A stretch of 64,000 nt of DNA from NCBI GenBank assembly GCA_963819815.1, contig CAWFXL010000001.1, positions 960,001 through 1,024,000 of the forward strand, in the 5' to 3' direction. Positions 1 to 64,000 of this stretch are shown piece by piece. The notes under the pieces are model-generated. The model made no database searches. It worked only from the letters and a program-made list of their open reading frames with translations, and was not told where the DNA came from. A program made the position numbers and the translations under genes. Every line of letters starts with the position of its first letter. The stretch's first letter is position 1. This stretch comes from an uncultured bacterium. GTDB lineage: Bacteria; Babelota; Babeliae; Babelales; Babelaceae.

Positions 1-1215
1 CATTACGATTATCAAAAGCTAATATATATAAAACTGCACCGCAATCTTATTATACCTTTATTTCAAAGAGATCTTAAAAGCACCTCATTAGCTGAACTCA
101 GCAAGTGTATTGAAGAGATTCGTCAACAGATGCGTAAACACCCTTCCATTTGTATCACACTTAAAGACATCGCAGATAAATTAGATGATCAACTTTCCCT
201 TAACACTGTGCTCAGCTTTTTTTCATCAGATGATCGTGCTCTAAGGCTCGCACTAGTATCTGCTGGAGCAGAGTATGCAACCGATGCACATACAGTACGT
301 GATAACGACAAACAAGATGATCTTGAAAGACTTTTGAAGTTTGCCGTTGTAGAGAAAAATAAACAATTATTGGAAGCTCTTATAAGATCAAGCAATAGCA
401 CTTATTCTCTTAACGAGACTCTTATCCTTGCAACAGAGAGGAACGTAGTACCGATGGCAAAAATATTACTTGATGCAGGTGCATCGATCGAATATCAAAA
501 TGGGGCTCCTATTCGTGCTGCCTTTCACAATAGGGCGCTAGATATGGCACAGTTCCTTTTTGAGTCAGGTGCTTCTCTACGCGCCTCTATTGCTCAAAGA
601 TTCAATGAACTTGTTGAATCTCACAGGTCTCAACAATATGCGTCTAAACTATTGGTAACCCTTACACTCCCGGAGCCTTATTTTAAAACTCTACTGCGGG
701 GAAGCGTGCGAAGATATGTTCCCACAAAGATCGAGGCGAAAGTTGCAATGCAAAACATTGCGCGTCTGATATATGCATTAGGTAGGCACTTTCCAGCTTA
801 CGTTGTGTTTGAGGTACTGTTATTTGCGACAGATGATCAGCGTGATGCACAAAAACAATTGGTTGCACCGGAATGGACCAGATCGTTAAAAAGTTCACTC
901 GCAGTGCTCTATCTCTACAAATGTAACGGCAATAAGCTTTTTCCTCTTTGGGAAAAAACCATTAAGTGCTTAGTAAAAGATCCACAACAGCAAGCTCTGG
1001 TCATTTCAAAACTTGAGAATTTCATTCGACCGTTTCTAGGCAATGATGTCATAGAGATCGCCTGCTTGTATCTTATGGAAAAAGTCGCTGAAGAAGGTGG
1101 CCCACATCAGCAAAAACAATACGAAACCCGACTTTTCGGTAGAGATTTTGAGCTCTATTACAACCACTTGAAAGAGTCGGCGCAACTGAAAATAAATGGA
1201 TTTGAAGCTCCTTAA
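1..1215 (+). CDS. Ankyrin-repeat protein, paralog type A (5' partial; frame open from base 1)
   Basis: Frame 1 is open from position 1 (HYDYQKLIYIKLHRNLIIPLFQRDL...). ANK-like segments (LILATERN..MAKILLDAGASIE; GAPIRAAF..MAQFLFESGA). Colinear with 2982..4448. Confidence 0.85.
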   Translation, partial: HYDYQKLIYIKLHRNLIIPLFQRDLKSTSLAELSKCIEEIRQQMRKHPSICITLKDIADKLDDQLSLNTVLSFFSSDDRALRLALVSAGAEYATDAHTVRDNDKQDDLERLLKFAVVEKNKQLLEALIRSSNSTYSLNETLILATERNVVPMAKILLDAGASIEYQNGAPIRAAFHNRALDMAQFLFESGASLRASIAQRFNELVESHRSQQYASKLLVTLTLPEPYFKTLLRGSVRRYVPTKIEAKVAMQNIARLIYALGRHFPAYVVFEVLLFATDDQRDAQKQLVAPEWTRSLKSSLAVLYLYKCNGNKLFPLWEKTIKCLVKDPQQQALVISKLENFIRPFLGNDVIEIACLYLMEKVAEEGGPHQQKQYETRLFGRDFELYYNHLKESAQLKINGFEAP

Positions 1216-1249
1216 ATTCTGGAAATAATTATATAGTAAGGAAAATCTC

Positions 1250-2764
1250 ATGAACATTAGCATACTTGCACTAAGTGGTCTACTCCTGATCTCACATAAC
1301 CTGGGCGGCATGATCGAACACCAAGAGCAAACTGTAGTAAGTACCAAAGATGAACAAAACTTATTAAATTACCAACTTATCAGTGCCACAAAAGCTGGTG
1401 ATGCCTTGCGTATTAAAGAGCTTCTTAAAAAAGGAGCCTTAATAGTTGATGAAGACGACCCATTTCGCTATTTGTCTATTCATTGGGCTGCAATAAGGGG
1501 ACATCTTGAATGCTTAGACATCCTTCTTGATGCGCTTGAAAGCAATATTCCTCTAGCTTTACAAGGTGAAGACATTTTTCAGACACTACAAACAGTACGG
1601 GCATATCGTCATAAACTTGTGCCACTCTTTCAAAGGGATCCAAGGAGCCTTGCTGAGCTCACCAAATGTATTGAGAAAATAGATCAATATAAAATGAACG
1701 AAGTTGATGTCGGTTATGAGCTACATTGGACACTTAATCAGATTTTAGACAAGTTAGAATATCAACTCTCACTGAACGTCGTCTTCAATTGTTTTCATTC
1801 TCATGAAAACCTACGTTCCATACTAGTACGTGCAGGAGCAGTGCTTGCTACCGATGCCCACGCGGTAAGTACTGCCGAAAAGCAGAAACATCTTGATAAG
1901 CTTTTGCTGTTTGCAGCACGAGAAGATGATGAACTTGTTAAAGCTCTTATAGACTGCGGAGCAAATGTGCATACAGTTGAAAAGCCGAATAATCGAACAC
2001 CCCTGCACACTGCAGCAAGGTATGATCATCTGCGCACCGTTAAACTATTACTAAATGCAGGCGCGTCCCTTGAGTCCGAAGATAAAAATGGGTTAACACC
2101 ATTGCATGAAGCTCGAGACATCAGAGCATTTGGCACGATGCAGATCCTTCTTGAATCAGGTGCTAACATTCGTCGAAACGGGTTTAAATACAGGTTAAAA
2201 GATGATCTCATAGCATCTCTCAAAACACTCCTCCAGGCGAGTGTTCGAAGATATGCTCCTACCAAGACCGAGGCTAAAATTGCCATGCAAAATATTGCAT
2301 TCCTCATCTATATCTTGGGCATTACCTGTAATCTTCCACCTTACGTTATTTATGAGATCATCTTATTTGCGGCAGGAGAGAAAAATGAGCAAGGACACCT
2401 TATTGCACCAGAATGGACAAACGCATTAAAACGAGATATTGCCGTGATCCATCTCTATATGTGTAACGGCAATAAGCTTCGTCCTCTATGGGAACAAACT
2501 GTTAGGTGTATAGTAAAAGATCCACAACAGCAGACTCTTCTCATTTCAAAACTTGAGAATTTTATACAGCCATTTTTAGGAAGCGACGTCAGAAAAATCG
2601 TCTGCCACAGACTTATGAATCAAGTTGCCGCTGAACCTCTGCTCACTGCCGGGGTCGATGGCAGATTTGAAGGTACAAATAGAGATGATATTTTTGGCGA
2701 AGATGCCCAGCTCTATTTGGATCACTTGCAAGAATATCTTCACGTAGATGGGCTTTTTGAATAG
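1250..2764 (+). CDS. Secreted ankyrin-repeat protein, paralog type B
   Basis: Hydrophobic N-terminal leader; canonical ANK repeats (NNRTPLHTAARYDHLRTVKLLLNAGA; NGLTPLHEA); AAGGA upstream of the ATG. Confidence 0.9.
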   Translation: MNISILALSGLLLISHNLGGMIEHQEQTVVSTKDEQNLLNYQLISATKAGDALRIKELLKKGALIVDEDDPFRYLSIHWAAIRGHLECLDILLDALESNIPLALQGEDIFQTLQTVRAYRHKLVPLFQRDPRSLAELTKCIEKIDQYKMNEVDVGYELHWTLNQILDKLEYQLSLNVVFNCFHSHENLRSILVRAGAVLATDAHAVSTAEKQKHLDKLLLFAAREDDELVKALIDCGANVHTVEKPNNRTPLHTAARYDHLRTVKLLLNAGASLESEDKNGLTPLHEARDIRAFGTMQILLESGANIRRNGFKYRLKDDLIASLKTLLQASVRRYAPTKTEAKIAMQNIAFLIYILGITCNLPPYVIYEIILFAAGEKNEQGHLIAPEWTNALKRDIAVIHLYMCNGNKLRPLWEQTVRCIVKDPQQQTLLISKLENFIQPFLGSDVRKIVCHRLMNQVAAEPLLTAGVDGRFEGTNRDDIFGEDAQLYLDHLQEYLHVDGLFE

Positions 2765-2862
2765 GGTGTATATCTAAGGCTAAAAAATGGAATGCCATTA
2801 ATGAAATAGTACGAATTGTCGGAAAGTTTGGTAAAGGAAATACAGACTATCAAATTATTTTA

Positions 2863-2952
2863 ATGCGTCAGCCCCTGCCTACAGTTGCTGAAAAAGATTT
2901 CGAGCTATATCATAACCATTTAAAAGAGTCAGGTTATCTTGATCGACCTTAA
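2863..2952 (+). pseudogene. 3'-end remnant of a further type-A ankyrin paralog
   Basis: Translates ...EKDFELYHNHLKESGYLDRP*, matching the type-A C-terminus RDFELYYNHLKESA...P*. The downstream spacer resembles 1213-1249. Confidence 0.7.
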
Positions 2953-2981
2953 GTCCTGAAAATAAGTATAGGTAAACCTCC

Positions 2982-4448
2982 ATGAGCATTCGAATATTTA
3001 CCGTAATTGGTCTACTCATCTTGTGGAGCTTTTGTACTATGGCTGCAGAACGTGCAGAAGAAGTTGCACTTCCAGCAGTAGCAGATCTTCAACAACAGCT
3101 CATCGGTGCTTCAAAAGTCGGTGATGCTGCCCGCATAAAAGCTCTTCTTGCTCAAGGTGCTTTAATAGTTGAGTCTGATAGTCCAAGGTTATCTGATCTC
3201 ACAGCGTTTGAGTGGGCAGCACTAAAGGGACACCCTGAATGCTGTAATTTGTTGCTTGATGAACTTGAAAATAATACTCCCCTGGATGCCAAAGGAAAGG
3301 GATATACCAACCGCCATCAAAATTACCGCACCCTGCAAAATGTAAAACAGCACCGAGATCTTTTTGTACCTCTCTTTCAAAAAGATCTTCGAGGCACATC
3401 CCTGGCTAAACTCAGGCTGTGTATACAGACTCTCAAGTTGTGGAGTTACCTTGCCCAGCTTTATAGGCTCATAGATAAGTTAGAAGATCAGTATTCCCTT
3501 AACACCGTTCTCAGCTATTTTTCATCTGATGATACGCCGTTAAGACTCGCACTCCTATCTGCGGAAGCAAAGTATGTAACAGATGCTCATTATAGCGACA
3601 AACAAGAGCATCTTGACAGACTCTTAAGGCTTGCTGTTGCACAGGAAAATAAAGAGCTACTAGAAGCTCTCATACACGCAAATGCAAGCATCGATTCTCT
3701 GAGCAATGCCTTATGCCTTGCAGCTGCAAGAGATACGGTGCCCATGGCAAAAATCTTGCTTCATGCAGGTGCATCGATCGATTACAAGCCTAAAAGAGCA
3801 TCCACCCCTTATTTTGAAGCCTTCAACAATAATGCGCTACGTATGGGACATTTCCTTTTTGAGTCAGGCGCTTCTATACAACACCACCTTCTATCACCTA
3901 GCTATTACCTTGATAGGCGCTATTTTGAAACACTTATGCGAGGAAGTGTACGAAGATATGCTCCCACAAAAAAAGAAGCCAAAAACGCAATGCAGAACAT
4001 TGCACGTCTCATATATGCCTTGAACCACTTACCAGCTTACGTTATCTATGAGATCATCTTATTTGCGGCAGGAGAACAGAATGATGACCAAGGACAACCG
4101 ATTGCACCAGAATGGACTATGGCATTAAAAAATTCCCTCGCGGTATTGTATCTCTACAAATGTAACGGCAATAAGCTTTTTCCCCTTTGGGAACAAACCA
4201 TGAGGTGTATAGTAAAAGATCCACAACAGCAGGCTCTGCTTATTTCAAAACTTGAGAACTTTATTCGACCGTTTCTCGCTAATGATGTCATAAAGATCAC
4301 CTGTTTATATCTTATGGAAAAGGTTGCTGAAGATGCTGGTCCCCAACACAAAGGTGAATATACCAATGCACTTTGTGATGATTTTGAGTTCTATTACAAC
4401 CATTTGAAAGACGGACCACTAAACATAGGTGGATTTGATACCCCTTGA
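2982..4448 (+). CDS. Secreted ankyrin-repeat protein, paralog type A
   Basis: Signal-peptide-like N-terminus; ANK segments (TAFEWAALKGHPECCNLLL; ALCLAAARDTVPMAKILLHAGA); C-terminal domain shared with the other three paralogs. Confidence 0.9.
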   Translation: MSIRIFTVIGLLILWSFCTMAAERAEEVALPAVADLQQQLIGASKVGDAARIKALLAQGALIVESDSPRLSDLTAFEWAALKGHPECCNLLLDELENNTPLDAKGKGYTNRHQNYRTLQNVKQHRDLFVPLFQKDLRGTSLAKLRLCIQTLKLWSYLAQLYRLIDKLEDQYSLNTVLSYFSSDDTPLRLALLSAEAKYVTDAHYSDKQEHLDRLLRLAVAQENKELLEALIHANASIDSLSNALCLAAARDTVPMAKILLHAGASIDYKPKRASTPYFEAFNNNALRMGHFLFESGASIQHHLLSPSYYLDRRYFETLMRGSVRRYAPTKKEAKNAMQNIARLIYALNHLPAYVIYEIILFAAGEQNDDQGQPIAPEWTMALKNSLAVLYLYKCNGNKLFPLWEQTMRCIVKDPQQQALLISKLENFIRPFLANDVIKITCLYLMEKVAEDAGPQHKGEYTNALCDDFEFYYNHLKDGPLNIGGFDTP

Positions 4449-4466
4449 GTTAGAAGGAAAAAACAA

Positions 4467-4577
4467 ATGAAACAAATTCCACAAACCCCCCATTCTGCGG
4501 CTTGGAACCACTTGCTCCTTCTTCAAAGAATATACTGTTTAGGAACAGTCTTTATAACAGCTACCTTACTAGCTTGA
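4467..4577 (+). other. Possible 36-aa small ORF containing a prmC-derived segment
   Basis: AAGGA upstream; MKQIPQTPHSAAWNHLLLLQRIYCLGTVFITATLLA*. Bases 4533-4563 match prmC 6588-6621 apart from a 3-nt gap. Confidence 0.35.
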
Positions 4578-4686
4578 TTAGATGCTCTATGAGTATAGGC
4601 TGGCTAAACTCATTACCTGTCGGTTGACATGGCAACCGCGGTAAAGAAAAGAATTATTGGGAAAATAATTGTATCGGAAACATCTC

Positions 4687-6180
4687 ATGAACATTCGTAT
4701 ACTAAGTGGTCTCCTCGTGATTTCACAGAGTCTGGGAGCTATGATTGTGCACCAAGAACAAGCCGTTGTACGTACCAAGGAAGAACAAAACATACTGAAT
4801 TACCAGCTGATCAGCGCTACAAAAGCTGGTGATGCTTCGCGTATTAAAGAGCTCCTTAAAAAAGGAGCCTTGATAGTTGATGAAGACCCTTTCCACTATA
4901 TATCTATTCATTGGGCTGCAATAAGGGGACATATTAACTGCTTGAACATCCTTCTTGATGCGCTTGAAAACAACACCCCCTTAGCTCTACAACGTGCAGG
5001 TGCGTATCTGGAACTGCAAACAGTACGGGAAAACCGCCATCTTATTGTACGACTCTTTCAAAGAGATCCAAAGAGTCTAGCTGAGCTCACCACGTGTATT
5101 GAGAAATGTAACTATAAGAAGAATGATCCTGAATTCGGTGTGCGCTGGACACTTAATAGGATTTTAATCAAGTTAAAAGAGCAACTTTCACTGAATGTTG
5201 TTTTTAATTGTTTTTATTCTGTTGAAAAATTACGTTCCATGCTTTTACTTGCCGGCGCAGAGCTTGCTACCGATGCGCATACGGTAAGTAATGCCAAAAG
5301 GCAAAAGCACCTCGATAGGCTTTTGCTGTTTGCAGCGAGAGAAGATGATGAGCTTGTTAAAGCTCTTATAGAATCTGGTGCAAACATCCATACTGTCTCG
5401 CGCAATAGTCTAACACCACTGCATATTGCAGCAATGCTGGATAATCTGCGCACCGTTAAAATTTTACTCGATGCGGGCGCATCTATCGAGTCTGAAGATA
5501 AAAATGGGCTAACACCATTGCATCATGCCCGCGGTACAAGGTCATTTGGCTCATTGCAGATCCTTCTTGAATCGGGTGCTAACATTCGCCGAAAAGGAGA
5601 TTGCTTAAGGATCAAAGATGATCTCATAGCGTCTCTTAAAATACTCCTACAAGCAAGCATACGAAGATATGCACCCACAAGGATTGAAACAAAAATTGCT
5701 CTTCAAATTATTGCACGTCTCGTGTATGTCTTAAGTATGCATTTTCCAGCTTACGTCATCTATGAGATTCTTTTATTTGCCGCAGGAAAACAGAAAAATG
5801 AGCACGGATACCCTAATGCACCAGAATGGACAAACGCATTAAAACGAAATCTTGCCGTGATCTATCTCTATACATGTAACGGCAATAAGCTTCGTCCTCT
5901 GTGGGAGCAAACCATAAGATGCATTGTAAAGGATCCACGACAGCAGACTCTTCTCATTTCAAAACTCGAGAATTATATACAGCCGTTTCTCGGAAACGAA
6001 GTCAGAAAAATCGTCTGTCTAAGGCTTATGAATCAAGCTGCCAATGAACCTCTGCTCACCGCATTGGTTAATGGCACATTTGAAGGTACGAATAGAGCCG
6101 ATATTTTTGGCGAAAATTACAAGCTCTATTTGGATCACTTGCAAGAATATCTTCATATAGATGGACTTTTTGAAGGGTGA
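4687..6180 (+). CDS. Secreted ankyrin-repeat protein, paralog type B
   Basis: Start moved to ATG 4687 (MNIRILSGLL) by homology with 1250..2764; ANK repeats (SLTPLHIAAMLDNLRTVKILLDAGA). Confidence 0.9.
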   Translation: MNIRILSGLLVISQSLGAMIVHQEQAVVRTKEEQNILNYQLISATKAGDASRIKELLKKGALIVDEDPFHYISIHWAAIRGHINCLNILLDALENNTPLALQRAGAYLELQTVRENRHLIVRLFQRDPKSLAELTTCIEKCNYKKNDPEFGVRWTLNRILIKLKEQLSLNVVFNCFYSVEKLRSMLLLAGAELATDAHTVSNAKRQKHLDRLLLFAAREDDELVKALIESGANIHTVSRNSLTPLHIAAMLDNLRTVKILLDAGASIESEDKNGLTPLHHARGTRSFGSLQILLESGANIRRKGDCLRIKDDLIASLKILLQASIRRYAPTRIETKIALQIIARLVYVLSMHFPAYVIYEILLFAAGKQKNEHGYPNAPEWTNALKRNLAVIYLYTCNGNKLRPLWEQTIRCIVKDPRQQTLLISKLENYIQPFLGNEVRKIVCLRLMNQAANEPLLTALVNGTFEGTNRADIFGENYKLYLDHLQEYLHIDGLFEG

Positions 6181-6368
6181 GTGTATCCTCAGGAATAAGT
6201 AGGAGCACCTTCGTAAACATCTTATAGGTGTACTATAATTCTATAGCCTTGGGATCGCCCTGCACTCAATTTTGAGATTATCATGCCATTTTAAAGGCGG
6301 TCTCACTTTACAATTCATGCACCCTTGAGTAGTATACCTATCAAGCTCTCCTCATTAGACAAGACAAT

Positions 6369-7253
6369 ATGACCATTATAGAAGCACGTTCGTGGATTAC
6401 CCAAGAACTCTCGCACAAGTATTCACCAAGCGAATCGCAGGTACTTGCCCAACAGCTATTAAGCTGGGCACTATCACAATCCTTTGCTCACCTTCTTGCC
6501 AATCCACGGCAACCAGTCTCAACAAAAAGTCTTTCTGTACTATCACGCATACTGAGTGAGCATCTAGAAGAGCACAAACCACTTCAGTACTGTTTAGGAA
6601 CAGTTCCTTTTATAACAGCTATCCTGAAGGTACACCCTCCCATCTTAATCCCACGCCCTGAAACAGAATGGTGGGTCGCCCTTATGATCGGTCTTCTGAA
6701 AAAGGTTTCTCATCCAAAACTCACGCTACTTGATATGTGTACCGGTTCTGGCTGCATCGCTATAGCTCTTGCACAAGCCTTTCCTGAAGCAACTATTTAT
6801 GCGGTGGATATTGAAGTAGAAGCCCTTAAGCTTGCCCAAGAAAACGGCACCCTTAACGGATGCACAAATATTATTTTTATCCACTCAGATCTTTTTAAGG
6901 ACATACCTCAAGAGCTCGCATTTGATTGTATAGTAAGCAACCCGCCCTATATCTCACCTTCTGAATATGAGCACCTTGATCCGGATGTAAAACTTTGGGA
7001 AGATGCAAAAGCACTCCGAGCTGAAGATGAAGGGCTTTCGATACTTACTCAAGTTATTGAAGAATCACCCTCCTGGCTTACCCAAAATCCTCTCTTTACC
7101 GAACAGCACGTGCCGCAGCTCGCCGTAGAAATTGGTGAACATCAAGCTGAGAGGGTAAGTACTCAGATGCGTAAATCAGGCTTTGTCCCCACCGTATACC
7201 GCGATCTTGCAGGCAAAGATCGTATGGTAGCTGGTGAGGTACTTGATGAGTAA
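6369..7253 (+). CDS. prmC: Release factor glutamine methyltransferase HemK/PrmC
   Basis: PLQY.LG, LIPRPETE, SAM motif LDMCTGSGCIA, NPPY, RDLAGKDR. Confidence 0.95.
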   Translation: MTIIEARSWITQELSHKYSPSESQVLAQQLLSWALSQSFAHLLANPRQPVSTKSLSVLSRILSEHLEEHKPLQYCLGTVPFITAILKVHPPILIPRPETEWWVALMIGLLKKVSHPKLTLLDMCTGSGCIAIALAQAFPEATIYAVDIEVEALKLAQENGTLNGCTNIIFIHSDLFKDIPQELAFDCIVSNPPYISPSEYEHLDPDVKLWEDAKALRAEDEGLSILTQVIEESPSWLTQNPLFTEQHVPQLAVEIGEHQAERVSTQMRKSGFVPTVYRDLAGKDRMVAGEVLDE

Positions 7254-7827
7254 TGTACTAAACCTAAGCGAGCAGGTAAAAAGATACCAAGAAAAAAGGC
7301 TTCGACGTTGGACTTTCTTTCTCATCGTAAGTATAAGCCTACTTACCTTCTTTGTAGGTACGATTTCGAGTATAGCCTGGTATCGTGTTACCAAAGCTCG
7401 TACACAAAACGAACAGCTGCTTGCTGAACACAAAGAGCTTGCCCATAGGTGGAGCCACCTACAAAAGTCCGCTAAAGAGCTCAAAGCGCTAATCAAAGAA
7501 CAAACGTTACTTGAACGCAACAAGCTTGCACACTACCTAAAATCAGTGTCGGAAAGTATCCCGGTGCATACCTTACTGACCTTGCTTGAATTCAAGGCAC
7601 CACAAACTCTTACTCTACAAGGGTATGCAGAGTCCTTAGAAGAGCTTGGGCTCTTTATGCACCAGCTTGCTAAAAGTGATATTCAGATGCATCTCAAGCA
7701 GGCCTATGCTCTGCACCCGGTGATTTTTTTTAAGATGAGCACTGAGATACCATCAGAAAGTACAGCAAGAAAAAGAGCTCCTCGTAACCAAAAAGCTCCC
7801 AAACTACGTACGCAAAACTCACCATAG
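7234..7827 (+). CDS. PilN/GspL-like type IV pilus / T2SS alignment protein
   Basis: NVLNL-type N-terminus, single TM, coiled coil, then SESIP..TLLTLL...LTLQGYAES...LGLFM..L, the PilN-type pattern. The true start may be the second Met. Confidence 0.6.
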   Translation: MRYLMSNVLNLSEQVKRYQEKRLRRWTFFLIVSISLLTFFVGTISSIAWYRVTKARTQNEQLLAEHKELAHRWSHLQKSAKELKALIKEQTLLERNKLAHYLKSVSESIPVHTLLTLLEFKAPQTLTLQGYAESLEELGLFMHQLAKSDIQMHLKQAYALHPVIFFKMSTEIPSESTARKRAPRNQKAPKLRTQNSP

Positions 7828-8155
7828 CACCCATAAAGATAGAAATCTTGCACCTGCAATACACAAGGCACCATATCAGAGTGCCCTGTGTCATACTAAG
7901 AAATTCACCCCGCTCCCCAAAAGTTCCATCCTCCTTTCAAGCGCATGCTCTCTGATCGATTGCGGAAACCTCCCACATCAATCCTTGCTTAAGCAAGCAG
8001 GACTGAGCACTAGACTCACCCTCTCTAAGCATTCAGTTGAGAGCACTGCATACTATTTGAAAGAAAATCACGTAACCATTGCATATGATCAGCCCTTTTA
8101 GGTAGTCTTAAATAAGAAGCAATGATCAAGGCCCACTGAAGGATGGTAGAATGCG

Positions 8156-8398
8156 ATGATCATACGGTATATATTAGCTATGTTAGTCGTTTTACCAGGC
8201 TATTCCTGGGCCGTTACCCTTTATTCTCCCTTCTGCTCAAGCCCCTGTCAAACAACCAAAGGGCCTGGCAGTTATGGAAAGTCTCCTTCAGATGTCCGCT
8301 ACCGCGATGCATGGCAATGGAACCAAGTTCCATGTAATACTCCCTGTAAAAATTCACGCACACCACGATGCCCAGCAAAAAGTTCTGCTCTGCGCTAA
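8156..8398 (+). CDS. Small secreted Cys-rich protein (80 aa)
   Basis: Signal peptide ending SWA; mature part has CSSPC and CNTPC plus a fifth Cys. Confidence 0.55.
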   Translation: MIIRYILAMLVVLPGYSWAVTLYSPFCSSPCQTTKGPGSYGKSPSDVRYRDAWQWNQVPCNTPCKNSRTPRCPAKSSALR

Positions 8399-8552
8399 AG
8401 ATACCAACCGATATCTTTTTGTTTATCCAGCATTTTAATGGTATTCTAGAAAATAAATACTGACTACAAAGAGCTCCTTAGTTAAGCACCGATACGTTTT
8501 ACTATACTAAGGCACAATAGTACCCTTTCTCATTGAATAAGAGGTCAATCAC

Positions 8553-10385
8553 ATGGCTAAGATACATCGCCTGGCTCCCGAGGAAGCCCAAAAAATTGCA
8601 GCCGGTGAAGTCGCTGAGCGTCCTGCTAACGTCGTAAAAGAGCTTCTTGAAAATTCCCTTGATGCAGGTGCTACTGATATAACCATATATATTGAAGAAG
8701 GCGGCAAGAAACTCATACGCATTACCGACAATGGCTGCGGTATGAGCAGAGAAGATGCCTATCTCTGTATTGAGCATCATGCAACCAGTAAAATTACCTC
8801 AGTAAACGACCTTGCTTCCATAGCTACCTTTGGGTTTCGTGGAGAAGCACTTTCAAGTATCGCTGCAGTAAGTCAGATGACTCTTATCACTAAAGAGGCA
8901 TCCGCGGATGCAGGGATCTCTTTGTTCATCACATCAGGATCTCCTCCGCAAGAAACAATCGTTGCAACTAATACTGGTACCGATATTTCCGTGAAGGACC
9001 TTTTTTACAATGTTCCTGCTCGACAAAAATTCTTAAAATCATCAGAAACGGAATGGCGCGCCATTGTACAACTGTTCCAAGCAATGTGTCTTGCTCATAA
9101 GCATGTTTCCTTTAAACTTTTTCATAATGATAGAGCTCTTTACACCGTGCCTAAAGCAGAAACTCTTGAAGATCGGATTTGCCAAGTGTTTGAGCCTGCA
9201 TTAAAGAATAAGCTTATCGTGTCTGAATCCCATGAAGAGCGCATGGGACTCTCAATCAAAGCAGCAGTAAGCAAACCGGACTATACTCGCTTTGACCGAA
9301 GTCAGATATTTTATTTTGTGAATAATCGTTGGGTTAAGAACTATAAACTTGGTCAAGCTTTGATTAAAGGATACCAAGGAATGTTGCAGCCACAGCGGTA
9401 CCCTGCAGGTGTGCTCTTTATTACACTCGACGCCCCTTACGTAGATATTAATATTCATCCACGCAAGGAGGAAGTACAGTTCTTGCACCCTCGTATAGTT
9501 ACCGATCTCATCGAACAAACGGTGAACGAGTCGTTGCAGCATGCTCAAGAAAATCTCTTTCGTCCAGCACAATCGTTACCACAGGCAAGCACTCGTGAGT
9601 TTACCGAGCCGCTCCCTAAAACTTTTTGCCCATCGCCTACACGAGAACCTTATCGCGAAGGGCACGCAAAAGTGGCTCACCAAACGCCCCCATCGGTTGA
9701 AAACCAAGATGCCTTTATAAAAGCAGTTACCGCCTATTTTACGCATGAGGAGGGACCACAAGTTCCTAAGGAAACAAACCTTACTATTGTTTCTGATTTA
9801 CAGTATCGTCTCATTGGCCAAATCATGAATACGTATATTCTCATCGAGATAGAAGAGAGCTTAGTCTATGTTGATCAACATGCCGCTCATGAGCGTGTTA
9901 TGTATGAACGTCTACGCTCTCAGTTTGATGAGATAGCACGTGTTCGCTTACTATTCCCTCAAGTGGTACATCTGACAACAAGTGATCTTGATCTGATTGA
10001 ACCTCACCTTGAACTTCTTCAAAGCTTTGGTATTGAAGCACAGCGCATGGCCAAAACAGAACTGGTTATTAATGCGACACCTCTCTTTGTCAAAAACCAG
10101 TCTCTTGATGACTGCATTAAGCAAGCGATCGCCGTACTTCACGAACATCAGTATCTTGATGAAGCTGATTTAAGAAAGATAATTCAAGAGCGCATTCATG
10201 CTCTCCTAAGCTGCAAAGCTGCCGTAAAAGCTGGTGACGAGCTTTCAGACGAATCCATGCATACAATCATCTCAGAGCTCTATAGCTGTGACAATAAATT
10301 AACCTGTCCGCATGGACGCCCTACCGTGTGGGAACTCAAGACAAGCGACCTTGAAAAGAAATTTAAGCGGGACTATCGCTCATAA
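8553..10385 (+). CDS. mutL: DNA mismatch repair endonuclease MutL
   Basis: IAAGEV.ERPA.VVKEL.ENSLDAGA, GFRGEAL, DQHAAHE and CPHGRP motifs. Confidence 0.98.
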   Translation: MAKIHRLAPEEAQKIAAGEVAERPANVVKELLENSLDAGATDITIYIEEGGKKLIRITDNGCGMSREDAYLCIEHHATSKITSVNDLASIATFGFRGEALSSIAAVSQMTLITKEASADAGISLFITSGSPPQETIVATNTGTDISVKDLFYNVPARQKFLKSSETEWRAIVQLFQAMCLAHKHVSFKLFHNDRALYTVPKAETLEDRICQVFEPALKNKLIVSESHEERMGLSIKAAVSKPDYTRFDRSQIFYFVNNRWVKNYKLGQALIKGYQGMLQPQRYPAGVLFITLDAPYVDINIHPRKEEVQFLHPRIVTDLIEQTVNESLQHAQENLFRPAQSLPQASTREFTEPLPKTFCPSPTREPYREGHAKVAHQTPPSVENQDAFIKAVTAYFTHEEGPQVPKETNLTIVSDLQYRLIGQIMNTYILIEIEESLVYVDQHAAHERVMYERLRSQFDEIARVRLLFPQVVHLTTSDLDLIEPHLELLQSFGIEAQRMAKTELVINATPLFVKNQSLDDCIKQAIAVLHEHQYLDEADLRKIIQERIHALLSCKAAVKAGDELSDESMHTIISELYSCDNKLTCPHGRPTVWELKTSDLEKKFKRDYRS

Positions 10386-11259
10386 CTTCTTTCGCTACCC
10401 GCTCTTTTTCAAGAGCCTTATAGGCATCCCAGAGCTTCTTATGTAATCCCGTATGCCCACCATCACAGCCGGTAACAAGCTGCGTAGTGCCCTTATTAAC
10501 CGCCTTGAGCTTGCCGTAAAAAAGTGCATCATCACGATTAGAGAGCACATCATCCGGCTCCTCAAAATAGACCAAGCATGAAAGGGTAAGACCTTTAAGG
10601 CGCTCAATGCAATCTATTGCCTGAAACCCATTGGTAACGTAGCGTGAAGCAAGAACTTTAAGCATTTCTTCATGAGGACGGGAAGCAAGCAGTTCAGTAA
10701 TTGATTTTAAGGGAGCATCCAATATAACTATTCCACGCGAAACTGCAGCAAGGATAGCACGTGCATCTTCTTGAGCAATTCCTATACGTTGTAACGTATC
10801 TTTATATGAAGGCGTATTGAGAATAGACAATGCAGCAATCACTGCTCCACCACCCGCTGAAAACCCATAGAGATGTATCGTGGACACACCCTTACCGACA
10901 AGCTCTTTTAGGAGATACAGTAATGGCAAATACTCATCGATGGTGCCAAATGAGGTTGTATGAATATCATCTTCACTGCTCACATCATGATCAGGGAAAT
11001 TAAACGTGATAATCGGCAGCGTAACCTGTTTCGCTACAAATTGTCCGATATCCTTGTTTGCTCCATATCCGTGACACGTAACCATGACTTCAGATACGCG
11101 GTATATAAGTTCTATAGAAGGATTATAGGTAAAAAGCAGTTCAGCTTTCTCATTAAGTTGGGTTGCATACAGCGAAGAAGGATTCCCTACATTGTACGAA
11201 CAACTACATACAAAGATCCATAATAGTACTTGCTTGAATAACATATTTTCGCCTCGCAT
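10363..11259 (-). CDS. Secreted alpha/beta hydrolase
   Basis: HGYG oxyanion region, nucleophile elbow GFSAGG, Asp (DDVL) and His (GGH) candidates; N-terminal leader. Confidence 0.7.
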   Translation of the reverse strand: MRGENMLFKQVLLWIFVCSCSYNVGNPSSLYATQLNEKAELLFTYNPSIELIYRVSEVMVTCHGYGANKDIGQFVAKQVTLPIITFNFPDHDVSSEDDIHTTSFGTIDEYLPLLYLLKELVGKGVSTIHLYGFSAGGGAVIAALSILNTPSYKDTLQRIGIAQEDARAILAAVSRGIVILDAPLKSITELLASRPHEEMLKVLASRYVTNGFQAIDCIERLKGLTLSCLVYFEEPDDVLSNRDDALFYGKLKAVNKGTTQLVTGCDGGHTGLHKKLWDAYKALEKERVAKEVMSDSPA

Positions 11260-11384
11260 ATCATTTCACCTATCACGAATTCTGTCTTCTATCGTACGCA
11301 AAAAGCTGTACGTCTGCTATCATAATGGGAAGCTCATGTCGCTTGTTATTGATTGGCTCTACCAAAAGAGTCCATCATCCATCT

Positions 11385-12167
11385 CTATCTTTTGTGTAAC
11401 GTATAACGATGATCTCGATCTTTCAATAGTAGGTATGCTGCAGAATCTCTAGAAGAGCAGACATAGGCACGATACCCTTCCAGGCCTGGCCTACGGTTTG
11501 CTATCATTTCTTCTTTCGTCTTCTCGTCTACGTGACGTGCCCTAATCCAATCCCATCCCAATATATCGTCATCATCAGCATCGACAAAAATCCCGAATTG
11601 AGAGTAGCGCCTGAAGTCGTATGGTTCATCATCAGAGAGCGTAAATTCACCCTCAAACAAAATCAGATCAATTCCCTGTACTGAAAAATCTACTTCTATC
11701 TTAAGAGGAGGCCTAGGCCCTGGATTCCAGACTGGCTTCCGAACAGATTTTTCACCATCTAAAATTTTTTGTAGCGTAGCATGGACTCTCGTAAACTCGA
11801 AACGCCGATGAAAATGTTCGAGATCAAACTGCTCTGGATTATGGAAATCATCCCCTCTTAATATCGCAACTTTGATGCCCTCACGCTCAAGCAATTCAGC
11901 TAATTCTTCTGCAAAGAAACTTTTCCCCACAGCAGAACAACCTGCTATTGCAATCATATTAGGCACCCCGCCTTTACCCTTTTCTTTGACGAGTAATTTT
12001 GCATGTTCTATAACTGGCTTTAATTCATCTGCATTCTGCTGCTTTATATCGTCCACTTCTGTCTTTGCGATCATTTCATCCGCTTCAATGCGTAATAATA
12101 CCAATGAGCTGGAGAAAATTTCAGACGAAGAAAAAGCAAGCATACAGAAAAGAACTCTTTTATACAT
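11385..12167 (-). CDS. Uridine kinase/PanK/PRK-like P-loop kinase with signal-peptide-like leader (copy 1)
   Basis: IAIAGCSAVGKS Walker A, DDF, ILFEG motifs. Confidence 0.8.
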   Translation of the reverse strand: MYKRVLFCMLAFSSSEIFSSSLVLLRIEADEMIAKTEVDDIKQQNADELKPVIEHAKLLVKEKGKGGVPNMIAIAGCSAVGKSFFAEELAELLEREGIKVAILRGDDFHNPEQFDLEHFHRRFEFTRVHATLQKILDGEKSVRKPVWNPGPRPPLKIEVDFSVQGIDLILFEGEFTLSDDEPYDFRRYSQFGIFVDADDDDILGWDWIRARHVDEKTKEEMIANRRPGLEGYRAYVCSSRDSAAYLLLKDRDHRYTLHKR

Positions 12168-12447
12168 TGCGATACTCCTACAACACTAGAACTATAGGTA
12201 ATTTTAGCTAGTATGCACAGATTTGCTCAGTCTGCCAACTACGCAAATTTAGGATAAGTCCGAGAATAGGGGATACTTTTCTTTCCTTAAACATCGCGCC
12301 CGTGCTATTTTTTGTACATGTTAAAGTAGTAACAGCACAAAATAGTCATTTGTAGGCAAAGTTACACCTTTGGATGCTTTTTATCAATTTTTGTTGTATA
12401 CTATAGCGTGATTTCAGAAATTGTTAATTAAGCAATAAGGAGTAATT

Positions 12448-12669
12448 ATGGCATCAACAGTAAAGCTTTCAAAAGAGTTCATTGAGGAGGCTCGTATATT
12501 ATCAAGAGCGTTTAATAGATCGCTTTCTGGCCAAATCGAGCACTGGGCAAAGATAGGAAAACTAGCCGAAGAGAATCCCGATTTAACCTATGATTTTATC
12601 AAAGATATTTTAATTAGTATGAGTGAGGATGAGGCAGGAATGAGAGAGCCCTTTGAATTCGGGAGTTGA
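12448..12669 (+). CDS. ParD-like antitoxin
   Basis: VKLS.....AR......RS..GQIEHWAKIG..AEENPDL is the ParD_like family pattern; AAGGAG RBS. Confidence 0.85.
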   Translation: MASTVKLSKEFIEEARILSRAFNRSLSGQIEHWAKIGKLAEENPDLTYDFIKDILISMSEDEAGMREPFEFGS

Positions 12670-12947
12670 TCATGCCAATATATGCTACACCGAACTTCAG
12701 AAGACAAGCCAAGAAATTGCGTGAAAATCAATTAATTGATTTGAAGAATGCCATAGATGTTGTCGCTAAAACTCCTGAAAAAGGCATCCAAAAAAAAGGG
12801 ATATTAGTAGATATTTATGTTTATAAGTTTCGCATGAATAAGCAATTAACCTTGCTTGCCTATAAAGTGGAAAGTGAGGTAATTATTCTTTACTCGATAG
12901 GATCTCACGAAAATTTTTACCGTAACCTTGAACAACACCTTCATTAA
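12666..12947 (+). CDS. RelE/ParE-superfamily toxin
   Basis: TP.F.RQ.KKL, G..KKG.L....VYKF, C-terminal IGSHENFYR.L; overlaps the antitoxin stop. Confidence 0.85.
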   Translation: MIMPIYATPNFRRQAKKLRENQLIDLKNAIDVVAKTPEKGIQKKGILVDIYVYKFRMNKQLTLLAYKVESEVIILYSIGSHENFYRNLEQHLH

Positions 12948-13017
12948 GGCAAAATGTAATTATCTCGGAAGCGCTGAGCAACTTACCAAGCGAGTTTTGT
13001 AATCGATCCCTCAAATA

Positions 13018-13800
13018 TTACCTTTTATGCAAGGTATAACGATGATCCCGGTCTTTCAGCAATAGGTATGCTGCAGAATCTCTAGAAGAGCGAACATATG
13101 CACGATACCTTTCCTGGTATGGCTTACGATTAACCATCATCTCTTCTTTCGTCTTCTCCACCCTGCGGCGTGGCCTAATCCAATCCCATCCCAAAATATC
13201 ATCACCATCAGCATCTATAAAAATCCCGAATTCAGAATAGCGCCTAAAATCATAGGGTACGTCGTCACACAGCGTAAACTCACCTTCAAACAAAATAAGA
13301 TTAATTCCCTGTACAGAAAAGTCCTCTTCTATTATAAAAGGAGGCTTTCGCTCTGGGTTCCAAGCAGGCTTGCGTACAGTTTTTTCACCATCTAGAATTC
13401 TTTGCACTGTAGAATGGGCTTTCGCATAGTCAAATCGGGGATGGAAACGTTCGCGATCACACTGGTCTGGATTAATAAAATCATCAGCTCTTAATATAAC
13501 CACCTTTATGCCCTCAGACCTGAGCAATTCAGCTAATTCGTTTGAAAAGAAGCTTTTTCCCACAGCAGAACAACCTGCTATTGCTAGTATCTTAGGAACT
13601 CCATCCGTACCTTTTTCTTTAATGAGTAATTTCGCCTGCTCTATAACTGGCTTTAAGGCTTCAGCATTCTGCCGCTTTATATCGTCCACTTCTGTCTTTG
13701 CGATCATTTCATCCGCTTCAACGCGTAGTAACACCAATGCGCTGGAGAAAATTTCAGATGAAGAGAAAGAGAGCAAACAAAGAAGAACTCTTTTATACAT
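13018..13800 (-). CDS. Uridine kinase/PanK/PRK-like P-loop kinase with leader (copy 2)
   Basis: Same length (260 aa) and motifs as 11385..12167. Confidence 0.8.
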   Translation of the reverse strand: MYKRVLLCLLSFSSSEIFSSALVLLRVEADEMIAKTEVDDIKRQNAEALKPVIEQAKLLIKEKGTDGVPKILAIAGCSAVGKSFFSNELAELLRSEGIKVVILRADDFINPDQCDRERFHPRFDYAKAHSTVQRILDGEKTVRKPAWNPERKPPFIIEEDFSVQGINLILFEGEFTLCDDVPYDFRRYSEFGIFIDADGDDILGWDWIRPRRRVEKTKEEMMVNRKPYQERYRAYVRSSRDSAAYLLLKDRDHRYTLHKR

Positions 13801-13979
13801 AAGATACTCCTATAACACTGGAACTATAAGTATTTTTAGTATGCACAGAATTGCTCAGTCTGCCAACTACGCAATTCGGGATTATGTTCGAGAATAGGGG
13901 AATACTTCGATTTCTTTAAACTTCTTGCTCAAGCTATTGCTTGCACATGTTAAGTAATGAATGTGCTCTAGGCAGTTGC

Positions 13980-14453
13980 CTACCAAACGAGCCCTATAAT
14001 CGAACTCTTTGCTATAGGCCCAAAAACGCGACTATCATCATGCTGAGCAGAAAGATTATCTGACAGTACAAAGACATGCCCTTGTGGAATCTCCAACGGT
14101 GTATCGATTGCATAGGAGCCTTGCTTCCAGCCGGTCCAATTTCTCTTGATTTTGGTATCTTCAAGTGCAGCACCGTTCACTACGACACTACCTTCATGAA
14201 TCTGCAGAGTATTTGTCGCTAGGGCTACAATGCGGGATATCCACACTTTCCCCTCATGCGTAAATAAGACAATATCGCCAATCTGATAATGTCTCAGATA
14301 TGGAGCTAGTCGATTCAAAAAGGTGTACTGTCCATCCTTAACTGCGGGCTCCATACAATCGCCCGAAACGCGCCAAGGCCAGGCGCATACCCACGCCACA
14401 ATGATCATGGCAATAAGGGTTACCAATATATGCTTAAATGTGAATTTAATCAT
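13980..14453 (-). CDS. Signal peptidase I (S26) homolog with substituted catalytic residues
   Basis: True start is ATG 14453 (the longer ORF runs through the tRNAs). TM, then VSGDCMEP, GDIVLF, WISRIV, SDN....DDSRVFGP boxes. Confidence 0.85.
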   Translation of the reverse strand: MIKFTFKHILVTLIAMIIVAWVCAWPWRVSGDCMEPAVKDGQYTFLNRLAPYLRHYQIGDIVLFTHEGKVWISRIVALATNTLQIHEGSVVVNGAALEDTKIKRNWTGWKQGSYAIDTPLEIPQGHVFVLSDNLSAQHDDSRVFGPIAKSSIIGLVW

Positions 14454-14503
14454 AGTCTCAACTCTTCCTGGCACAAGCAAAAAGTGCGTGCATATGGACA
14501 AAC

Positions 14504-14581
14504 TGGCGTCCCTAAGGGGATTTGAACCCCTGTCTCCGCCGTGAAAGGGCGACGTCCTAGACCAGGCTAGACGATAGGGAC
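14504..14581 (-). tRNA. tRNA-Glu (TTC)
   Basis: GTCCCTA/TAGGGAC acceptor stem, CT-TTC-AC anticodon loop, GGTTCAAATCC T arm, encoded CCA. Confidence 0.97.
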
Positions 14582-14591
14582 AGCGATGCTT

Positions 14592-14667
14592 TGGTGAGCC
14601 GTGATGGACTCGAACCATCGACCCACAGATTAAAAGTCTGTTGCTCTACCAACTGAGCTAACGGCTC
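14592..14667 (-). tRNA. tRNA-Lys (TTT)
   Basis: GAGCCGT acceptor strand, AGCTCAGTTGGTAGAGC D arm, ACAGA-CTTTTAA-TCTGT anticodon arm, GGTTCGAGTCC T arm, encoded CCA. Confidence 0.97.
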
Positions 14668-14822
14668 GCTTTCTACAGATATACCTTTAAAAGTACTTAT
14701 TTAAGGGTATTTTGTCAAGGCAGTGAGGAGGAATTTCAAGCCCTCACTAGCATATCAAATAGTCGATTTCATGCAACTTTTCTCTTATTCGTATCAAAGA
14801 AGCTCTCCAGGCGCCTATTGGC

Positions 14823-16187
14823 TTACTTGGGGCTTAAGAATAACTGCCCTACCTGGCAGTAGATAAATAACCCGAGGATATCCATAATCGTTGCAAGAAA
14901 TGGTCCTGCAGAGTAGGCAGGGTCGAGATTTAAGCGGCGAAGTACGATGGGAATCAAACTTCCCAGAAGGTTAGATACCAATACTACTATTCCTAGGGCA
15001 ACACTAATAGCTAACGCAGCCATAAAACTTCCTGGCGTGAAAATATAGATTCGAACAAATGAGACAACCCCAAGAATAAGTGCTATGATGGCCGCCATCA
15101 GCATTTCTCGCCGCAGAAAACGATGTATATTTAAGCTGGTAAATTCACCTGATGATATTCCCTGGATAGCAAAAGCTGAGGACTGGCTACTGCTATTCCC
15201 TCCGGTACTCTGAATCATAGTCATGAATAAGAAAAGAAACCCTGTCAGCAGTGTTTCGTAGTACTTAATAATCACCGAAGAGAAGATCTGTGTGAGCAGG
15301 AGCAGAATAAGTATAGAGCTTCGTTGAAAGAGCAAGGTTCTAAAGGGAGTCTCAAAATACGTATGCTTAATAGGCCCCACCGCAGAAATTCGGTACACGT
15401 CCTCTGCAGCCTCTTGCTCAAGAACATTGACCAACGCCTCACTGGGAATGATTCCCAGAAAGACATTATTGTCTCCCACGACAGGCACGATCATTTCACT
15501 ATAACGAACCATCTGGTTAGCAATCTTTTCTTGATCTTCATTGACCCCAATAACCAGAGCATTCTGTCGGAGTATTGAAGAAAGTCTTGTTTGCGGCGGC
15601 TTTAAAACAAGGTCTTGAAGTATAATGTGCCCCACCAGCTCATTTTCTTGGTTGGTCACATAAATATGTAGATGCAGCTCTATGCTCGGTTGCAGGCGCT
15701 GCAAGATCTGAATACTTTTTTCGATCGTAAAGTCTTGCATAAGCGTAATAACATCGGTATGCATGATACCGCCAGCAGTATCAGGATCAAATCGTCGTAA
15801 CGATACAACCTTTTCACGATCCCGCTTGTGAAGCAGTTTAAGGTAGACTTTGAGATCTTTATCAGAGAGTTCATCGAACAAATCGGTCAACTCATCAAGA
15901 GGCAAACTGCTCAGCAGATCACTCCTATCCTGGTCCTCAAGAAAAGAGAGGCAGTTAAGCATCATAGGAGATGAAAAATAAGAGAATACCGCCGCTCGTT
16001 GCTGATGCGTAAGCATGGTAAAGAGCCTTTGAGCATCATCTTTTCCACAATCGGATAAAAATTGGGCAATATCGGCAGGATGGAGCTTTATAAATTCTTG
16101 CCATAAGATAACCCCCAATGGAGAGTCCTGCTTCTCCACTGTTTCCATATTATCAGCTATCTGGTCGAGTATCTTCTGTTTATCCAT
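14823..16187 (-). CDS. mgtE: Magnesium transporter MgtE
   Basis: HPADIA N-domain, TAGGIM + CBS pair, TM region with GGN, LDPA..AGPF.ATI.D. Confidence 0.93.
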   Translation of the reverse strand: MDKQKILDQIADNMETVEKQDSPLGVILWQEFIKLHPADIAQFLSDCGKDDAQRLFTMLTHQQRAAVFSYFSSPMMLNCLSFLEDQDRSDLLSSLPLDELTDLFDELSDKDLKVYLKLLHKRDREKVVSLRRFDPDTAGGIMHTDVITLMQDFTIEKSIQILQRLQPSIELHLHIYVTNQENELVGHIILQDLVLKPPQTRLSSILRQNALVIGVNEDQEKIANQMVRYSEMIVPVVGDNNVFLGIIPSEALVNVLEQEAAEDVYRISAVGPIKHTYFETPFRTLLFQRSSILILLLLTQIFSSVIIKYYETLLTGFLFLFMTMIQSTGGNSSSQSSAFAIQGISSGEFTSLNIHRFLRREMLMAAIIALILGVVSFVRIYIFTPGSFMAALAISVALGIVVLVSNLLGSLIPIVLRRLNLDPAYSAGPFLATIMDILGLFIYCQVGQLFLSPK

Positions 16188-16485
16188 TATTCTCAGGGCT
16201 ACACAGTCCTACGCTTCACTCATAGCGTAATCCATCTTAGTCTTCCTGTCTACGAGCTGTGCAGGTCCGGTACCTATCATACCCTAAAGAGCATGTTGTG
16301 AGATGTCACTATACTGTTCCTTAGGAATCAAGTATTTTAATGTTTGGGGAGGCCTTACTATATAAAAAGCTTAATGAGCTCTCAATATAACTATGCATGC
16401 GATCTTCAATGATACATCGTCGCGAAATAATTACTCATTCTATCCTTTCATCGCATCTGATACAAACTGAGGCGTCATCGCACCA

Positions 16486-17355
16486 TTAGGATGATACCGT
16501 ACGTAGCTCGTGGGGAAAATCGGTTTGATAGAGTCGATGGACAGTATCCTCAGCAGATCTGACAGCTTGCTCATGCCATGAACCTCCGCCACCTCCATTG
16601 TCATCCAGTAACATTGAGGGGTCCTCAAATTCACATCCGGGCACATCCATATTGAAAAAAACATCGATAACGCTCTCAGCATCGCTCAACTGAGTTGCTT
16701 GCTGATAGGCGGTGGAGTTCGAGTTGTCCAGAATCTCAGGGTTGATGTTATGCATGATGAGAAGCTCACAAAGTTCAGCATCTCGGCAGAATACTGCTAC
16801 ATGAAGCGCGCTTCTGCCATGATTATCAACAAAGTTAATGTCAAAATAGTTATGAGCGCCCTCGAGCTGCAATAGCCGTTTTATTTTTGGCAGGTCTCCA
16901 TTCCAACAGGCTGCATGAAAATCTGCCATGTTCTGTTCGAAGTTACCAATGATCCTTGCCTCAAAAAAAAGATCAAGCATAGAAGAATTGTCTTCGAAAG
17001 CTTGAAGAGCGGCTAGGCTCAAAGCAGTTTCTTGGTCATTGTTTACAAGGATATTGAGTTGTAGATAATTTTCCAATAGGAACTTACATAAGGTACCATT
17101 ACCGCTCAGGACGGCCAAGTGAAGACCTGTGTTTCCTCGTTCATCGCGACAGAGGAAATTTATTGCATCGGCGACTAGTATAAAATTCTCTCTCACCTGT
17201 TCGAAATTACCCATGCAACAGACTTCAAGAAACCGTTCGTCAGTGTCTATCACGGTATGTACAGCGGCCATCGCCGCCGTTACTCTTGGTGCAAATACCA
17301 AAATGATTGCTAGATTAAAAAATAATGCTGTTCGATTGGCGACAATACAAGCCAT
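16486..17355 (-). CDS. Secreted ankyrin-repeat protein
   Basis: Leader; GNTGLHLAVLSGN, ETALSLAA, GRSALHVAV ANK repeats; acidic Gly-rich tail. Confidence 0.85.
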   Translation of the reverse strand: MACIVANRTALFFNLAIILVFAPRVTAAMAAVHTVIDTDERFLEVCCMGNFEQVRENFILVADAINFLCRDERGNTGLHLAVLSGNGTLCKFLLENYLQLNILVNNDQETALSLAALQAFEDNSSMLDLFFEARIIGNFEQNMADFHAACWNGDLPKIKRLLQLEGAHNYFDINFVDNHGRSALHVAVFCRDAELCELLIMHNINPEILDNSNSTAYQQATQLSDAESVIDVFFNMDVPGCEFEDPSMLLDDNGGGGGSWHEQAVRSAEDTVHRLYQTDFPHELRTVSS

Positions 17356-17630
17356 AGCAACTCCTTAAATAACTCTAACAATATACACAATTATTTCGAT
17401 TCATAAATTTTTATGTGATTGACCTACTCGACCAGGAATAAATTCAGGGGATTCTGGGATCAGACAGCGATAGCCAACAATCTTGGTCTTACATCAACCC
17501 AAGAGAGGCCTTTCGTATTTTAAAGCGCTACCCAAACAGCCTCATACATTTGACTTGCTTCGCGATACAACCTATACTAGAAGCACAATTAATAGTATCA
17601 AATAGAAATTACCATCTGGAGATAGGTGTT

Positions 17631-18545
17631 ATGGAAACCTTCACGTATAGGGTAGAGAGCGATGTGGTGGGAAGCCGCTTGGATCGCTTATTAACCCAAA
17701 AGCTCCAGGATCGATCTCGCACCTATATCCAAGAACTTATTGAGGCTGACTGCGTTACCGTGAATGGTACCTATGCCAACAAACCAAGCTTAGCAGTGAA
17801 GCTGGGCGATACGATTCACGTGAGTATCCCCGCAGTTGTACCTCGTGGTGCCTTAGCCTTACCTTCGCAAGATATGGGCGTTCGTATCCTCTTTGAGCAT
17901 GAAGAGTTTCTCATCGTCTATAAGCCAGCAGGGCTCGTAGTGCATGCTCCTCATGCACAGAGCACTGAAGTCTCCTTAGTTGATTGGCTCGTTCACTCTT
18001 TCAAGGATCTCAAAACAGTAGGGCCCGAAGATCGGCCAGGAATCGTACACAGGCTTGATAAAGATACCTCAGGAATACTTATAATACCGCGCACTAATCA
18101 GGCTCATGCTGCATTTACTGCTCTTTTTCAAGAGCGATCTATTGAAAAAACCTATCTTGCTGTAGTCAAAGGACACCCTAAGAAAGAAGGGCTGATCGAT
18201 CTTGCTCTTGGACGTCATCCTGTGCATCGCCATAAAATAGCAGTTTTGCCTCATGGCAGAGAATCATCTACGAACTATGAAGTCGTATCATACTTACAAG
18301 AAAGCGCCTTACTCAAGGTCCGGCCTCACACGGGGCGAACTCATCAGATTCGAGTCCATTGCGCCGCACTTGGACATCCCGTGCTTGGCGACGCTACCTA
18401 CGGGACAACGCATACGTTGATAGCACGACATGCTTTACATGCCTATCAGCTTGCGTTTACGTATAAAGATCATTGGTACAGTTTTTCGTATGATATGCCT
18501 CAAGATATGAAAGCACTAATCATAGAGCTCCAGACTCAGCTCTGA
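17631..18545 (+). CDS. rluD: RluA-family pseudouridine synthase with S4 domain (RluD-like)
   Basis: S4 domain (RLDR.L...SR..IQ), KPAGLVVH, HRLDKDTSG, GRTHQIRVH, LHA; start set at ATG 17631. Confidence 0.9.
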   Translation: METFTYRVESDVVGSRLDRLLTQKLQDRSRTYIQELIEADCVTVNGTYANKPSLAVKLGDTIHVSIPAVVPRGALALPSQDMGVRILFEHEEFLIVYKPAGLVVHAPHAQSTEVSLVDWLVHSFKDLKTVGPEDRPGIVHRLDKDTSGILIIPRTNQAHAAFTALFQERSIEKTYLAVVKGHPKKEGLIDLALGRHPVHRHKIAVLPHGRESSTNYEVVSYLQESALLKVRPHTGRTHQIRVHCAALGHPVLGDATYGTTHTLIARHALHAYQLAFTYKDHWYSFSYDMPQDMKALIIELQTQL

Positions 18546-20448
18546 GGCGCTGGCGCTGCTGACGCAGCTCCTCAAGAGGATCTCCTCCCCATGAACGATT
18601 CCACCACCAATAGGTTGCCCCAGTTAGCACTATTCCTGTCATAAAGTGTTTAAGGGTCTGTTTCCAGTTCTCAAAGAATGATTTTCGCCCTTTTTGGTTT
18701 GCTTTTTGCTGAGCAAGTTCCTTATCATCTTGCCCTTGGGCTTCTTGATTTCCCGCTCCTTTACCGCCTGAAACAATCGGTTTTTCAGGCATCTTCTCTT
18801 GGAGCCATTCACCCTCTTCCCCCTCAAAACGAGCAGTTAAGCCAGAATTAAACTCATCAAGGCGCTTCTTAAAGTGGGCTGCCGTTTGCGAATCTATGGT
18901 GGAGAGATAATGCTCAGAAGTACCAAGTCTTTGATAAGGATGGTCAGGTGAGACATACTGGCTCACATCTTTCGTATAATCAGCAAGTACTTCCTCTACC
19001 GATGGAGCTTCAACATCGCTTATTACGGTGCGGTAGCCGAAGGTACCCTGAACTCGTGCACTCCTTCGTACCTGATGCCTTTTTTTAAAGTCTGCCCCAT
19101 TAAGAAGAAGGAACGAAAAAAAGCGTCCGAGCATTTTTTTCCTAGTTTCGGTCATGAAATCATAATTGCAATATTCACGCAATACCACATACAGGACTGA
19201 AAGACCCGAAGGTTCGTAAGCATTAGCCAAGGCTGGCCGTTCTTTAATTATCTCAAAAGCATTAGACAACTGGTCATCATCATTTGAATATTCTAGAAGT
19301 GAATTGAAAAGATCTGCAGCCGCATAGGCGGAAACTTTTTGATCATTCGGTTGCACAGCAGGGGCAGGATTACCCCCAGCAGCTCCTTCTTCACTGGATT
19401 CTTGTTGATTTCTCTGAACTTTGTAGGCAGCAAATTTTCCAGGAAAGTAAGTGGTATCAAAAATTTCAATAAGCGGCTCACAGTCTTCCTCATTTTGAAG
19501 GAAGCAGTCCATCAGATCATCGAGTTGGCGCACAAACTGCGCATCGTTTCTGCCATTATTGAGGATGGCAATAAAGGCATCTGTAAGCATTCTACAATTA
19601 TATTTCTCCACATACCAGTAGTCACTATGGGTTATGAGACTACCTCTTCCAAAAAAGCTCCTGTGGTATAACCTGACTATACCCTTACGATCATCTTCCG
19701 TCTTTGGGCAATCAAGAAGCCATCGCTCCACAACGTAGCGAATGAGTGTCTTACCATGCGGATCTTTCTCGCAGTAGTCAGCCACTGTAAGCCCGTCTGT
19801 ATTTAAGTGGAGATGAGAGCTCCTACTTAAGTGATATCGATAACTTTTAAATCGCAATGCAGCAAGAGCACTATCATTTGATGGGCGAACATAGGTAAAA
19901 GCTTTTTCAGCCTCCTCAGCATTCTCTTCTGGTATCTCATTTTCTGGTTCAGCAGGCTCTGGGAAAATATCAGGAAATGCATCGCAAAGAATCGTAATAC
20001 AAGCTCCATAGTTCTCTCCATTGTTTTCAAACTCTTTCATGAGATCTTTCAAAGTCTTTTCAAAAGGCTCATGGCCCTTGCCAGTGTTAACCAATGCAGC
20101 AAAAACCTCATATAATGACTCTTGCTGAGCCCTTGTTTCCCTAAGCTCGCCTTCTAGTCGTTCATTCGAAGCCGCCTCCAAGCTCCTTTCAAGCCTCTCT
20201 CGCTTTTGGGTCGCATCAGCATAGAGCTTTCCAATATGGCCCAAAAGGCTCTTCCCTTGATAGCTATGCACGAGAACCTCTTTATGCTTTCCGATTAAGA
20301 GAAGAGACTCTTTCGTAGGCTGGTTTCGGTGTATATCAGAGAGAAGCCCTTTACAGAGACTATCCATTTTTTCGACACTGAGAACAGAGTGTGCGCCAAA
20401 ACAGTTCATAGCTACCATCAAGGTTATTACGAGTATCCTTTGTATCAT
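18520..20448 (-). CDS. Secreted protein with degenerate ankyrin-like segments and C-terminal TM anchor
   Basis: Leader; GKSLL, GKTLI, GLSVL...LLLNGADF segments; tail GIVLTGATYWWW. Confidence 0.75.
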   Translation of the reverse strand: MIQRILVITLMVAMNCFGAHSVLSVEKMDSLCKGLLSDIHRNQPTKESLLLIGKHKEVLVHSYQGKSLLGHIGKLYADATQKRERLERSLEAASNERLEGELRETRAQQESLYEVFAALVNTGKGHEPFEKTLKDLMKEFENNGENYGACITILCDAFPDIFPEPAEPENEIPEENAEEAEKAFTYVRPSNDSALAALRFKSYRYHLSRSSHLHLNTDGLTVADYCEKDPHGKTLIRYVVERWLLDCPKTEDDRKGIVRLYHRSFFGRGSLITHSDYWYVEKYNCRMLTDAFIAILNNGRNDAQFVRQLDDLMDCFLQNEEDCEPLIEIFDTTYFPGKFAAYKVQRNQQESSEEGAAGGNPAPAVQPNDQKVSAYAAADLFNSLLEYSNDDDQLSNAFEIIKERPALANAYEPSGLSVLYVVLREYCNYDFMTETRKKMLGRFFSFLLLNGADFKKRHQVRRSARVQGTFGYRTVISDVEAPSVEEVLADYTKDVSQYVSPDHPYQRLGTSEHYLSTIDSQTAAHFKKRLDEFNSGLTARFEGEEGEWLQEKMPEKPIVSGGKGAGNQEAQGQDDKELAQQKANQKGRKSFFENWKQTLKHFMTGIVLTGATYWWWNRSWGGDPLEELRQQRQRLRAESGAL

Positions 20449-20462
20449 AGCTATCCTCGTTC

Positions 20463-21437
20463 CTATTGCAGCTGTTGCAGTTGGGCAACGTTATTTGGTT
20501 GTGCTTGAAGCCCCTTATCACTACCTGAGCGCATAAGATACAACAAAACACCTATCAATCCTATGCCACCGGCTAGATACATTCTGTAGGGGCGAATTTT
20601 TTGATAGGCAGGATTTAGGAACTTCTTTGCCCGGGCTGTAAGTTCACGAACACTAGGCAATGATTTTTTTTGTAAACCAGCTTTTTCATTTTTATAGAGC
20701 TCTGAAGCATTATGAATACCTTTATTCATAATACGTGCCACTGATTCTCCTTTGGCGTCCGGCATATCAACGTCAGCGCCTTTTCGAATAAGATGGGCAA
20801 ACATCTGCACTGATTTAGCATCATTGGCAACGAACTGCTCTGCTGCAGCATGAAGTAATGTTTTACCCTCAAAAGGACAGTACATTTCAACGAGCATTGA
20901 ATAGGGAATATCGTTCGTGTTCCCCGTAGGCTTCAAAAGTTCATCTAGAGCATGAATATCTTTATCACGGACTGCTTTAAATGCTAACGGAAGTTGCTTG
21001 CGGAGAGTTTCGTAGGTAAGTCCAATGGCTTTAAGATCAGGAACTTCCACAAGATCATCAACATTCAATCGACTCTCACTATCTGCTACAAAATCTGCAC
21101 CACATTTAAGGAGAATCTCCCAGAGCTTTTTAAAGCGCTCTCTTTTGTCTAGGTCTGCCTTATCAAGTCGTGCACCCAGATACACGAGAATCTCCAAAGG
21201 ATAATAACCATCTGCATCCTGCAACGAATAATACCGAAAGTTCTTCTTAACGGCCCAGGCGCAGTAAGCATAGTTGTCCTCTGTGAGGTCATTAAGACCG
21301 TTTATAAACCTTTGCTCACTAAGATCACTATCTTCAAAGCTATAGATTTTGGGATTACTCGCAGCATTACTGAGAGATATACCTAAAAAGCTGAAGGCTA
21401 AGCCTAAGATTTTATAGTTCATACTGTTCCTTTGCAT
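20463..21437 (-). CDS. Secreted ankyrin-repeat protein with C-terminal TM anchor
   Basis: Leader; GKTLLHAAA...LIRKGADVDMPDAKGES; tail YLAGGIGLIGVLLYLM. Confidence 0.8.
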   Translation of the reverse strand: MQRNSMNYKILGLAFSFLGISLSNAASNPKIYSFEDSDLSEQRFINGLNDLTEDNYAYCAWAVKKNFRYYSLQDADGYYPLEILVYLGARLDKADLDKRERFKKLWEILLKCGADFVADSESRLNVDDLVEVPDLKAIGLTYETLRKQLPLAFKAVRDKDIHALDELLKPTGNTNDIPYSMLVEMYCPFEGKTLLHAAAEQFVANDAKSVQMFAHLIRKGADVDMPDAKGESVARIMNKGIHNASELYKNEKAGLQKKSLPSVRELTARAKKFLNPAYQKIRPYRMYLAGGIGLIGVLLYLMRSGSDKGLQAQPNNVAQLQQLQ

Positions 21438-21439
21438 AG

Positions 21440-22375
21440 CTAAGCATATCTTTGCGCCTGCTCACTTCCCTTAGTTTGGGACACATTGTCATTACTTGTG
21501 GAAAGATACCAATAAATAGTATAACCCACGAGAGCACCTAAACCAAGAAGTAGTCGAGACCATCGTTTCTGCTTGTTAGCATGTTGCTCTTCTTCTTTCT
21601 TCAGCTGATCACTGATTTGTTGTAAACGATCGCTGACATTGTGTAAACGAATGCTCATGTTGGACTCGCCTCTTAAACGGCTACAAAGATCCTCCCATGT
21701 CTGCCCAATATTTCTATTATGGGCCATATACACATCCTGCAAATCTTCAATATCGCAATCAGCGAAAGATAGAGGGGCTGGGTGCTCTAAGCCATAGGTC
21801 GACCCAGTACCAACATCAAGAAGATAAGCAAGTATATTCCTATGCTGCTCTTTTTCATCTTCTGTGCCCTTTGGATAGGCAATAATAAGTGTGGCTATAG
21901 GGGAAAGACCTGTCGCTGGATCGATCGCATAGCGCATTTCCTGATCTTCAAAAATCGCGTGCTTAATAAAATCGAGAGATTCTTCAGAGGGATCCTTAAG
22001 CTCTGCAAAGAACCGTTTACTCATTCCTAGCTTATTTTTTCGAACTTTCTCAATACAATCGAGAGGCTCTTCAGAAGGATGCTTAAGCTCATCAAAAAGT
22101 TGCTTATTCATTCCCGTCCTATTCTTGCCTGCATACCACGTGCGGAAACTCTTCATTATCGCAGAAGGGCCCCAAGAGGTCGTTGGCTTATCAAACCACG
22201 CCTCAGCCTCTTGTTCTGTCATTAAGCGACCACTCTCAAAATATCCGGGCCTCATCCCAGCTTTTAAGAGCTCCTCTTTCGTCAAGATGTTTGGCGACTC
22301 AGAAGCGTAGGCATATCCTGTTATCAACAGGAACACCATACAGCTCTTACGTATGAGTGGCATGCGTATCATCAT
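21440..22375 (-). CDS. Secreted protein with C-terminal TM anchor
   Basis: Leader ending AYA; internal short repeat (ELKHPSEE / ELKDPSEE); tail LLLGLGALVGYTIYWYL. Confidence 0.75.
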   Translation of the reverse strand: MMIRMPLIRKSCMVFLLITGYAYASESPNILTKEELLKAGMRPGYFESGRLMTEQEAEAWFDKPTTSWGPSAIMKSFRTWYAGKNRTGMNKQLFDELKHPSEEPLDCIEKVRKNKLGMSKRFFAELKDPSEESLDFIKHAIFEDQEMRYAIDPATGLSPIATLIIAYPKGTEDEKEQHRNILAYLLDVGTGSTYGLEHPAPLSFADCDIEDLQDVYMAHNRNIGQTWEDLCSRLRGESNMSIRLHNVSDRLQQISDQLKKEEEQHANKQKRWSRLLLGLGALVGYTIYWYLSTSNDNVSQTKGSEQAQRYA

Positions 22376-22390
22376 GACAGTAATCCTTAA

Positions 22391-23527
22391 TTAGGCAGCA
22401 GCTACTTTTCCACCGGGACGTTCAGGAGTAGCTAAGGCACCATTTTTACTATAATAATAAAAATAATAGATCCCAGCTACGGCTGTTAATGCTCCCACAA
22501 TGGCACTAGCTTTATTAAATTTGTGTGCTTTTCTATCCGCTATAAGCTTTTCTTGGGCTTTGCGTTCGCTTTCTTTACGATCTCGAATGTCATTAAGAGC
22601 ATTAAGACGATCCCTACTTAACGTTGGCCGTAGTAAGGCCTTGAGCTCATTAAGGCGGTCTTGTTTAGCTCCATCTTGAGGATAAGAAGCTTCAAACAAA
22701 AGCCATTCATCAAATGGTATGCTCGATAGACCTGCCTTTATAAGGAACTTTGATTCAATTCGGGGATCTTTTACCAGCGCCTCAAACCCATCAATCGGAG
22801 GGATAACGCCTTCAATCTCACCATGTATGTAGCCAAATGCAGCATTTGAAAGAGCCCTATTATCCCCATCAGGAACATCCAATAAATGTGCGTATGCATC
22901 ATTACGTAAGAAAGTTTGAATGACTTGCAGACGGCCTTGGTAACAAGCAGCACTCCAATCCTGCAGAGTAAACCCATCTTTCAGCTGAGGATCTCCAGAG
23001 AGAGGGAATGATTTCCTCTTCCAAATTGCCTGTTCAATAAAACCTAGAACCTGTCCCACCATTCCATCATTACCATGCTTTTTTCGAAATGCTTGAAACT
23101 GTCGAAACCCCCAACCTGCTTTATCGGTTATAAAATCAAGGACCTCTTGCTTGACTGAATCGAGTAATTTTTTCGTATCTTCTGGCTTAGCCGCTGCAGA
23201 CGCTGTAAAATCACTAAACCATTGTATGGCTGTCTCTTTTAACTGACCCAATGTTTCTGGATCTGAAATAACTCCCCGTACCATGCCAGCAGCATTATTA
23301 ATGAGAATATCCCCAAACACCGCTCTTAATTGAGGGTTCTGGGCATTGGCAAGAATTGCATTCCCAATGAGCGCCTGGAATTCGGGACTATCAGCATTTT
23401 GATTAATCGCATTGCGAATAAAGGCTTGCATAGCAGGATCTTGAGCGCCACCACCGCGGTTCATTGCTTGAATCGATTCAAAGCTTGAGACAATGAGTGT
23501 TGCAATTAAGAATCGCTTTAATAGCAT
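22391..23527 (-). CDS. Secreted protein with C-terminal TM anchor; shares leader and promoter with the repeat family but lacks the repeats
   Basis: MLLKRFLIATLIVSSFESIQAM leader; tail AIVGALTAVAGIYYFYYY...VAAA. Confidence 0.8.
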   Translation of the reverse strand: MLLKRFLIATLIVSSFESIQAMNRGGGAQDPAMQAFIRNAINQNADSPEFQALIGNAILANAQNPQLRAVFGDILINNAAGMVRGVISDPETLGQLKETAIQWFSDFTASAAAKPEDTKKLLDSVKQEVLDFITDKAGWGFRQFQAFRKKHGNDGMVGQVLGFIEQAIWKRKSFPLSGDPQLKDGFTLQDWSAACYQGRLQVIQTFLRNDAYAHLLDVPDGDNRALSNAAFGYIHGEIEGVIPPIDGFEALVKDPRIESKFLIKAGLSSIPFDEWLLFEASYPQDGAKQDRLNELKALLRPTLSRDRLNALNDIRDRKESERKAQEKLIADRKAHKFNKASAIVGALTAVAGIYYFYYYSKNGALATPERPGGKVAAA

Positions 23528-23584
23528 AGTGTTCCTTCACGCCCATAGAGATACATAGTTTCAACTGTTACGTCCAGTAATACC

Positions 23585-23613
23585 ACAATACCATAAAATA
23601 AGTCTATCTTCAA
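23585..23613 (-). promoter_or_regulatory. Cassette sigma70 promoter copy 1
   Basis: TTGAAG-N17-TATTGT with TGn extension. Confidence 0.75.
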
Positions 23614-23693
23614 AGGCCCGAGTACTTTGCTGCCTCCAGCAAGGCCTGGGGGAATGCCAAGTATGCCTTTTAGGTAAGCCCCTAGAATGGAGA

Positions 23694-23725
23694 AGAGCCT
23701 GTGCCTATACTAGAGTACAGGCTCT
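23694..23725 (-). terminator. Cassette terminator hairpin copy 1
   Basis: AGAGCCTGT...ACAGGCTCT inverted repeat just after the stop of 23741..25324. Confidence 0.75.
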
Positions 23726-23740
23726 CATTATGATTCTTAG

Positions 23741-25324
23741 TTACGCTGCGGCAGGCAGGGCCTGCGGCTTCTCAGAAACGTTCTTCTTAGGATCTTTATA
23801 GATCATATAATAGTACAAGAGACCTGCACCAGCAGCGAGGGCGCCAAGTCCTACCGCCTTAGACCAATTAGCCTTTTTACCATCATGAGCATTGGTTGTC
23901 GTAGACTTAAAGAGATCTGATAAGTCATTCCTCTTAAGAGCATCAATTCTTTGGGCAAGCGTTATTTTCTTATCAAAATCATAGTAGATTTTATGAGCAT
24001 CTACTTTAACGAAGTCTTGCCATTCCTTCAGATCTGCAAATACCTTTTGATCTTGTTCATAGGCTTTAAATAAAGTCAGTACTATCGATTCCTGGTTCCG
24101 ACGAGCACCTTGAAAAAGTTTAGCTACAGCTAGTGCCTCTTTCCTATGAGCATCAGTGATTAAACGCTCCGTTATGCGATCTCCGATCGTATCTTTAAGC
24201 AGGCGATAGTATACCTTATCTATGTCTACAGGAAATTGATTAAGCCAGCTTTTAAGGTCATCATATACCCCATTATCATGTTCATAGGCTTTATATAAAA
24301 CCCGAACTACTTCTTTCTCGAATGAGCGATCCCGCTGTACAACTGCAGCAGCGGCTAGCGCTTTTTGCCTTGTCGTGGGAGAATTGAGAAGCTCCGTAAT
24401 GCGCTCTCCAATCTTCTTGCCTGGATTGGCTGGATCATAGTCAACTTCATCTACATCTTCTCTTCCTTCGAGCCCATCAACCCATTTTTTCAGATCCTCA
24501 AGTACCTCTAGGTCGCTTTCATATGCCCTATAGAGGGTTTGCATTACTATATCATTTTTTGATCGCTTCTCCTCAACAATCATGGCAACTGCCAATGCAG
24601 CTTTCCTCGTTGCCTTCTCTTGTAAGCCATCTGTAATATGATCACCAATCTTCTTGCCTGGACTTGCTGGATCATAGTCAATCCTATCGATATCTTCTTC
24701 GAACTCATCAATCCACGTTTTCAGATCTTCTAGTGCCCTTGGATCGCTTTCACAAACTTTACACAAAGTCTGCAATACTGATTCTTTCTTCGAACGAGTA
24801 TCTTGCACAATCTTAGCAATTGCTAATGCATCTTTTCGAATGCTGGCTTCTAAAAGTGTGGCGATGTCCTCACCAATCGTGCATTGTATGTGCTGTACAA
24901 GGCAACTGCCCCTTTCAATATCAATCTTAATAGCATCTACATCTTCCTCGAAATGATAGAGCCAATCTTGCATATCAGCCAATACCTTTTGATCATTTTC
25001 GTAAGCTTCATACAGTGTCTTGAAAGTTTCCTTCTTATTTGAGCGACTATTTTGTACAAGCTTAGCAATGGCTAATGCTCCTCTCCTATGTACTGTCCTC
25101 AAACCGTAAGTAATGAGCTGGCCTACAGTCATGCCTGGCTCAATTAAAAGTTTATCAACATCACATACATTTCTTTTGAAGCGCTCTTCAAAGGCCCTAT
25201 AGGCAGCTTTATCTACAAGAGCCGTTTCAAGAAGTGCTATGAAAGTAGGATCAGCCATCGCTTGAATCGATCCAAAACTTGAGACTATGAGGGTCACCAT
25301 TACCAGTCGTTTTGATAGCATCAT
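23741..25324 (-). CDS. ~76-aa tandem-repeat protein (5 repeats + cap), signal peptide, C-terminal anchor
   Basis: DVD..YDP..PGK.IG.RIT..L.....RK.ALAVA..VQ..RS.K..V..TLY.AYE.D.....DLK.W repeats; ends LPAAA. Confidence 0.88.
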   Translation of the reverse strand: MMLSKRLVMVTLIVSSFGSIQAMADPTFIALLETALVDKAAYRAFEERFKRNVCDVDKLLIEPGMTVGQLITYGLRTVHRRGALAIAKLVQNSRSNKKETFKTLYEAYENDQKVLADMQDWLYHFEEDVDAIKIDIERGSCLVQHIQCTIGEDIATLLEASIRKDALAIAKIVQDTRSKKESVLQTLCKVCESDPRALEDLKTWIDEFEEDIDRIDYDPASPGKKIGDHITDGLQEKATRKAALAVAMIVEEKRSKNDIVMQTLYRAYESDLEVLEDLKKWVDGLEGREDVDEVDYDPANPGKKIGERITELLNSPTTRQKALAAAAVVQRDRSFEKEVVRVLYKAYEHDNGVYDDLKSWLNQFPVDIDKVYYRLLKDTIGDRITERLITDAHRKEALAVAKLFQGARRNQESIVLTLFKAYEQDQKVFADLKEWQDFVKVDAHKIYYDFDKKITLAQRIDALKRNDLSDLFKSTTTNAHDGKKANWSKAVGLGALAAGAGLLYYYMIYKDPKKNVSEKPQALPAAA

Positions 25325-25384
25325 GTTCCTTTAGCCTCATAGAGACGTATAATCTGCATTTTTGTGGTCCAGTTCAGTACTACT

Positions 25385-25413
25385 ACGATATCATAAAATA
25401 CAACTCTCTTCAA
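25385..25413 (-). promoter_or_regulatory. Cassette sigma70 promoter copy 2
   Basis: TTGAAG-N17-TATCGT with TGn extension. Confidence 0.75.
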
Positions 25414-25499
25414 AGACCAGAGCTTTCCTCATATCTGAAAGCATTGAAGGGCTTCGCCTTTTCCGCCTAATCTCCGTAGAAATTTCCAACACATACGAA

Positions 25500-25530
25500 A
25501 GAGCCTGTACCCATTATAGGCACAGGCTCT
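25500..25530 (-). terminator. Cassette terminator hairpin copy 2
   Basis: AGAGCCTGT...ACAGGCTCT followed by T residues on the minus strand. Confidence 0.75.
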
Positions 25531-25545
25531 CGTATTAATTCTTAG

Positions 25546-26745
25546 TTACGCTGCAGCAATCAGGGTCTGAGGTTTCTCAGAAATAGTATTTTTAGGATCT
25601 TTGTAGTTCATATAATAGTACAGGAGCCCTGCACCAGCAATGAGCGCTCCAACTATTCCAGCCTTCTTGCTCATTGACCATTTGGCCTTTTTAGCATCAT
25701 CAGCATTAGCTTTTGGTTTTGCATTGGCATCAGAAGGAGCTGACTTGGAGAGCTTAAAGATATTTGTTACATCATCTCTTTTGAGACCTGCAACCCTTTG
25801 AGCAATCGTTATCTTCTTGGCAGAATCATAATAGATTTTACTACTATCTGCTTGAACAAATTCTTGCCATTCCCTCAAGTCTGCAAATACCTTTGAATCT
25901 TTTTCATAAGCTTTAAATAAGGTCACGAGTACAGAGTTCTTTCTTGAGCGAACTCCCTGTGCAAGCTTAGCAAATGCTAATGCCTCTTTCCTGTGTTCGT
26001 TCGTACTTAAGCGCTCTGTAACACGTTCACCAATCGTCTTGCCTGGACGTGCTGGATCAAAGTCTATAGCATCTATATCTTCTCCGCCCTCTAAGAAAAG
26101 ATCGAACCAATAGTGTAGATCCTCAAGAGCTGTTAAATCGTTTTCATAGGCTTTATAGAGGGTTTGCAGTACTGATTGGTAATTGGAACGATCAACGTAT
26201 AGAATATCTGCAACTTTTATTGCTTCTCTTCTCGTCGCTTTCTCTTGTAAACGCTTTGTTAGGTGTTCACCTATAGTCATATCACGCTTAGCAGGATCAT
26301 AGTATAGTTTATCAACGTCTGGGCGAGCATACTCAACCCAATCTTCTAGCTCATCCAGTACTACTAACCCGCTTTCATGACCCTTATATAAGGTCCGGGT
26401 AACTGATGGCTTATCACTTCGTTTAACATACACAAGCTTAGCCACAGCCAAAGCTTCTTTCGTAAGGCTAAATACTACTTTATGCCTCCGAACAACCTTG
26501 TCGAGTCTCTCATTAACCAAACCCTCATTAATGAACTGGCCTACTGTCTTCCCTGGCTCAATAAGACGGTCATCAACATCAAAAGTGTCTCTTCTATAAT
26601 AATCTTGAAAGGCTTTATAGGCAGTATGATCAACAAGAGCCCTTTCAAGTAGCTCTTTAAAAGTAGGATCAACCATATCCATAGCTTGCATCGATCCAAA
26701 GCCTGAGACACCGAGAACTATAATTAAAAGACGTTTTAATACCAT
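25546..26745 (-). CDS. ~76-aa tandem-repeat protein (3 repeats + cap)
   Basis: Same leader, repeat and anchor; ends LIAAA. Confidence 0.88.
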   Translation of the reverse strand: MVLKRLLIIVLGVSGFGSMQAMDMVDPTFKELLERALVDHTAYKAFQDYYRRDTFDVDDRLIEPGKTVGQFINEGLVNERLDKVVRRHKVVFSLTKEALAVAKLVYVKRSDKPSVTRTLYKGHESGLVVLDELEDWVEYARPDVDKLYYDPAKRDMTIGEHLTKRLQEKATRREAIKVADILYVDRSNYQSVLQTLYKAYENDLTALEDLHYWFDLFLEGGEDIDAIDFDPARPGKTIGERVTERLSTNEHRKEALAFAKLAQGVRSRKNSVLVTLFKAYEKDSKVFADLREWQEFVQADSSKIYYDSAKKITIAQRVAGLKRDDVTNIFKLSKSAPSDANAKPKANADDAKKAKWSMSKKAGIVGALIAGAGLLYYYMNYKDPKNTISEKPQTLIAAA

Positions 26746-26802
26746 ACTATTCCTTCATGCTCATAGAGGTGTATCGTTTTCAACTTTTACGAACTGCTTA
26801 TT

Positions 26803-26831
26803 ACACTAGCAAGAAATAGCTCTCTTTTCAA
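26803..26831 (-). promoter_or_regulatory. Cassette sigma70 promoter copy 3
   Basis: TTGAAA-N17-TAGTGT with TGn extension. Confidence 0.7.
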
Positions 26832-27015
26832 AGACCTTAGTTTTGCAGAACTCAGAAAACAAAAAAAACATTATATAGTTGGAGCGAACCTTTAGAATGA
26901 GAAGCTCTAACTAGAGGACCGAAGTAGATCATCAGATTACCTAATGCGGATCGCTGCCATCTGCAAAAAAAATAAAATCTCGCTTCTCTATACAATCTGA
27001 TTATCTACATTGGAA

Positions 27016-27045
27016 AGAGCCTGCACTCCATCGTAGGCAGGCTCT
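27016..27045 (-). terminator. Cassette terminator hairpin copy 3
   Basis: AGAGCCTGC...GCAGGCTCT inverted repeat. Confidence 0.75.
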
Positions 27046-27056
27046 CGAAATGATTC

Positions 27057-28604
27057 TTATGCTGCAGCAGGCAGAGTCTGCGGCTTTTGAGAAATAGTAT
27101 TCTTAGAATCCTTGGCATTCATAAAATAGTACACGAGTCCTGCACCAGCAATGAGTGCTCCAACTACTCCAGCCTTCTTACCCATTGACCATTTACCATC
27201 ATGAGTTATTTTTCTATCTACTTTATAGACTTTTTTATCTATATTTGGGGTTGCAGGAGAAAGCTTAAAGAGATTCGATACATCATCCCTCTTGAGAGTT
27301 TCAATTCTTTGAGCAAGCGTTACCTTCTTATCAGAATCATAATAGATTTTACTACTATCTGCTTTGACAAAGTCTTGCCATTCTTTTAGATCAGCAAATA
27401 CCGTCGTATCTTTTTCATAGGCCTTAAACAAGGTCACCAGTACTGAGTGCTTATTTGAGCGGGTTCTCTGTGCAAGCTTAGCAAATGCTAATGCCTCTTT
27501 CCTGTGCTCATTTGCACTAAGCTCTGTAAATCGTTGACTATCTTTACTTACAGGAGCACCGACCGCGCCAGCCCCCTTTTTTTTGGAGAAAAAGGCCCCA
27601 AACGGATTGCCTAGAGAACTAAACACTGAAGGTGCAGTCTCTTTTACTGAAGTATCCTTGCTTTGTGCATTCATGTTTAAACGCTCCGCAAGACGATCCC
27701 CAATGGTCTTACCAGGCTTAGCAGGATCATAGTCTATAGTATCTATATTGTCTGCCTCCTCCTCGAACTCATTAAGCCAATTTTCCAGATCTTCGAGTGT
27801 TGTCGGATCGCTTTCATAGGCTTGGTAGAGGGTTTGCATTACTGAACGCCTATTTGAGCGCTGCGTATCTACAATTATAGCAATCTCTAATGCTTCTTTT
27901 CTTGTCTCTTTTGCGCGTAAGAGCTCCGTAATGCGCTCTCCCATAGTTTGCTTACTCTTACCATTATAGTAGAACTGATCTACGTCTAGAGGGAACTTCT
28001 TAATCCAACTTTTTAGATCGTCCAACACGTCTTGACCACTTTCATACGCCCGATAGAGGGTATGAAAAACTGAACATTCCAAAGAGCGATAAGGCTGAAA
28101 AAGCTCAGCAACTGCTAAGGTTGCTTCTCTCGTCTCATCAACATCTAAACGCTCAGTAATCCGATCAGCAATGGTCTTATCACTCTTCTTCGCAGGATCC
28201 TGGTAATGGTACCGATCTATGTCAGGTTGAGCGTACGGAACCCACCATGCTATAGCATCTAATACCGCATAACCATTCTCATAAGCTTTGTATAAAGTTC
28301 TAATAACCGATCGCTTATCGGTTCGCCTACAATGCACAATTCGAGCAACTAAAACCGCTGTGTTCGTATGAGTAACCAAAGCTTCAGAAATGCGTTGACC
28401 TACAGTCTTACCTGGCTCAATAAAAAGTTCATCAACATTACACATATCGCCGTTGAAATGATTTCTGAAGTCTTCATTAGCAGCCCGATCAATGAGGGCC
28501 CTTTCAAGAAGCTCTTTAAAAGTAGGATCAACCATATCCATAGCTTGCATCGATCCAAAGCCTGAGACCACGAGGATTATAATTAAAAATCTTTTTAATG
28601 GCAT
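27057..28604 (-). CDS. ~76-aa tandem-repeat protein (4 repeats + cap, with ~50-aa insertion)
   Basis: Same family; ends LPAAA. Confidence 0.88.
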   Translation of the reverse strand: MPLKRFLIIILVVSGFGSMQAMDMVDPTFKELLERALIDRAANEDFRNHFNGDMCNVDELFIEPGKTVGQRISEALVTHTNTAVLVARIVHCRRTDKRSVIRTLYKAYENGYAVLDAIAWWVPYAQPDIDRYHYQDPAKKSDKTIADRITERLDVDETREATLAVAELFQPYRSLECSVFHTLYRAYESGQDVLDDLKSWIKKFPLDVDQFYYNGKSKQTMGERITELLRAKETRKEALEIAIIVDTQRSNRRSVMQTLYQAYESDPTTLEDLENWLNEFEEEADNIDTIDYDPAKPGKTIGDRLAERLNMNAQSKDTSVKETAPSVFSSLGNPFGAFFSKKKGAGAVGAPVSKDSQRFTELSANEHRKEALAFAKLAQRTRSNKHSVLVTLFKAYEKDTTVFADLKEWQDFVKADSSKIYYDSDKKVTLAQRIETLKRDDVSNLFKLSPATPNIDKKVYKVDRKITHDGKWSMGKKAGVVGALIAGAGLVYYFMNAKDSKNTISQKPQTLPAAA

Positions 28605-28662
28605 AGTATTCCTTTATGCTCGTAGAGGTATATCTTTTTCGACTTCATGTTCAGTACTACAT

Positions 28663-28691
28663 ACCATAGCATGAAATACGTATCTCTTCAA
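28663..28691 (-). promoter_or_regulatory. Cassette sigma70 promoter copy 4
   Basis: TTGAAG-N17-TATGGT with TGn extension. Confidence 0.75.
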
Positions 28692-28777
28692 AGGCCTTAG
28701 TTTTTGCCGCAATACGTAATATCGTGGCAAATTCTCATTATATCTTGTGAGTGATCTCAAGAAAATCGCATTAAAAA

Positions 28778-28809
28778 AGAGCCTGCACTCCATTATAGGC
28801 ACAGGCTCT
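28778..28809 (-). terminator. Cassette terminator hairpin copy 4
   Basis: AGAGCCTG...CAGGCTCT followed by a T run on the minus strand. Confidence 0.8.
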
Positions 28810-28823
28810 CGTATAATTCTTAG

Positions 28824-30185
28824 TTACGCCGCAGCAGGCAACTGAGGTTGCTCTGATAGTTTATTTTTAGAATCTTTATTGTTCATAAGATAGTACAAGA
28901 GACCTGCACCAGCAGCAAGCGCTGTAACAACTCCAACCTTCTTGCCCATTGACCATTTGGCCTTTTTACCATCAACTGGTTGCGTTATCGTAGAGTGCTT
29001 AAAGAGATTTGAGACATCATCCCTGTTGAGAGCTGCAACTTTTTGAGCAATCGTTATCTTCTTAGCAGAATCATAGTAGATTTTGCTAACATCTGCTTTA
29101 ACAAATTCTTGCCATTCCTTCAGATCACTAAATACCGTTGGATCTTTTTCACAGGCTTTAAATAAGGTCAGCAATACTGAATTCTTCAGTGAACGGGCAC
29201 CTTGCACAAGCTTAGCAACAGCTAATGCTTCTTTCCTATGGGTATTCGTCCTTAGATGTTTTGCGAGGCGATCCCCAATAGTCTCAATACGCTTAGCACG
29301 ATCATAAAATACCATATCTATATCTAGAGGAAACTTCAGAAACCAACCTTCGAGTTCAGCATATACTGCATTATCGCATAGGTAGTCCTTAAATAATTCC
29401 CGGAATATTACCTTCTTGCACGAGCGAGCCTCCTGTACAACGGCGGCAACGGCAAGTGCTTCTTTCTTATCCCTCTGAGTTCTTAAACGTTCTGTAATGC
29501 GATCACCAATAGTCTTGCCCGGATCTTGCGGATTGTAGTCTATTTCATCCACATCATCTGCACCTTCGAATGCAACAATCCATTTTTTTATGTCTTCAAG
29601 TACTGTATGATCTTTTTCATAGGCCGCATACAGTGTTTGCATTACTATATCCCTATTTGCACGGTACTCGTCTACAAGAATGGCAACATCTAATGCTGCT
29701 TTTCGGGTATCTTTTGTCTTTAAGCGATCTACGATGTGCTCACCAATGGTTCCGCCATCCTCATTGGCAGGATCATAATAGATATCATCTACATCTAGGT
29801 AGAGATCGTCGGGAAAATCCTCAATCCAATGTTCTAGATCAGCTAATACTGTCTGATCCTCTTCATGAAGTTTATATAATTCCCGAAAAACTGATGACTT
29901 GTCCGAGCTTTCATTAAGAACAAGCCGAGCAACAGTGAGAGCTGCAGCTCGATGTTGGGTGCCCAAAAATGTATTGATGTGCTGACTAACGGTCACACCT
30001 AATGTGTACATCAGTTCATCAACATCAAATGGGTTAGCTCTGAAATGTTCTTCAAAGGCTTCAAAGTGCTTTTGATCCTGAACAGCCCTATCAAGAAGCT
30101 CCTCGGTGACCTGATCAATCACTGCTTGCACCGATCCAAAACCTGAGATTACAAGGCCTACAATTATAAATCGTTTTAATGACAT
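28824..30185 (-). CDS. ~76-aa tandem-repeat protein (4 repeats + cap)
   Basis: Same family; ends LPAAA. Confidence 0.88.
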   Translation of the reverse strand: MSLKRFIIVGLVISGFGSVQAVIDQVTEELLDRAVQDQKHFEAFEEHFRANPFDVDELMYTLGVTVSQHINTFLGTQHRAAALTVARLVLNESSDKSSVFRELYKLHEEDQTVLADLEHWIEDFPDDLYLDVDDIYYDPANEDGGTIGEHIVDRLKTKDTRKAALDVAILVDEYRANRDIVMQTLYAAYEKDHTVLEDIKKWIVAFEGADDVDEIDYNPQDPGKTIGDRITERLRTQRDKKEALAVAAVVQEARSCKKVIFRELFKDYLCDNAVYAELEGWFLKFPLDIDMVFYDRAKRIETIGDRLAKHLRTNTHRKEALAVAKLVQGARSLKNSVLLTLFKACEKDPTVFSDLKEWQEFVKADVSKIYYDSAKKITIAQKVAALNRDDVSNLFKHSTITQPVDGKKAKWSMGKKVGVVTALAAGAGLLYYLMNNKDSKNKLSEQPQLPAAA

Positions 30186-30239
30186 AGCATTCCTTTACGC
30201 TCATGGAAGATAGCTTCAGCTTTTTACGTACCTTAAGCC

Positions 30240-30268
30240 ACAATACCATAAAATAGGTCTCTCTTCAA
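30240..30268 (-). promoter_or_regulatory. Cassette sigma70 promoter copy 5
   Basis: TTGAAG-N17-TATTGT with TGn extension. Confidence 0.75.
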
Positions 30269-30382
30269 AGGCCTTATGTGCTTCTGGCGATGACATATTT
30301 CATTATATCTCATGAGATACCAAAACATCGAAAGCTTTCACCTGAGACATAGAAGCCCTCATTCACTTCACATGCAATGAGA

Positions 30383-30416
30383 AGAGCCTGCACCCTATTA
30401 TAGGAGTACAGGCTCT
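30383..30416 (-). terminator. Cassette terminator hairpin copy 5
   Basis: AGAGCCTG...CAGGCTCT inverted repeat. Confidence 0.75.
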
Positions 30417-30431
30417 CGTAATGATTCTTAG

Positions 30432-31301
30432 TTACGCTGCTGCAGGCAACTGAGGTTGCTCTGATAGTTTATTTTTATCCTTACTATTCATGTAGTAGTA
30501 CAAGAGACCTGCACCAGCAGCTAGTACTACAACTCCAACCTTCTTACCCATCGACAATTGCATCTTTTTACCATCATTGTTTGTCTTAGGGAGATTAAAG
30601 AGTTTCAACAGATCATCCCTATTAAGAGCTTGAATTCTTTCAGCAATCGTTTCAGAACATGCAGGATCAAAGCGAATCACCTTAACATCTACTTTCACAA
30701 ATTCTTGCCATTCCTTCAGATCCCCAAATACCGATTGATCTATTTCATAAGCTTTGTACAAAGTCCGCAGTACTGATTCTTTCTCCGTACGAGCACCCTG
30801 AACAAGCTTAGCAACAGCTAATGCACCTTTCCGAGCACTATGCAATCTTAAGCGCTGAGCAATGCATTCACCAAAGGTCTTGCCTGGATGGACTGGATCA
30901 TGAACCACCGTATCTACATCTAGAGGGAACTGGTCAAACCAATATTTTAGGTCCTTCAGTGCTGTTGGATCGATCACCTGAGCTTTATATAACTGCCTGA
31001 AAACGTCTGACTTATTCGAGCGACGGTTTTGTATAAGCTTAGCAACAGCTAGTACCCCTTCTCTCTGTTTATAGTACAAACGATGAGAAATAAGCTGACC
31101 TATAGTGACACCATCTCTGCTCATAATGGTATCAACATCAACTCGATTTTTATTGAAGTACTCTTCAAAGGCTTTATAGCCAGCTTGGTCCCGAAGAGCC
31201 CCCTTAAGAAGGTTTTTGAAAGTCTTAAGATCAAACGTAGCTTGAATCGATCCAAAGAATGAGACTATAAGGGTTACCATCAGGAGTCGTTTTACGTACA
31301 T
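30432..31301 (-). CDS. ~76-aa tandem-repeat protein (2 repeats + cap)
   Basis: Shortest family member; ends LPAAA. Confidence 0.88.
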   Translation of the reverse strand: MYVKRLLMVTLIVSFFGSIQATFDLKTFKNLLKGALRDQAGYKAFEEYFNKNRVDVDTIMSRDGVTIGQLISHRLYYKQREGVLAVAKLIQNRRSNKSDVFRQLYKAQVIDPTALKDLKYWFDQFPLDVDTVVHDPVHPGKTFGECIAQRLRLHSARKGALAVAKLVQGARTEKESVLRTLYKAYEIDQSVFGDLKEWQEFVKVDVKVIRFDPACSETIAERIQALNRDDLLKLFNLPKTNNDGKKMQLSMGKKVGVVVLAAGAGLLYYYMNSKDKNKLSEQPQLPAAA

Positions 31302-31352
31302 AGTGTTCCTTTATGGAGATGTATAAGCTTCAACTTTTTCCTACTGTGTACA

Positions 31353-31381
31353 ACAATAGCATAAAATCCCTCTCTCTTCAA
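31353..31381 (-). promoter_or_regulatory. Cassette sigma70 promoter copy 6
   Basis: TTGAAG-N17-TATTGT with TGn extension. Confidence 0.75.
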
Positions 31382-31492
31382 AGGTAGTACATTGCATAAG
31401 AGAAAAGTGCTGTACATTTCTTACTCATGAACCGTTCTTTCCCTCAGGCATTTGCTCCAGCCAATGCCTTCACGAACCCCACTACATGCAAA

Positions 31493-31522
31493 AGAGCCTG
31501 GACTATGATAAGTCCAGGCTCT
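31493..31522 (-). terminator. Cassette terminator hairpin copy 6
   Basis: Perfect 12-bp stem AGAGCCTGGACT / AGTCCAGGCTCT. Confidence 0.8.
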
Positions 31523-31536
31523 CGTACTCATGTAAT

Positions 31537-33105
31537 TTACGCAGCTAGGGTCTGGTGCTCATTTTTAGAATCTTTAGAGTTCATATAATAATAGTAGCAC
31601 AAGACACCTGCACCAGCAGCAAGTGTTGTAAGTCCTAGCGTCTTACCGATTGACCATTTAGCCTTTTTATCATCGGGAGTCTTGGCCTTTGGTTGCGCTG
31701 TAGCAGTTATCTTAAAGAGATTTGTTAGGTCATCTCTCTTAAGAGCTTCAATTCTTTGAGCAATCGTCTCAGGAAGAGCAGGATCAAAACGAATCGCTGT
31801 AATATCTGCGTTAACAAATTCTTGCCATTCTTTTAGATCTGCAAATACGGTTTGATCCTTTTCATACGCTGTATACAAAGTTCGCAATACCGATTCTTTA
31901 TCAGAACGGTCACCCTGTACAAGCTTGGCAACCGCCAATGCATCTTTTCTTGTCTTGTCCTTACTTAAACGCGCTGCAATGCGCTCACCAATGGTTTTAC
32001 CAGCTTTAGCTGGATTATACTGTATCTTATCCACATCATCACCCTCGTACTCATCAAACCAACTTTGCAGTTCTTTCAGTGCTGTTGGATCACTTTCATA
32101 GGCTTTATACAAGGTTTGAAAAACTATATCCTCGTTAGAACGATAATCCTGTACAATCATAGCAATAGCTAATGCATCTTTTCTCGTCGTCTTGTCTTTT
32201 AAAAGCTCGGTAATGCGCTCACCAATAGTCTTGCCTGGATGTGCTAGGTCAGCAGTTTTATCGACATCTTTCTCGAAATCTTTGACCCAACTTTCAAGGT
32301 CTTCAAGCGCTGTTTTATCCTTTTCATAGACTGTATACAAGGTTTGAAATACTACATCCTTGTTCGAACGATGGCTCTGTACAAGCCTAGCAACAGCCAA
32401 TGCTTCTTTTCTCAAAACCCGGTTAGCTAAAAGCTCTGTGATGCCCTCACCAATGGTTTTGCCTGGATGTGCTCCATCAGCAGTCTTGTCTACATCTTCC
32501 TTGAACTCTTCGATCCAATTTTCAAGTTCCGCAAGTGCTGTTTGATCCAATTTACAGAGAGTGTACAAGGTTTGAAATACTTCAACCTTGTTCGAACGAT
32601 CGCCCTGTACAAGCTTAGCAACTGCTAATTCCTGTTTTCTCGTCGCTTGGTAAGTTAAACGTTCTTTAATGCGCGCACCAATAGTCTTCCCTGGCGCATA
32701 GTTCATAGCATCTACATCTTCCTCAAAACCATCAAGCCAACTTTTAAGTTCCTCAAGCGCCGTTGGATCGCTTTCATAGATTGTATACAAGGTTTGAAAT
32801 ACTATATCCTCGTTGGTACGAGCACCCTGAACAAGCTTAGCAACTGCCAATGCTGGTTTTCTAAATTCTTTCTTTTGCAACCGAGCAGTAATGATCCCAC
32901 CTACAGCATTTTTGTTGAAAGTAACTCTATCAACATCATAGGTAACTTTTTTGTACTGTTCTTCAAAGGCTTTATAGTGCTTTAGATCCTCAAGGGCATT
33001 TTTAAGACGTTCTTTGGAAGTCTCATCGAGGCTAGCCATGGCTTGAACCGATCCAAAGCCTGAAACCAAGAGGAGTGTTATAGTTACAATTCGTTTAAAT
33101 AGCAT
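31537..33105 (-). CDS. ~76-aa tandem-repeat protein (5 repeats + cap)
   Basis: Most regular repeats (one counted at 76 aa, DVDKTADGAH...VKDFEK); ends TLAA. Confidence 0.88.
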   Translation of the reverse strand: MLFKRIVTITLLLVSGFGSVQAMASLDETSKERLKNALEDLKHYKAFEEQYKKVTYDVDRVTFNKNAVGGIITARLQKKEFRKPALAVAKLVQGARTNEDIVFQTLYTIYESDPTALEELKSWLDGFEEDVDAMNYAPGKTIGARIKERLTYQATRKQELAVAKLVQGDRSNKVEVFQTLYTLCKLDQTALAELENWIEEFKEDVDKTADGAHPGKTIGEGITELLANRVLRKEALAVARLVQSHRSNKDVVFQTLYTVYEKDKTALEDLESWVKDFEKDVDKTADLAHPGKTIGERITELLKDKTTRKDALAIAMIVQDYRSNEDIVFQTLYKAYESDPTALKELQSWFDEYEGDDVDKIQYNPAKAGKTIGERIAARLSKDKTRKDALAVAKLVQGDRSDKESVLRTLYTAYEKDQTVFADLKEWQEFVNADITAIRFDPALPETIAQRIEALKRDDLTNLFKITATAQPKAKTPDDKKAKWSIGKTLGLTTLAAGAGVLCYYYYMNSKDSKNEHQTLAA

Positions 33106-33153
33106 AGTTTTCCTTTACTGAGGTGTGAGCTTCAATCTTTTACGTACTACTCT

Positions 33154-33182
33154 AACATAGCACAAAATGCGCTACTCTTCAA
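33154..33182 (-). promoter_or_regulatory. Cassette sigma70 promoter copy 7
   Basis: TTGAAG-N17-TATGTT with TGn extension. Confidence 0.75.
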
Positions 33183-33321
33183 AAGCCTTATTTTTATTGC
33201 TATTCCCAAAACGATTCCCTGGTATCTGCAGAATGACACTTTTTTACCATGAAACGCTACCTAGGATTTTTGGTTAAGGAGTAGTTACTATATTCATCAC
33301 CATACATAGATCCACTCATGA

Positions 33322-33348
33322 GAGAGCCTGTACGAGGTACAGGCTCTC
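33322..33348 (-). terminator. Cassette terminator hairpin copy 7
   Basis: Perfect 12-bp stem GAGAGCCTGTAC / GTACAGGCTCTC. Confidence 0.8.
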
Positions 33349-33361
33349 GTATAATACTTAG

Positions 33362-36300
33362 TTACGCTGCCGTAGGAAGAGCTTGCGGCTGGTCAGCACT
33401 ATTCTTTTTAAGATTTTTGTTGATCATATAATAATACACGAAACCTGCGCCAGCAACCACCGCTGCAACCCCAAGAGTTTTGCCCATTGACCAACTGGAT
33501 TGCTTAGGAGCATTAGGTTTGGCATTTGGCACCGGATTTGCCTGGGCTGTAGCAGTTATCTTAAAGAGATTTGATAGGTCATCTCTGCCGAGAGCTTCGA
33601 TCCTTTGGGCGATCGTCTCAGGAAGAGCAGGATCAAATCTAATCGTTGTAACATCAGCATCGACCTTACGTTGCCACTCCTTCAGATCATCAAACACTGA
33701 TTGGTCCTTCTCATAGGCCGCATAGAGGGTTCGCAATACCGATTCTTTATCAGAACGGTCCATCTGAACAATCTCAGCAACAGCTAATGCATCTTTTCTC
33801 GTCGCTGCTGCACTTAAACGCTCAGCAATACGACCACCAATAGTCATACCTGGATTTGTAGGATCATAGTCCGTCGTATCTACGTCCTCTTCGAATCCAT
33901 TGACCCAATTTTCCAGGTCTTTAAACACTGCTGTATCGTTTTCATAGGCTGTATAGAGGGTCTGAAGTACTATATTCTTATTCGAGCGATGATCCCAAAC
34001 AAGTCTAGCAAGGTCCAATGCATCTTTTCGTGTCGCCTTCACACGTAGCTTCTCGGTGATGCACTCACCAATAGTCTTGTTGGGACCTGCTTGATCAGCG
34101 ACCTTATCTACATCTTCCTTAAACGTATCAAGCCACCCTTCCAGGTCATCGAGTGCTGCCGAATCGCTCTCGTAAACTTTAAATAAGGTTTGCAATACTA
34201 CATGCTGATTTGTACGATCATGCTGAACAATTCTAGCAACAGCTAATGCTTCTTTCCTCGTCGCGGCCACGCTTAACCGTTCTGTAAGGCGGTCTCCGAT
34301 GGTCTTGCCTTCATGTGCTGGATCAGCAATCTGGTCTACATCGGGTTCAAACTCATCAACCCAAGTTTTCAGGTCTTCTACTGCAGTTGCGTCACTTTCA
34401 CAGGCTTTACACAAGGTTTGGAACACTCTCAGTTGGTTCGAACGATCCTCCTGTACTATCAGAGCAATAGCCAATGCACGTTTTCTCGTCCTGGCCGATC
34501 GCAACCCTTCTGTGATGCGTCTCCCAATGGTTTCTCCAGGTTTAGATGCATCATAATCGGTTGTATCTACATCTTCCTTATATACTTTGACCCATGATTC
34601 CAGATCCCCTAGTGCCGTCGGATCATTTTCACAAGCTGCACACAAGGCCTGGAATACTACATCCTTCTTCGAACGATCGTCCTGTACAAGCAGAGCAACA
34701 GCCAATGCGTCTGTTCTCGTCCCGTTTGTGCTTAAACGTTCGGTAATACGATCACCAATGGTCTTATCTCGTTTAGCCGAATTATAGCTCAGCTTATCTG
34801 CATTAGGATGGAACTGTTTAACCCAGCTTTTTAAATCACTTAATACAGCAGGGTCCTTTTCATACGCTCTATAGAGAGTTCTGAACACTACGCTCTTATC
34901 TGAACGATGCCGCTGTACAAGCTCAGCAACGGCTAAGGCCTCTGCTCTGTGTGTAGAGTTCAAGCCATCGGTAATAAGCTGTCCTAACGTCTTGTCCGGA
35001 TCATGTAAAAGGACGTCAACATCATAGGTACAAGTACTACATAGTTCTTCAAAAGCTTCATAGGCCGCTTGATCAACAAGAGCCCTCTTAAGAAGCTCAC
35101 CGAAAGTATTAGCATGAGTTCTGTAGCTCTCAATAGCGGGCAAATCCAAAATATCCTCTGGACCGACATTATCAATAGATCGTGCTATTGATAAGTTTGA
35201 ATCGGACTTCATCTTAATAAGATCTATATTCACTCTCTTATCTTTAATAAACTCCTTGAGTGCATCAATTTTGGTCGCATCTATACGGGCAGCTCTCACA
35301 CGTTTACGTAATTCATGTGCTTCAGGTGGATTTGAGCGGAAAGGCTGTAGTGCCGTTCGTAAGGTACTCAGCACACCTTCATGATGATCTGGATTATCAA
35401 GATACCCACCAATAGTACCGTCTGAAAACTTAACCGTATCGATATCTAATGAGTTATCAACAACATGCTGGACAAAAGCGGTAACTCGACTATCAACCTG
35501 ATCTGGTTCAGCAACCAAAGTTTTTCTGAATAGATCACGAACAACCTGGCCATTAAGCATCGCCATAACGTTGTCTTTGTACATAACATCACGACCACTC
35601 AGAGTGTTTACATAGTCAGCAAATGAATCATAATCATCGTAAGCAAAACTTGCAAGCGTAATAGGATTCTCTTGGAATAACAAAAGATGCTCCAGCTCCT
35701 GATGACGAGCCTCATCGCGCAAGCAATGGAGAAGTAAGTTTGTTTTGGCTGAATCACGAGTATTGTGCATCACCCAAAATCTCTTCAAATGAGCACTACC
35801 ATTATCTTCTAAAGGATGGAGTGTATGAAATGTTTTGAGTTCAGCACAGACAACTTTTGTGCGTGCTCTAGTAGCAGGATCACCAAGTTTCGACTTAAGA
35901 TAGTCGTCAAGCGGCATTCCTGTGTACCTTTCAAAAAATGCATCCCAAGAGCTTACGGGAAGATATGCATAGTCGGCAAGGAATGACTTTAGAAGTTTAA
36001 GAGGTACTTTGTCCTCTGTATACTCACAACAGCCAACCACTAAATAGGTGAAAGCCTTCTGTGCATATGAAGGCTGCTCTTCAAATCTCCAATTCTTTAC
36101 TGAAGCAGGGCTTACCCCCTGCAACAGATAGGGCGCACAATGAGCAAGAGTTATTTTTGCATCATCATGGGTAGTTCTTGGATCAAGATCGGTAGCTCCC
36201 TGATCTTCTAACAATCCGATAACCGATCCACCATCGGAATAGTTCAGGGTATCTATAGCAAGTTTTGTATCGGGGTACTGCGCAAAAAAGCTGGTAACAT

Positions 36301-36754
36301 CTTCCGCAGAAATCTTAGCGTTTACCCATTTATCAAATCTTCTGAGAAAAATTGTCTCATCAAAAAGGGCTACGACATCTTTTAGATTTTTTTCCTTGGC
36401 AATGGCTCGGGGAGTCTTTCCATTAACACCCGCCTCTGGATCAGCGTCATAGGTATCAAGAAGACATCTCATTACCTCCTGCGATTGAAGGTCACCACAA
36501 CAAGCAAATTTACCAAGCAGTGTTGTTTGATTCGCATCGCCACTATGATATGCTCCCAAATCTTCTGGCGTTCTAAAGGTTTTCGCCCACGTATCGAGCT
36601 GCGCAATAACACCTGCGGTTCCTCTTTTTTCCTTAAGTAGCTGAGTTGCACTACCATCCCTAAGGAACTGTAGCAAATCATTCTGAGGACCGCTACTTGC
36701 ATACATTGAAGATGCGGATAGACACACTAAACTGGCTATGAACATTTTTGTCAT
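33362..36754 (-). CDS. Large secreted protein: ankyrin-like N-domain, degenerate repeats, 6 canonical ~76-aa repeats + cap, C-terminal anchor
   Basis: Different leader; ANK-like CLLDTYDADPEAGVNGKTPRAIA; repeat region begins near NTFGELLKRALVD; ends LPTAA. Confidence 0.88.
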   Translation of the reverse strand: MTKMFIASLVCLSASSMYASSGPQNDLLQFLRDGSATQLLKEKRGTAGVIAQLDTWAKTFRTPEDLGAYHSGDANQTTLLGKFACCGDLQSQEVMRCLLDTYDADPEAGVNGKTPRAIAKEKNLKDVVALFDETIFLRRFDKWVNAKISAEDVTSFFAQYPDTKLAIDTLNYSDGGSVIGLLEDQGATDLDPRTTHDDAKITLAHCAPYLLQGVSPASVKNWRFEEQPSYAQKAFTYLVVGCCEYTEDKVPLKLLKSFLADYAYLPVSSWDAFFERYTGMPLDDYLKSKLGDPATRARTKVVCAELKTFHTLHPLEDNGSAHLKRFWVMHNTRDSAKTNLLLHCLRDEARHQELEHLLLFQENPITLASFAYDDYDSFADYVNTLSGRDVMYKDNVMAMLNGQVVRDLFRKTLVAEPDQVDSRVTAFVQHVVDNSLDIDTVKFSDGTIGGYLDNPDHHEGVLSTLRTALQPFRSNPPEAHELRKRVRAARIDATKIDALKEFIKDKRVNIDLIKMKSDSNLSIARSIDNVGPEDILDLPAIESYRTHANTFGELLKRALVDQAAYEAFEELCSTCTYDVDVLLHDPDKTLGQLITDGLNSTHRAEALAVAELVQRHRSDKSVVFRTLYRAYEKDPAVLSDLKSWVKQFHPNADKLSYNSAKRDKTIGDRITERLSTNGTRTDALAVALLVQDDRSKKDVVFQALCAACENDPTALGDLESWVKVYKEDVDTTDYDASKPGETIGRRITEGLRSARTRKRALAIALIVQEDRSNQLRVFQTLCKACESDATAVEDLKTWVDEFEPDVDQIADPAHEGKTIGDRLTERLSVAATRKEALAVARIVQHDRTNQHVVLQTLFKVYESDSAALDDLEGWLDTFKEDVDKVADQAGPNKTIGECITEKLRVKATRKDALDLARLVWDHRSNKNIVLQTLYTAYENDTAVFKDLENWVNGFEEDVDTTDYDPTNPGMTIGGRIAERLSAAATRKDALAVAEIVQMDRSDKESVLRTLYAAYEKDQSVFDDLKEWQRKVDADVTTIRFDPALPETIAQRIEALGRDDLSNLFKITATAQANPVPNAKPNAPKQSSWSMGKTLGVAAVVAGAGFVYYYMINKNLKKNSADQPQALPTAA

Positions 36755-37174
36755 ATCTCTCCCAAAAAAAATAGTACGATAGATTGTTTATACATCGCTA
36801 GGTAGTATAGCAGAAATAGGCTATAAATAAAGTCTTACAAGGAGCTTTTGCCCAACACTAGCAACCTTTAGCTTTGGTAAAAGCTCCAAGAGTTTTTCTA
36901 AAGCCGCTCACCAAGAACCTGAGTCATCATCCTCGAGCTTTGGGCACCTATTCCAATCACTGAGTTTGAGAACTGCACATGGAGAGCATGAGCCTTGGTA
37001 CCTCAAAAGGCGATACTACTATACTTGCACTCGATCACGAATCGTCGTAAAACATCTATTGAAGGTTGAGTAGACAATGAATTGGTCGTAACAATACGAG
37101 GAAAGGTCTATCTTGGTTTAGGGCTCTTTTGAAGTAGGCCCCGCCACAATAATGCTCACAGAACGTAAAGAAAA

Positions 37175-37196
37175 GCGCCTATCAATCGATAGGCGC
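37175..37196 (-). terminator. Terminator-like hairpin after 37228..38301
   Basis: GCGCCTATC-AATC-GATAGGCGC, followed by TTTT on the minus strand. Confidence 0.75.
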
Positions 37197-37227
37197 CCTT
37201 ACTTATAACCCTAAATCAGGTGCTTTT

Positions 37228-38301
37228 TTAAGCAGCAGCTGTTTTAACGGGTTGAGATTTCTGGTTACTTGTATAGACATAGTAAAGTGTGGCAACTACC
37301 GCACCCGCACCTAGGCCTATAAGAAGATTCTTACCTCTACTGTTTACTACAGGTGGTTTTGCATCCGTAGGGGATCCAGCACCAGTTTTATCCGGTTTAC
37401 CACCAGTTGGATTAGATGGATCAGCAGGAGTTCCCTCAGATCCATCACCTGTACCAGGAGCAGGTTTTTCTCTCAGATTTAGATCAACACCAATTAGCGC
37501 TTTCAAGCGCGCTAGTACTTCCGCTGAATCTTCACCTGTAAAGCATTTTGCTTCAAGGATGTCGGCAAAGGTTTGATTCTTACTATTCACAAGGTTTGGA
37601 ACCTTTAGATCATTGACAAGATACTCAAAGGTATCAATATTCTGGGTTAACGATCCCCTTAAAGCAAGGATATGTAAAACAGTATTTCCATTTGCATCCA
37701 CGGCAGATGCATTAACACCTTGTGCTACACACCATTGAATAATATCACGATCAAAAACTTGACCTTTTTGGGATGGCGCTGCAAGAATATGTAGTGCTGT
37801 CTTTCCTGAACGAGTTAACGCTGCTGGATTCGCTCCAAGATTAACAAGTCCAGTAACTTTTCCGCCTAGATCTTCCTTAGTGATATCATTTAGTTGTAAA
37901 AGCAGAAGCAATGGAGTATTGCCAGCTTTGTTTGTAACGTTGACGTTAACACCAAGATCAACTAAACATTTGACTAGTTCTAAATCTACATTCAAACCTT
38001 GCTCTCTAACAAGCAAATGAAGACGGGTTTCTTCTCCACCAACATTATATGCGTTGAGCAAATCACTCTTGAGGTAGGTCTCATTTACAAAAGTTCCAGC
38101 ATCTTGTTGTTTTTTAACAAAATCTTTAAATGCATCGCACGTTGCTTCACATTTAAACCATTCTTCGACAGCCAGATTTCGAGCATCAGCTGTTGAGCTG
38201 TTGTACCAATAAGACCAGGCCTTTGGGCTCACCCAACTACCAGCCTGTATGCTTCCCTGAATAAGGGTCACACTCAAAAGACAACCTAAAAATTTCTTCA
38301 T
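37228..38301 (-). CDS. Secreted ankyrin-repeat protein with Pro/Gly linker and C-terminal anchor
   Basis: Start ATG 38301 (GAGG upstream; MKKFLGCLLSVTLIQGSIQA); GNTPLLLLL, GKTALHILA, GNTVLHILA; ends TAAA. Confidence 0.88.
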   Translation of the reverse strand: MKKFLGCLLSVTLIQGSIQAGSWVSPKAWSYWYNSSTADARNLAVEEWFKCEATCDAFKDFVKKQQDAGTFVNETYLKSDLLNAYNVGGEETRLHLLVREQGLNVDLELVKCLVDLGVNVNVTNKAGNTPLLLLLQLNDITKEDLGGKVTGLVNLGANPAALTRSGKTALHILAAPSQKGQVFDRDIIQWCVAQGVNASAVDANGNTVLHILALRGSLTQNIDTFEYLVNDLKVPNLVNSKNQTFADILEAKCFTGEDSAEVLARLKALIGVDLNLREKPAPGTGDGSEGTPADPSNPTGGKPDKTGAGSPTDAKPPVVNSRGKNLLIGLGAGAVVATLYYVYTSNQKSQPVKTAAA

Positions 38302-38659
38302 AGACGTTTCCTCGTTAACATTGTTAAAAATGTCAGTTTTGTTAATACCTAATTCCCATTTTAGAAGAACTCTTTCCAAAATGCAAATGCCTCATAAAAT
38401 ATCAAACTCAAGTATATTACTTAAAAAAACATTTTAGCAAGAGTTTCTTTTTTTTCAAACAAAATTTTATGAACTTAAGCTTACCTCCATACTACCAGAT
38501 TCTTTAGTGGATGTCTCTAGCTCCTAGAAATAGTATCACCTTGGATTATCCATTAGGCTTTTTAAGCTACTTGGGCTTTAGGCATTCTATAGAATATGGT
38601 CATGTTCCCTATGTTCACACAAGTAAGCGGATACCTGCCGGTTGTACCTAAAAACATAC

Positions 38660-40744
38660 TTAACTTGCCTGAACAGTAGTAGTTCCACCAGGGCTAGATT
38701 TTTGGCTTTTGGTATATACATAGTAGATTAAGCTAGCAATAGCCCCTATACCGAAAGCTAGGGGCGCATTCCGATGTATAAATCCAGATCTTATCGATGG
38801 CTTCTGAGTTACCGGACCTTGCATATTCCTGGCTTTACTAACTGAAGGCTTCTCTCCTTTTCCGGAAACTTGTGGAGAAGCAAGTGGGTCGGTTGGAATC
38901 GTTTGAGAAATAGTACCCGATCCCTTTTTAGAGCGACTCTTTGGTGGATTTGAGCCTAGACTTTCCTTGCCCACTTCCTCACCTTTTTGAGTAACAGGGG
39001 TAGTTATCTTCAAACTCTTAACTCCATCATTCTTAGAAATTGCTTTTGAATGAGCAGCTTTGCCGCTTTTTCCCGTTACTGGCAAATAAGCAAGAGGACT
39101 TGCATCAGAAACTATTCCGCTACCAGGAGCCGGGGAATTACCACCTGAAATGCTTTTCACATCATGCTTAGCAGGTGAGTTTGAATCCAGACAATCATTC
39201 TCAACAACTTCCTTTGCACATAAACTGGGATTAAGCGTTTTCCACCAGGAAACCATTTCTGTCGTAAACTTACCCCGCTGAGTCAAAATACTGATATAAT
39301 AATCCCCATTCTCGTTTTGTGCCGCCATATTGACACCAAGATCTTGCAATTTTTTGAGCATATCAAATGATGCTTCTTCCAAATCTACCTCTGCAAGTAT
39401 GTGCAAAAAACAATTACCTTCTGTATCTGTCAGATTTGGGTCAACTTTTAGCTCCTTAATAAGATAGGCATACAAATCAATATAGGTAGCGAGCGATCCT
39501 CGTAAGGCAAGAATATGCAAAATACTATAGCCATATATATCTTGTAAACATGGATTAACCCCTAACTTAATCCACCAATCAACCATTTCACGATCGAAGA
39601 TCTGCTCTTCGCCACTCAATGATGGACTTGCAAGACTATGCAAGATAGTCTCATTGGATCCATTTAACAGCTTCGGATCTGCCCCAAGGGAAATGAGCTT
39701 CTGAATTTCTCTCAAATCGCTCTTACGTATAAAACGATTTTCAACACGAAACTGGAAGGGAGTAGTCCCTTCTATGTCCCGTTTATTAATATCTACACCA
39801 AGATCAAGTAAACATTCCACTACATCAAAGTCTAGAGGAATACCCTCCTCTATAATTTCTTCAAAATAGGCATGAAGGCGCGTTTTCCCTTCACTATTCA
39901 AACCATTAACCACGTCACTCTTGATCTGTCCCTCCCTAAAAATTCCAGATTTTCTTTGATCCATAACAAAGCCCTCTAATGCATCGCGGGTTGATTCACA
40001 GGCAAACCATTCCTCAACAATAGAAGCTCGGCGATTTTTTGTGGGGGTCACAAAGGAGAGCACGGTACGAACAAATTTCGTAACAGAAGATGGGGCAGTT
40101 CCCCCTTGACTACTTTTTCTAGGGGTAAGCACCGGTGAGAAAGCGCCATTGGCTTGTGCGGGGACAGACTGAGGTGTAAGTCTCAACCTTCTATCACTCA
40201 TATCAGAAGTTGGAGTATGCACTCGAAACCTTTTTGTACGTGCGGGCCCGCTTGCAATGGTACGCCCTTCGGCTCCAAGACGCCGCAAAAAAGGTGTAAC
40301 CCCAGCATGTAGGACTCTAGGAGTGGGAGCTTTTGAAGTGGCTCGAATATCTGGTGTAAATTTCTGCGTAGCTGGTGTCGCACTTCCATCAGTTGATGAT
40401 TCCTCATCTTGATATGCAGAGCTCTCACTTGGAGTAGACTCATGAGAAGCATCACTTAGCCCGCTAGCTCGGTCAAAAGGAGTTCCTTCAATCCATTCTA
40501 TATTCCCTTGATCTGCACTCATACCTGAAGCAAGCTTACTACCCCCATCTCTTTGCGGAGTTTGAGTGGGCGTACAAGTTTGGCTAAGCTGCCTTTTTGC
40601 TAGCTGCGTTTTCGCCAATTGACGTGCTAAAGCTTCTACGCTTCCTTGAACAAGCACAACACTCAAGAAACAACCTAATAATCTCTTCATAAACGAGGGA
40701 CCCCAAACAAGACTTGCTATGACAATGATTCTCTTTGAAAGCAT
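38660..40744 (-). CDS. Secreted ankyrin-repeat protein with long Ser/Thr/Pro-rich region and C-terminal anchor (paralog of 37228..38301)
   Basis: Start at ATG 40744 or 40690 (MKRLLGCFLSVVLVQGSVEA); shared VEEWF.CE.T.DA and ILHILALRGSL segments. Confidence 0.85.
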   Translation of the reverse strand: MLSKRIIVIASLVWGPSFMKRLLGCFLSVVLVQGSVEALARQLAKTQLAKRQLSQTCTPTQTPQRDGGSKLASGMSADQGNIEWIEGTPFDRASGLSDASHESTPSESSAYQDEESSTDGSATPATQKFTPDIRATSKAPTPRVLHAGVTPFLRRLGAEGRTIASGPARTKRFRVHTPTSDMSDRRLRLTPQSVPAQANGAFSPVLTPRKSSQGGTAPSSVTKFVRTVLSFVTPTKNRRASIVEEWFACESTRDALEGFVMDQRKSGIFREGQIKSDVVNGLNSEGKTRLHAYFEEIIEEGIPLDFDVVECLLDLGVDINKRDIEGTTPFQFRVENRFIRKSDLREIQKLISLGADPKLLNGSNETILHSLASPSLSGEEQIFDREMVDWWIKLGVNPCLQDIYGYSILHILALRGSLATYIDLYAYLIKELKVDPNLTDTEGNCFLHILAEVDLEEASFDMLKKLQDLGVNMAAQNENGDYYISILTQRGKFTTEMVSWWKTLNPSLCAKEVVENDCLDSNSPAKHDVKSISGGNSPAPGSGIVSDASPLAYLPVTGKSGKAAHSKAISKNDGVKSLKITTPVTQKGEEVGKESLGSNPPKSRSKKGSGTISQTIPTDPLASPQVSGKGEKPSVSKARNMQGPVTQKPSIRSGFIHRNAPLAFGIGAIASLIYYVYTKSQKSSPGGTTTVQAS

Positions 40745-41195
40745 TGTAAAATAACTCTTAGCAAAAGGCAAATTGCTCATATAATATCCATTACACATAT
40801 ACTTAATCTTTAAAAACCCTTGACAAAAGGGCTCGGATTGCAGATAGAATTGACCACCCTGGGCATTCCCACCAAAACTTGCCAATGCACAGCCGAAAAA
40901 AAATTTCTAAACATTTCATAATGTTATCATAACTTTGTATAAGTAGGGTTATATTTGTCACAGAAATGAACCGGGCTTTATAAAACAGGAGTCTTAAAAA
41001 ATGGTAAAAAGCCCTAACAGAAATCTTTAAAGGGGCAAGCCGAACTTTTTATAATAAAGATGCAAATAATACTTGATTTCTTCAAGAAAGGTCTTTAACC
41101 TTAAGAGTAGCTAAGAAGGAATTGTAGTAATGAAGCTTGCTATTTTAGTTCCCGCTAGTCGAGGATCCTCTCTTTACAATCAGATAAATTTGTAG

Positions 41196-41816
41196 TTAAC
41201 ACCGTCCACTGAGTTGGAGTGAACGCTTTTTGAGCCTTTCAAAAGATTTTGTATAGGCTTCAAAAAGGGCTTCATTTTCGATAATCACCACATTTTCCTG
41301 ATTCTTTTCATTAGCCCTCATCGTAAAATTATACGATCCGGTCCAGACAAGCGCTTTGCCCTCTATGGTTTGAGTAAAAAGCATAAATTTATTATGCATA
41401 AGCCCTGCTTCAGATTCATTGGAAGAGGTTTGAAATACCCAGAGTGGAATCTGAGCATTAGCGAGCGTACATACCTTGCTGTGGTAGCCCTGGCCATATG
41501 ACCTATCCACAACTCCTTCAACTAATACTCCTCTATGAGCCGCCCGTATAAGTGCTTGTGTTATGGCCTTATCAGTAAGAGTATATATGGCAAAGGAAAT
41601 ACGTTTTTTTTCAGCATCGATAAGCCCAATAAGTATCGAGCGAAGATCGTCATCAGGAGAAAAAAATGATTGCACGACAAAGCCCTGATGAGTCGAGAGG
41701 GCACGTGAAAGTTTACGTTCATCACGTAGTGAAAGCCAGTAGGAGGCAATACCAAAGCAGCCAAGTACTATAAGAAAGGCAAGGAGCGCGACAAGTTTGC
41801 GTACAAAGCTTTTCAT
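41196..41816 (-). CDS. Phospholipase D-family (Nuc/Zucchini-like, single HKD) protein with N-terminal TM
   Basis: FFSP, AIY.LT...I..AL..A..RGV.V, MHNKF, TGSYNFT...N.EN. Confidence 0.85.
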   Translation of the reverse strand: MKSFVRKLVALLAFLIVLGCFGIASYWLSLRDERKLSRALSTHQGFVVQSFFSPDDDLRSILIGLIDAEKKRISFAIYTLTDKAITQALIRAAHRGVLVEGVVDRSYGQGYHSKVCTLANAQIPLWVFQTSSNESEAGLMHNKFMLFTQTIEGKALVWTGSYNFTMRANEKNQENVVIIENEALFEAYTKSFERLKKRSLQLSGRC

Positions 41817-41828
41817 TTCTATTCCTTC

Positions 41829-44525
41829 TTAAAATTTCCAGCGCATCTCTACTTCACCACCCAAACTTCCCTCTTGGTCTCGCACCGCTTTTACCGTGAC
41901 ATCATCTGATACGGTATATTCAAGCTCAAGTTGCGTATCGCCCGATAACGTAAGATCGTTCTGAGCTTTTGCACGTAAACGGTCATTAATATCGACCTCA
42001 AGTACCGCCTGAAGATCATCTTGTGTCGCTCCCTTTTTAACCAGTCTCACATTTTTAAGCGGTGTTAAGAGATTCTTTAAGAACTGCTGCGCTGCGCTCA
42101 GCTTTTCTTCAGAACCAAAGATCACATCTCCTATCTGCTGCATAAGCACCCGAGGCATTGCTGCAGATAATGAACCATGATCTGAACCTGCTAAGAGAAG
42201 CGTTATAATCCCCTCTTCAGAAAGCTGCGGTGATGCTTCAAAGCGCACCTGAGGTTGCTCGAGGGTACCCGTTACGCTCATCGTGACCGTATAGGCTCTT
42301 ATTTTGTTTTTCGCTGTTAGATTAATGACCGGCCCTTCAGGCTGATGCGGAGCGAGGATAAGTTTCCCTTGGGTCACAAAAAGTGGCTTGTAAGGGAAAT
42401 CAAAAGAGCCATGGGCAAGTTCAATAACACCCTCCATCTCAGGGCTGGTTGCTTTTCCGGTAATCTTCATATCAATATGTGCATCAGCTTTTAAAAATGA
42501 GGTCTGCACTTTTAGCGGGTTTCTACTTTGCACGCGCAGATCAATATCAATATCACGTCCTTCCTTAGAAAAGGCGGTCGCTTGCATCAAATCTTTTTGC
42601 ACCTGAGAAGATAAAAGGTTACTTCTTAAATGTGCATTCTCGATCATAAGTATTCCAGAGCAGCGCCACGCACCTTCAGCATAGAAAGCCGTGATACCAC
42701 CTGAGATAGTTCCAAAGAGCTCTTTTTGTTTACTAATAAGAAGATCTTTACACTGCAGAGGAACATGTGCTGATGACAACTCACCTGATTCATTCAAGTA
42801 AAAGGTTGCACAAGAGGACCAAGCAAACCCTTTATGCATCGCAATCATAAGATCATGAATCTTCACACAGCGCCGTGCCATATCGATCTCAAGAAGCCCT
42901 GATATCTCTTTAATAACCGTATAGGTTCCAGGTATTTTTAATGAGCCATCTTTCACCAAAAACTCAATACGCTGAACCTCTTTTTCACGTGAAGATCGCA
43001 CCTGCGCCTCAATAGAACCGCTCAGTTGATAACCCGTAAGCGCCTGTATAAGTTTTTTAAGAACGAGACCATCAATCATCCCCTTAAGAGCTTGAGCGTC
43101 TGACCCATCCTGATGCAATGCGATACGCTTCTGATGAAGCGTATCACTCACGGTAAACTTCTTAACCGTAAATGGATTCAATTCAAACTCAAGATGTACC
43201 GGGTTACCCCCCGCAGTACCAACTACTTTGGTATGTTTAAAGTCAGTTGTCACTGAGCCACGCAAGGGTAACTTTGAGGTATCAAAGAGCGTGCTATCCG
43301 CCTTAAATTCAGACTTAAGGATTCCATCCTTATAATAAATCGTTGACCGGCCTTTCTCGAAAGTACAGCGGGGAATACCTTCATAGGGATGAGAAAACGA
43401 CAACGATCCAGAAACTTCTTTTGATGCAAAGCGACCTATAAGAGATCCCTTAAGCCCTATTCCCGACGATTCTGCATCTGAAATAGTTGCTTTAACTTCA
43501 CGCTCATCACCCTCAAGCTTGACATGAGCAGATGATAAGGTCACCCCTCTATACTGAGCATCCGCAAGCTCAGCGTTACCAGAGTACGCATATCCTGTAG
43601 GTACAGCAGAGATAGTGCCGACAAAGCGCACAGTGCCCGCGGCTTCATATGCACGTGCATCATCGATGATACATGATACAAGCTCACCAAGACTACCTTG
43701 TAAAGTTACATCACCCGCCATTCCTTCATCGATAGCTTTTGTACGACCTTCAAAAGAAAGCGAGCCATCTTCAGAACGACAATGGCAGACCCCGACTCCT
43801 TGAGCATAGGTACCATAAAGATTATACCCCATATCACCCTTACTTGATGGCCTCATACCGGTACATTTTAATGTACATGAGTAAGGTGCTTCACTTGGAG
43901 CCTCAATAGTGAGTCGCCCCTGTAGATGTTCAGCAAGGAGCCTGCTTCCATGACGTACGGAGCCATTATGTGCTAACAGATGAGTTACCACATTGCGTGG
44001 TTCAATCGATGTGATCGTCGCACCATGCACCATGAGCTCTCCTGACTCACTAGCTATCGTACCTACTGAGCCCTGGGTGCGATACTGGACAAAGTTCAGA
44101 GGAACGGTAATTGGTGCGTTCATCAAGGCAAAAAATGGCTTTGCTATAGCTAATGATCCTTGTGCGTACTTAGTAAAGAGAACAGGATTCTCAAAGGTGA
44201 CTGATGCATCAAAGGCGTTGGCACCCTTGAACCAAGAAAGCCAAGAGACCTGTAACCGTACTACCGGGCAGGTAAAAGACCATGTTTTATCAGGGGAAGA
44301 TGAGGAAAGATTATGCATGACAATCTCACCATGAAAGAGATCGATCTCATCAACCGAAAGATCGAATGATTCTCCGATAATTGTAGCCATGGAAGAGACG
44401 ATACGTCTTTCAAGAGCTCCCTTTAACCGAGGATCATTTTGCAGAATGCCAACTGCAACAGCACAACCCAGGAGAAGTGCGGCTGGAAGTTTGACGAAAA
44501 GAAAAGCAACATTCTTCAAGCTCAT
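41829..44525 (-). CDS. tamB: TamB/AsmA-like translocation and assembly module protein
   Basis: N-terminal TM, beta-rich body, C-terminal G....P...G.I...G...; V.GTLEQP.V.F.ASP.LSE..I..LL..G; terminal strand ending WKF. Confidence 0.75.
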   Translation of the reverse strand: MSLKNVAFLFVKLPAALLLGCAVAVGILQNDPRLKGALERRIVSSMATIIGESFDLSVDEIDLFHGEIVMHNLSSSSPDKTWSFTCPVVRLQVSWLSWFKGANAFDASVTFENPVLFTKYAQGSLAIAKPFFALMNAPITVPLNFVQYRTQGSVGTIASESGELMVHGATITSIEPRNVVTHLLAHNGSVRHGSRLLAEHLQGRLTIEAPSEAPYSCTLKCTGMRPSSKGDMGYNLYGTYAQGVGVCHCRSEDGSLSFEGRTKAIDEGMAGDVTLQGSLGELVSCIIDDARAYEAAGTVRFVGTISAVPTGYAYSGNAELADAQYRGVTLSSAHVKLEGDEREVKATISDAESSGIGLKGSLIGRFASKEVSGSLSFSHPYEGIPRCTFEKGRSTIYYKDGILKSEFKADSTLFDTSKLPLRGSVTTDFKHTKVVGTAGGNPVHLEFELNPFTVKKFTVSDTLHQKRIALHQDGSDAQALKGMIDGLVLKKLIQALTGYQLSGSIEAQVRSSREKEVQRIEFLVKDGSLKIPGTYTVIKEISGLLEIDMARRCVKIHDLMIAMHKGFAWSSCATFYLNESGELSSAHVPLQCKDLLISKQKELFGTISGGITAFYAEGAWRCSGILMIENAHLRSNLLSSQVQKDLMQATAFSKEGRDIDIDLRVQSRNPLKVQTSFLKADAHIDMKITGKATSPEMEGVIELAHGSFDFPYKPLFVTQGKLILAPHQPEGPVINLTAKNKIRAYTVTMSVTGTLEQPQVRFEASPQLSEEGIITLLLAGSDHGSLSAAMPRVLMQQIGDVIFGSEEKLSAAQQFLKNLLTPLKNVRLVKKGATQDDLQAVLEVDINDRLRAKAQNDLTLSGDTQLELEYTVSDDVTVKAVRDQEGSLGGEVEMRWKF

Positions 44526-44795
44526 GTCTCACTGGTAGGGCTTACTTTATCTGAGCTTAGTGTACACCAATCCACACAGGCGGCCAAGTCCCTTAGCTTG
44601 TCAAAGGCTTCTGAGCTCAAACCCCTATCTCACAACCTATGCGGGCAAAGACAATGCATGACGGACAAGAGTGATTATCTTGAGAAGTCAAGAAAAGTTG
44701 ATAGCGCGCCTTCAAGCATGCCCTTTCTTGCCTAGTATATTGAAATATTGGGCTGAGTAGCAGATGCACTGAACGAAAAGCATTGTATTTTCAAC

Positions 44796-45326
44796 CTATT
44801 CGAGAGGATCCCATACCTGAGATGAAAAGATATAGCGATAGCGACGCAACCCTGTAATTGCAGATGCATCAGTTGTGAGTGCATACAAGCATGATCGAGC
44901 TTCATCAGCAAGATAGAGAGTCCCTGCACTAAGCGTACCATCTTGATATGCCTCTAAGGTACTCTTTTTAAAGGTGATAGCGTGTGTAATCACCTTCGTT
45001 GGATTGCCAGGAGGTCCTTTTACTTTTTGTGGTAGTGCAAAGAGAACCTGGGGAGCAAGGTACTGCGTAGAATCAACTGTAAACGATCGTTCTCCTTCAT
45101 CAAAGGTAATGCGCTGGGTACGACCCTCAAGAAGAGCCTTTCTTCGCACATAGACAAGTGCTGCATAGAGCCGGTTAAGTTCAGTACGTACAAGAAATGG
45201 ATGATACACTGCATAGTTCCCCACCATCAAACAAGTGATAAGTCCTAGAAGCATAATGGCACAACAGATCTCTATAAGAGTAGTTCCGGGAGAGCTATGT
45301 AGTAATACCTTCTTGAGATGTCGCAA
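44796..45326 (-). CDS. Type IV prepilin-like / pseudopilin (GspH/FimT-like)
   Basis: G|TTLIE prepilin-type motif followed by a hydrophobic helix; likely TTG start at 45326 after AAGAGG, overlapping the gspE stop. Confidence 0.7.
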   Translation of the reverse strand: MRHLKKVLLHSSPGTTLIEICCAIMLLGLITCLMVGNYAVYHPFLVRTELNRLYAALVYVRRKALLEGRTQRITFDEGERSFTVDSTQYLAPQVLFALPQKVKGPPGNPTKVITHAITFKKSTLEAYQDGTLSAGTLYLADEARSCLYALTTDASAITGLRRYRYIFSSQVWDPLE

Positions 45327-47004
45327 CAGAGAGAACCTCTTCAATCGTGGTGAGGCCTTCTTTAATTTTGCGCACGCCGTCATCAACGAGTAAGGTCATG
45401 CCATCTTTGACCGCCTGCTCTTGTATAACTGCCGTATCTGAACGCTCAAGCGTTAACCGCGCTATAGGCTGGGTCATGACCATAATCTCAAAGAGGGCTA
45501 TTCGTCCACGATACCCTGTTTGGAGACATTCGTCACAACCAACAGGCTCATAAAACACCACCTTCTCGATCTCCTTCTTTGTCAAAGGAAGCCTTTTCAG
45601 AACTGCTTCTGACGGGCGATATTCACGCTTACATACTTCACAGAGTTTTCTGACAAGACGCTGGGCTACAATGGCAACAATCGTAGACGCTATCAAGAAT
45701 GGTTCGATACCCATATCAATAAGACGGGTTATCGATGCCGCAGCACTATTGGTATGCAAGGTGCTTAATACTAAGTGACCAGTCAATGCTGCTTGAATCG
45801 CAATTTGCGAAGTCTCTTGGTCGCGCAACTCACCAATCATCACAATATCAGGATCTTGACGCAATATCGATCTTAAAGCTGCTGCAAACGTGAGACCTAT
45901 CTTTTCTTTTACTTGTACTTGGCCGATCCCAGCAAGTTGGTACTCAACCGGATCTTCTACGGTAATAATATTTACTTCAGGCGAGTTAAGGGTCGTTAAT
46001 ATTGAGTAGAGCGTAGACGTCTTACCAGACCCTGTTGGACCGGTGATGAGCAGGATACCATTTGGTTGGGTAATACTCTGCTGAATCACCTCATAATCTC
46101 GCTGACTAAACCCAAGAGCATTGAGCGCTTGAGCAGTTCGGGTCTTATCTAAGATACGCATCACAATACGCTCCCCAAAAGAAACCGGTAATGTCGAAAC
46201 ACGAATATCTATCGGCTTATCTGCTATCTTAATTTGGATACGACCATCTTGAGGTATCCGCTTTTCAGCAATATTCATCCCTGCCATGATTTTAATACGG
46301 GAGGTTAAAGCTGCTTGCGCACGCTTTGGAGGCAGAAATACGGTATACATAACACCATCGATACGGTACCGTACACGGAGCTCTTTTTCAAACGGTTCAA
46401 GATGAATATCAGAAGCCTCACGTTTAACCGCTTGGTACAAGATATGGTTCACTAACTTAATAATAGGAGCTTCACTTGCCATACCAAGGATATCTTCCTC
46501 TTCAATGGCACCGAAGTCCACCCCCTCTATTTGGGTTTCTTCTTCAAGTTCCTCGATCATCTCTTTGGTACCCTCAAGTGGGTAGTACCTATTGATCGCA
46601 TCAATAATGAGCGAGCGCGTCGCGACAGCAATCTTTGTGTTACCACCAAGAAGAATATTAAGTTCATCTAAGGGTTGAAAGTCAGATGGCTGAGAGGTTA
46701 CTAAGAAGATCGTATTATCTTGACTTATCGGGATGACCAGTTGATCACGTAAAAACTTAAGAGGAATACGGGCAAGCAGATCTGGATCGGCCATCTTTTC
46801 AGAGATCGACTCAATGACTGGCACGTTAAAGAGCTCAGCATAACAAGAAACCAGCTCTTTTTCCTCTACAAGACCATTAGTGCGAAGATAGTCTGCAAGG
46901 GGAAGATGGGCCTCCTTGCTTGCCGCTTGATATTCTTCAAGCTGAGACTGCGTAAGAAGGTTTCGCTGAACTAACAGATCTGCAAGAGTTTTTCGTGTCG
47001 CCAT
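45295..47004 (-). CDS. gspE: Type II secretion / type IV pilus assembly ATPase GspE/PilB
   Basis: ASDIH.EP, GPTGSGKT, TVEDPVE, LRQDPD, TGHLV.STLH, tetracysteine motif; start set at ATG 47004. Confidence 0.92.
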   Translation of the reverse strand: MATRKTLADLLVQRNLLTQSQLEEYQAASKEAHLPLADYLRTNGLVEEKELVSCYAELFNVPVIESISEKMADPDLLARIPLKFLRDQLVIPISQDNTIFLVTSQPSDFQPLDELNILLGGNTKIAVATRSLIIDAINRYYPLEGTKEMIEELEEETQIEGVDFGAIEEEDILGMASEAPIIKLVNHILYQAVKREASDIHLEPFEKELRVRYRIDGVMYTVFLPPKRAQAALTSRIKIMAGMNIAEKRIPQDGRIQIKIADKPIDIRVSTLPVSFGERIVMRILDKTRTAQALNALGFSQRDYEVIQQSITQPNGILLITGPTGSGKTSTLYSILTTLNSPEVNIITVEDPVEYQLAGIGQVQVKEKIGLTFAAALRSILRQDPDIVMIGELRDQETSQIAIQAALTGHLVLSTLHTNSAAASITRLIDMGIEPFLIASTIVAIVAQRLVRKLCEVCKREYRPSEAVLKRLPLTKKEIEKVVFYEPVGCDECLQTGYRGRIALFEIMVMTQPIARLTLERSDTAVIQEQAVKDGMTLLVDDGVRKIKEGLTTIEEVLSVATSQEGITT

Positions 47005-47137
47005 GCTACCTGTGGGGTAAAGAATTTGTATCCGTCGGTATGAGCATACCAAAAAGCGTAAAATATTCATACTCTTGCGAAATTTAGCCACTCTGGTAGG
47101 GTTAATTAAGATAGGATCTTACATTAAAGGAACATCC

Positions 47138-48070
47138 ATGAAATTCGTCCTCCCTACTTGTCTAACTATTCCACTGCTTTGTAGTATCATAAATATTTCT
47201 GTTCCTCTCTATGCAAAGCGCCATAGCCTTATCAATAAAACTGAACGCTATGAAAAGCGTGCCAAAGCAGCAGCACAAGCACACAGCCCCCTTGCTTCAG
47301 CATTGAGTAAGCAGACTAAGCATATGTCATATGAAGAAGCAATCATTGCCCAAGACTATTATCGTACTGCTAAGGAGCCTGACATGGTCATGAAAACGGG
47401 CGAGCGCATACTAGCAGTTGGGGGAAACCAGACCATTCAAGGTGTTCAAGAAGTTTTAAGGAAAACTCGTCTTGAACTTGCTGAGCTTTCCTTAGATAAA
47501 AAGAAATATGCCGATGCTGAACGGCATGCTCAAGATTACTTAACCTTTTATCCAGGTTCTGCTGAAAGCAAAAAAGCTTCTTTCATTTCTCTCAGTGCAG
47601 CGCATCGTTCTCAACTACATTCGCATCGCGACCAACAAAAAACAGTAACTACAATCGAACAAGCTACTGCATTTCTCGAAAAATATCCTCAGGACGCTGA
47701 GTTTCGTCCTAATGTAGAGCAGATGCTCCATCAAAGTTATCTGAAGCTCATTCGTAGTGAGCTTAATATTATCGAAACTGAGCTTATGTTATGGAGATGC
47801 AATAACACTCCCGCCATCCTTCAGGCAGCAGATAAACGGCTCCTAGATATCAAAGAAAAATTTCTTTCTCATGCACCCGAAGCTCGCAAACGGGTACTTG
47901 AAAAAGAAATACTCATCTCAGAAGCACTTGGTAATACTGAGCGGATGCAGACAGCTCAGAAAGAGTTAGCATCACTCCCTCCACAAACGACTCCAGCTCA
48001 GACAAACACCAGTTCATGGCAGACGGTAAAAAACTATTTTAATGAAGATATTAGTGCTTATTTTGCTTAA
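47138..48070 (+). CDS. BamD-like TPR protein
   Basis: A.....YL.FYPGS, RDQ.KT...I.....FL.KYP pattern typical of BamD; start set at ATG 47138. Confidence 0.6.
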   Translation: MKFVLPTCLTIPLLCSIINISVPLYAKRHSLINKTERYEKRAKAAAQAHSPLASALSKQTKHMSYEEAIIAQDYYRTAKEPDMVMKTGERILAVGGNQTIQGVQEVLRKTRLELAELSLDKKKYADAERHAQDYLTFYPGSAESKKASFISLSAAHRSQLHSHRDQQKTVTTIEQATAFLEKYPQDAEFRPNVEQMLHQSYLKLIRSELNIIETELMLWRCNNTPAILQAADKRLLDIKEKFLSHAPEARKRVLEKEILISEALGNTERMQTAQKELASLPPQTTPAQTNTSSWQTVKNYFNEDISAYFA

Positions 48071-48100
48071 TCGGTGAGGAAGAAGTACAGAGTGGGTGAG

Positions 48101-48415
48101 CTATTTTTTAAGCTTACACAGAATAAGATCTTTCAAGCTCATCTCGTTTTCCATGGCTTCAGAGGCAAGTTGAGCATGTAGATCGCTGCCCATTTTGAGC
48201 TTCAACTTTCCTGAATAACTTCTTTGCGGTTCTTTGTTACCAAGCTCGCAATTCCACTCAAGGTAATTATCAACAGAATCTCTGAATGCTTGATTAAGTT
48301 CATCAACTGACGCCCCTTGAAACGATATGACATCTTTAATGCCGATAACAGTCCCAAAGAATAGCCTGTCTGAAGGGTAGTAGGTTACCTTGCCAACATA
48401 TCCTTTATAATGCAT
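48101..48415 (-). CDS. hicB: HicB-family antitoxin (no intact hicA adjacent)
   Basis: YKGY.G.V.Y......FFG.V.GI.DVISFQG.SV.EL..AF..SVD.YL; C-terminal YSGK..L...LH..L RHH-type region. Confidence 0.88.
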   Translation of the reverse strand: MHYKGYVGKVTYYPSDRLFFGTVIGIKDVISFQGASVDELNQAFRDSVDNYLEWNCELGNKEPQRSYSGKLKLKMGSDLHAQLASEAMENEMSLKDLILCKLKK

Positions 48416-48599
48416 AGTGCCTCCATTTTGTTAAAATCGGTTTTCTCAAACTCATCCACTCCTTTTCTTATAGTGCCTGTAATATATAGCATTCAATACA
48501 ACTGATGTAATAACATGAGAGCATACTACCACAGAGCAGTACTATGCGTCAAATAATCTTGCTTGATCCATGAATAGATAAAGCATCACACAACAAGTT

Positions 48600-49469
48600 T
48601 TAGTGATTCTTAATAGACAGTGCACAGATAAGCCAATTTTTCCAGTCTGCAGAGCTCTCTTCAAGAGACCAACATGCAGCAAGTACTGCCTGTGAAAAAC
48701 TTACTCTCACCAGAAATTCCCTATCAGATGCAAGAAGATCGGCAAACTGATCAAATCGACGTCCTATCAAAGTGGATCTATTTGGATTGTTAATAATGTT
48801 CAAAAGAGGATTGCGCATATAGGCGCCAACATCAAAGCCAAATGGGGCCAGCACACCTTTTGGATCGATAGCAACCCATCCACGCTCACTCGCTAACACA
48901 TTTCCTTGATGCAGATCACCATGCGCTAAGAAGCAGGGTTGCGCTTCCTCAATGAGTTCACGCACCCAACGTCGTGCCAGCATAAGATATTCTTGTGGAA
49001 TCTCAGGGTGATCTATATAGAGGGCACGAAACCATTCTTTCATATCCGGAAATTCACAATTTTCAGAGGTGACCTTAAACTTCTTTATCAGTTCGGCAAC
49101 AATCGCTGTTGCTTCTTCATCATCGACAGCAAGAACAGTCCCTGGCTCTAGGCGCTCAAGCAGTAACGCTCCTTGGTCACTATCATACTCATATACCCGA
49201 ACAGCGCCATTGCCAGCATAGGCACTCAAGGCAAGCCATTCTCTATGAAGGCTCAACTCATCACAACTCAGTTTTAGTACTACAGGACCATGTGGACTCT
49301 TAGCATGAGCAACGAAGGCATAGGAAAGATCAGGGAAAAGCACAATATCGGTCAGTTGCCATCGCAAAGTCAACAAAGCTATACGCACATCCAAGCTCTT
49401 TAACCAGTCAATACCTGACGCACCCCATGTGCGCTGTATAGTAGTAACAAAAGACTCTGGCAGATTCAT
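48600..49469 (-). CDS. Aminoglycoside/hydroxyurea resistance kinase (APH(6)/StrB-like)
   Basis: G..WL..L, VVLKL, G.GAVR, LLLERL.PG, HGDLH.GNVL, W.AIDPKG. Confidence 0.85.
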   Translation of the reverse strand: MNLPESFVTTIQRTWGASGIDWLKSLDVRIALLTLRWQLTDIVLFPDLSYAFVAHAKSPHGPVVLKLSCDELSLHREWLALSAYAGNGAVRVYEYDSDQGALLLERLEPGTVLAVDDEEATAIVAELIKKFKVTSENCEFPDMKEWFRALYIDHPEIPQEYLMLARRWVRELIEEAQPCFLAHGDLHQGNVLASERGWVAIDPKGVLAPFGFDVGAYMRNPLLNIINNPNRSTLIGRRFDQFADLLASDREFLVRVSFSQAVLAACWSLEESSADWKNWLICALSIKNH

Positions 49470-49536
49470 TTCATAACTCTATTAGGCCTAGAACACCATT
49501 AGGATGCACCCAGCTAGGCACGACCATCAAAAACTC

Positions 49537-50679
49537 TTATGACTTCTCCTGCAGGCATAAGATGATCGTTTCACAATTGTCTTTGATAGCTTCTTCATAT
49601 TCAGCCTTATCCTCATCAGATATGTTCATTGACTCAATCAATTCTTTGAAAAGTGCTAGATAAGTTTCTGCATGAAGACCTTCGATACATTTTTGGGCAA
49701 CATCTTGATGGACAGAACAAATACGGGCAGCCTGAACAAGTTTTGTCCAGTTATTGGTAAAGCGATATACCGTAATAATATTTTGCTCTTCGTCCTCTTC
49801 TGGACATAAAATACACTCAATGCGAAGATGCACTCGCTTTTCAAGGAGAGAATATATCAAAGCTCCTGCCTCCTCTGAAACGCTTTTTTTCAGTCCCAAT
49901 TCTCTCAGTCGCTCGCCCGAGTGAGGATGGGTAGAAAGAGGACTTTTCAGATCAGGCTCAAAGCCTTCTACCGTTTTAAAAAAATCGGCAGCAGCTTCCC
50001 GGATTTCATCTGCCCCATAGAGAGGTGCAAGTCTTTCAAGGGCAATCGCATCAGCCTCAAACTCTTGTGATCTCGAGAGCTTGCTCGCAAGAAGAGCCCC
50101 TAACCTATAACAAGCACTCACAATGTTTGAGTAGATAAAAAAATCGCATCCAACTTCTCTATACGATTTAGAGATCCAGGGTGTGTGCTCTTCTAAGGAA
50201 GCGTATGCCTTCTCTGAAAGTTTATAATGCTTATCAAGCTTTCTAAAAAGATACCACCCAATAAGAGGAATCCCAAATTGAAACATAACGCGTGGAAGAA
50301 CATGAGCTTTTTCAACGTGAGCAAGCTCATGAGCGATCACAAACTTTTGTGAAAGAGGAGCTTTTTTATACGTATTGAACCAATCATCACTAAAATATAG
50401 GTTGTTGCCCAAACAGTGAGGTCCTAGATATGCGCGCAAGGGATGATATGCATATACATCTACACCTTCTATATTCATTTCCTTAGCAACAGATCTAACA
50501 AACTCTTCATGAGCTGAGCTAAGTGTACCACTTTGTTGGTTAGCAAGTTTGAAAAGGCCTTCCACGAGGTTTCCCAAAATGCCATTGCAGAGCCTACGGG
50601 CACTAAAACTGGCGTTAGCTGAACAGAGAAAAAAGCTCATCGAAACAAGAATCGTTCTTGCTAGAATATGGTTCATCAA
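49537..50679 (-). CDS. M48-family zinc metallopeptidase
   Basis: HELAH, SR.QEFEAD, STHP....R motifs; leader and TM segments. Confidence 0.85.
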   Translation of the reverse strand: MMNHILARTILVSMSFFLCSANASFSARRLCNGILGNLVEGLFKLANQQSGTLSSAHEEFVRSVAKEMNIEGVDVYAYHPLRAYLGPHCLGNNLYFSDDWFNTYKKAPLSQKFVIAHELAHVEKAHVLPRVMFQFGIPLIGWYLFRKLDKHYKLSEKAYASLEEHTPWISKSYREVGCDFFIYSNIVSACYRLGALLASKLSRSQEFEADAIALERLAPLYGADEIREAAADFFKTVEGFEPDLKSPLSTHPHSGERLRELGLKKSVSEEAGALIYSLLEKRVHLRIECILCPEEDEEQNIITVYRFTNNWTKLVQAARICSVHQDVAQKCIEGLHAETYLALFKELIESMNISDEDKAEYEEAIKDNCETIILCLQEKS

Positions 50680-51022
50680 ATTTCCTTATACTATAAGATA
50701 CATAGGTCTGTAGAGAGAATTAGTAGCTGAAATAGTAGCTACTGTTAAGTATATAGTACCAGCAAGAAACCTCAACTCAACTAATCCCGCTCCTTGCCAC
50801 ACCTCCCACTCGATCAACACTGTCCCCTTACCTATTGACGAACACCCCGAGAGATACAACCTGCTAAACTGGTATGCACCGCTCGTCCATGATACCTCTA
50901 AGCCTCAACAGTCTTTATTCTATGTAGTAGAAAATCATGCGCTCAAGAATCATCTGAAGTTCGCTATTCCTCTGATTCTTTGTATACTCTAGAAAGACCC
51001 TGCAACCGCAACGCACAATACG

Positions 51023-51670
51023 ATGAGAGAACTCTATATACGACTCATTACCGGATTCACCTTAGGGATTTTTGCACTAGGGCTATTCTTTCTTCCGGCC
51101 TGGGCATTTGGGCTCCTGTGCCTTGGTCTCCTAATTCGAATACTCGTGAGGGAATGGCCCCGCCTTATAAAGCCTCAGGATCCCTTATTCTGGGCACTTA
51201 TGCCTTTCTATCCGATTCTTCCTGTAGTCATGATTGTCTATCTTCAATGCACGGGATACGACCTGCTTAATCTTATGCTCATTACGCTGGTAGCCGCACA
51301 GGATACAGGCGCTTACTTTATAGGAAAACATTTGGGTAAGCACCCTATTAGTCCTGCTATTAGTCCGAAGAAATCTTGGGAAGGATTTGTTGGAGGAACG
51401 GTATTCTCTTTTTTGTGCTCACTCGTATTTTTTGGAAACAATGCAGTAGCACTTATCATTGGATCTGTAGTACCTTTTGTCTTGAGTATCAATTTCGCTG
51501 CACTAGCAGGGGATCTTTTTGAATCTTTCTTAAAAAGACGCGCCGGTTTAAAAGATGCAGGCACGATGCTTCCAGGACATGGTGGCATACTCGACCGTAT
51601 AGATGGTCTTCTCTTTGCGGCAGTGATTGTATTTCTCACCAGAAATTGGCTTATTCTCTTACTTGGTTAG
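51023..51670 (+). CDS. cdsA: Phosphatidate cytidylyltransferase
   Basis: DTGAYF.G, ISPKKSWEG, GDLFES.LKR.AG.KD.G..LPGHGG.LDRID. Confidence 0.95.
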   Translation: MRELYIRLITGFTLGIFALGLFFLPAWAFGLLCLGLLIRILVREWPRLIKPQDPLFWALMPFYPILPVVMIVYLQCTGYDLLNLMLITLVAAQDTGAYFIGKHLGKHPISPAISPKKSWEGFVGGTVFSFLCSLVFFGNNAVALIIGSVVPFVLSINFAALAGDLFESFLKRRAGLKDAGTMLPGHGGILDRIDGLLFAAVIVFLTRNWLILLLG

Positions 51671-52906
51671 GAAGCTTAGCAGGTCTTTTTGATGAACTTC
51701 TTGAGATTCACTGGTAACCATATTCTTAACGGTAACTACCTTTTTTGCTTGCTCGTCTGGTCCAATAATAAGCGCATACTTAGCACCCAACTTATTAGCC
51801 TGGCGCATCGAGCTTTTAATTGAATCACCCTCAACCAGCACTTCAGTGCAGAGATTGCGTGCCTGAAGCTCATCTGCTATGAGCAATGCTAACGTATATT
51901 GCTCAGGGCTGAGTGGCACAAGAGCATATAAAACTTTCTTACTTGGAAGGGGCAATTGGTCCTTAATCCTCTCAAGCATAAGAAGAATTCGCTCAATACC
52001 TAAAGACGCTCCTAACGAAGGCACATGATTTTTTGATCCAATCTCTTCAGCAAGAGAATCATAGCGCCCTCCACCACAAAAAGCATTCTGCGCACCAAGC
52101 TCAGTACTCACAAATTCAAACACGGTCTTATTATAGTAATCAAGACCCCGAACTAGATTAGGCTTATACGAGTACGAAACTGAAAGCTGTTCAAGGGTAT
52201 CTTTTAAAGTCTGCCATTCTGCACTACAGGCAGAACATAGATGATCTGCAATAAACGGTGCCTTTTTATAAATCTCTTGGCATGTTTCAACTTTACAATC
52301 AAAGATACGCATAATGTTACGCTCTTTGCGTACCTTGCAGTTCTCACACAGGGCAGTTTCATGCTTGTTTAAAAAGACATGGAGCTTTTTTTTATACTCA
52401 TCTCGGTCTGCCTTGCAGCCAAGAAAATTAATGAGAAGTCCGTAAGTATCAAGATGGAGCGTCTCATGAAAAAACCTATCGAGCATTTTAATAAGCTGAG
52501 CATCCTGATAAATAGAGACAGAACCAATAATTTCAATGGTCATTTGATGAAACTCTCTATAGCGTCCTTTTTGAGGCCGTTCATGACGGAACATAGGTCC
52601 CCACATAATAACCTTCCACGGAGTGAGCAGATTCCCCTCATTGAGAAATGCACGAACACAAGAAGCTGTCGCCTCTGGACGCAAACAAATAGTAGGATCA
52701 GCGACAAGCGTATACATCTCCTTAGAGACAACATCAGTTTCAAGACCGAGTGACCTTTGAAATAACTCTACTGGCTCTAAAACAGGCGTCGATATCTCAA
52801 TAAAATTATAGCACTCAAAATGTGCCTTCGCTTTATCGATCAGAAAGTTGAATAACGTAAGATCAAGAAAATCTTGCGTTCCCTTAACACGCTGAAACAT
52901 AGTCAT
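51659..52906 (-). CDS. hisS: Histidine--tRNA ligase
   Basis: KGT.D, LRPE.TA, FRHERPQKGRYREFHQ, LVRGLDYY, GGGRYD, G.ER. Confidence 0.98.
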   Translation of the reverse strand: MTMFQRVKGTQDFLDLTLFNFLIDKAKAHFECYNFIEISTPVLEPVELFQRSLGLETDVVSKEMYTLVADPTICLRPEATASCVRAFLNEGNLLTPWKVIMWGPMFRHERPQKGRYREFHQMTIEIIGSVSIYQDAQLIKMLDRFFHETLHLDTYGLLINFLGCKADRDEYKKKLHVFLNKHETALCENCKVRKERNIMRIFDCKVETCQEIYKKAPFIADHLCSACSAEWQTLKDTLEQLSVSYSYKPNLVRGLDYYNKTVFEFVSTELGAQNAFCGGGRYDSLAEEIGSKNHVPSLGASLGIERILLMLERIKDQLPLPSKKVLYALVPLSPEQYTLALLIADELQARNLCTEVLVEGDSIKSSMRQANKLGAKYALIIGPDEQAKKVVTVKNMVTSESQEVHQKDLLSFLTK

Positions 52907-53195
52907 CGCTCATCAAATACCGGGTGAATACTAGGTTAACCTGCTCTTACTCTACTCTCTTTGATGAAGAATGCAACTCTAGTCCTATTCTTTATTTCTA
53001 GAAGATGCGTCCTGCTGGGTCATTTCATCTCACGTCACTACTACCGTGCGAGCACCTTTAAACTTTTCAGGGAGAACTCAAAACGGGCTCACATTTTCGT
53101 TAGACACACTAGACCTGTTGCCATAAATCTTTGATTAGGTGCTTCTGATATACGTTTCAACATTTCTATAATTCTCCCAGGGCCCCTTTCCCCTT

Positions 53196-53282
53196 CTGCT
53201 CAAAAGGCATAAAATTGAGACTTGAGCAGTTTGCTTTGACATAATTAACTGCTCATGATATAATTATCTTCAACTTGAGCAG
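53196..53282 (+). promoter_or_regulatory. Consensus sigma70 promoter with two CTGCTCA-N20-TGAGCAG palindromes
   Basis: TTGACA 53236-53241, 17-bp spacer, TATAAT 53259-53264; palindromes at 53196-53229 and 53249-53282. Confidence 0.85.
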
Positions 53283-53291
53283 GGAGCGTGT

Positions 53292-54728
53292 ATGTCACAT
53301 TCTATTTTTATCGGTCGAAAACACGAACTAGAGCGATTAAAAGAGCTCCATAGTAAACGAGGCCCCAGTTTGGTGGTCATCAAGGGCAGAAGAAGGATAG
53401 GAAAAAGCCGCCTTGTCGCTGAATTTGCCGCTTCTTATACAGAAAATAACTTCTGGAGTTTTGCAGGCCTTGCACCACAGGATGGCGTTACGGCTCAAGA
53501 ACAAAGAGATCATTTTGCACGGCAACTGGCTTTATTCCTGAAAATACCCCCTTTGACCTTCTCCGATTGGAGCGATGCCTTTGAGCACCTATCACTCCAT
53601 ATTAAGAGTGGAGATATTATTCTTTTTGATGAAATTTCGTGGATGGGTTCGAAGGACTCAAGCTTTGTTCCTAAATTAAAAGCCTGGTGGGACAAGCAGA
53701 GGGCTCATCTTATGCTCGTCATTTGTGGTTCTGTATCAACGTGGATTGATGACAATATCCTAAAAAGCACCGCCTTATTTGGTCGCATTAATTTGAGTAT
53801 GACACTTGAACCTTTATCTATCCCTGAAAGCGCTGAGCTTTTGAAAAAAAAAGCGTTCAAGGGCTCCTATTATGATGTCTATAAGCTTTTAAGCATACTC
53901 GGTGGCATTCCATGGTATTTAGAGCAGGTCAATCCTGCTCTCACCGCAGATGAGAACATCAAGCAGCTCGCATTTGAGAAGAACGGTTTACTAGTACATG
54001 AATTTGATCGAATTTTTAATGATCTCTTTGACCGTAAGGGCACTACCTATAAGAAGATATTGGAGTCATTAAAAGATGGTGCAAAAACACTTAAAGAAGT
54101 GCGTCAGATGCTTGATTTCGCCCATAGCGGTACCCTCAGTGCCATGATGGGGCATTTGGTTACCGCAGGTTTTGTTCACAAGAATCTGCTATGGTCCTTC
54201 AAAACAACACATTCGCTCAAGCAGAGTCTCTATCGCATAAGTGATCCTTACATGAGATTCTATTTTAAGGTTATAGAGCCTAACTTACAAAAAATAGCTT
54301 CAGGAGGGTTTCAGGGAGTCAGTGTGTCTTCGATACCAGGCTTTGATGCTCATCTAGGTCTACAGCTTGAGTATTTATTGCTTCAAAATAGAACTCTGCT
54401 CATAAAAGCTATCGGTGTTGAACCATCAGATATTGTGCATGATGGGCCCTATCGACAAACCGCTACCACAACACACAAGGGTTGTCAGATAGACTACCTC
54501 ATACAAACAGCTAGCAAGAATCTCTTTATCTGTGAGTTTAAATTGAGCAGACGTGAGCTTGGCGCTGATGTAATGAGCGCAATGCAAGATAAAATCGATG
54601 CGCTGAAAGTTCCGAAGGGATTTGCGCCAGTTCCGGCACTATTTCACTTAAGTGGCGTGTCTCATGCGGTCTCAACAGCTTCCTATTTTTACCGTATCGT
54701 TGACATTGCGAGCTTTTTAGAAGAATGA
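53292..54728 (+). CDS. Archaeal-type AAA ATPase with wHTH and C-terminal PD-(D/E)xK (DUF234-like) domain
   Basis: FIGR..EL, GRRRIGKS, FDE, GGIP.YL, Y.ISDPY.RFY, QIDY......ICEFK. Confidence 0.85.
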   Translation: MSHSIFIGRKHELERLKELHSKRGPSLVVIKGRRRIGKSRLVAEFAASYTENNFWSFAGLAPQDGVTAQEQRDHFARQLALFLKIPPLTFSDWSDAFEHLSLHIKSGDIILFDEISWMGSKDSSFVPKLKAWWDKQRAHLMLVICGSVSTWIDDNILKSTALFGRINLSMTLEPLSIPESAELLKKKAFKGSYYDVYKLLSILGGIPWYLEQVNPALTADENIKQLAFEKNGLLVHEFDRIFNDLFDRKGTTYKKILESLKDGAKTLKEVRQMLDFAHSGTLSAMMGHLVTAGFVHKNLLWSFKTTHSLKQSLYRISDPYMRFYFKVIEPNLQKIASGGFQGVSVSSIPGFDAHLGLQLEYLLLQNRTLLIKAIGVEPSDIVHDGPYRQTATTTHKGCQIDYLIQTASKNLFICEFKLSRRELGADVMSAMQDKIDALKVPKGFAPVPALFHLSGVSHAVSTASYFYRIVDIASFLEE

Positions 54729-54957
54729 GATTGAGATGAAGACGCCAGCAACGCGCGCTTCACCATATGTCATTTTTTGGTAAATGAGGTAGATATTTTT
54801 AGAAGAGCAAAGTTTTGCGTAGAAATTTTCGTAATCACGTGGTATATTGCCCTCTAAAGAATTAGTACGTAGCAGAAAAATGCTACGCTTGTGGTACGTA
54901 CCTTATTCGTTGAAGCAATACAAAGAGCAGTAATTCGCGACAAAAAAGGGACCTCTC

Positions 54958-56508
54958 GTGAAAATAAGCACACGCATAATCGTCATCTCTAGCATTCTGA
55001 GTTTCCCTCTGAATGCAGGCAATACTCATAGTCATAGCTTTTACTCATTACGCCCAAACTTCCAATCGGCGATGCCTGAGCGCATATCCCTGTTCAGGAA
55101 TGATCTTCTTGAAGAATGCCAAGGCTTTGGCGGCGCTCTAGAGCTTGTTCCTTATGGAGGAGTAACAACCCAAGATGGCCGCAATAAACTAGCTCGCTAT
55201 TTCCTGCCACCAGGTTGCACAACAACCTTCCTCTTTGTAAAAGAATACAATACGGAGCGTGAAAAAAATATTGCGAATACCGATGATGGTAACCCCCTTA
55301 AAAACTTAGAAGCTCGTAATTTTAATATTCGGACGCAACAAGAAACGTTTGCCAGTACGATCAGCATATTTCCTGAACAAGCGGTATTTGGGTTTGGTAT
55401 CTGCTACAAACAAACGCTCACCGCAAAATGCGATGGAACTCCCGGGTTTTGGTTTGAAATTTCTTTGCCTATTGAACGGGTAAGAAACCGCATGAACCTT
55501 AAAGAAGTAGTAGAAAATGATGGCGGCGGACCTATAGAAGGTCCTGGTCTTGATAATGCCCCCATAGTGGGCAATATGATTGAAGCACTGAAGCAATGCT
55601 CCTGGCATTATGGAAGAATCCTAAAAAAAGATCTTACTGAAACGGGTATCGCCGACGTCGAACTCAAGTTTGGGTACAACTCATGGGCCTGTGATACCTA
55701 CACCATTGCTACCTATGCTACCATCGTCATACCGACCGGTACTCGCGTCAGAAGCAGAACCCTCTTTGAACCTATTGTCGGAAATAATAGACACTTTGGG
55801 TTCAGCTTAGGGAGCAGTTATGCCTATGAAGTATGGTGTCGTGGATCCTATACGATTCAGATGTTCCTTGACAACAATACCCGCTATCTCTTTAGTAACT
55901 ACCAGGTACGCTCCTTCGACCCTATTGGAAAGCCTTGGGGTCGTTACTTGTCGACATATCGTGGTTCTGAAGAGGCCTTCCAAGCTCTCCAAACAAACAA
56001 TCAAAATAGCGGTACGAGTGGTATTAACATCTTTACCCAATGTGTTCGAGTAAGCCCTTACCTTGCTGGTTCGTTTAATACTGCATTTCTCTTAACGAGA
56101 CACTGCGATTGCACGTCATTTGAGTTTGAAGGCGGATACAACCTCTTTATTCGTCAGGCTGAAAATATCGACCTTGAAAGCTCAACACGAATAAGTGATG
56201 CCGCAATAAAGGGAATAAACGGGATGGGCTTCACTACCATTGCCCGAAATATAGCTGATAACTTCCAGGCAAGCCAGTTTGCCCTCAAAGAGCGCTATGC
56301 AACGCTCTCAAACTGCGACATCGATATAGAATCCGGTGCACACCCCGCTACTATTTCAAACACCATTTACGGTACATTAGGCTATCGTTGGGAACAAGAG
56401 TGTCCATACCTCGTCGCAATCGGCGGATCCTATGAATTTACAACTCTTGAGGTAAATGCAGCACCTGATAGGTGGTTGATTTGGGGGAAATTTGCTGTAA
56501 CCTTTTAA
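54958..56508 (+). CDS. Putative Cys-rich outer-membrane beta-barrel protein
   Basis: Signal peptide, amphipathic strands, terminal WGKFAVTF (BAM-type C-terminal Phe), about 12 Cys. Confidence 0.65.
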   Translation: MKISTRIIVISSILSFPLNAGNTHSHSFYSLRPNFQSAMPERISLFRNDLLEECQGFGGALELVPYGGVTTQDGRNKLARYFLPPGCTTTFLFVKEYNTEREKNIANTDDGNPLKNLEARNFNIRTQQETFASTISIFPEQAVFGFGICYKQTLTAKCDGTPGFWFEISLPIERVRNRMNLKEVVENDGGGPIEGPGLDNAPIVGNMIEALKQCSWHYGRILKKDLTETGIADVELKFGYNSWACDTYTIATYATIVIPTGTRVRSRTLFEPIVGNNRHFGFSLGSSYAYEVWCRGSYTIQMFLDNNTRYLFSNYQVRSFDPIGKPWGRYLSTYRGSEEAFQALQTNNQNSGTSGINIFTQCVRVSPYLAGSFNTAFLLTRHCDCTSFEFEGGYNLFIRQAENIDLESSTRISDAAIKGINGMGFTTIARNIADNFQASQFALKERYATLSNCDIDIESGAHPATISNTIYGTLGYRWEQECPYLVAIGGSYEFTTLEVNAAPDRWLIWGKFAVTF

Positions 56509-56533
56509 ATAGAACATTTCTATAAGAGAGGTT

Positions 56534-58061
56534 ATGCATATGAATAAAGTACTACTATCCTTATTGGGAATATTTCTGCTTTCAGCAGAGATCATTAACT
56601 GCATGGATACCGATAGATTCCACCGTCTCATTGGCCAATACAATAAGAGAGAAATTACCAGCCAAAAGCTGATCGACGCCTATGATGAAATAGATTCAAA
56701 GGAAGTTCGACAAGATGCGCTTGCAATGCTAGACGCTCAAGAGACACCGATTGCTGAGCTCAGGGAAACAGCAGCCTATGAAGCTGAACTATTCGCCCAA
56801 ACTTTCGATACGCTCATTGGCATGTATAAAGCAGGAGAGCTTTCACGTGCACAGCTCATCCAAGCCTACGAGCTTTTCGAGACCGATGACGATAAGATCA
56901 TAGGAGAGCAACTATTACAAGTCTCACTATCAAAGTCTATCGATGAGCTCAAACAAGAAGAAGCTCATCAGAGCTCAAGATTTTCACACGGTCGCCAGAG
57001 AGGGTCGATAAGAGCGCACTCTAGGCAAACAGTTGTACCACAAGGAGCGTACCGCGTTGATCTGAATCGACCGGTACCAAATGTTCCTGCTGTAACAATA
57101 GCTAAAAAGCAACCTGGTCGTATGCAGAGACAACTTGGTAGAATCAGGGCACGTAATAAGCGTCAATACTTACCACAACAAAATCCTCCGGCAATGTCCG
57201 ATCAAAAGAAACCTTTACCAAAAGGCTCTTCAAAGCCTGAGGTGTCAAAACAACCTGTGAAAACAAAAGTTCCGAGACCTACCTTGCCCCAACGGACTGC
57301 AAAAGACGCAATCAGCACCAGGCATGAACAGACTGATATAGTCAATATTTTAAACCAAAATCTTGACCAGCATGACGAGCAAGAAAGACTGCGACAGGAG
57401 CTCATAGCTGAGGCTCATGATGGAGTGCAATCTCAAGATTCAGATGATGATATAAGTGACTCTGAAGCAGAAGATGAACAATCAAATCTCCAAGAAAGCC
57501 CTCGAGCTAACCCACTTGGAGGATATGCTTGCACAAGCACAATCAGAACGTAATGCTAAGCAAGTGCAAACTCCCGATGAGCTTAAAAAGAAATCTCAGA
57601 AAAAACAAAAGAATGTGCGCTTTAACCTACCTCCTGTAAACGCAGAGCAAACTCACAAAGAACACATAGAAGCGCTACGCAAGCAGGGGCAAGAATCACA
57701 TCGTCAAACAGCAGCCCCTTTAGAACGAGCGCCTGAAAGTCGCCTCTCAGAAGAGGTCACTGTGCATCTTACCCTGAGCAACCGCACTCCGGTATTTACC
57801 AAAGGTGCACAAGTTCTCAATCCAGTTATGAGCGATCTATTTAATACATCTATTACTGCGATTGATAGAGAAACGGTTAGCCAGTGGGGTCAGCAGCTTG
57901 CCACATTAGCAAGAACTGATGAAGATAGACAACGGGTGCTCAGACCAATTCTCACAGCTCTCAGTCAACCTCAGGCCCCTAAAAATCAGATTCGATTGCT
58001 TATCCAGGCTACCGTCGATGAGTTTGTAGATCGCCGTAAGTACCAAGAGCTTGCAGGATAA
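56534..58061 (+). pseudogene. Secreted coiled-coil/low-complexity protein split by an apparent +1 frameshift (ORFs 56534..57553 and 57456..58061)
   Basis: Removing one A from CAAGAAAGCC (57491-57500) joins ...QSNLQE to ALELTHLEDMLAQAQ... Confidence 0.6.
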
Positions 58062-58086
58062 ACTAAGACAAAACGAGTAGTTAACC

Positions 58087-58125
58087 ATAAGCCCTTACAG
58101 CAAGACTGTAGGGGCTTATTTTTTT
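58087..58125 (+). terminator. Rho-independent terminator
   Basis: ATAAGCCCTTACAG-CAAGA-CTGTAGGGGCTTAT followed by a T run. Confidence 0.9.
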
Positions 58126-58327
58126 GCGAGGACACTCATTTGGAAAAGCTGGGATCCTTACGCAGAGCTTTACTGCGCTCAGGGAAGAATACTCCCGTTT
58201 TCTAAGTTCTTCTCGAATTCTGAGAAGAGCCCCCTATTAGAAAAAGAAAAAACACACAACACTATTTGCAAAAGCATCTCTACAGCGCTCATAGTAAGTT
58301 TCTAAGAGTTATATACAGAACCTTCCG

Positions 58328-58600
58328 GCTCATTTGGCTCATCTTCGACTCATTAACCCAAAGATGAGTCGAGTGAGTTGCATTTTAACTTTTTCAGCTC
58401 ACCCGACTCATGCAACTCACAAATTTGAGTCAAAGAAATTGTATTGAAATTTCTTCAATAATAAAGCTCCAAAGTCTTATGCAAATAAAACAGGACCCTT
58501 CCAACTCATCTTCAACTCATTTGACCTCAAAAATGAGTCGAGTGAGTTTGAATCTAATGTTTTCGACTCACTTGACTCATTTTTGCCACGATGTTAGAAT
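58328..58600 (+). promoter_or_regulatory. Array of (A/G)CTCA / TGAGT boxes ending in a sigma70 promoter
   Basis: 15 boxes counted, mostly within two ~75-bp imperfect direct repeats; TTGACT 58572-58577, N17, TAGAAT 58595-58600. Confidence 0.75.
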
Positions 58601-58623
58601 TATCTCAACCAATATGAGGAGTA

Positions 58624-59985
58624 ATGGAAATGCACTATCCCGAAAAAGAATCTTCAACGGTTGAATTTAAGGAATCGCTACCTCAAAACAATCAGATTGT
58701 AAAAACAGTTATAGGTTTCTGCAATCAAAAAGGTGGTAAGATTATCATTGGGGTCGACGATGATGGCACAATTAAGGGATTATCAAGTAAGGAAATAGAG
58801 TTTGCCCTACAGCACCTTGATCAAAAGATTTTTGAGGCAACATCGCCCACTATTATTCCACGCATTTATACGCAAGCAATAAATGATAAAACGGTTCTCG
58901 TCGTGGAAGTTTCTCCGGGTATGAACAAGCCCTACTTCTTAAAAAAAGAAGGCGTCGAGCAGGGAACCTATATCCGCTTAGGTCGCAGTACCATGCGAGC
59001 ATCACCAGACACCATCAAAGAGCTCCAATGGTCAGCTCAAGGTAAATCATATGATTCAATGCCTGTTTACACCGCCACATTAGAAGACTTAGATTCTGAA
59101 AAGATACGCAAGTTTCTCGATACGAGAAAAGGTGCGAAAGATACACCTGTAACATTTAATGATGCCCTTAAAGCATATAATTTAGCAATAGAAGAGCATT
59201 CAAGCATCTATCCTACAGTAGCTGGTATTTTGCTTTTTGGAAAAGACCCAGAGCGATTTTTTTCTGAGGCTTTTATCATCTGTACTGTATTTAAGGGTAT
59301 AGAAGGACGAGATGTTATTGCCACAAGAGATTGCTGGGGAACCCTATTCGATCAGTTAAAACGAGCAGAAGGCTTTATCCTCAGTCAACTTAATCGCTCT
59401 TATGCTTTTGATGGATTGCAACGCAAGGAGCTATATGAGATTCCTGAAATCGCAATCCGAGAAGCTCTTGTCAATGCAATAGTCCATAGAAATTATCATA
59501 TTAACGGGCCTACTAAAATCGCCATCTATGACAATCGCTTAGAAATTTTTAGTCCAGGTGGGTTTCCTGGAGAACTACATGAACATAACTTGCTCATGGG
59601 ACTTACCTATATTAGAAACAGAGTCATAGCAAAAGTATTTAGGGAATCTGGGTATAGCGAAAAACTAGGCACCGGCTTTAGAATTATTTTTTCAAGCTAC
59701 AAAGAATACAACCTACGACCACCAAGCATTATAGAAGGTGAAAACTTCGTCAAATGTATATTACCTCGACAAAAGCTTGAGTCAATACCTATCCAAACGG
59801 ACACCGTAGCAGGTTTAATACTCAATCTATTTGAAACTGCCCAATCGTTATCAAGCAGCGAGATAACTAACCTGTTAGACTTACCAAGAGCTACCATTGG
59901 TCGCAAACTAACTATGTTGGTCAAAAATGGCACTCTTGAAAAGACAAGATCTGGAAATGCTACACGCTACATCCGAAAATCGTAA
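58624..59985 (+). CDS. Schlafen/AlbA_2 + HATPase_c_4 (RecG-C-like) + wHTH protein
   Basis: ES..VEFKE, F.N.KGG.IIIGV.DDG, REAL.NA..HR.Y, SPGG, RN..IA..F, E..GTG, terminal HTH. Confidence 0.88.
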   Translation: MEMHYPEKESSTVEFKESLPQNNQIVKTVIGFCNQKGGKIIIGVDDDGTIKGLSSKEIEFALQHLDQKIFEATSPTIIPRIYTQAINDKTVLVVEVSPGMNKPYFLKKEGVEQGTYIRLGRSTMRASPDTIKELQWSAQGKSYDSMPVYTATLEDLDSEKIRKFLDTRKGAKDTPVTFNDALKAYNLAIEEHSSIYPTVAGILLFGKDPERFFSEAFIICTVFKGIEGRDVIATRDCWGTLFDQLKRAEGFILSQLNRSYAFDGLQRKELYEIPEIAIREALVNAIVHRNYHINGPTKIAIYDNRLEIFSPGGFPGELHEHNLLMGLTYIRNRVIAKVFRESGYSEKLGTGFRIIFSSYKEYNLRPPSIIEGENFVKCILPRQKLESIPIQTDTVAGLILNLFETAQSLSSSEITNLLDLPRATIGRKLTMLVKNGTLEKTRSGNATRYIRKS

Positions 59986-60062
59986 GCAAACTGCGACTGG
60001 AAAAATAGGTTTCTCAGAAAAGATAGCAAGAAGTAGGCTTTACCATAGTACTCAAACAGTAC

Positions 60063-62615
60063 TTAGGAACCTTTTCCACAGCACTTTTTGTATTTTTTCC
60101 CCGAGCCGCAAGGACAATCTTCATTGCGTCCTATTTTTTGCGAGACTGCTTGGCTCACCCCAATATCTCCTTCAGGATCATCAGGTCCAAGCATACTTAT
60201 TTCATCAAGCTCACGTTGACGTTTACGCTCAAGCTCATGACTATTAAAGTGCTCTACATTAAGATGGAAGATCAGGTTAACTATCTCAGTTTGCACCTGA
60301 CGCATCATGTCTTCAAACATATTAAAAGCTTCACGCTTATATTCAATAAGAGGATTCTTTTGGCCCCAACTACGTAAACTAATACCTTCTTTTAGATGAT
60401 CTAAGTTCAACATGTGTTGCTTCCAAGCCTGATCAATCGTTTCCATCATGATCCATTTATGAGCATCCTTGAACATGTGCTGCTTATCTGCATCCACCGC
60501 CTTGAGCTTATTCATTAGACTCATATGCAGAAAATCAATGAGTGCTATTCTGAGCGCTTCACTGTTGGGAACCTTTTGCAATCCTTCCTTTTCAAACTCA
60601 GCAGGCTTGATAGACGTAAGTTGAGATAATCGACTAATAACCTCGGCGATGCCTTCCTGAGTTACCGATCTTGATGGAATCGTTGTCGATACCACAAGAG
60701 CAACCACACGTGCAGCCATTTCTCGCACGATATCGAAAATGTTTTCTTCACCTTCAAGAATCTCGCGACGCACCTCATATACTACCGTACGTTGCTGATT
60801 AAGAACGTCATCGTATTCAAGTAAGTTTCGGCGAATATCGAAGTTATGCTTTTCAACTTTTTCTTGAGAACGTTCAATAGTTTTTGAGATAAAGGAAGAT
60901 TCGATAGTTTCAGTCTCGGTCATGCCAACTCGTTGCATATTATTCTTAATACTGTCACCCGCAAATATACGAATCAGGTCATCTTCAAGAGATATGTAAA
61001 AACGGGACTCACCAGGATCACCCTGACGACCAGATCGACCACGCAGCTGATTATCAATACGACGGCTTTCATGTCGTTCTGTACCTAATATATAGAGACC
61101 CCCAGCTTGTACCGATTCAGGCGTGAGTTTAATATCAGTACCACGGCCTGCCATATTTGTGGCAATGGTCACATGACCAGGCTCACCCGCATGCACAACA
61201 ATTTCAGCTTCGCGAGCATGATTCTTTGCGTTAAGCACATCATGGGGTATACCATACGTTGCTAATACCTCACTGAGCATCTCTGACGTTTCAATAGCGA
61301 TGGTACCGATAAGAACTGGCTGCCCATTTGCATGCCGATCCTTTACGTCTTCAACAATAGCCTTGTATTTAGCATTTTTGCTTAAGAATATCAGATCAGG
61401 CATATCTTTCCTGACCATAGGTTTGTTCGTTGGAACACTTATCACATCAAGCTTATAAATCTTATGGAATTCTTCTGCCTCGGTTAATGCCGTACCGGTC
61501 ATACCAGCGAGTTTCGTGTACAACCTAAAAAGATTTTGAAGGGTGATAGATGCTAACGTCTGAGATTCGCGTTCAATCTTTACGCCCTCTTTTGCTTCAA
61601 TTGCTTGGTGAAGACCATCGCTATAGCGCCTTCCTGGCAAAATACGTCCGGTAAATTCATCAACTATAAGTACTTCGTCATCTTTTACCACATATTCAAC
61701 ATCGCGCTTAAAAAGAACATGAGCTCTTAAAGCTTGATTCACATGGTGTAGGAGTTTCACATTCGCAAGATCATAGAGGTTATCTACGCTAAAGAAGCGC
61801 TCAATCTTATCGTTACCTACTTCAGTCAACAGAACTGTCTTATTCTTCTCGTCAACTTCGTAATCTTCATCTTTTTTCAAAGTCCCCATTGCACGATCTG
61901 CATCGACATATAGGCGACTACTTTCATCAGATGATCCAGAAATAATTAAGGGAGTTCGTGCTTCATCGATCAAAATCGAGTCAACTTCGTCAACAATCCC
62001 AAAGTTAAGTTCACGCTGCACATAATCTTTCAGACGGAACTTCATATTGTCGCGTAGAAAGTCAAAGCCAAATTCATTATTGGTTGCATAAACTATATCT
62101 GAAGCATAGACTTCTTTTCGCATTTCATCAGAAAGCGAGTTTTGTAGGATGCCAACACTTAATCCCAAATGATTAAATACGGGCATCATCCATTCTGCAT
62201 CACGACGTGCAAGATAGTCGTTGACAGTAACTAGATGGGAACCTTTTCCAGATAGTGCATTTAAATAGAGAGGTAAGGTTGCCGTAAGCGTTTTACCTTC
62301 ACCTGTTTTCATTTCTGCAATCTTACCTTGGTGCAGAACCATGCCACCAATCAACTGTACATCAAAATGGCGCTGCCCTAGTTTTCTGCGAGCAGTTTCA
62401 CGAACTACCGCAAATGCTTCTGGCAATAGCTCATCAAGCGTTTGCCCTTGGGCAAGACGCTCTTTAAAGTGAGGAGTCTTCGCCGCGAGTTCATCATCTG
62501 ATAACTCGAGCATACCCTGCTCTAATGAGTTAATGTAAGTAACTATCGGCTGCATGCGGCTCAGTTGCCGGGCATTATTTGTTCCAAAAAACCTTGCAAG
62601 TATCGATGCTATCAT
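60063..62615 (-). CDS. secA: Preprotein translocase subunit SecA
   Basis: [50 protein letters not shown] motif [13 protein letters not shown]; start set at ATG 62615. Confidence 0.98.
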
Positions 62616-62728
62616 ATAAATCCTTTTTACTGTGTACAATACACCGTATTATACACGAATTTTTCAATTTCCTAAAGGTTAGGCTACGCTATTTCTTGAG
62701 ATTTTTTCAATACTTTTCAGAATTCTCT

Positions 62729-63466
62729 TCAAATCTTCCGATTGAGCACAGCTACGGTAATTTGCCGATTCATAGATTCCCGGTTTCGCCTATTTGAGCA
62801 AAAGCCATCTACACAGATAGTGCAGGTATTATGGGAAAAGTCACATTGCTCAGGCTTCACCCCACACTCGAGGAGCTGCAGCTTATTGCACAAAGGAATA
62901 TCAAAATACAACTTCCCAGCCCGCTCTTGGAGGACCCTCTCTTGAAAAGAGAAATCCTTAAGATGCCCTCTAAAATCCTCTTGTACTTCATAGCAGCAGG
63001 ACTGAGCAGAGGGCCCAAAAAGAATCTGAATCTGCTCAAGATCAGTACCATATTCCTTTTGCATCCGTTGCAGCATATGTACTACCACTTTATGAACTGT
63101 TCCCATCCATCCAGCATGACACATGCCCATAACATTATGAGCCTTATCATACACTACTATAGGCAGACAGTCAGCAGTATATACCCCTAACCCCGTTTGT
63201 GCCCTCTTTGTTATCAGAAAGTCACCTTCAGGTTTATGGTGCATAAGAGTTGAAAGAGTCTCATCAGAAACAACTTCTCCAAGAGTACTGTGGATTTGCT
63301 TTAAAAAGATCAGGTCCTCAAGTTGCAGCTGCAACTTGATAGCACCTAAGGACTTCTCTTGCCAGAGCTCTTCCTTACGACATGGGGTCATCAAAAAATC
63401 TCTTGGAAGGCTCGATTGAGCATCTCCAAAATAGACGGAAAAAAAAGATGTCTTGTGTATGATCAT
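62729..63466 (-). CDS. pgeF: PgeF/YfiH (purine nucleoside phosphorylase / laccase-like) protein
   Basis: QIHS, TADCLP, HAGW.G, GP....CYEV, CT.C....S.RR. Confidence 0.9.
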   Translation of the reverse strand: MIIHKTSFFSVYFGDAQSSLPRDFLMTPCRKEELWQEKSLGAIKLQLQLEDLIFLKQIHSTLGEVVSDETLSTLMHHKPEGDFLITKRAQTGLGVYTADCLPIVVYDKAHNVMGMCHAGWMGTVHKVVVHMLQRMQKEYGTDLEQIQILFGPSAQSCCYEVQEDFRGHLKDFSFQERVLQERAGKLYFDIPLCNKLQLLECGVKPEQCDFSHNTCTICVDGFCSNRRNRESMNRQITVAVLNRKI

Positions 63467-63610
63467 AGGACCTTCCATGAATTCATTAGCTCTATTTTAA
63501 AACAATCTATGGACAAATCAATGGCCGTGTCTCTTCCACTGAGTTGCCAAAAATCTCTCATCGCGGTACTATGAGTATCAGTATATCCTGAAACCATTAA
63601 GGAGCACACC

Positions 63611-64000
63611 ATGAAAAAGAAATTCATCTTTCTTAGAACTATAGTCCTTATATCATGTATTCTGCTCAATGGAGGAGCAGTCGGCTGTGTTATGTTCACC
63701 GGGGACAAAGCCGAGACCCCAATCCAGCTCCAAAAAATAGTACAAGGCGGAAAGCTTTCCTCTACTCTTCTTGAGATTCTTCAGATAACTAATATTAAGC
63801 ATGATGGAACGCTTGCTTCTATCGTAGAAGCGACCCAAAAAGACTGGCTTCGAAAAGCTGGTACTGAGCGTTGGGAAATGGATAATGCCCGTGAAGAACT
63901 TAAGCCTGCACTTGAGCCACTCTTTAAAAAATTAGGCATTATCGACGAAGTAGCCCCAACGGCAAAACAGTACACCTATGGGCTCATCCTTGGTGCTACT
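63611..64000 (+). CDS. Hypothetical exported protein (3' partial; absent from ORF track)
   Basis: AAGGAG RBS; open to the window end: MKKKFIFLRTIVLISCILLNGGAVGCVMF...TQKDWLRKAGTERWEM...YGLILGAT. Confidence 0.75.
   Translation, partial: MKKKFIFLRTIVLISCILLNGGAVGCVMFTGDKAETPIQLQKIVQGGKLSSTLLEILQITNIKHDGTLASIVEATQKDWLRKAGTERWEMDNAREELKPALEPLFKKLGIIDEVAPTAKQYTYGLILGAT

Follow-up and report, generated by a model that had tools for sequence, protein, structure and literature searches.

The locus lies in a window of 64,000 nucleotides, which is the whole stretch of DNA analyzed, from the genome of an uncultured, intracellular Dependentiae bacterium. We found seven adjacent open reading frames on the minus strand (g1 to g7; positions 23741-36754) that carry 5, 3, 4, 4, 2, 5, and 6 copies of one repeat, 29 in total. 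These genes and their neighbors have the following features, among which signal peptides, transmembrane (TM) helices, and expression signals are predictions.

20463..23527, minus strand: three flanking genes (324, 311, and 378 aa) with a signal peptide and a related C-terminal anchor module but without the repeat; one weak ankyrin (ANK) match
23528..23740, minus strand: intergenic unit downstream of g1, with a terminator hairpin, a promoter-like motif, and AAAGGAA as the ribosome-binding site of the gene that follows (22391-23527)
23741..25324, minus strand: g1, 527 aa; signal peptide, N cap, 5 repeats, C cap, linker, TM helix, and a tail ending in LPAAA
Within 23741..25324, minus strand: g1 repeat 2, with a single long loop of 18 residues
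25325..25545, minus strand: intergenic unit g2/g1, with a terminator hairpin (-25.1 kcal/mol), the promoter-like motif TTTGAAGAG..TGATATCGT, and AAAGGAA
25546..26745, minus strand: g2, 399 aa; architecture as in g1, 3 repeats
Within 25546..26745, minus strand: g2 repeat 1, with a 14-residue insertion ahead of helix B
26746..27056, minus strand: intergenic unit g3/g2, with a terminator hairpin, a promoter-like motif, and a ribosome-binding site
27057..28604, minus strand: g3, 515 aa; 4 repeats
Within 27057..28604, minus strand: g3 repeat 4, with an insertion of ~45 residues between helices A and B that includes a hydrophobic stretch
28605..28823, minus strand: intergenic unit g4/g3, with a terminator hairpin, a promoter-like motif, and a ribosome-binding site
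28824..30185, minus strand: g4, 453 aa; 4 repeats
30186..30431, minus strand: intergenic unit g5/g4, with a terminator hairpin, a promoter-like motif, and a ribosome-binding site
30432..31301, minus strand: g5, 289 aa; the minimal member, with 2 repeats flanked by caps
31302..31536, minus strand: intergenic unit g6/g5, with a terminator hairpin (-27.4 kcal/mol), a promoter-like motif, and a ribosome-binding site
31537..33105, minus strand: g6, 522 aa; 5 repeats, the protein chosen for structure modeling
33106..33361, minus strand: intergenic unit g7/g6, with a terminator hairpin, a promoter-like motif, and a ribosome-binding site
33362..36754, minus strand: g7, 1130 aa; the largest protein, 6 canonical repeats
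33362..35023, minus strand: C-terminal part of g7 (aa 578-1130); 6 canonical repeats, C cap, TM helix, and a tail ending in LPTAA
35024..36754, minus strand: N-terminal part of g7 (aa 1-577); signal peptide, ankyrin-like fold, helical region, and divergent repeats of the 'YRSNPPEA' type
36335-36688, minus strand: predicted ankyrin-like fold of g7 (~aa 23-140), from a structure match
37228..40885, minus strand: two flanking genes for ankyrin-repeat proteins (383 and 741 aa); hydrophobic signal at the N-terminus and a related C-terminal anchor module

Repeats were counted with an HMM seeded with 11 repeats from the two largest proteins, and the copy numbers given for the seven genes in an earlier note on this DNA were exactly reproduced. 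Domain i-E-values ranged from 3e-40 to 4e-17 for whole copies; copy 4 of g3, which is split by an insertion, was detected as two pieces (2e-9 and 9e-23). In the alignment of the 29 copies, the repeat has 75-79 residues (~77), four invariant columns (L, A, L, and W), and the consensus DVDxxxYDPxxxGKTIGxRITERLxxxxxRKxALAVAxLVQxxRSxKxxVxxTLYKAYExDxxVLxDLKxWxxxFxxDx. Over match columns, pairs of copies are 27-78% identical (median 45%). The C-terminal cap claimed previously is present as a half repeat (hairpin and helix A), and there is also an N-terminal cap, a half repeat resembling helices C and D. An internal duplication of the repeat unit was considered and rejected (hhalign between its two halves, probability <=0.2%).

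The loop that follows DVD has its own consensus (x-x-x-Y-D-P-A-x-P-G-K) and few length classes. Among the 28 loops scored, lengths of 11, 8, and 10 residues occur 12, seven, and five times, respectively, and lengths of 7, 9, 12, and 13 once each; the regular expression used for scoring missed g7 repeat 2, which starts with NAD, and read the 18-residue loop of g1 repeat 2 as 11 residues. All first repeats have loops of 7-8 residues, such that loop length follows repeat position. The five loop sequences quoted in the earlier note were all found in the proteins. Its description of a conserved framework with a variable loop holds for the differences in loop length and sequence, but a free-form loop is contradicted by the consensus and the length classes. 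Nor is variation confined to the loops. Entropy is at least 2.5 bits at 18 of 79 repeat positions, which are located in turns (hairpin tip, 4-6; A-B, 25-28; B-C, 42, 43, and 48; C-D, 60 and 62), in helix B (32 and 38), on the outward side of helix D (70, 73, and 74), and in the linker (77).

Stop-proximal hairpins were found for all seven genes and fold at -16.8 to -27.4 kcal/mol. The promoter-like motif precedes g1-g6, the next downstream gene, and one dispersed paralog, and these account for eight of the 11 loose matches genome-wide. These putative signals show each array gene as its own predicted transcription unit.

The proteins are predicted to carry a signal peptide and a membrane helix, both called from sequence and hydropathy alone. 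All 16 proteins of two species (this bacterium and a sister species) have an N-terminal K/R and hydrophobic segment (15-residue hydropathy 1.63-2.21) that combines a positively charged n-region and a hydrophobic core with a small -1 residue; the segment ends in QA in 14 of the 16 and in YAS in g7 and its ortholog. All 16 also have a C-terminal hydrophobic segment followed by a tail of 16-22 residues, which mostly ends in AAA. The C-terminal helix is Gly/Ala-rich and marginally hydrophobic (19-residue Kyte-Doolittle mean 1.18-1.65), and a K-W-S-M-G-K-K juxtamembrane motif is conserved directly before it. Net charge is +2 to +4 before the helix vs. +0 to +3 (mostly +1 to +2) in the tail, a pattern that does not fit well with a simple N-out/C-in anchor. 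An anchor profile built from the tails of the 12 consecutive genes at window positions 20463-40885 matches 14 genes in the genome, namely, these 12 and two dispersed repeat genes. The anchor is common to the five flanking genes, two of which encode ankyrin proteins. The ectodomain is acidic in six of the seven proteins (pI 4.95-6.39, net charge -2 to -41) and basic in g5 alone (pI 9.3).

No NCBIfam sorting-domain model scored above its cut-off in these proteins; the sole match was MyrrCad, at 12.3 bits vs. a cut-off of 33. Sortase, exosortase, rhomboid, and S41 peptidase genes were not found in the 88%-complete genome; PF04203, PF09721, and PF01694 had no match there and did match in control genomes. 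A reading of the AAA tail as a mimic of the tmRNA degradation tag is no more than an idea; the tag of this genome (AEMPGLNAHVACA) shares just the small-residue ending.

The repeat was not recognized as a known family, in agreement with the earlier note: Pfam, NCBIfam, PADLOC, and PDB sequences gave no significant match and PHROGs gave weak ones. In Pfam, no repeat family was matched by the 29 single repeats; 12 of them had one weak match each, to 12 unrelated families (best E 0.001). Profiles of HEAT/ARM, TPR, Sel1, PPR, PUF, and TALE were matched neither by single repeats nor by whole proteins. The same applies to the ANK models (PF00023/PF12796 clan), which were not matched by the 29 single repeats at E<=1 nor in the seven whole proteins, and derivation of the repeat from ankyrin was rejected (hhalign against six local ANK segments, probability 0.3%). 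Only one model exceeded its cut-off in the whole-protein Pfam scan, DNA_pol_D_N in g3 (28.3 vs. 25.6 bits), which we consider spurious because the score is summed over stretches, none of which passes alone. Nothing in NCBIfam was above cut-off for the seven proteins. Among PDB sequences, the designed repeat protein 8g8i alone was matched (E 2e-6), with no single stretch passing. Among PHROGs, phrog_19382 (unknown function) matches four of the seven proteins at whole-protein E-values of 1e-6 to 2e-3, again with no single stretch passing. The PADLOC matches to Cas12j/k and a cyclase are sub-threshold (E 1.6e-4 to 8.6e-4, 16-18 bits) and were rejected as low-complexity-helix noise. The ESM Atlas had no usable match for g6. 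Judging by titles and abstracts, the repeat is not described in the papers found on Dependentiae effectors, eukaryotic-like repeats, and gene families, among which PMC6561590 was the relevant one for effectors.

The AlphaFold2 model of g6 was built from 17 aligned, closely related sequences. It is confident for residues 23-465 (block means mostly 84-96; mean pLDDT 83.2, pTM 0.72, 325 residues at pLDDT >=90) and places five stacked units, each of four helices and a beta-bridged loop. AlphaFold2 tends toward confidence on regular helical repeats. The modular alpha-solenoid proposed in the earlier note is supported by this predicted structure. A Foldseek search with the model gave no match at E<=1e-3 (best E 3.2e-3, TM 0.15-0.32). 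In VIA-align, the best match was the designed loop-repeat protein 8fre_B (Z 11.6, rmsd 4.4 Å, 174 residues), and HEAT- and MIF4G-like chains came next (Z 8-9); HEAT/ARM matches at Z 7-9 have an rmsd of 4-6 Å over ~160-170 residues when short and of 13-22 Å when long. In a viral structure library, the best weak matches were giant-virus ANK proteins (E 4e-3). The matches of the modeled g6 fold are generic, comprising a designed loop-repeat protein, HEAT/ARM, and ANK.

A link to ankyrin proteins was found in the neighborhood and in g7. Two of the flanking anchored genes encode Pfam ANK proteins, and g7 is predicted to begin with an ankyrin-like fold. Ankyrin domains or DARPin modules account for almost every one of the 50 best VIA-align matches to residues 23-140 of the g7 model. 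The top match is 5u0k_A (Z 11.2, rmsd 2.5 Å, 97 residues, 22% identity), and a Z below 13 can reflect a common helical-repeat arrangement. Pfam detected no ANK in the N-terminus of g7 or in four distant homologs. This N-terminal part is conserved in distant homologs that have just 1-3 canonical repeats. In the ESM Atlas, residues 20-575 of g7 matched clusters of ANK and OspC type (0.94-0.95), with a small number of features in common.

The repeat family is very rare and comprises 41 clusters in 1.84 billion representative proteins. The repeat was found in only two of 261 genomes of the phylum and thus does not belong to the way of life common to Dependentiae. Of nine other genomes of the same genus, one has it. 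A profile search of genome contigs with a g7-type alignment found one record beyond the genome of the window, and a metagenome scan found no contig beyond that same record. The sister species has a syntenic array with nine genes, in which the g6 ortholog is one repeat shorter (g6 repeat 3 has no counterpart) and the g1 ortholog has a shorter loop. Between the two species, dS is ~0.2, and dN/dS is 0.27-0.46 for the array genes vs. 0.02-0.37 for seven neighbors and 0.71 for one flanking ANK gene. Pooled by structural element, dN/dS is 0.19-0.62 (loop 0.42) and always below 1. In the repeat tree, clades form by position, and each repeat pairs with its ortholog without homogenization or shuffling. 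The repeats are under purifying selection and retain positional orthology. The family probably expanded as whole transcription units were duplicated, and single repeats were now and then gained or lost.

Based on these findings, we consider it about an even chance that the array encodes exported, membrane-anchored, protein-binding alpha-solenoid scaffolds that are lineage-specific in this Dependentiae bacterium. The proteins would be Sec-exported, single-pass, and anchored in the membrane by the C-terminus. Each ~77-residue unit would consist of helices A (~9 residues), B (~15), C (~11), and D (~12) and an acidic, beta-bridged DVD...GKT loop (~16), and the units would stack as one rod between the half-repeat N cap and the half-repeat C cap. 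A flexible linker rich in Lys, Thr, and Pro, the K-W-S-M-G-K-K motif, the Gly/Ala-rich helix, and the short tail would tether this rod to the membrane. The rod may serve as a non-enzymatic protein-binding scaffold in the periplasm, at the cell surface, or at the host interface, acting like the flanking signal-peptide-bearing ankyrin proteins in the same compartment. We infer both the protein-binding function and the location outside the cytoplasm. The host-interacting or surface role suggested in the earlier note may hold and is strengthened only by the signals for export and anchoring and by the association with ankyrin domains, both physical and genomic.

Some of the same evidence can be read differently. 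Periplasmic spacers or scaffolds that are tethered to the inner membrane, organize the machinery for peptidoglycan, the outer membrane, or transport, and have no target in the host would agree with the topology signals and with the TamB, BamD-like, LepB, and SecA genes in the window, and the acidic DVD..YDP loops presumably resemble extracytoplasmic cation-binding loops. The dN/dS profile, which is not the signature of an arms-race repertoire, fits such a housekeeping role in the envelope equally well, as does the positional orthology of repeats. However, the sparse distribution among the genomes of the phylum and genus is odd for a core function, gene copy and repeat numbers differ between two species at a dS of only ~0.2, and ankyrin domains are found both next to the family and, by prediction, fused to it, and we regard this explanation as unlikely, although worth keeping in view. 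Effectors inserted into a host organelle membrane are somewhat harder still to credit: after Sec export, the proteins would be released by a type II-like route or in vesicles, with the lysine-flanked C-terminal helix as a tail anchor and the solenoid facing the host cytosol. In each of the 16 proteins, 16-22 residues separate the helix from the C-terminus; the helix is only mildly hydrophobic and has positive charge on both sides with more before it. Mildly hydrophobic segments allow secreted membrane proteins to avoid retention in the bacterial membrane. The anchor module is also common to ankyrin proteins, the domains of which normally act in the eukaryotic cytosol, and a T2SS/T4P-type ATPase gene is found within the window (45295-47091). 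In the accessible text of a report on Chromulinavorax, secreted ANK effectors and vesicles were proposed (PMC6561590). On the other hand, a signal peptide combined with a stop-transfer helix classically marks a bitopic protein that resides in the membrane, our literature search found no link of Dependentiae with tail anchors, and the tail-end motif is not conserved in the three dispersed paralogs. A more specific version, which we offer as speculation and doubt further, is that a signal peptide, a swappable DVD-repeat or ankyrin domain, KWSMGKK, a weakly hydrophobic small-xxx-small helix, and a tail of ~19 residues with small aliphatic residues at its end form an unrecognized Dependentiae cassette that would deliver Sec-exported proteins to the outside of the bacterium for tail-anchoring in host organelle membranes. 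If true, the four-helix repeat would be a bacterial invention that replaces ankyrin as a binding module facing the host cytosol.

The diversified repertoire proposed in the earlier note, in which variable loops would present changing epitopes or specificities as in antigenic variation, could be expected from seven tandem paralogs, from the differences in loop length and sequence among repeats, and from the gain and loss of genes and repeats between the two species. The evolutionary results contradict this claim and make it very improbable: dN/dS is below 1 in every structural element including the loop (two species, with limited power), loop length is tied to repeat position, repeats keep their positional orthology across paralogs and pair with their orthologs, and the sites of high entropy are distributed among four turns and the faces of helices. 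We give the least credence of all to a modular nucleic-acid reader like TALE, PUF, or PPR with one repeat per base. Regular helical repeats and the PUF and PPR chains among the weak Foldseek matches (E 0.012-0.017) would agree with it, but the proteins have a predicted signal peptide and membrane anchor, ectodomains that are acidic in all but g5, and no Pfam match to TALE, PUF, or PPR, and among repeats of 27-78% identity no pair of specificity positions stands out.

Dependentiae are widespread and almost entirely uncultured parasites of protists, and to our knowledge their handling of hosts is known by analogy with ankyrin effectors alone. The exported scaffolds favored here would represent a second, home-grown repeat scaffold that is wired to the export and anchor signals of ankyrin proteins. 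Since the repeat is absent from the Pfam, NCBIfam, PHROGs, and PADLOC models and has a confident solenoid prediction, it is a clean candidate for a new Pfam family. The 289-residue g5 offers a tractable entry point to the destination of the signal-peptide-bearing repeat proteins of this phylum. On present evidence, the array opens no new kind of biology because lineage-specific expansions of secreted repeat proteins are common among intracellular bacteria.

Among known systems, the ANK proteins of intracellular bacteria and giant viruses share with the array repeat stacked helices, a beta-hairpin-like loop between units, and tandem expansion in a host-dependent bacterium. The neighboring ANK genes have the same predicted signal peptide and C-terminal anchor as the array proteins, and an ANK-like fold appears to be fused in g7. 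In Chromulinavorax, another member of Dependentiae, 78% of ANK proteins have signal peptides and were taken as secreted host effectors in the accessible text of the report (PMC6561590). The units differ, as that of ANK has 33 residues and two helices whereas that of the array has 75-79 residues, four helices, and one beta-bridged loop. In the C-terminal region, the signals for LPXTG/sortase, PEP-CTERM/exosortase, and GlyGly-CTERM/rhombosortase likewise have a short motif before a membrane helix that is common to an exported set, but these have a short basic stub after the helix in place of the 16-22-residue tail of the array proteins. The HEAT/ARM/MIF4G alpha-solenoids are right-handed stacks of helical hairpins, a form that the g6 model may share; PP2A-A, karyopherins, MIF4G, and the C-terminal domain of TAF6 (4atg_A: Z 8.7, rmsd 3.9 Å, 159 residues) appear among its Foldseek and VIA-align matches, but these families have no sequence match, no structured acidic loop, and no bacterial export and anchor context. 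The de novo designed 'buttressed loop' repeat protein RBL4 (PDB 8fre; 10.1101/2023.08.22.554384) has a long structured loop on each helical unit, and its match covers the N cap and two repeats (174 of 205 residues); it is artificial, 16% identical, and has no evolutionary relation to the array. What this likeness shows is limited to the physical plausibility of the predicted geometry and its suitability for loop presentation, and the array repeat may provide a compact natural example of a loop-buttressed architecture that is otherwise best matched here by de novo design.

The seven neighbouring genes g1-g7 (window 23741-36754, all on the minus strand) encode proteins of 527, 399, 515, 453, 289, 522, and 1130 residues that carry copies of a 75-79-residue, four-helix unit with a DVD loop. 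A repeat HMM, seeded with 11 repeats from g6 and g7 and run over all seven proteins, found 5, 3, 4, 4, 2, 5, and 6 copies (29 in total), which matches exactly the count in an earlier note on this sequence; all loop sequences cited there were also found in the proteins. Whole copies had independent E-values of 4e-17 to 3e-40, and the occurrence of the repeat in g1-g7 is far beyond chance. The alignment of the 29 repeats spans 79 profile positions; four columns are invariant, column identity averages 32%, and pairwise identities are 27-78% (median 45%). The fourth repeat of g3 was scored in two pieces, with about 45 residues interrupting the copy. This insertion (about aa 318-360; window 27357-27746) sits between helices A and B and has a hydrophobic or amphipathic stretch (..KKG..A..F..L..). 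It is kept in the orthologs of a sister species that has a syntenic array, as well as in two dispersed paralogs in the window's own genome, G000 (C1:72210-73382 and C1:311464-313473), and may be a membrane-interacting element.

The same note had called the repeat unrecognised, and this description holds. Neither the whole proteins nor the 29 repeats taken singly matched a repeat family in Pfam, and nothing scored above cut-off in NCBIfam. The sole Pfam model above its cut-off, DNA_pol_D_N in g3 (28.3 vs. 25.6 bits), is read as spurious; its score sums several stretches, none of which passes alone. PADLOC and PHROGs gave no meaningful match for g1-g7, and a search of PDB sequences returned only 8g8i, a designed repeat protein for which no stretch passed on its own. 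Kinship with ankyrin was rejected (profile-profile probability of 0.3% against six ankyrin segments of the same window), as was an internal duplication of the unit, the two halves of which are unrelated to each other.

An AlphaFold2 model of g6, based on an alignment of 17 family members, had a mean pLDDT of 83.2 and a pTM of 0.72. Ten-residue block means were 83-96 across residues 31-460, and values below 50 occurred only in the signal peptide and in the linker, membrane helix, and tail. The same secondary-structure pattern occurs five times. The alpha-solenoid proposed in the earlier note is supported by a confident model with a regular helical repeat.

Elements of the repeat (lengths and sequences from the g6 model; dN/dS pooled across orthologous repeats of the two species)
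Loop: beta-bridged, about 16 residues, ..E-E-D-V-D-x-x-x-Y-D-P-x-x-P-G-K; dN/dS 0.42
Helix A: about 9 residues, T-I-G-E-R-I-T-E-R-L; dN/dS 0.23
A-B turn: dN/dS 0.47
Helix B: about 15 residues, R-K-E-A-L-A-V-A-K-L-V-Q; dN/dS 0.34
B-C turn, after helix B: R-S-N-K; dN/dS 0.62
Helix C: about 11 residues, V-F-Q-T-L-Y-K-A-Y-E; dN/dS 0.19
C-D turn: dN/dS 0.27
Helix D: about 12 residues, A-L-E-D-L-K-S-W-V-D-E-F; dN/dS 0.34
Linker: dN/dS 0.32

Foldseek comparison of the g6 model with the PDB gave nothing at E<=1e-3, and the weak rows were HEAT, ARM, karyopherin, and PUF solenoids. Among 48,161 chains compared with VIA-align, the top match was the de novo designed loop-repeat protein 8fre_B (Z 11.6, rmsd 4.4 A, 174 residues). 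A Rix1 subcomplex chain (Z 9.4) and AP2 (Z 8.9) matched with rmsd above 20 A, and HEAT- and MIF4G-like domains gave short matches at Z 8-9; scores of this kind are often reached by helical repeats. The best of the weak rows from the viral library were giant-virus ankyrin proteins (E 4e-3). The g6 protein is thus predicted to be a structured solenoid of a generic kind, with a regular structured loop in each unit.

The earlier note had also proposed a diversifying repertoire with variable loops, which our results do not support. Column entropy is 2.5 bits or more at 18 of the 79 positions (4-6, 25-28, 32, 38, 42, 43, 48, 60, 62, 70, 73, 74, and 77), which lie mainly at the hairpin tip, in the A-B, B-C, and C-D turns, and on the exposed sides of helices B and D; dN/dS is below 1 in every element. 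Loops come in a small number of length classes that go with repeat position (7-8 residues in all first repeats and 10-11 in most others). Because entropy is spread across turns and faces, loop dN/dS is only 0.42, and loop lengths are position-bound, the loop appears to be one among several moderately variable surfaces rather than a hypervariable one, although the power of a two-species comparison is low.

In the sister species, the syntenic array has nine genes, namely, orthologs of g7-g1 and two extra members (locus L017, G001:C8, 11884-14480), one of 236 aa with one full repeat and the other a g3 paralog of 519 aa. These extra members represent gene gain or loss inside the array at a dS of about 0.2. 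The g6 ortholog has four repeats vs. five, and in repeat 2 of the g1 ortholog the long loop is missing. For the array orthologs, dN/dS is 0.27-0.46 at a dS of about 0.18-0.24, compared with 0.02-0.37 for seven neighbouring genes and 0.71 for one flanking ankyrin gene. In a FastTree phylogeny of 62 repeats, read from topology alone, first repeats cluster together, last repeats cluster together, and internal ones group by position across paralogs; g6 repeat 3 is the only repeat without an ortholog pairing. Since the clades follow repeat position and orthologs pair, the family appears to have grown by whole-gene duplication with occasional repeat gain or loss, and without homogenisation.

One plan is common to all seven proteins and their sister-species counterparts, from N- to C-terminus:
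N-terminal segment: K/R followed by hydrophobic residues, mostly ending ...QA (...YAS in g7 and its ortholog)
N cap: two helices resembling the second half of the repeat
Repeats: between N cap and C cap
C cap: a first-half repeat, D..KIYYD....T.AQRI.AL.RDDLSNLFK
Linker: Lys/Thr/Pro-rich, with low model confidence
Motif: K-W-S-M-G-K-K, conserved
Hydrophobic segment: Gly/Ala-rich, with YYY(M) at its end
Tail: 16-22 residues, mostly with ...PQ.LPAAA at the end

The N-terminal segment is read from its composition as a putative Sec signal peptide. The C-terminal hydrophobic segment is marginal (19-residue Kyte-Doolittle mean of 1.18-1.65), and net positive charge is +2 to +4 in the 12 residues before the membrane helix vs. 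+0 to +3 (mostly +1 to +2) in the tail, the opposite of what the positive-inside rule predicts for an N-out anchor. The topology is therefore less secure than a simple anchor model would suggest. A search of the 88% complete genome revealed no sortase, exosortase, rhomboid, or S41 protease able to process the C-terminus.

The array tails end in small aliphatic residues (PAAA, TLAA, and PTAA), as does the tag peptide AEMPGLNAHVACA of the tmRNA gene outside the window (G000:C1:1058578-1058946), and a role of the tails in protease recognition is conceivable. Across 286 ORFs whose C-terminal part carries a hydrophobic segment, the most frequent ending is "AA" (14). Further proteins encoded outside the window (G000:C1:919712-922936 and C1:1588328-1595325) combine a signal-like N-terminus with a hydrophobic segment near the C-terminus and a tail that ends in ...AAA; they were not matched by the anchor profile described below.

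The array lies in a run of twelve consecutive minus-strand genes (20463-40885) whose products start with a hydrophobic stretch and close with related anchors (K..W/S..GK, then a Gly/Ala-rich helix, YY, and a short tail, in many cases with AAA as its last residues). Three of the genes encode no known domain, seven are the repeat genes, and two are Pfam ankyrin genes, so that the ectodomains differ (unassigned, DVD repeat, or ankyrin). A profile built from the C-terminal tails of these genes matched, genome-wide, the 12 source genes and two dispersed repeat genes, and nothing else. The shared terminal modules look like a cassette for export and anchoring in which the ectodomain can be swapped. 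Elsewhere, the window consists of ordinary chromosomal sequence and has further ankyrin genes and diderm markers (TamB, a BamD-like protein, LepB, SecA, and a T2SS/T4P ATPase). Three tandem paralogous ankyrin genes with hydrophobic N-termini (1250-6180, plus strand; 504, 488, and 503 aa) constitute a second tandem family, again of putatively exported repeat proteins.

Every repeat gene is predicted to be transcribed as a separate unit. In all seven regions, folding placed a hairpin (-16.8 to -27.4 kcal/mol) just past the stop codon, with a U-rich stretch behind it, and intergenic alignment revealed a common motif (TTTGAAGAG, about 12 nt, then TGCTATTGT) and an AAAGGAA ribosome-binding site. 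A loose pattern of this motif matches the genome at 11 sites, and eight of these precede g1-g6, the next gene downstream, and one dispersed paralog. The region upstream of g7 (window 36755-37227) lacks the promoter-like motif common to g1-g6 and has a different strong terminator hairpin (37171-37200), and g7 is therefore probably regulated separately.

The g7 protein also differs in its N-terminal part. Residues 1-577 are conserved in distant homologs (27-36% identity) in which only one to three canonical repeats precede a cap and anchor like those of g7. AF2 modelled residues 1-577 (pLDDT 82.7, pTM 0.54) as wholly helical; the beta-bridged loops recur there too, and divergent "YRSNPPEA" units within it are also picked up by the repeat profile. 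For residues 23-140 of the model, ankyrin domains or DARPin modules make up nearly all of the best 50 VIA-align rows (best row 5u0k_A: Z 11.2, rmsd 2.5 A, 97 residues, 22% identity); Pfam found no ANK in the g7 N-terminus or in four homologs. We infer an older, g7-like form of the protein, with amplification of the canonical repeat taking place in this genus.

A profile search of 1.84 billion representative proteins recovered 41 clusters at E<=1e-3, 31 of them at 1e-10 or better. Eleven clusters are proteins of the window's genome or the sister species (89% identity or more), and the remaining 30 have only 21-41% identity. Whole-genome searches of 41 relatives and of 261 genomes of the phylum each detected the repeat in 2, namely, the window's own and one other of the same genus; the other eight genomes of that genus lack it. 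Of the records recovered, only one has a title, a Candidatus Dependentiae MAG. With three dispersed paralogs beside the array, the window's genome has 10 repeat genes. One distant homolog, the metagenomic protein P0012 (1024 aa), has 3-4 N-terminal repeat copies and no signal-peptide-like start, and its repeats are joined to a long stretch in which Pfam detects TPR_12 and HEAT_2; the repeat therefore also exists in a different architecture.

An exported, tethered, non-enzymatic binding scaffold is the best-supported reading of these predictions. A Sec signal and a single C-terminal helix would place a rod outside the cytoplasm, and the solenoid fold is of the kind used in protein-protein recognition. 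Nucleic-acid binding is argued against by the acidic ectodomains of six of the seven proteins. The marginal hydrophobicity of the C-terminal helix and the charge distribution around it keep alive the possibility that the rods reach host membranes instead of staying in the bacterial inner membrane.

The link to ankyrin proteins is a further argument for the scaffold role. In Chromulinavorax, another member of Dependentiae, most ankyrin proteins have signal peptides and are regarded as secreted host effectors (PMC6561590). The repeat family described here shares its putative export/anchor cassette with ankyrin proteins and appears to be fused to an ankyrin-like fold. The family is real and uncatalogued; its solenoid fold is predicted with confidence, its distribution is very narrow, and its architecture is clearly modular. 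The array that it forms is a variation on a known theme, in which a host-dependent bacterium has expanded exported helical-repeat proteins specific to its lineage.
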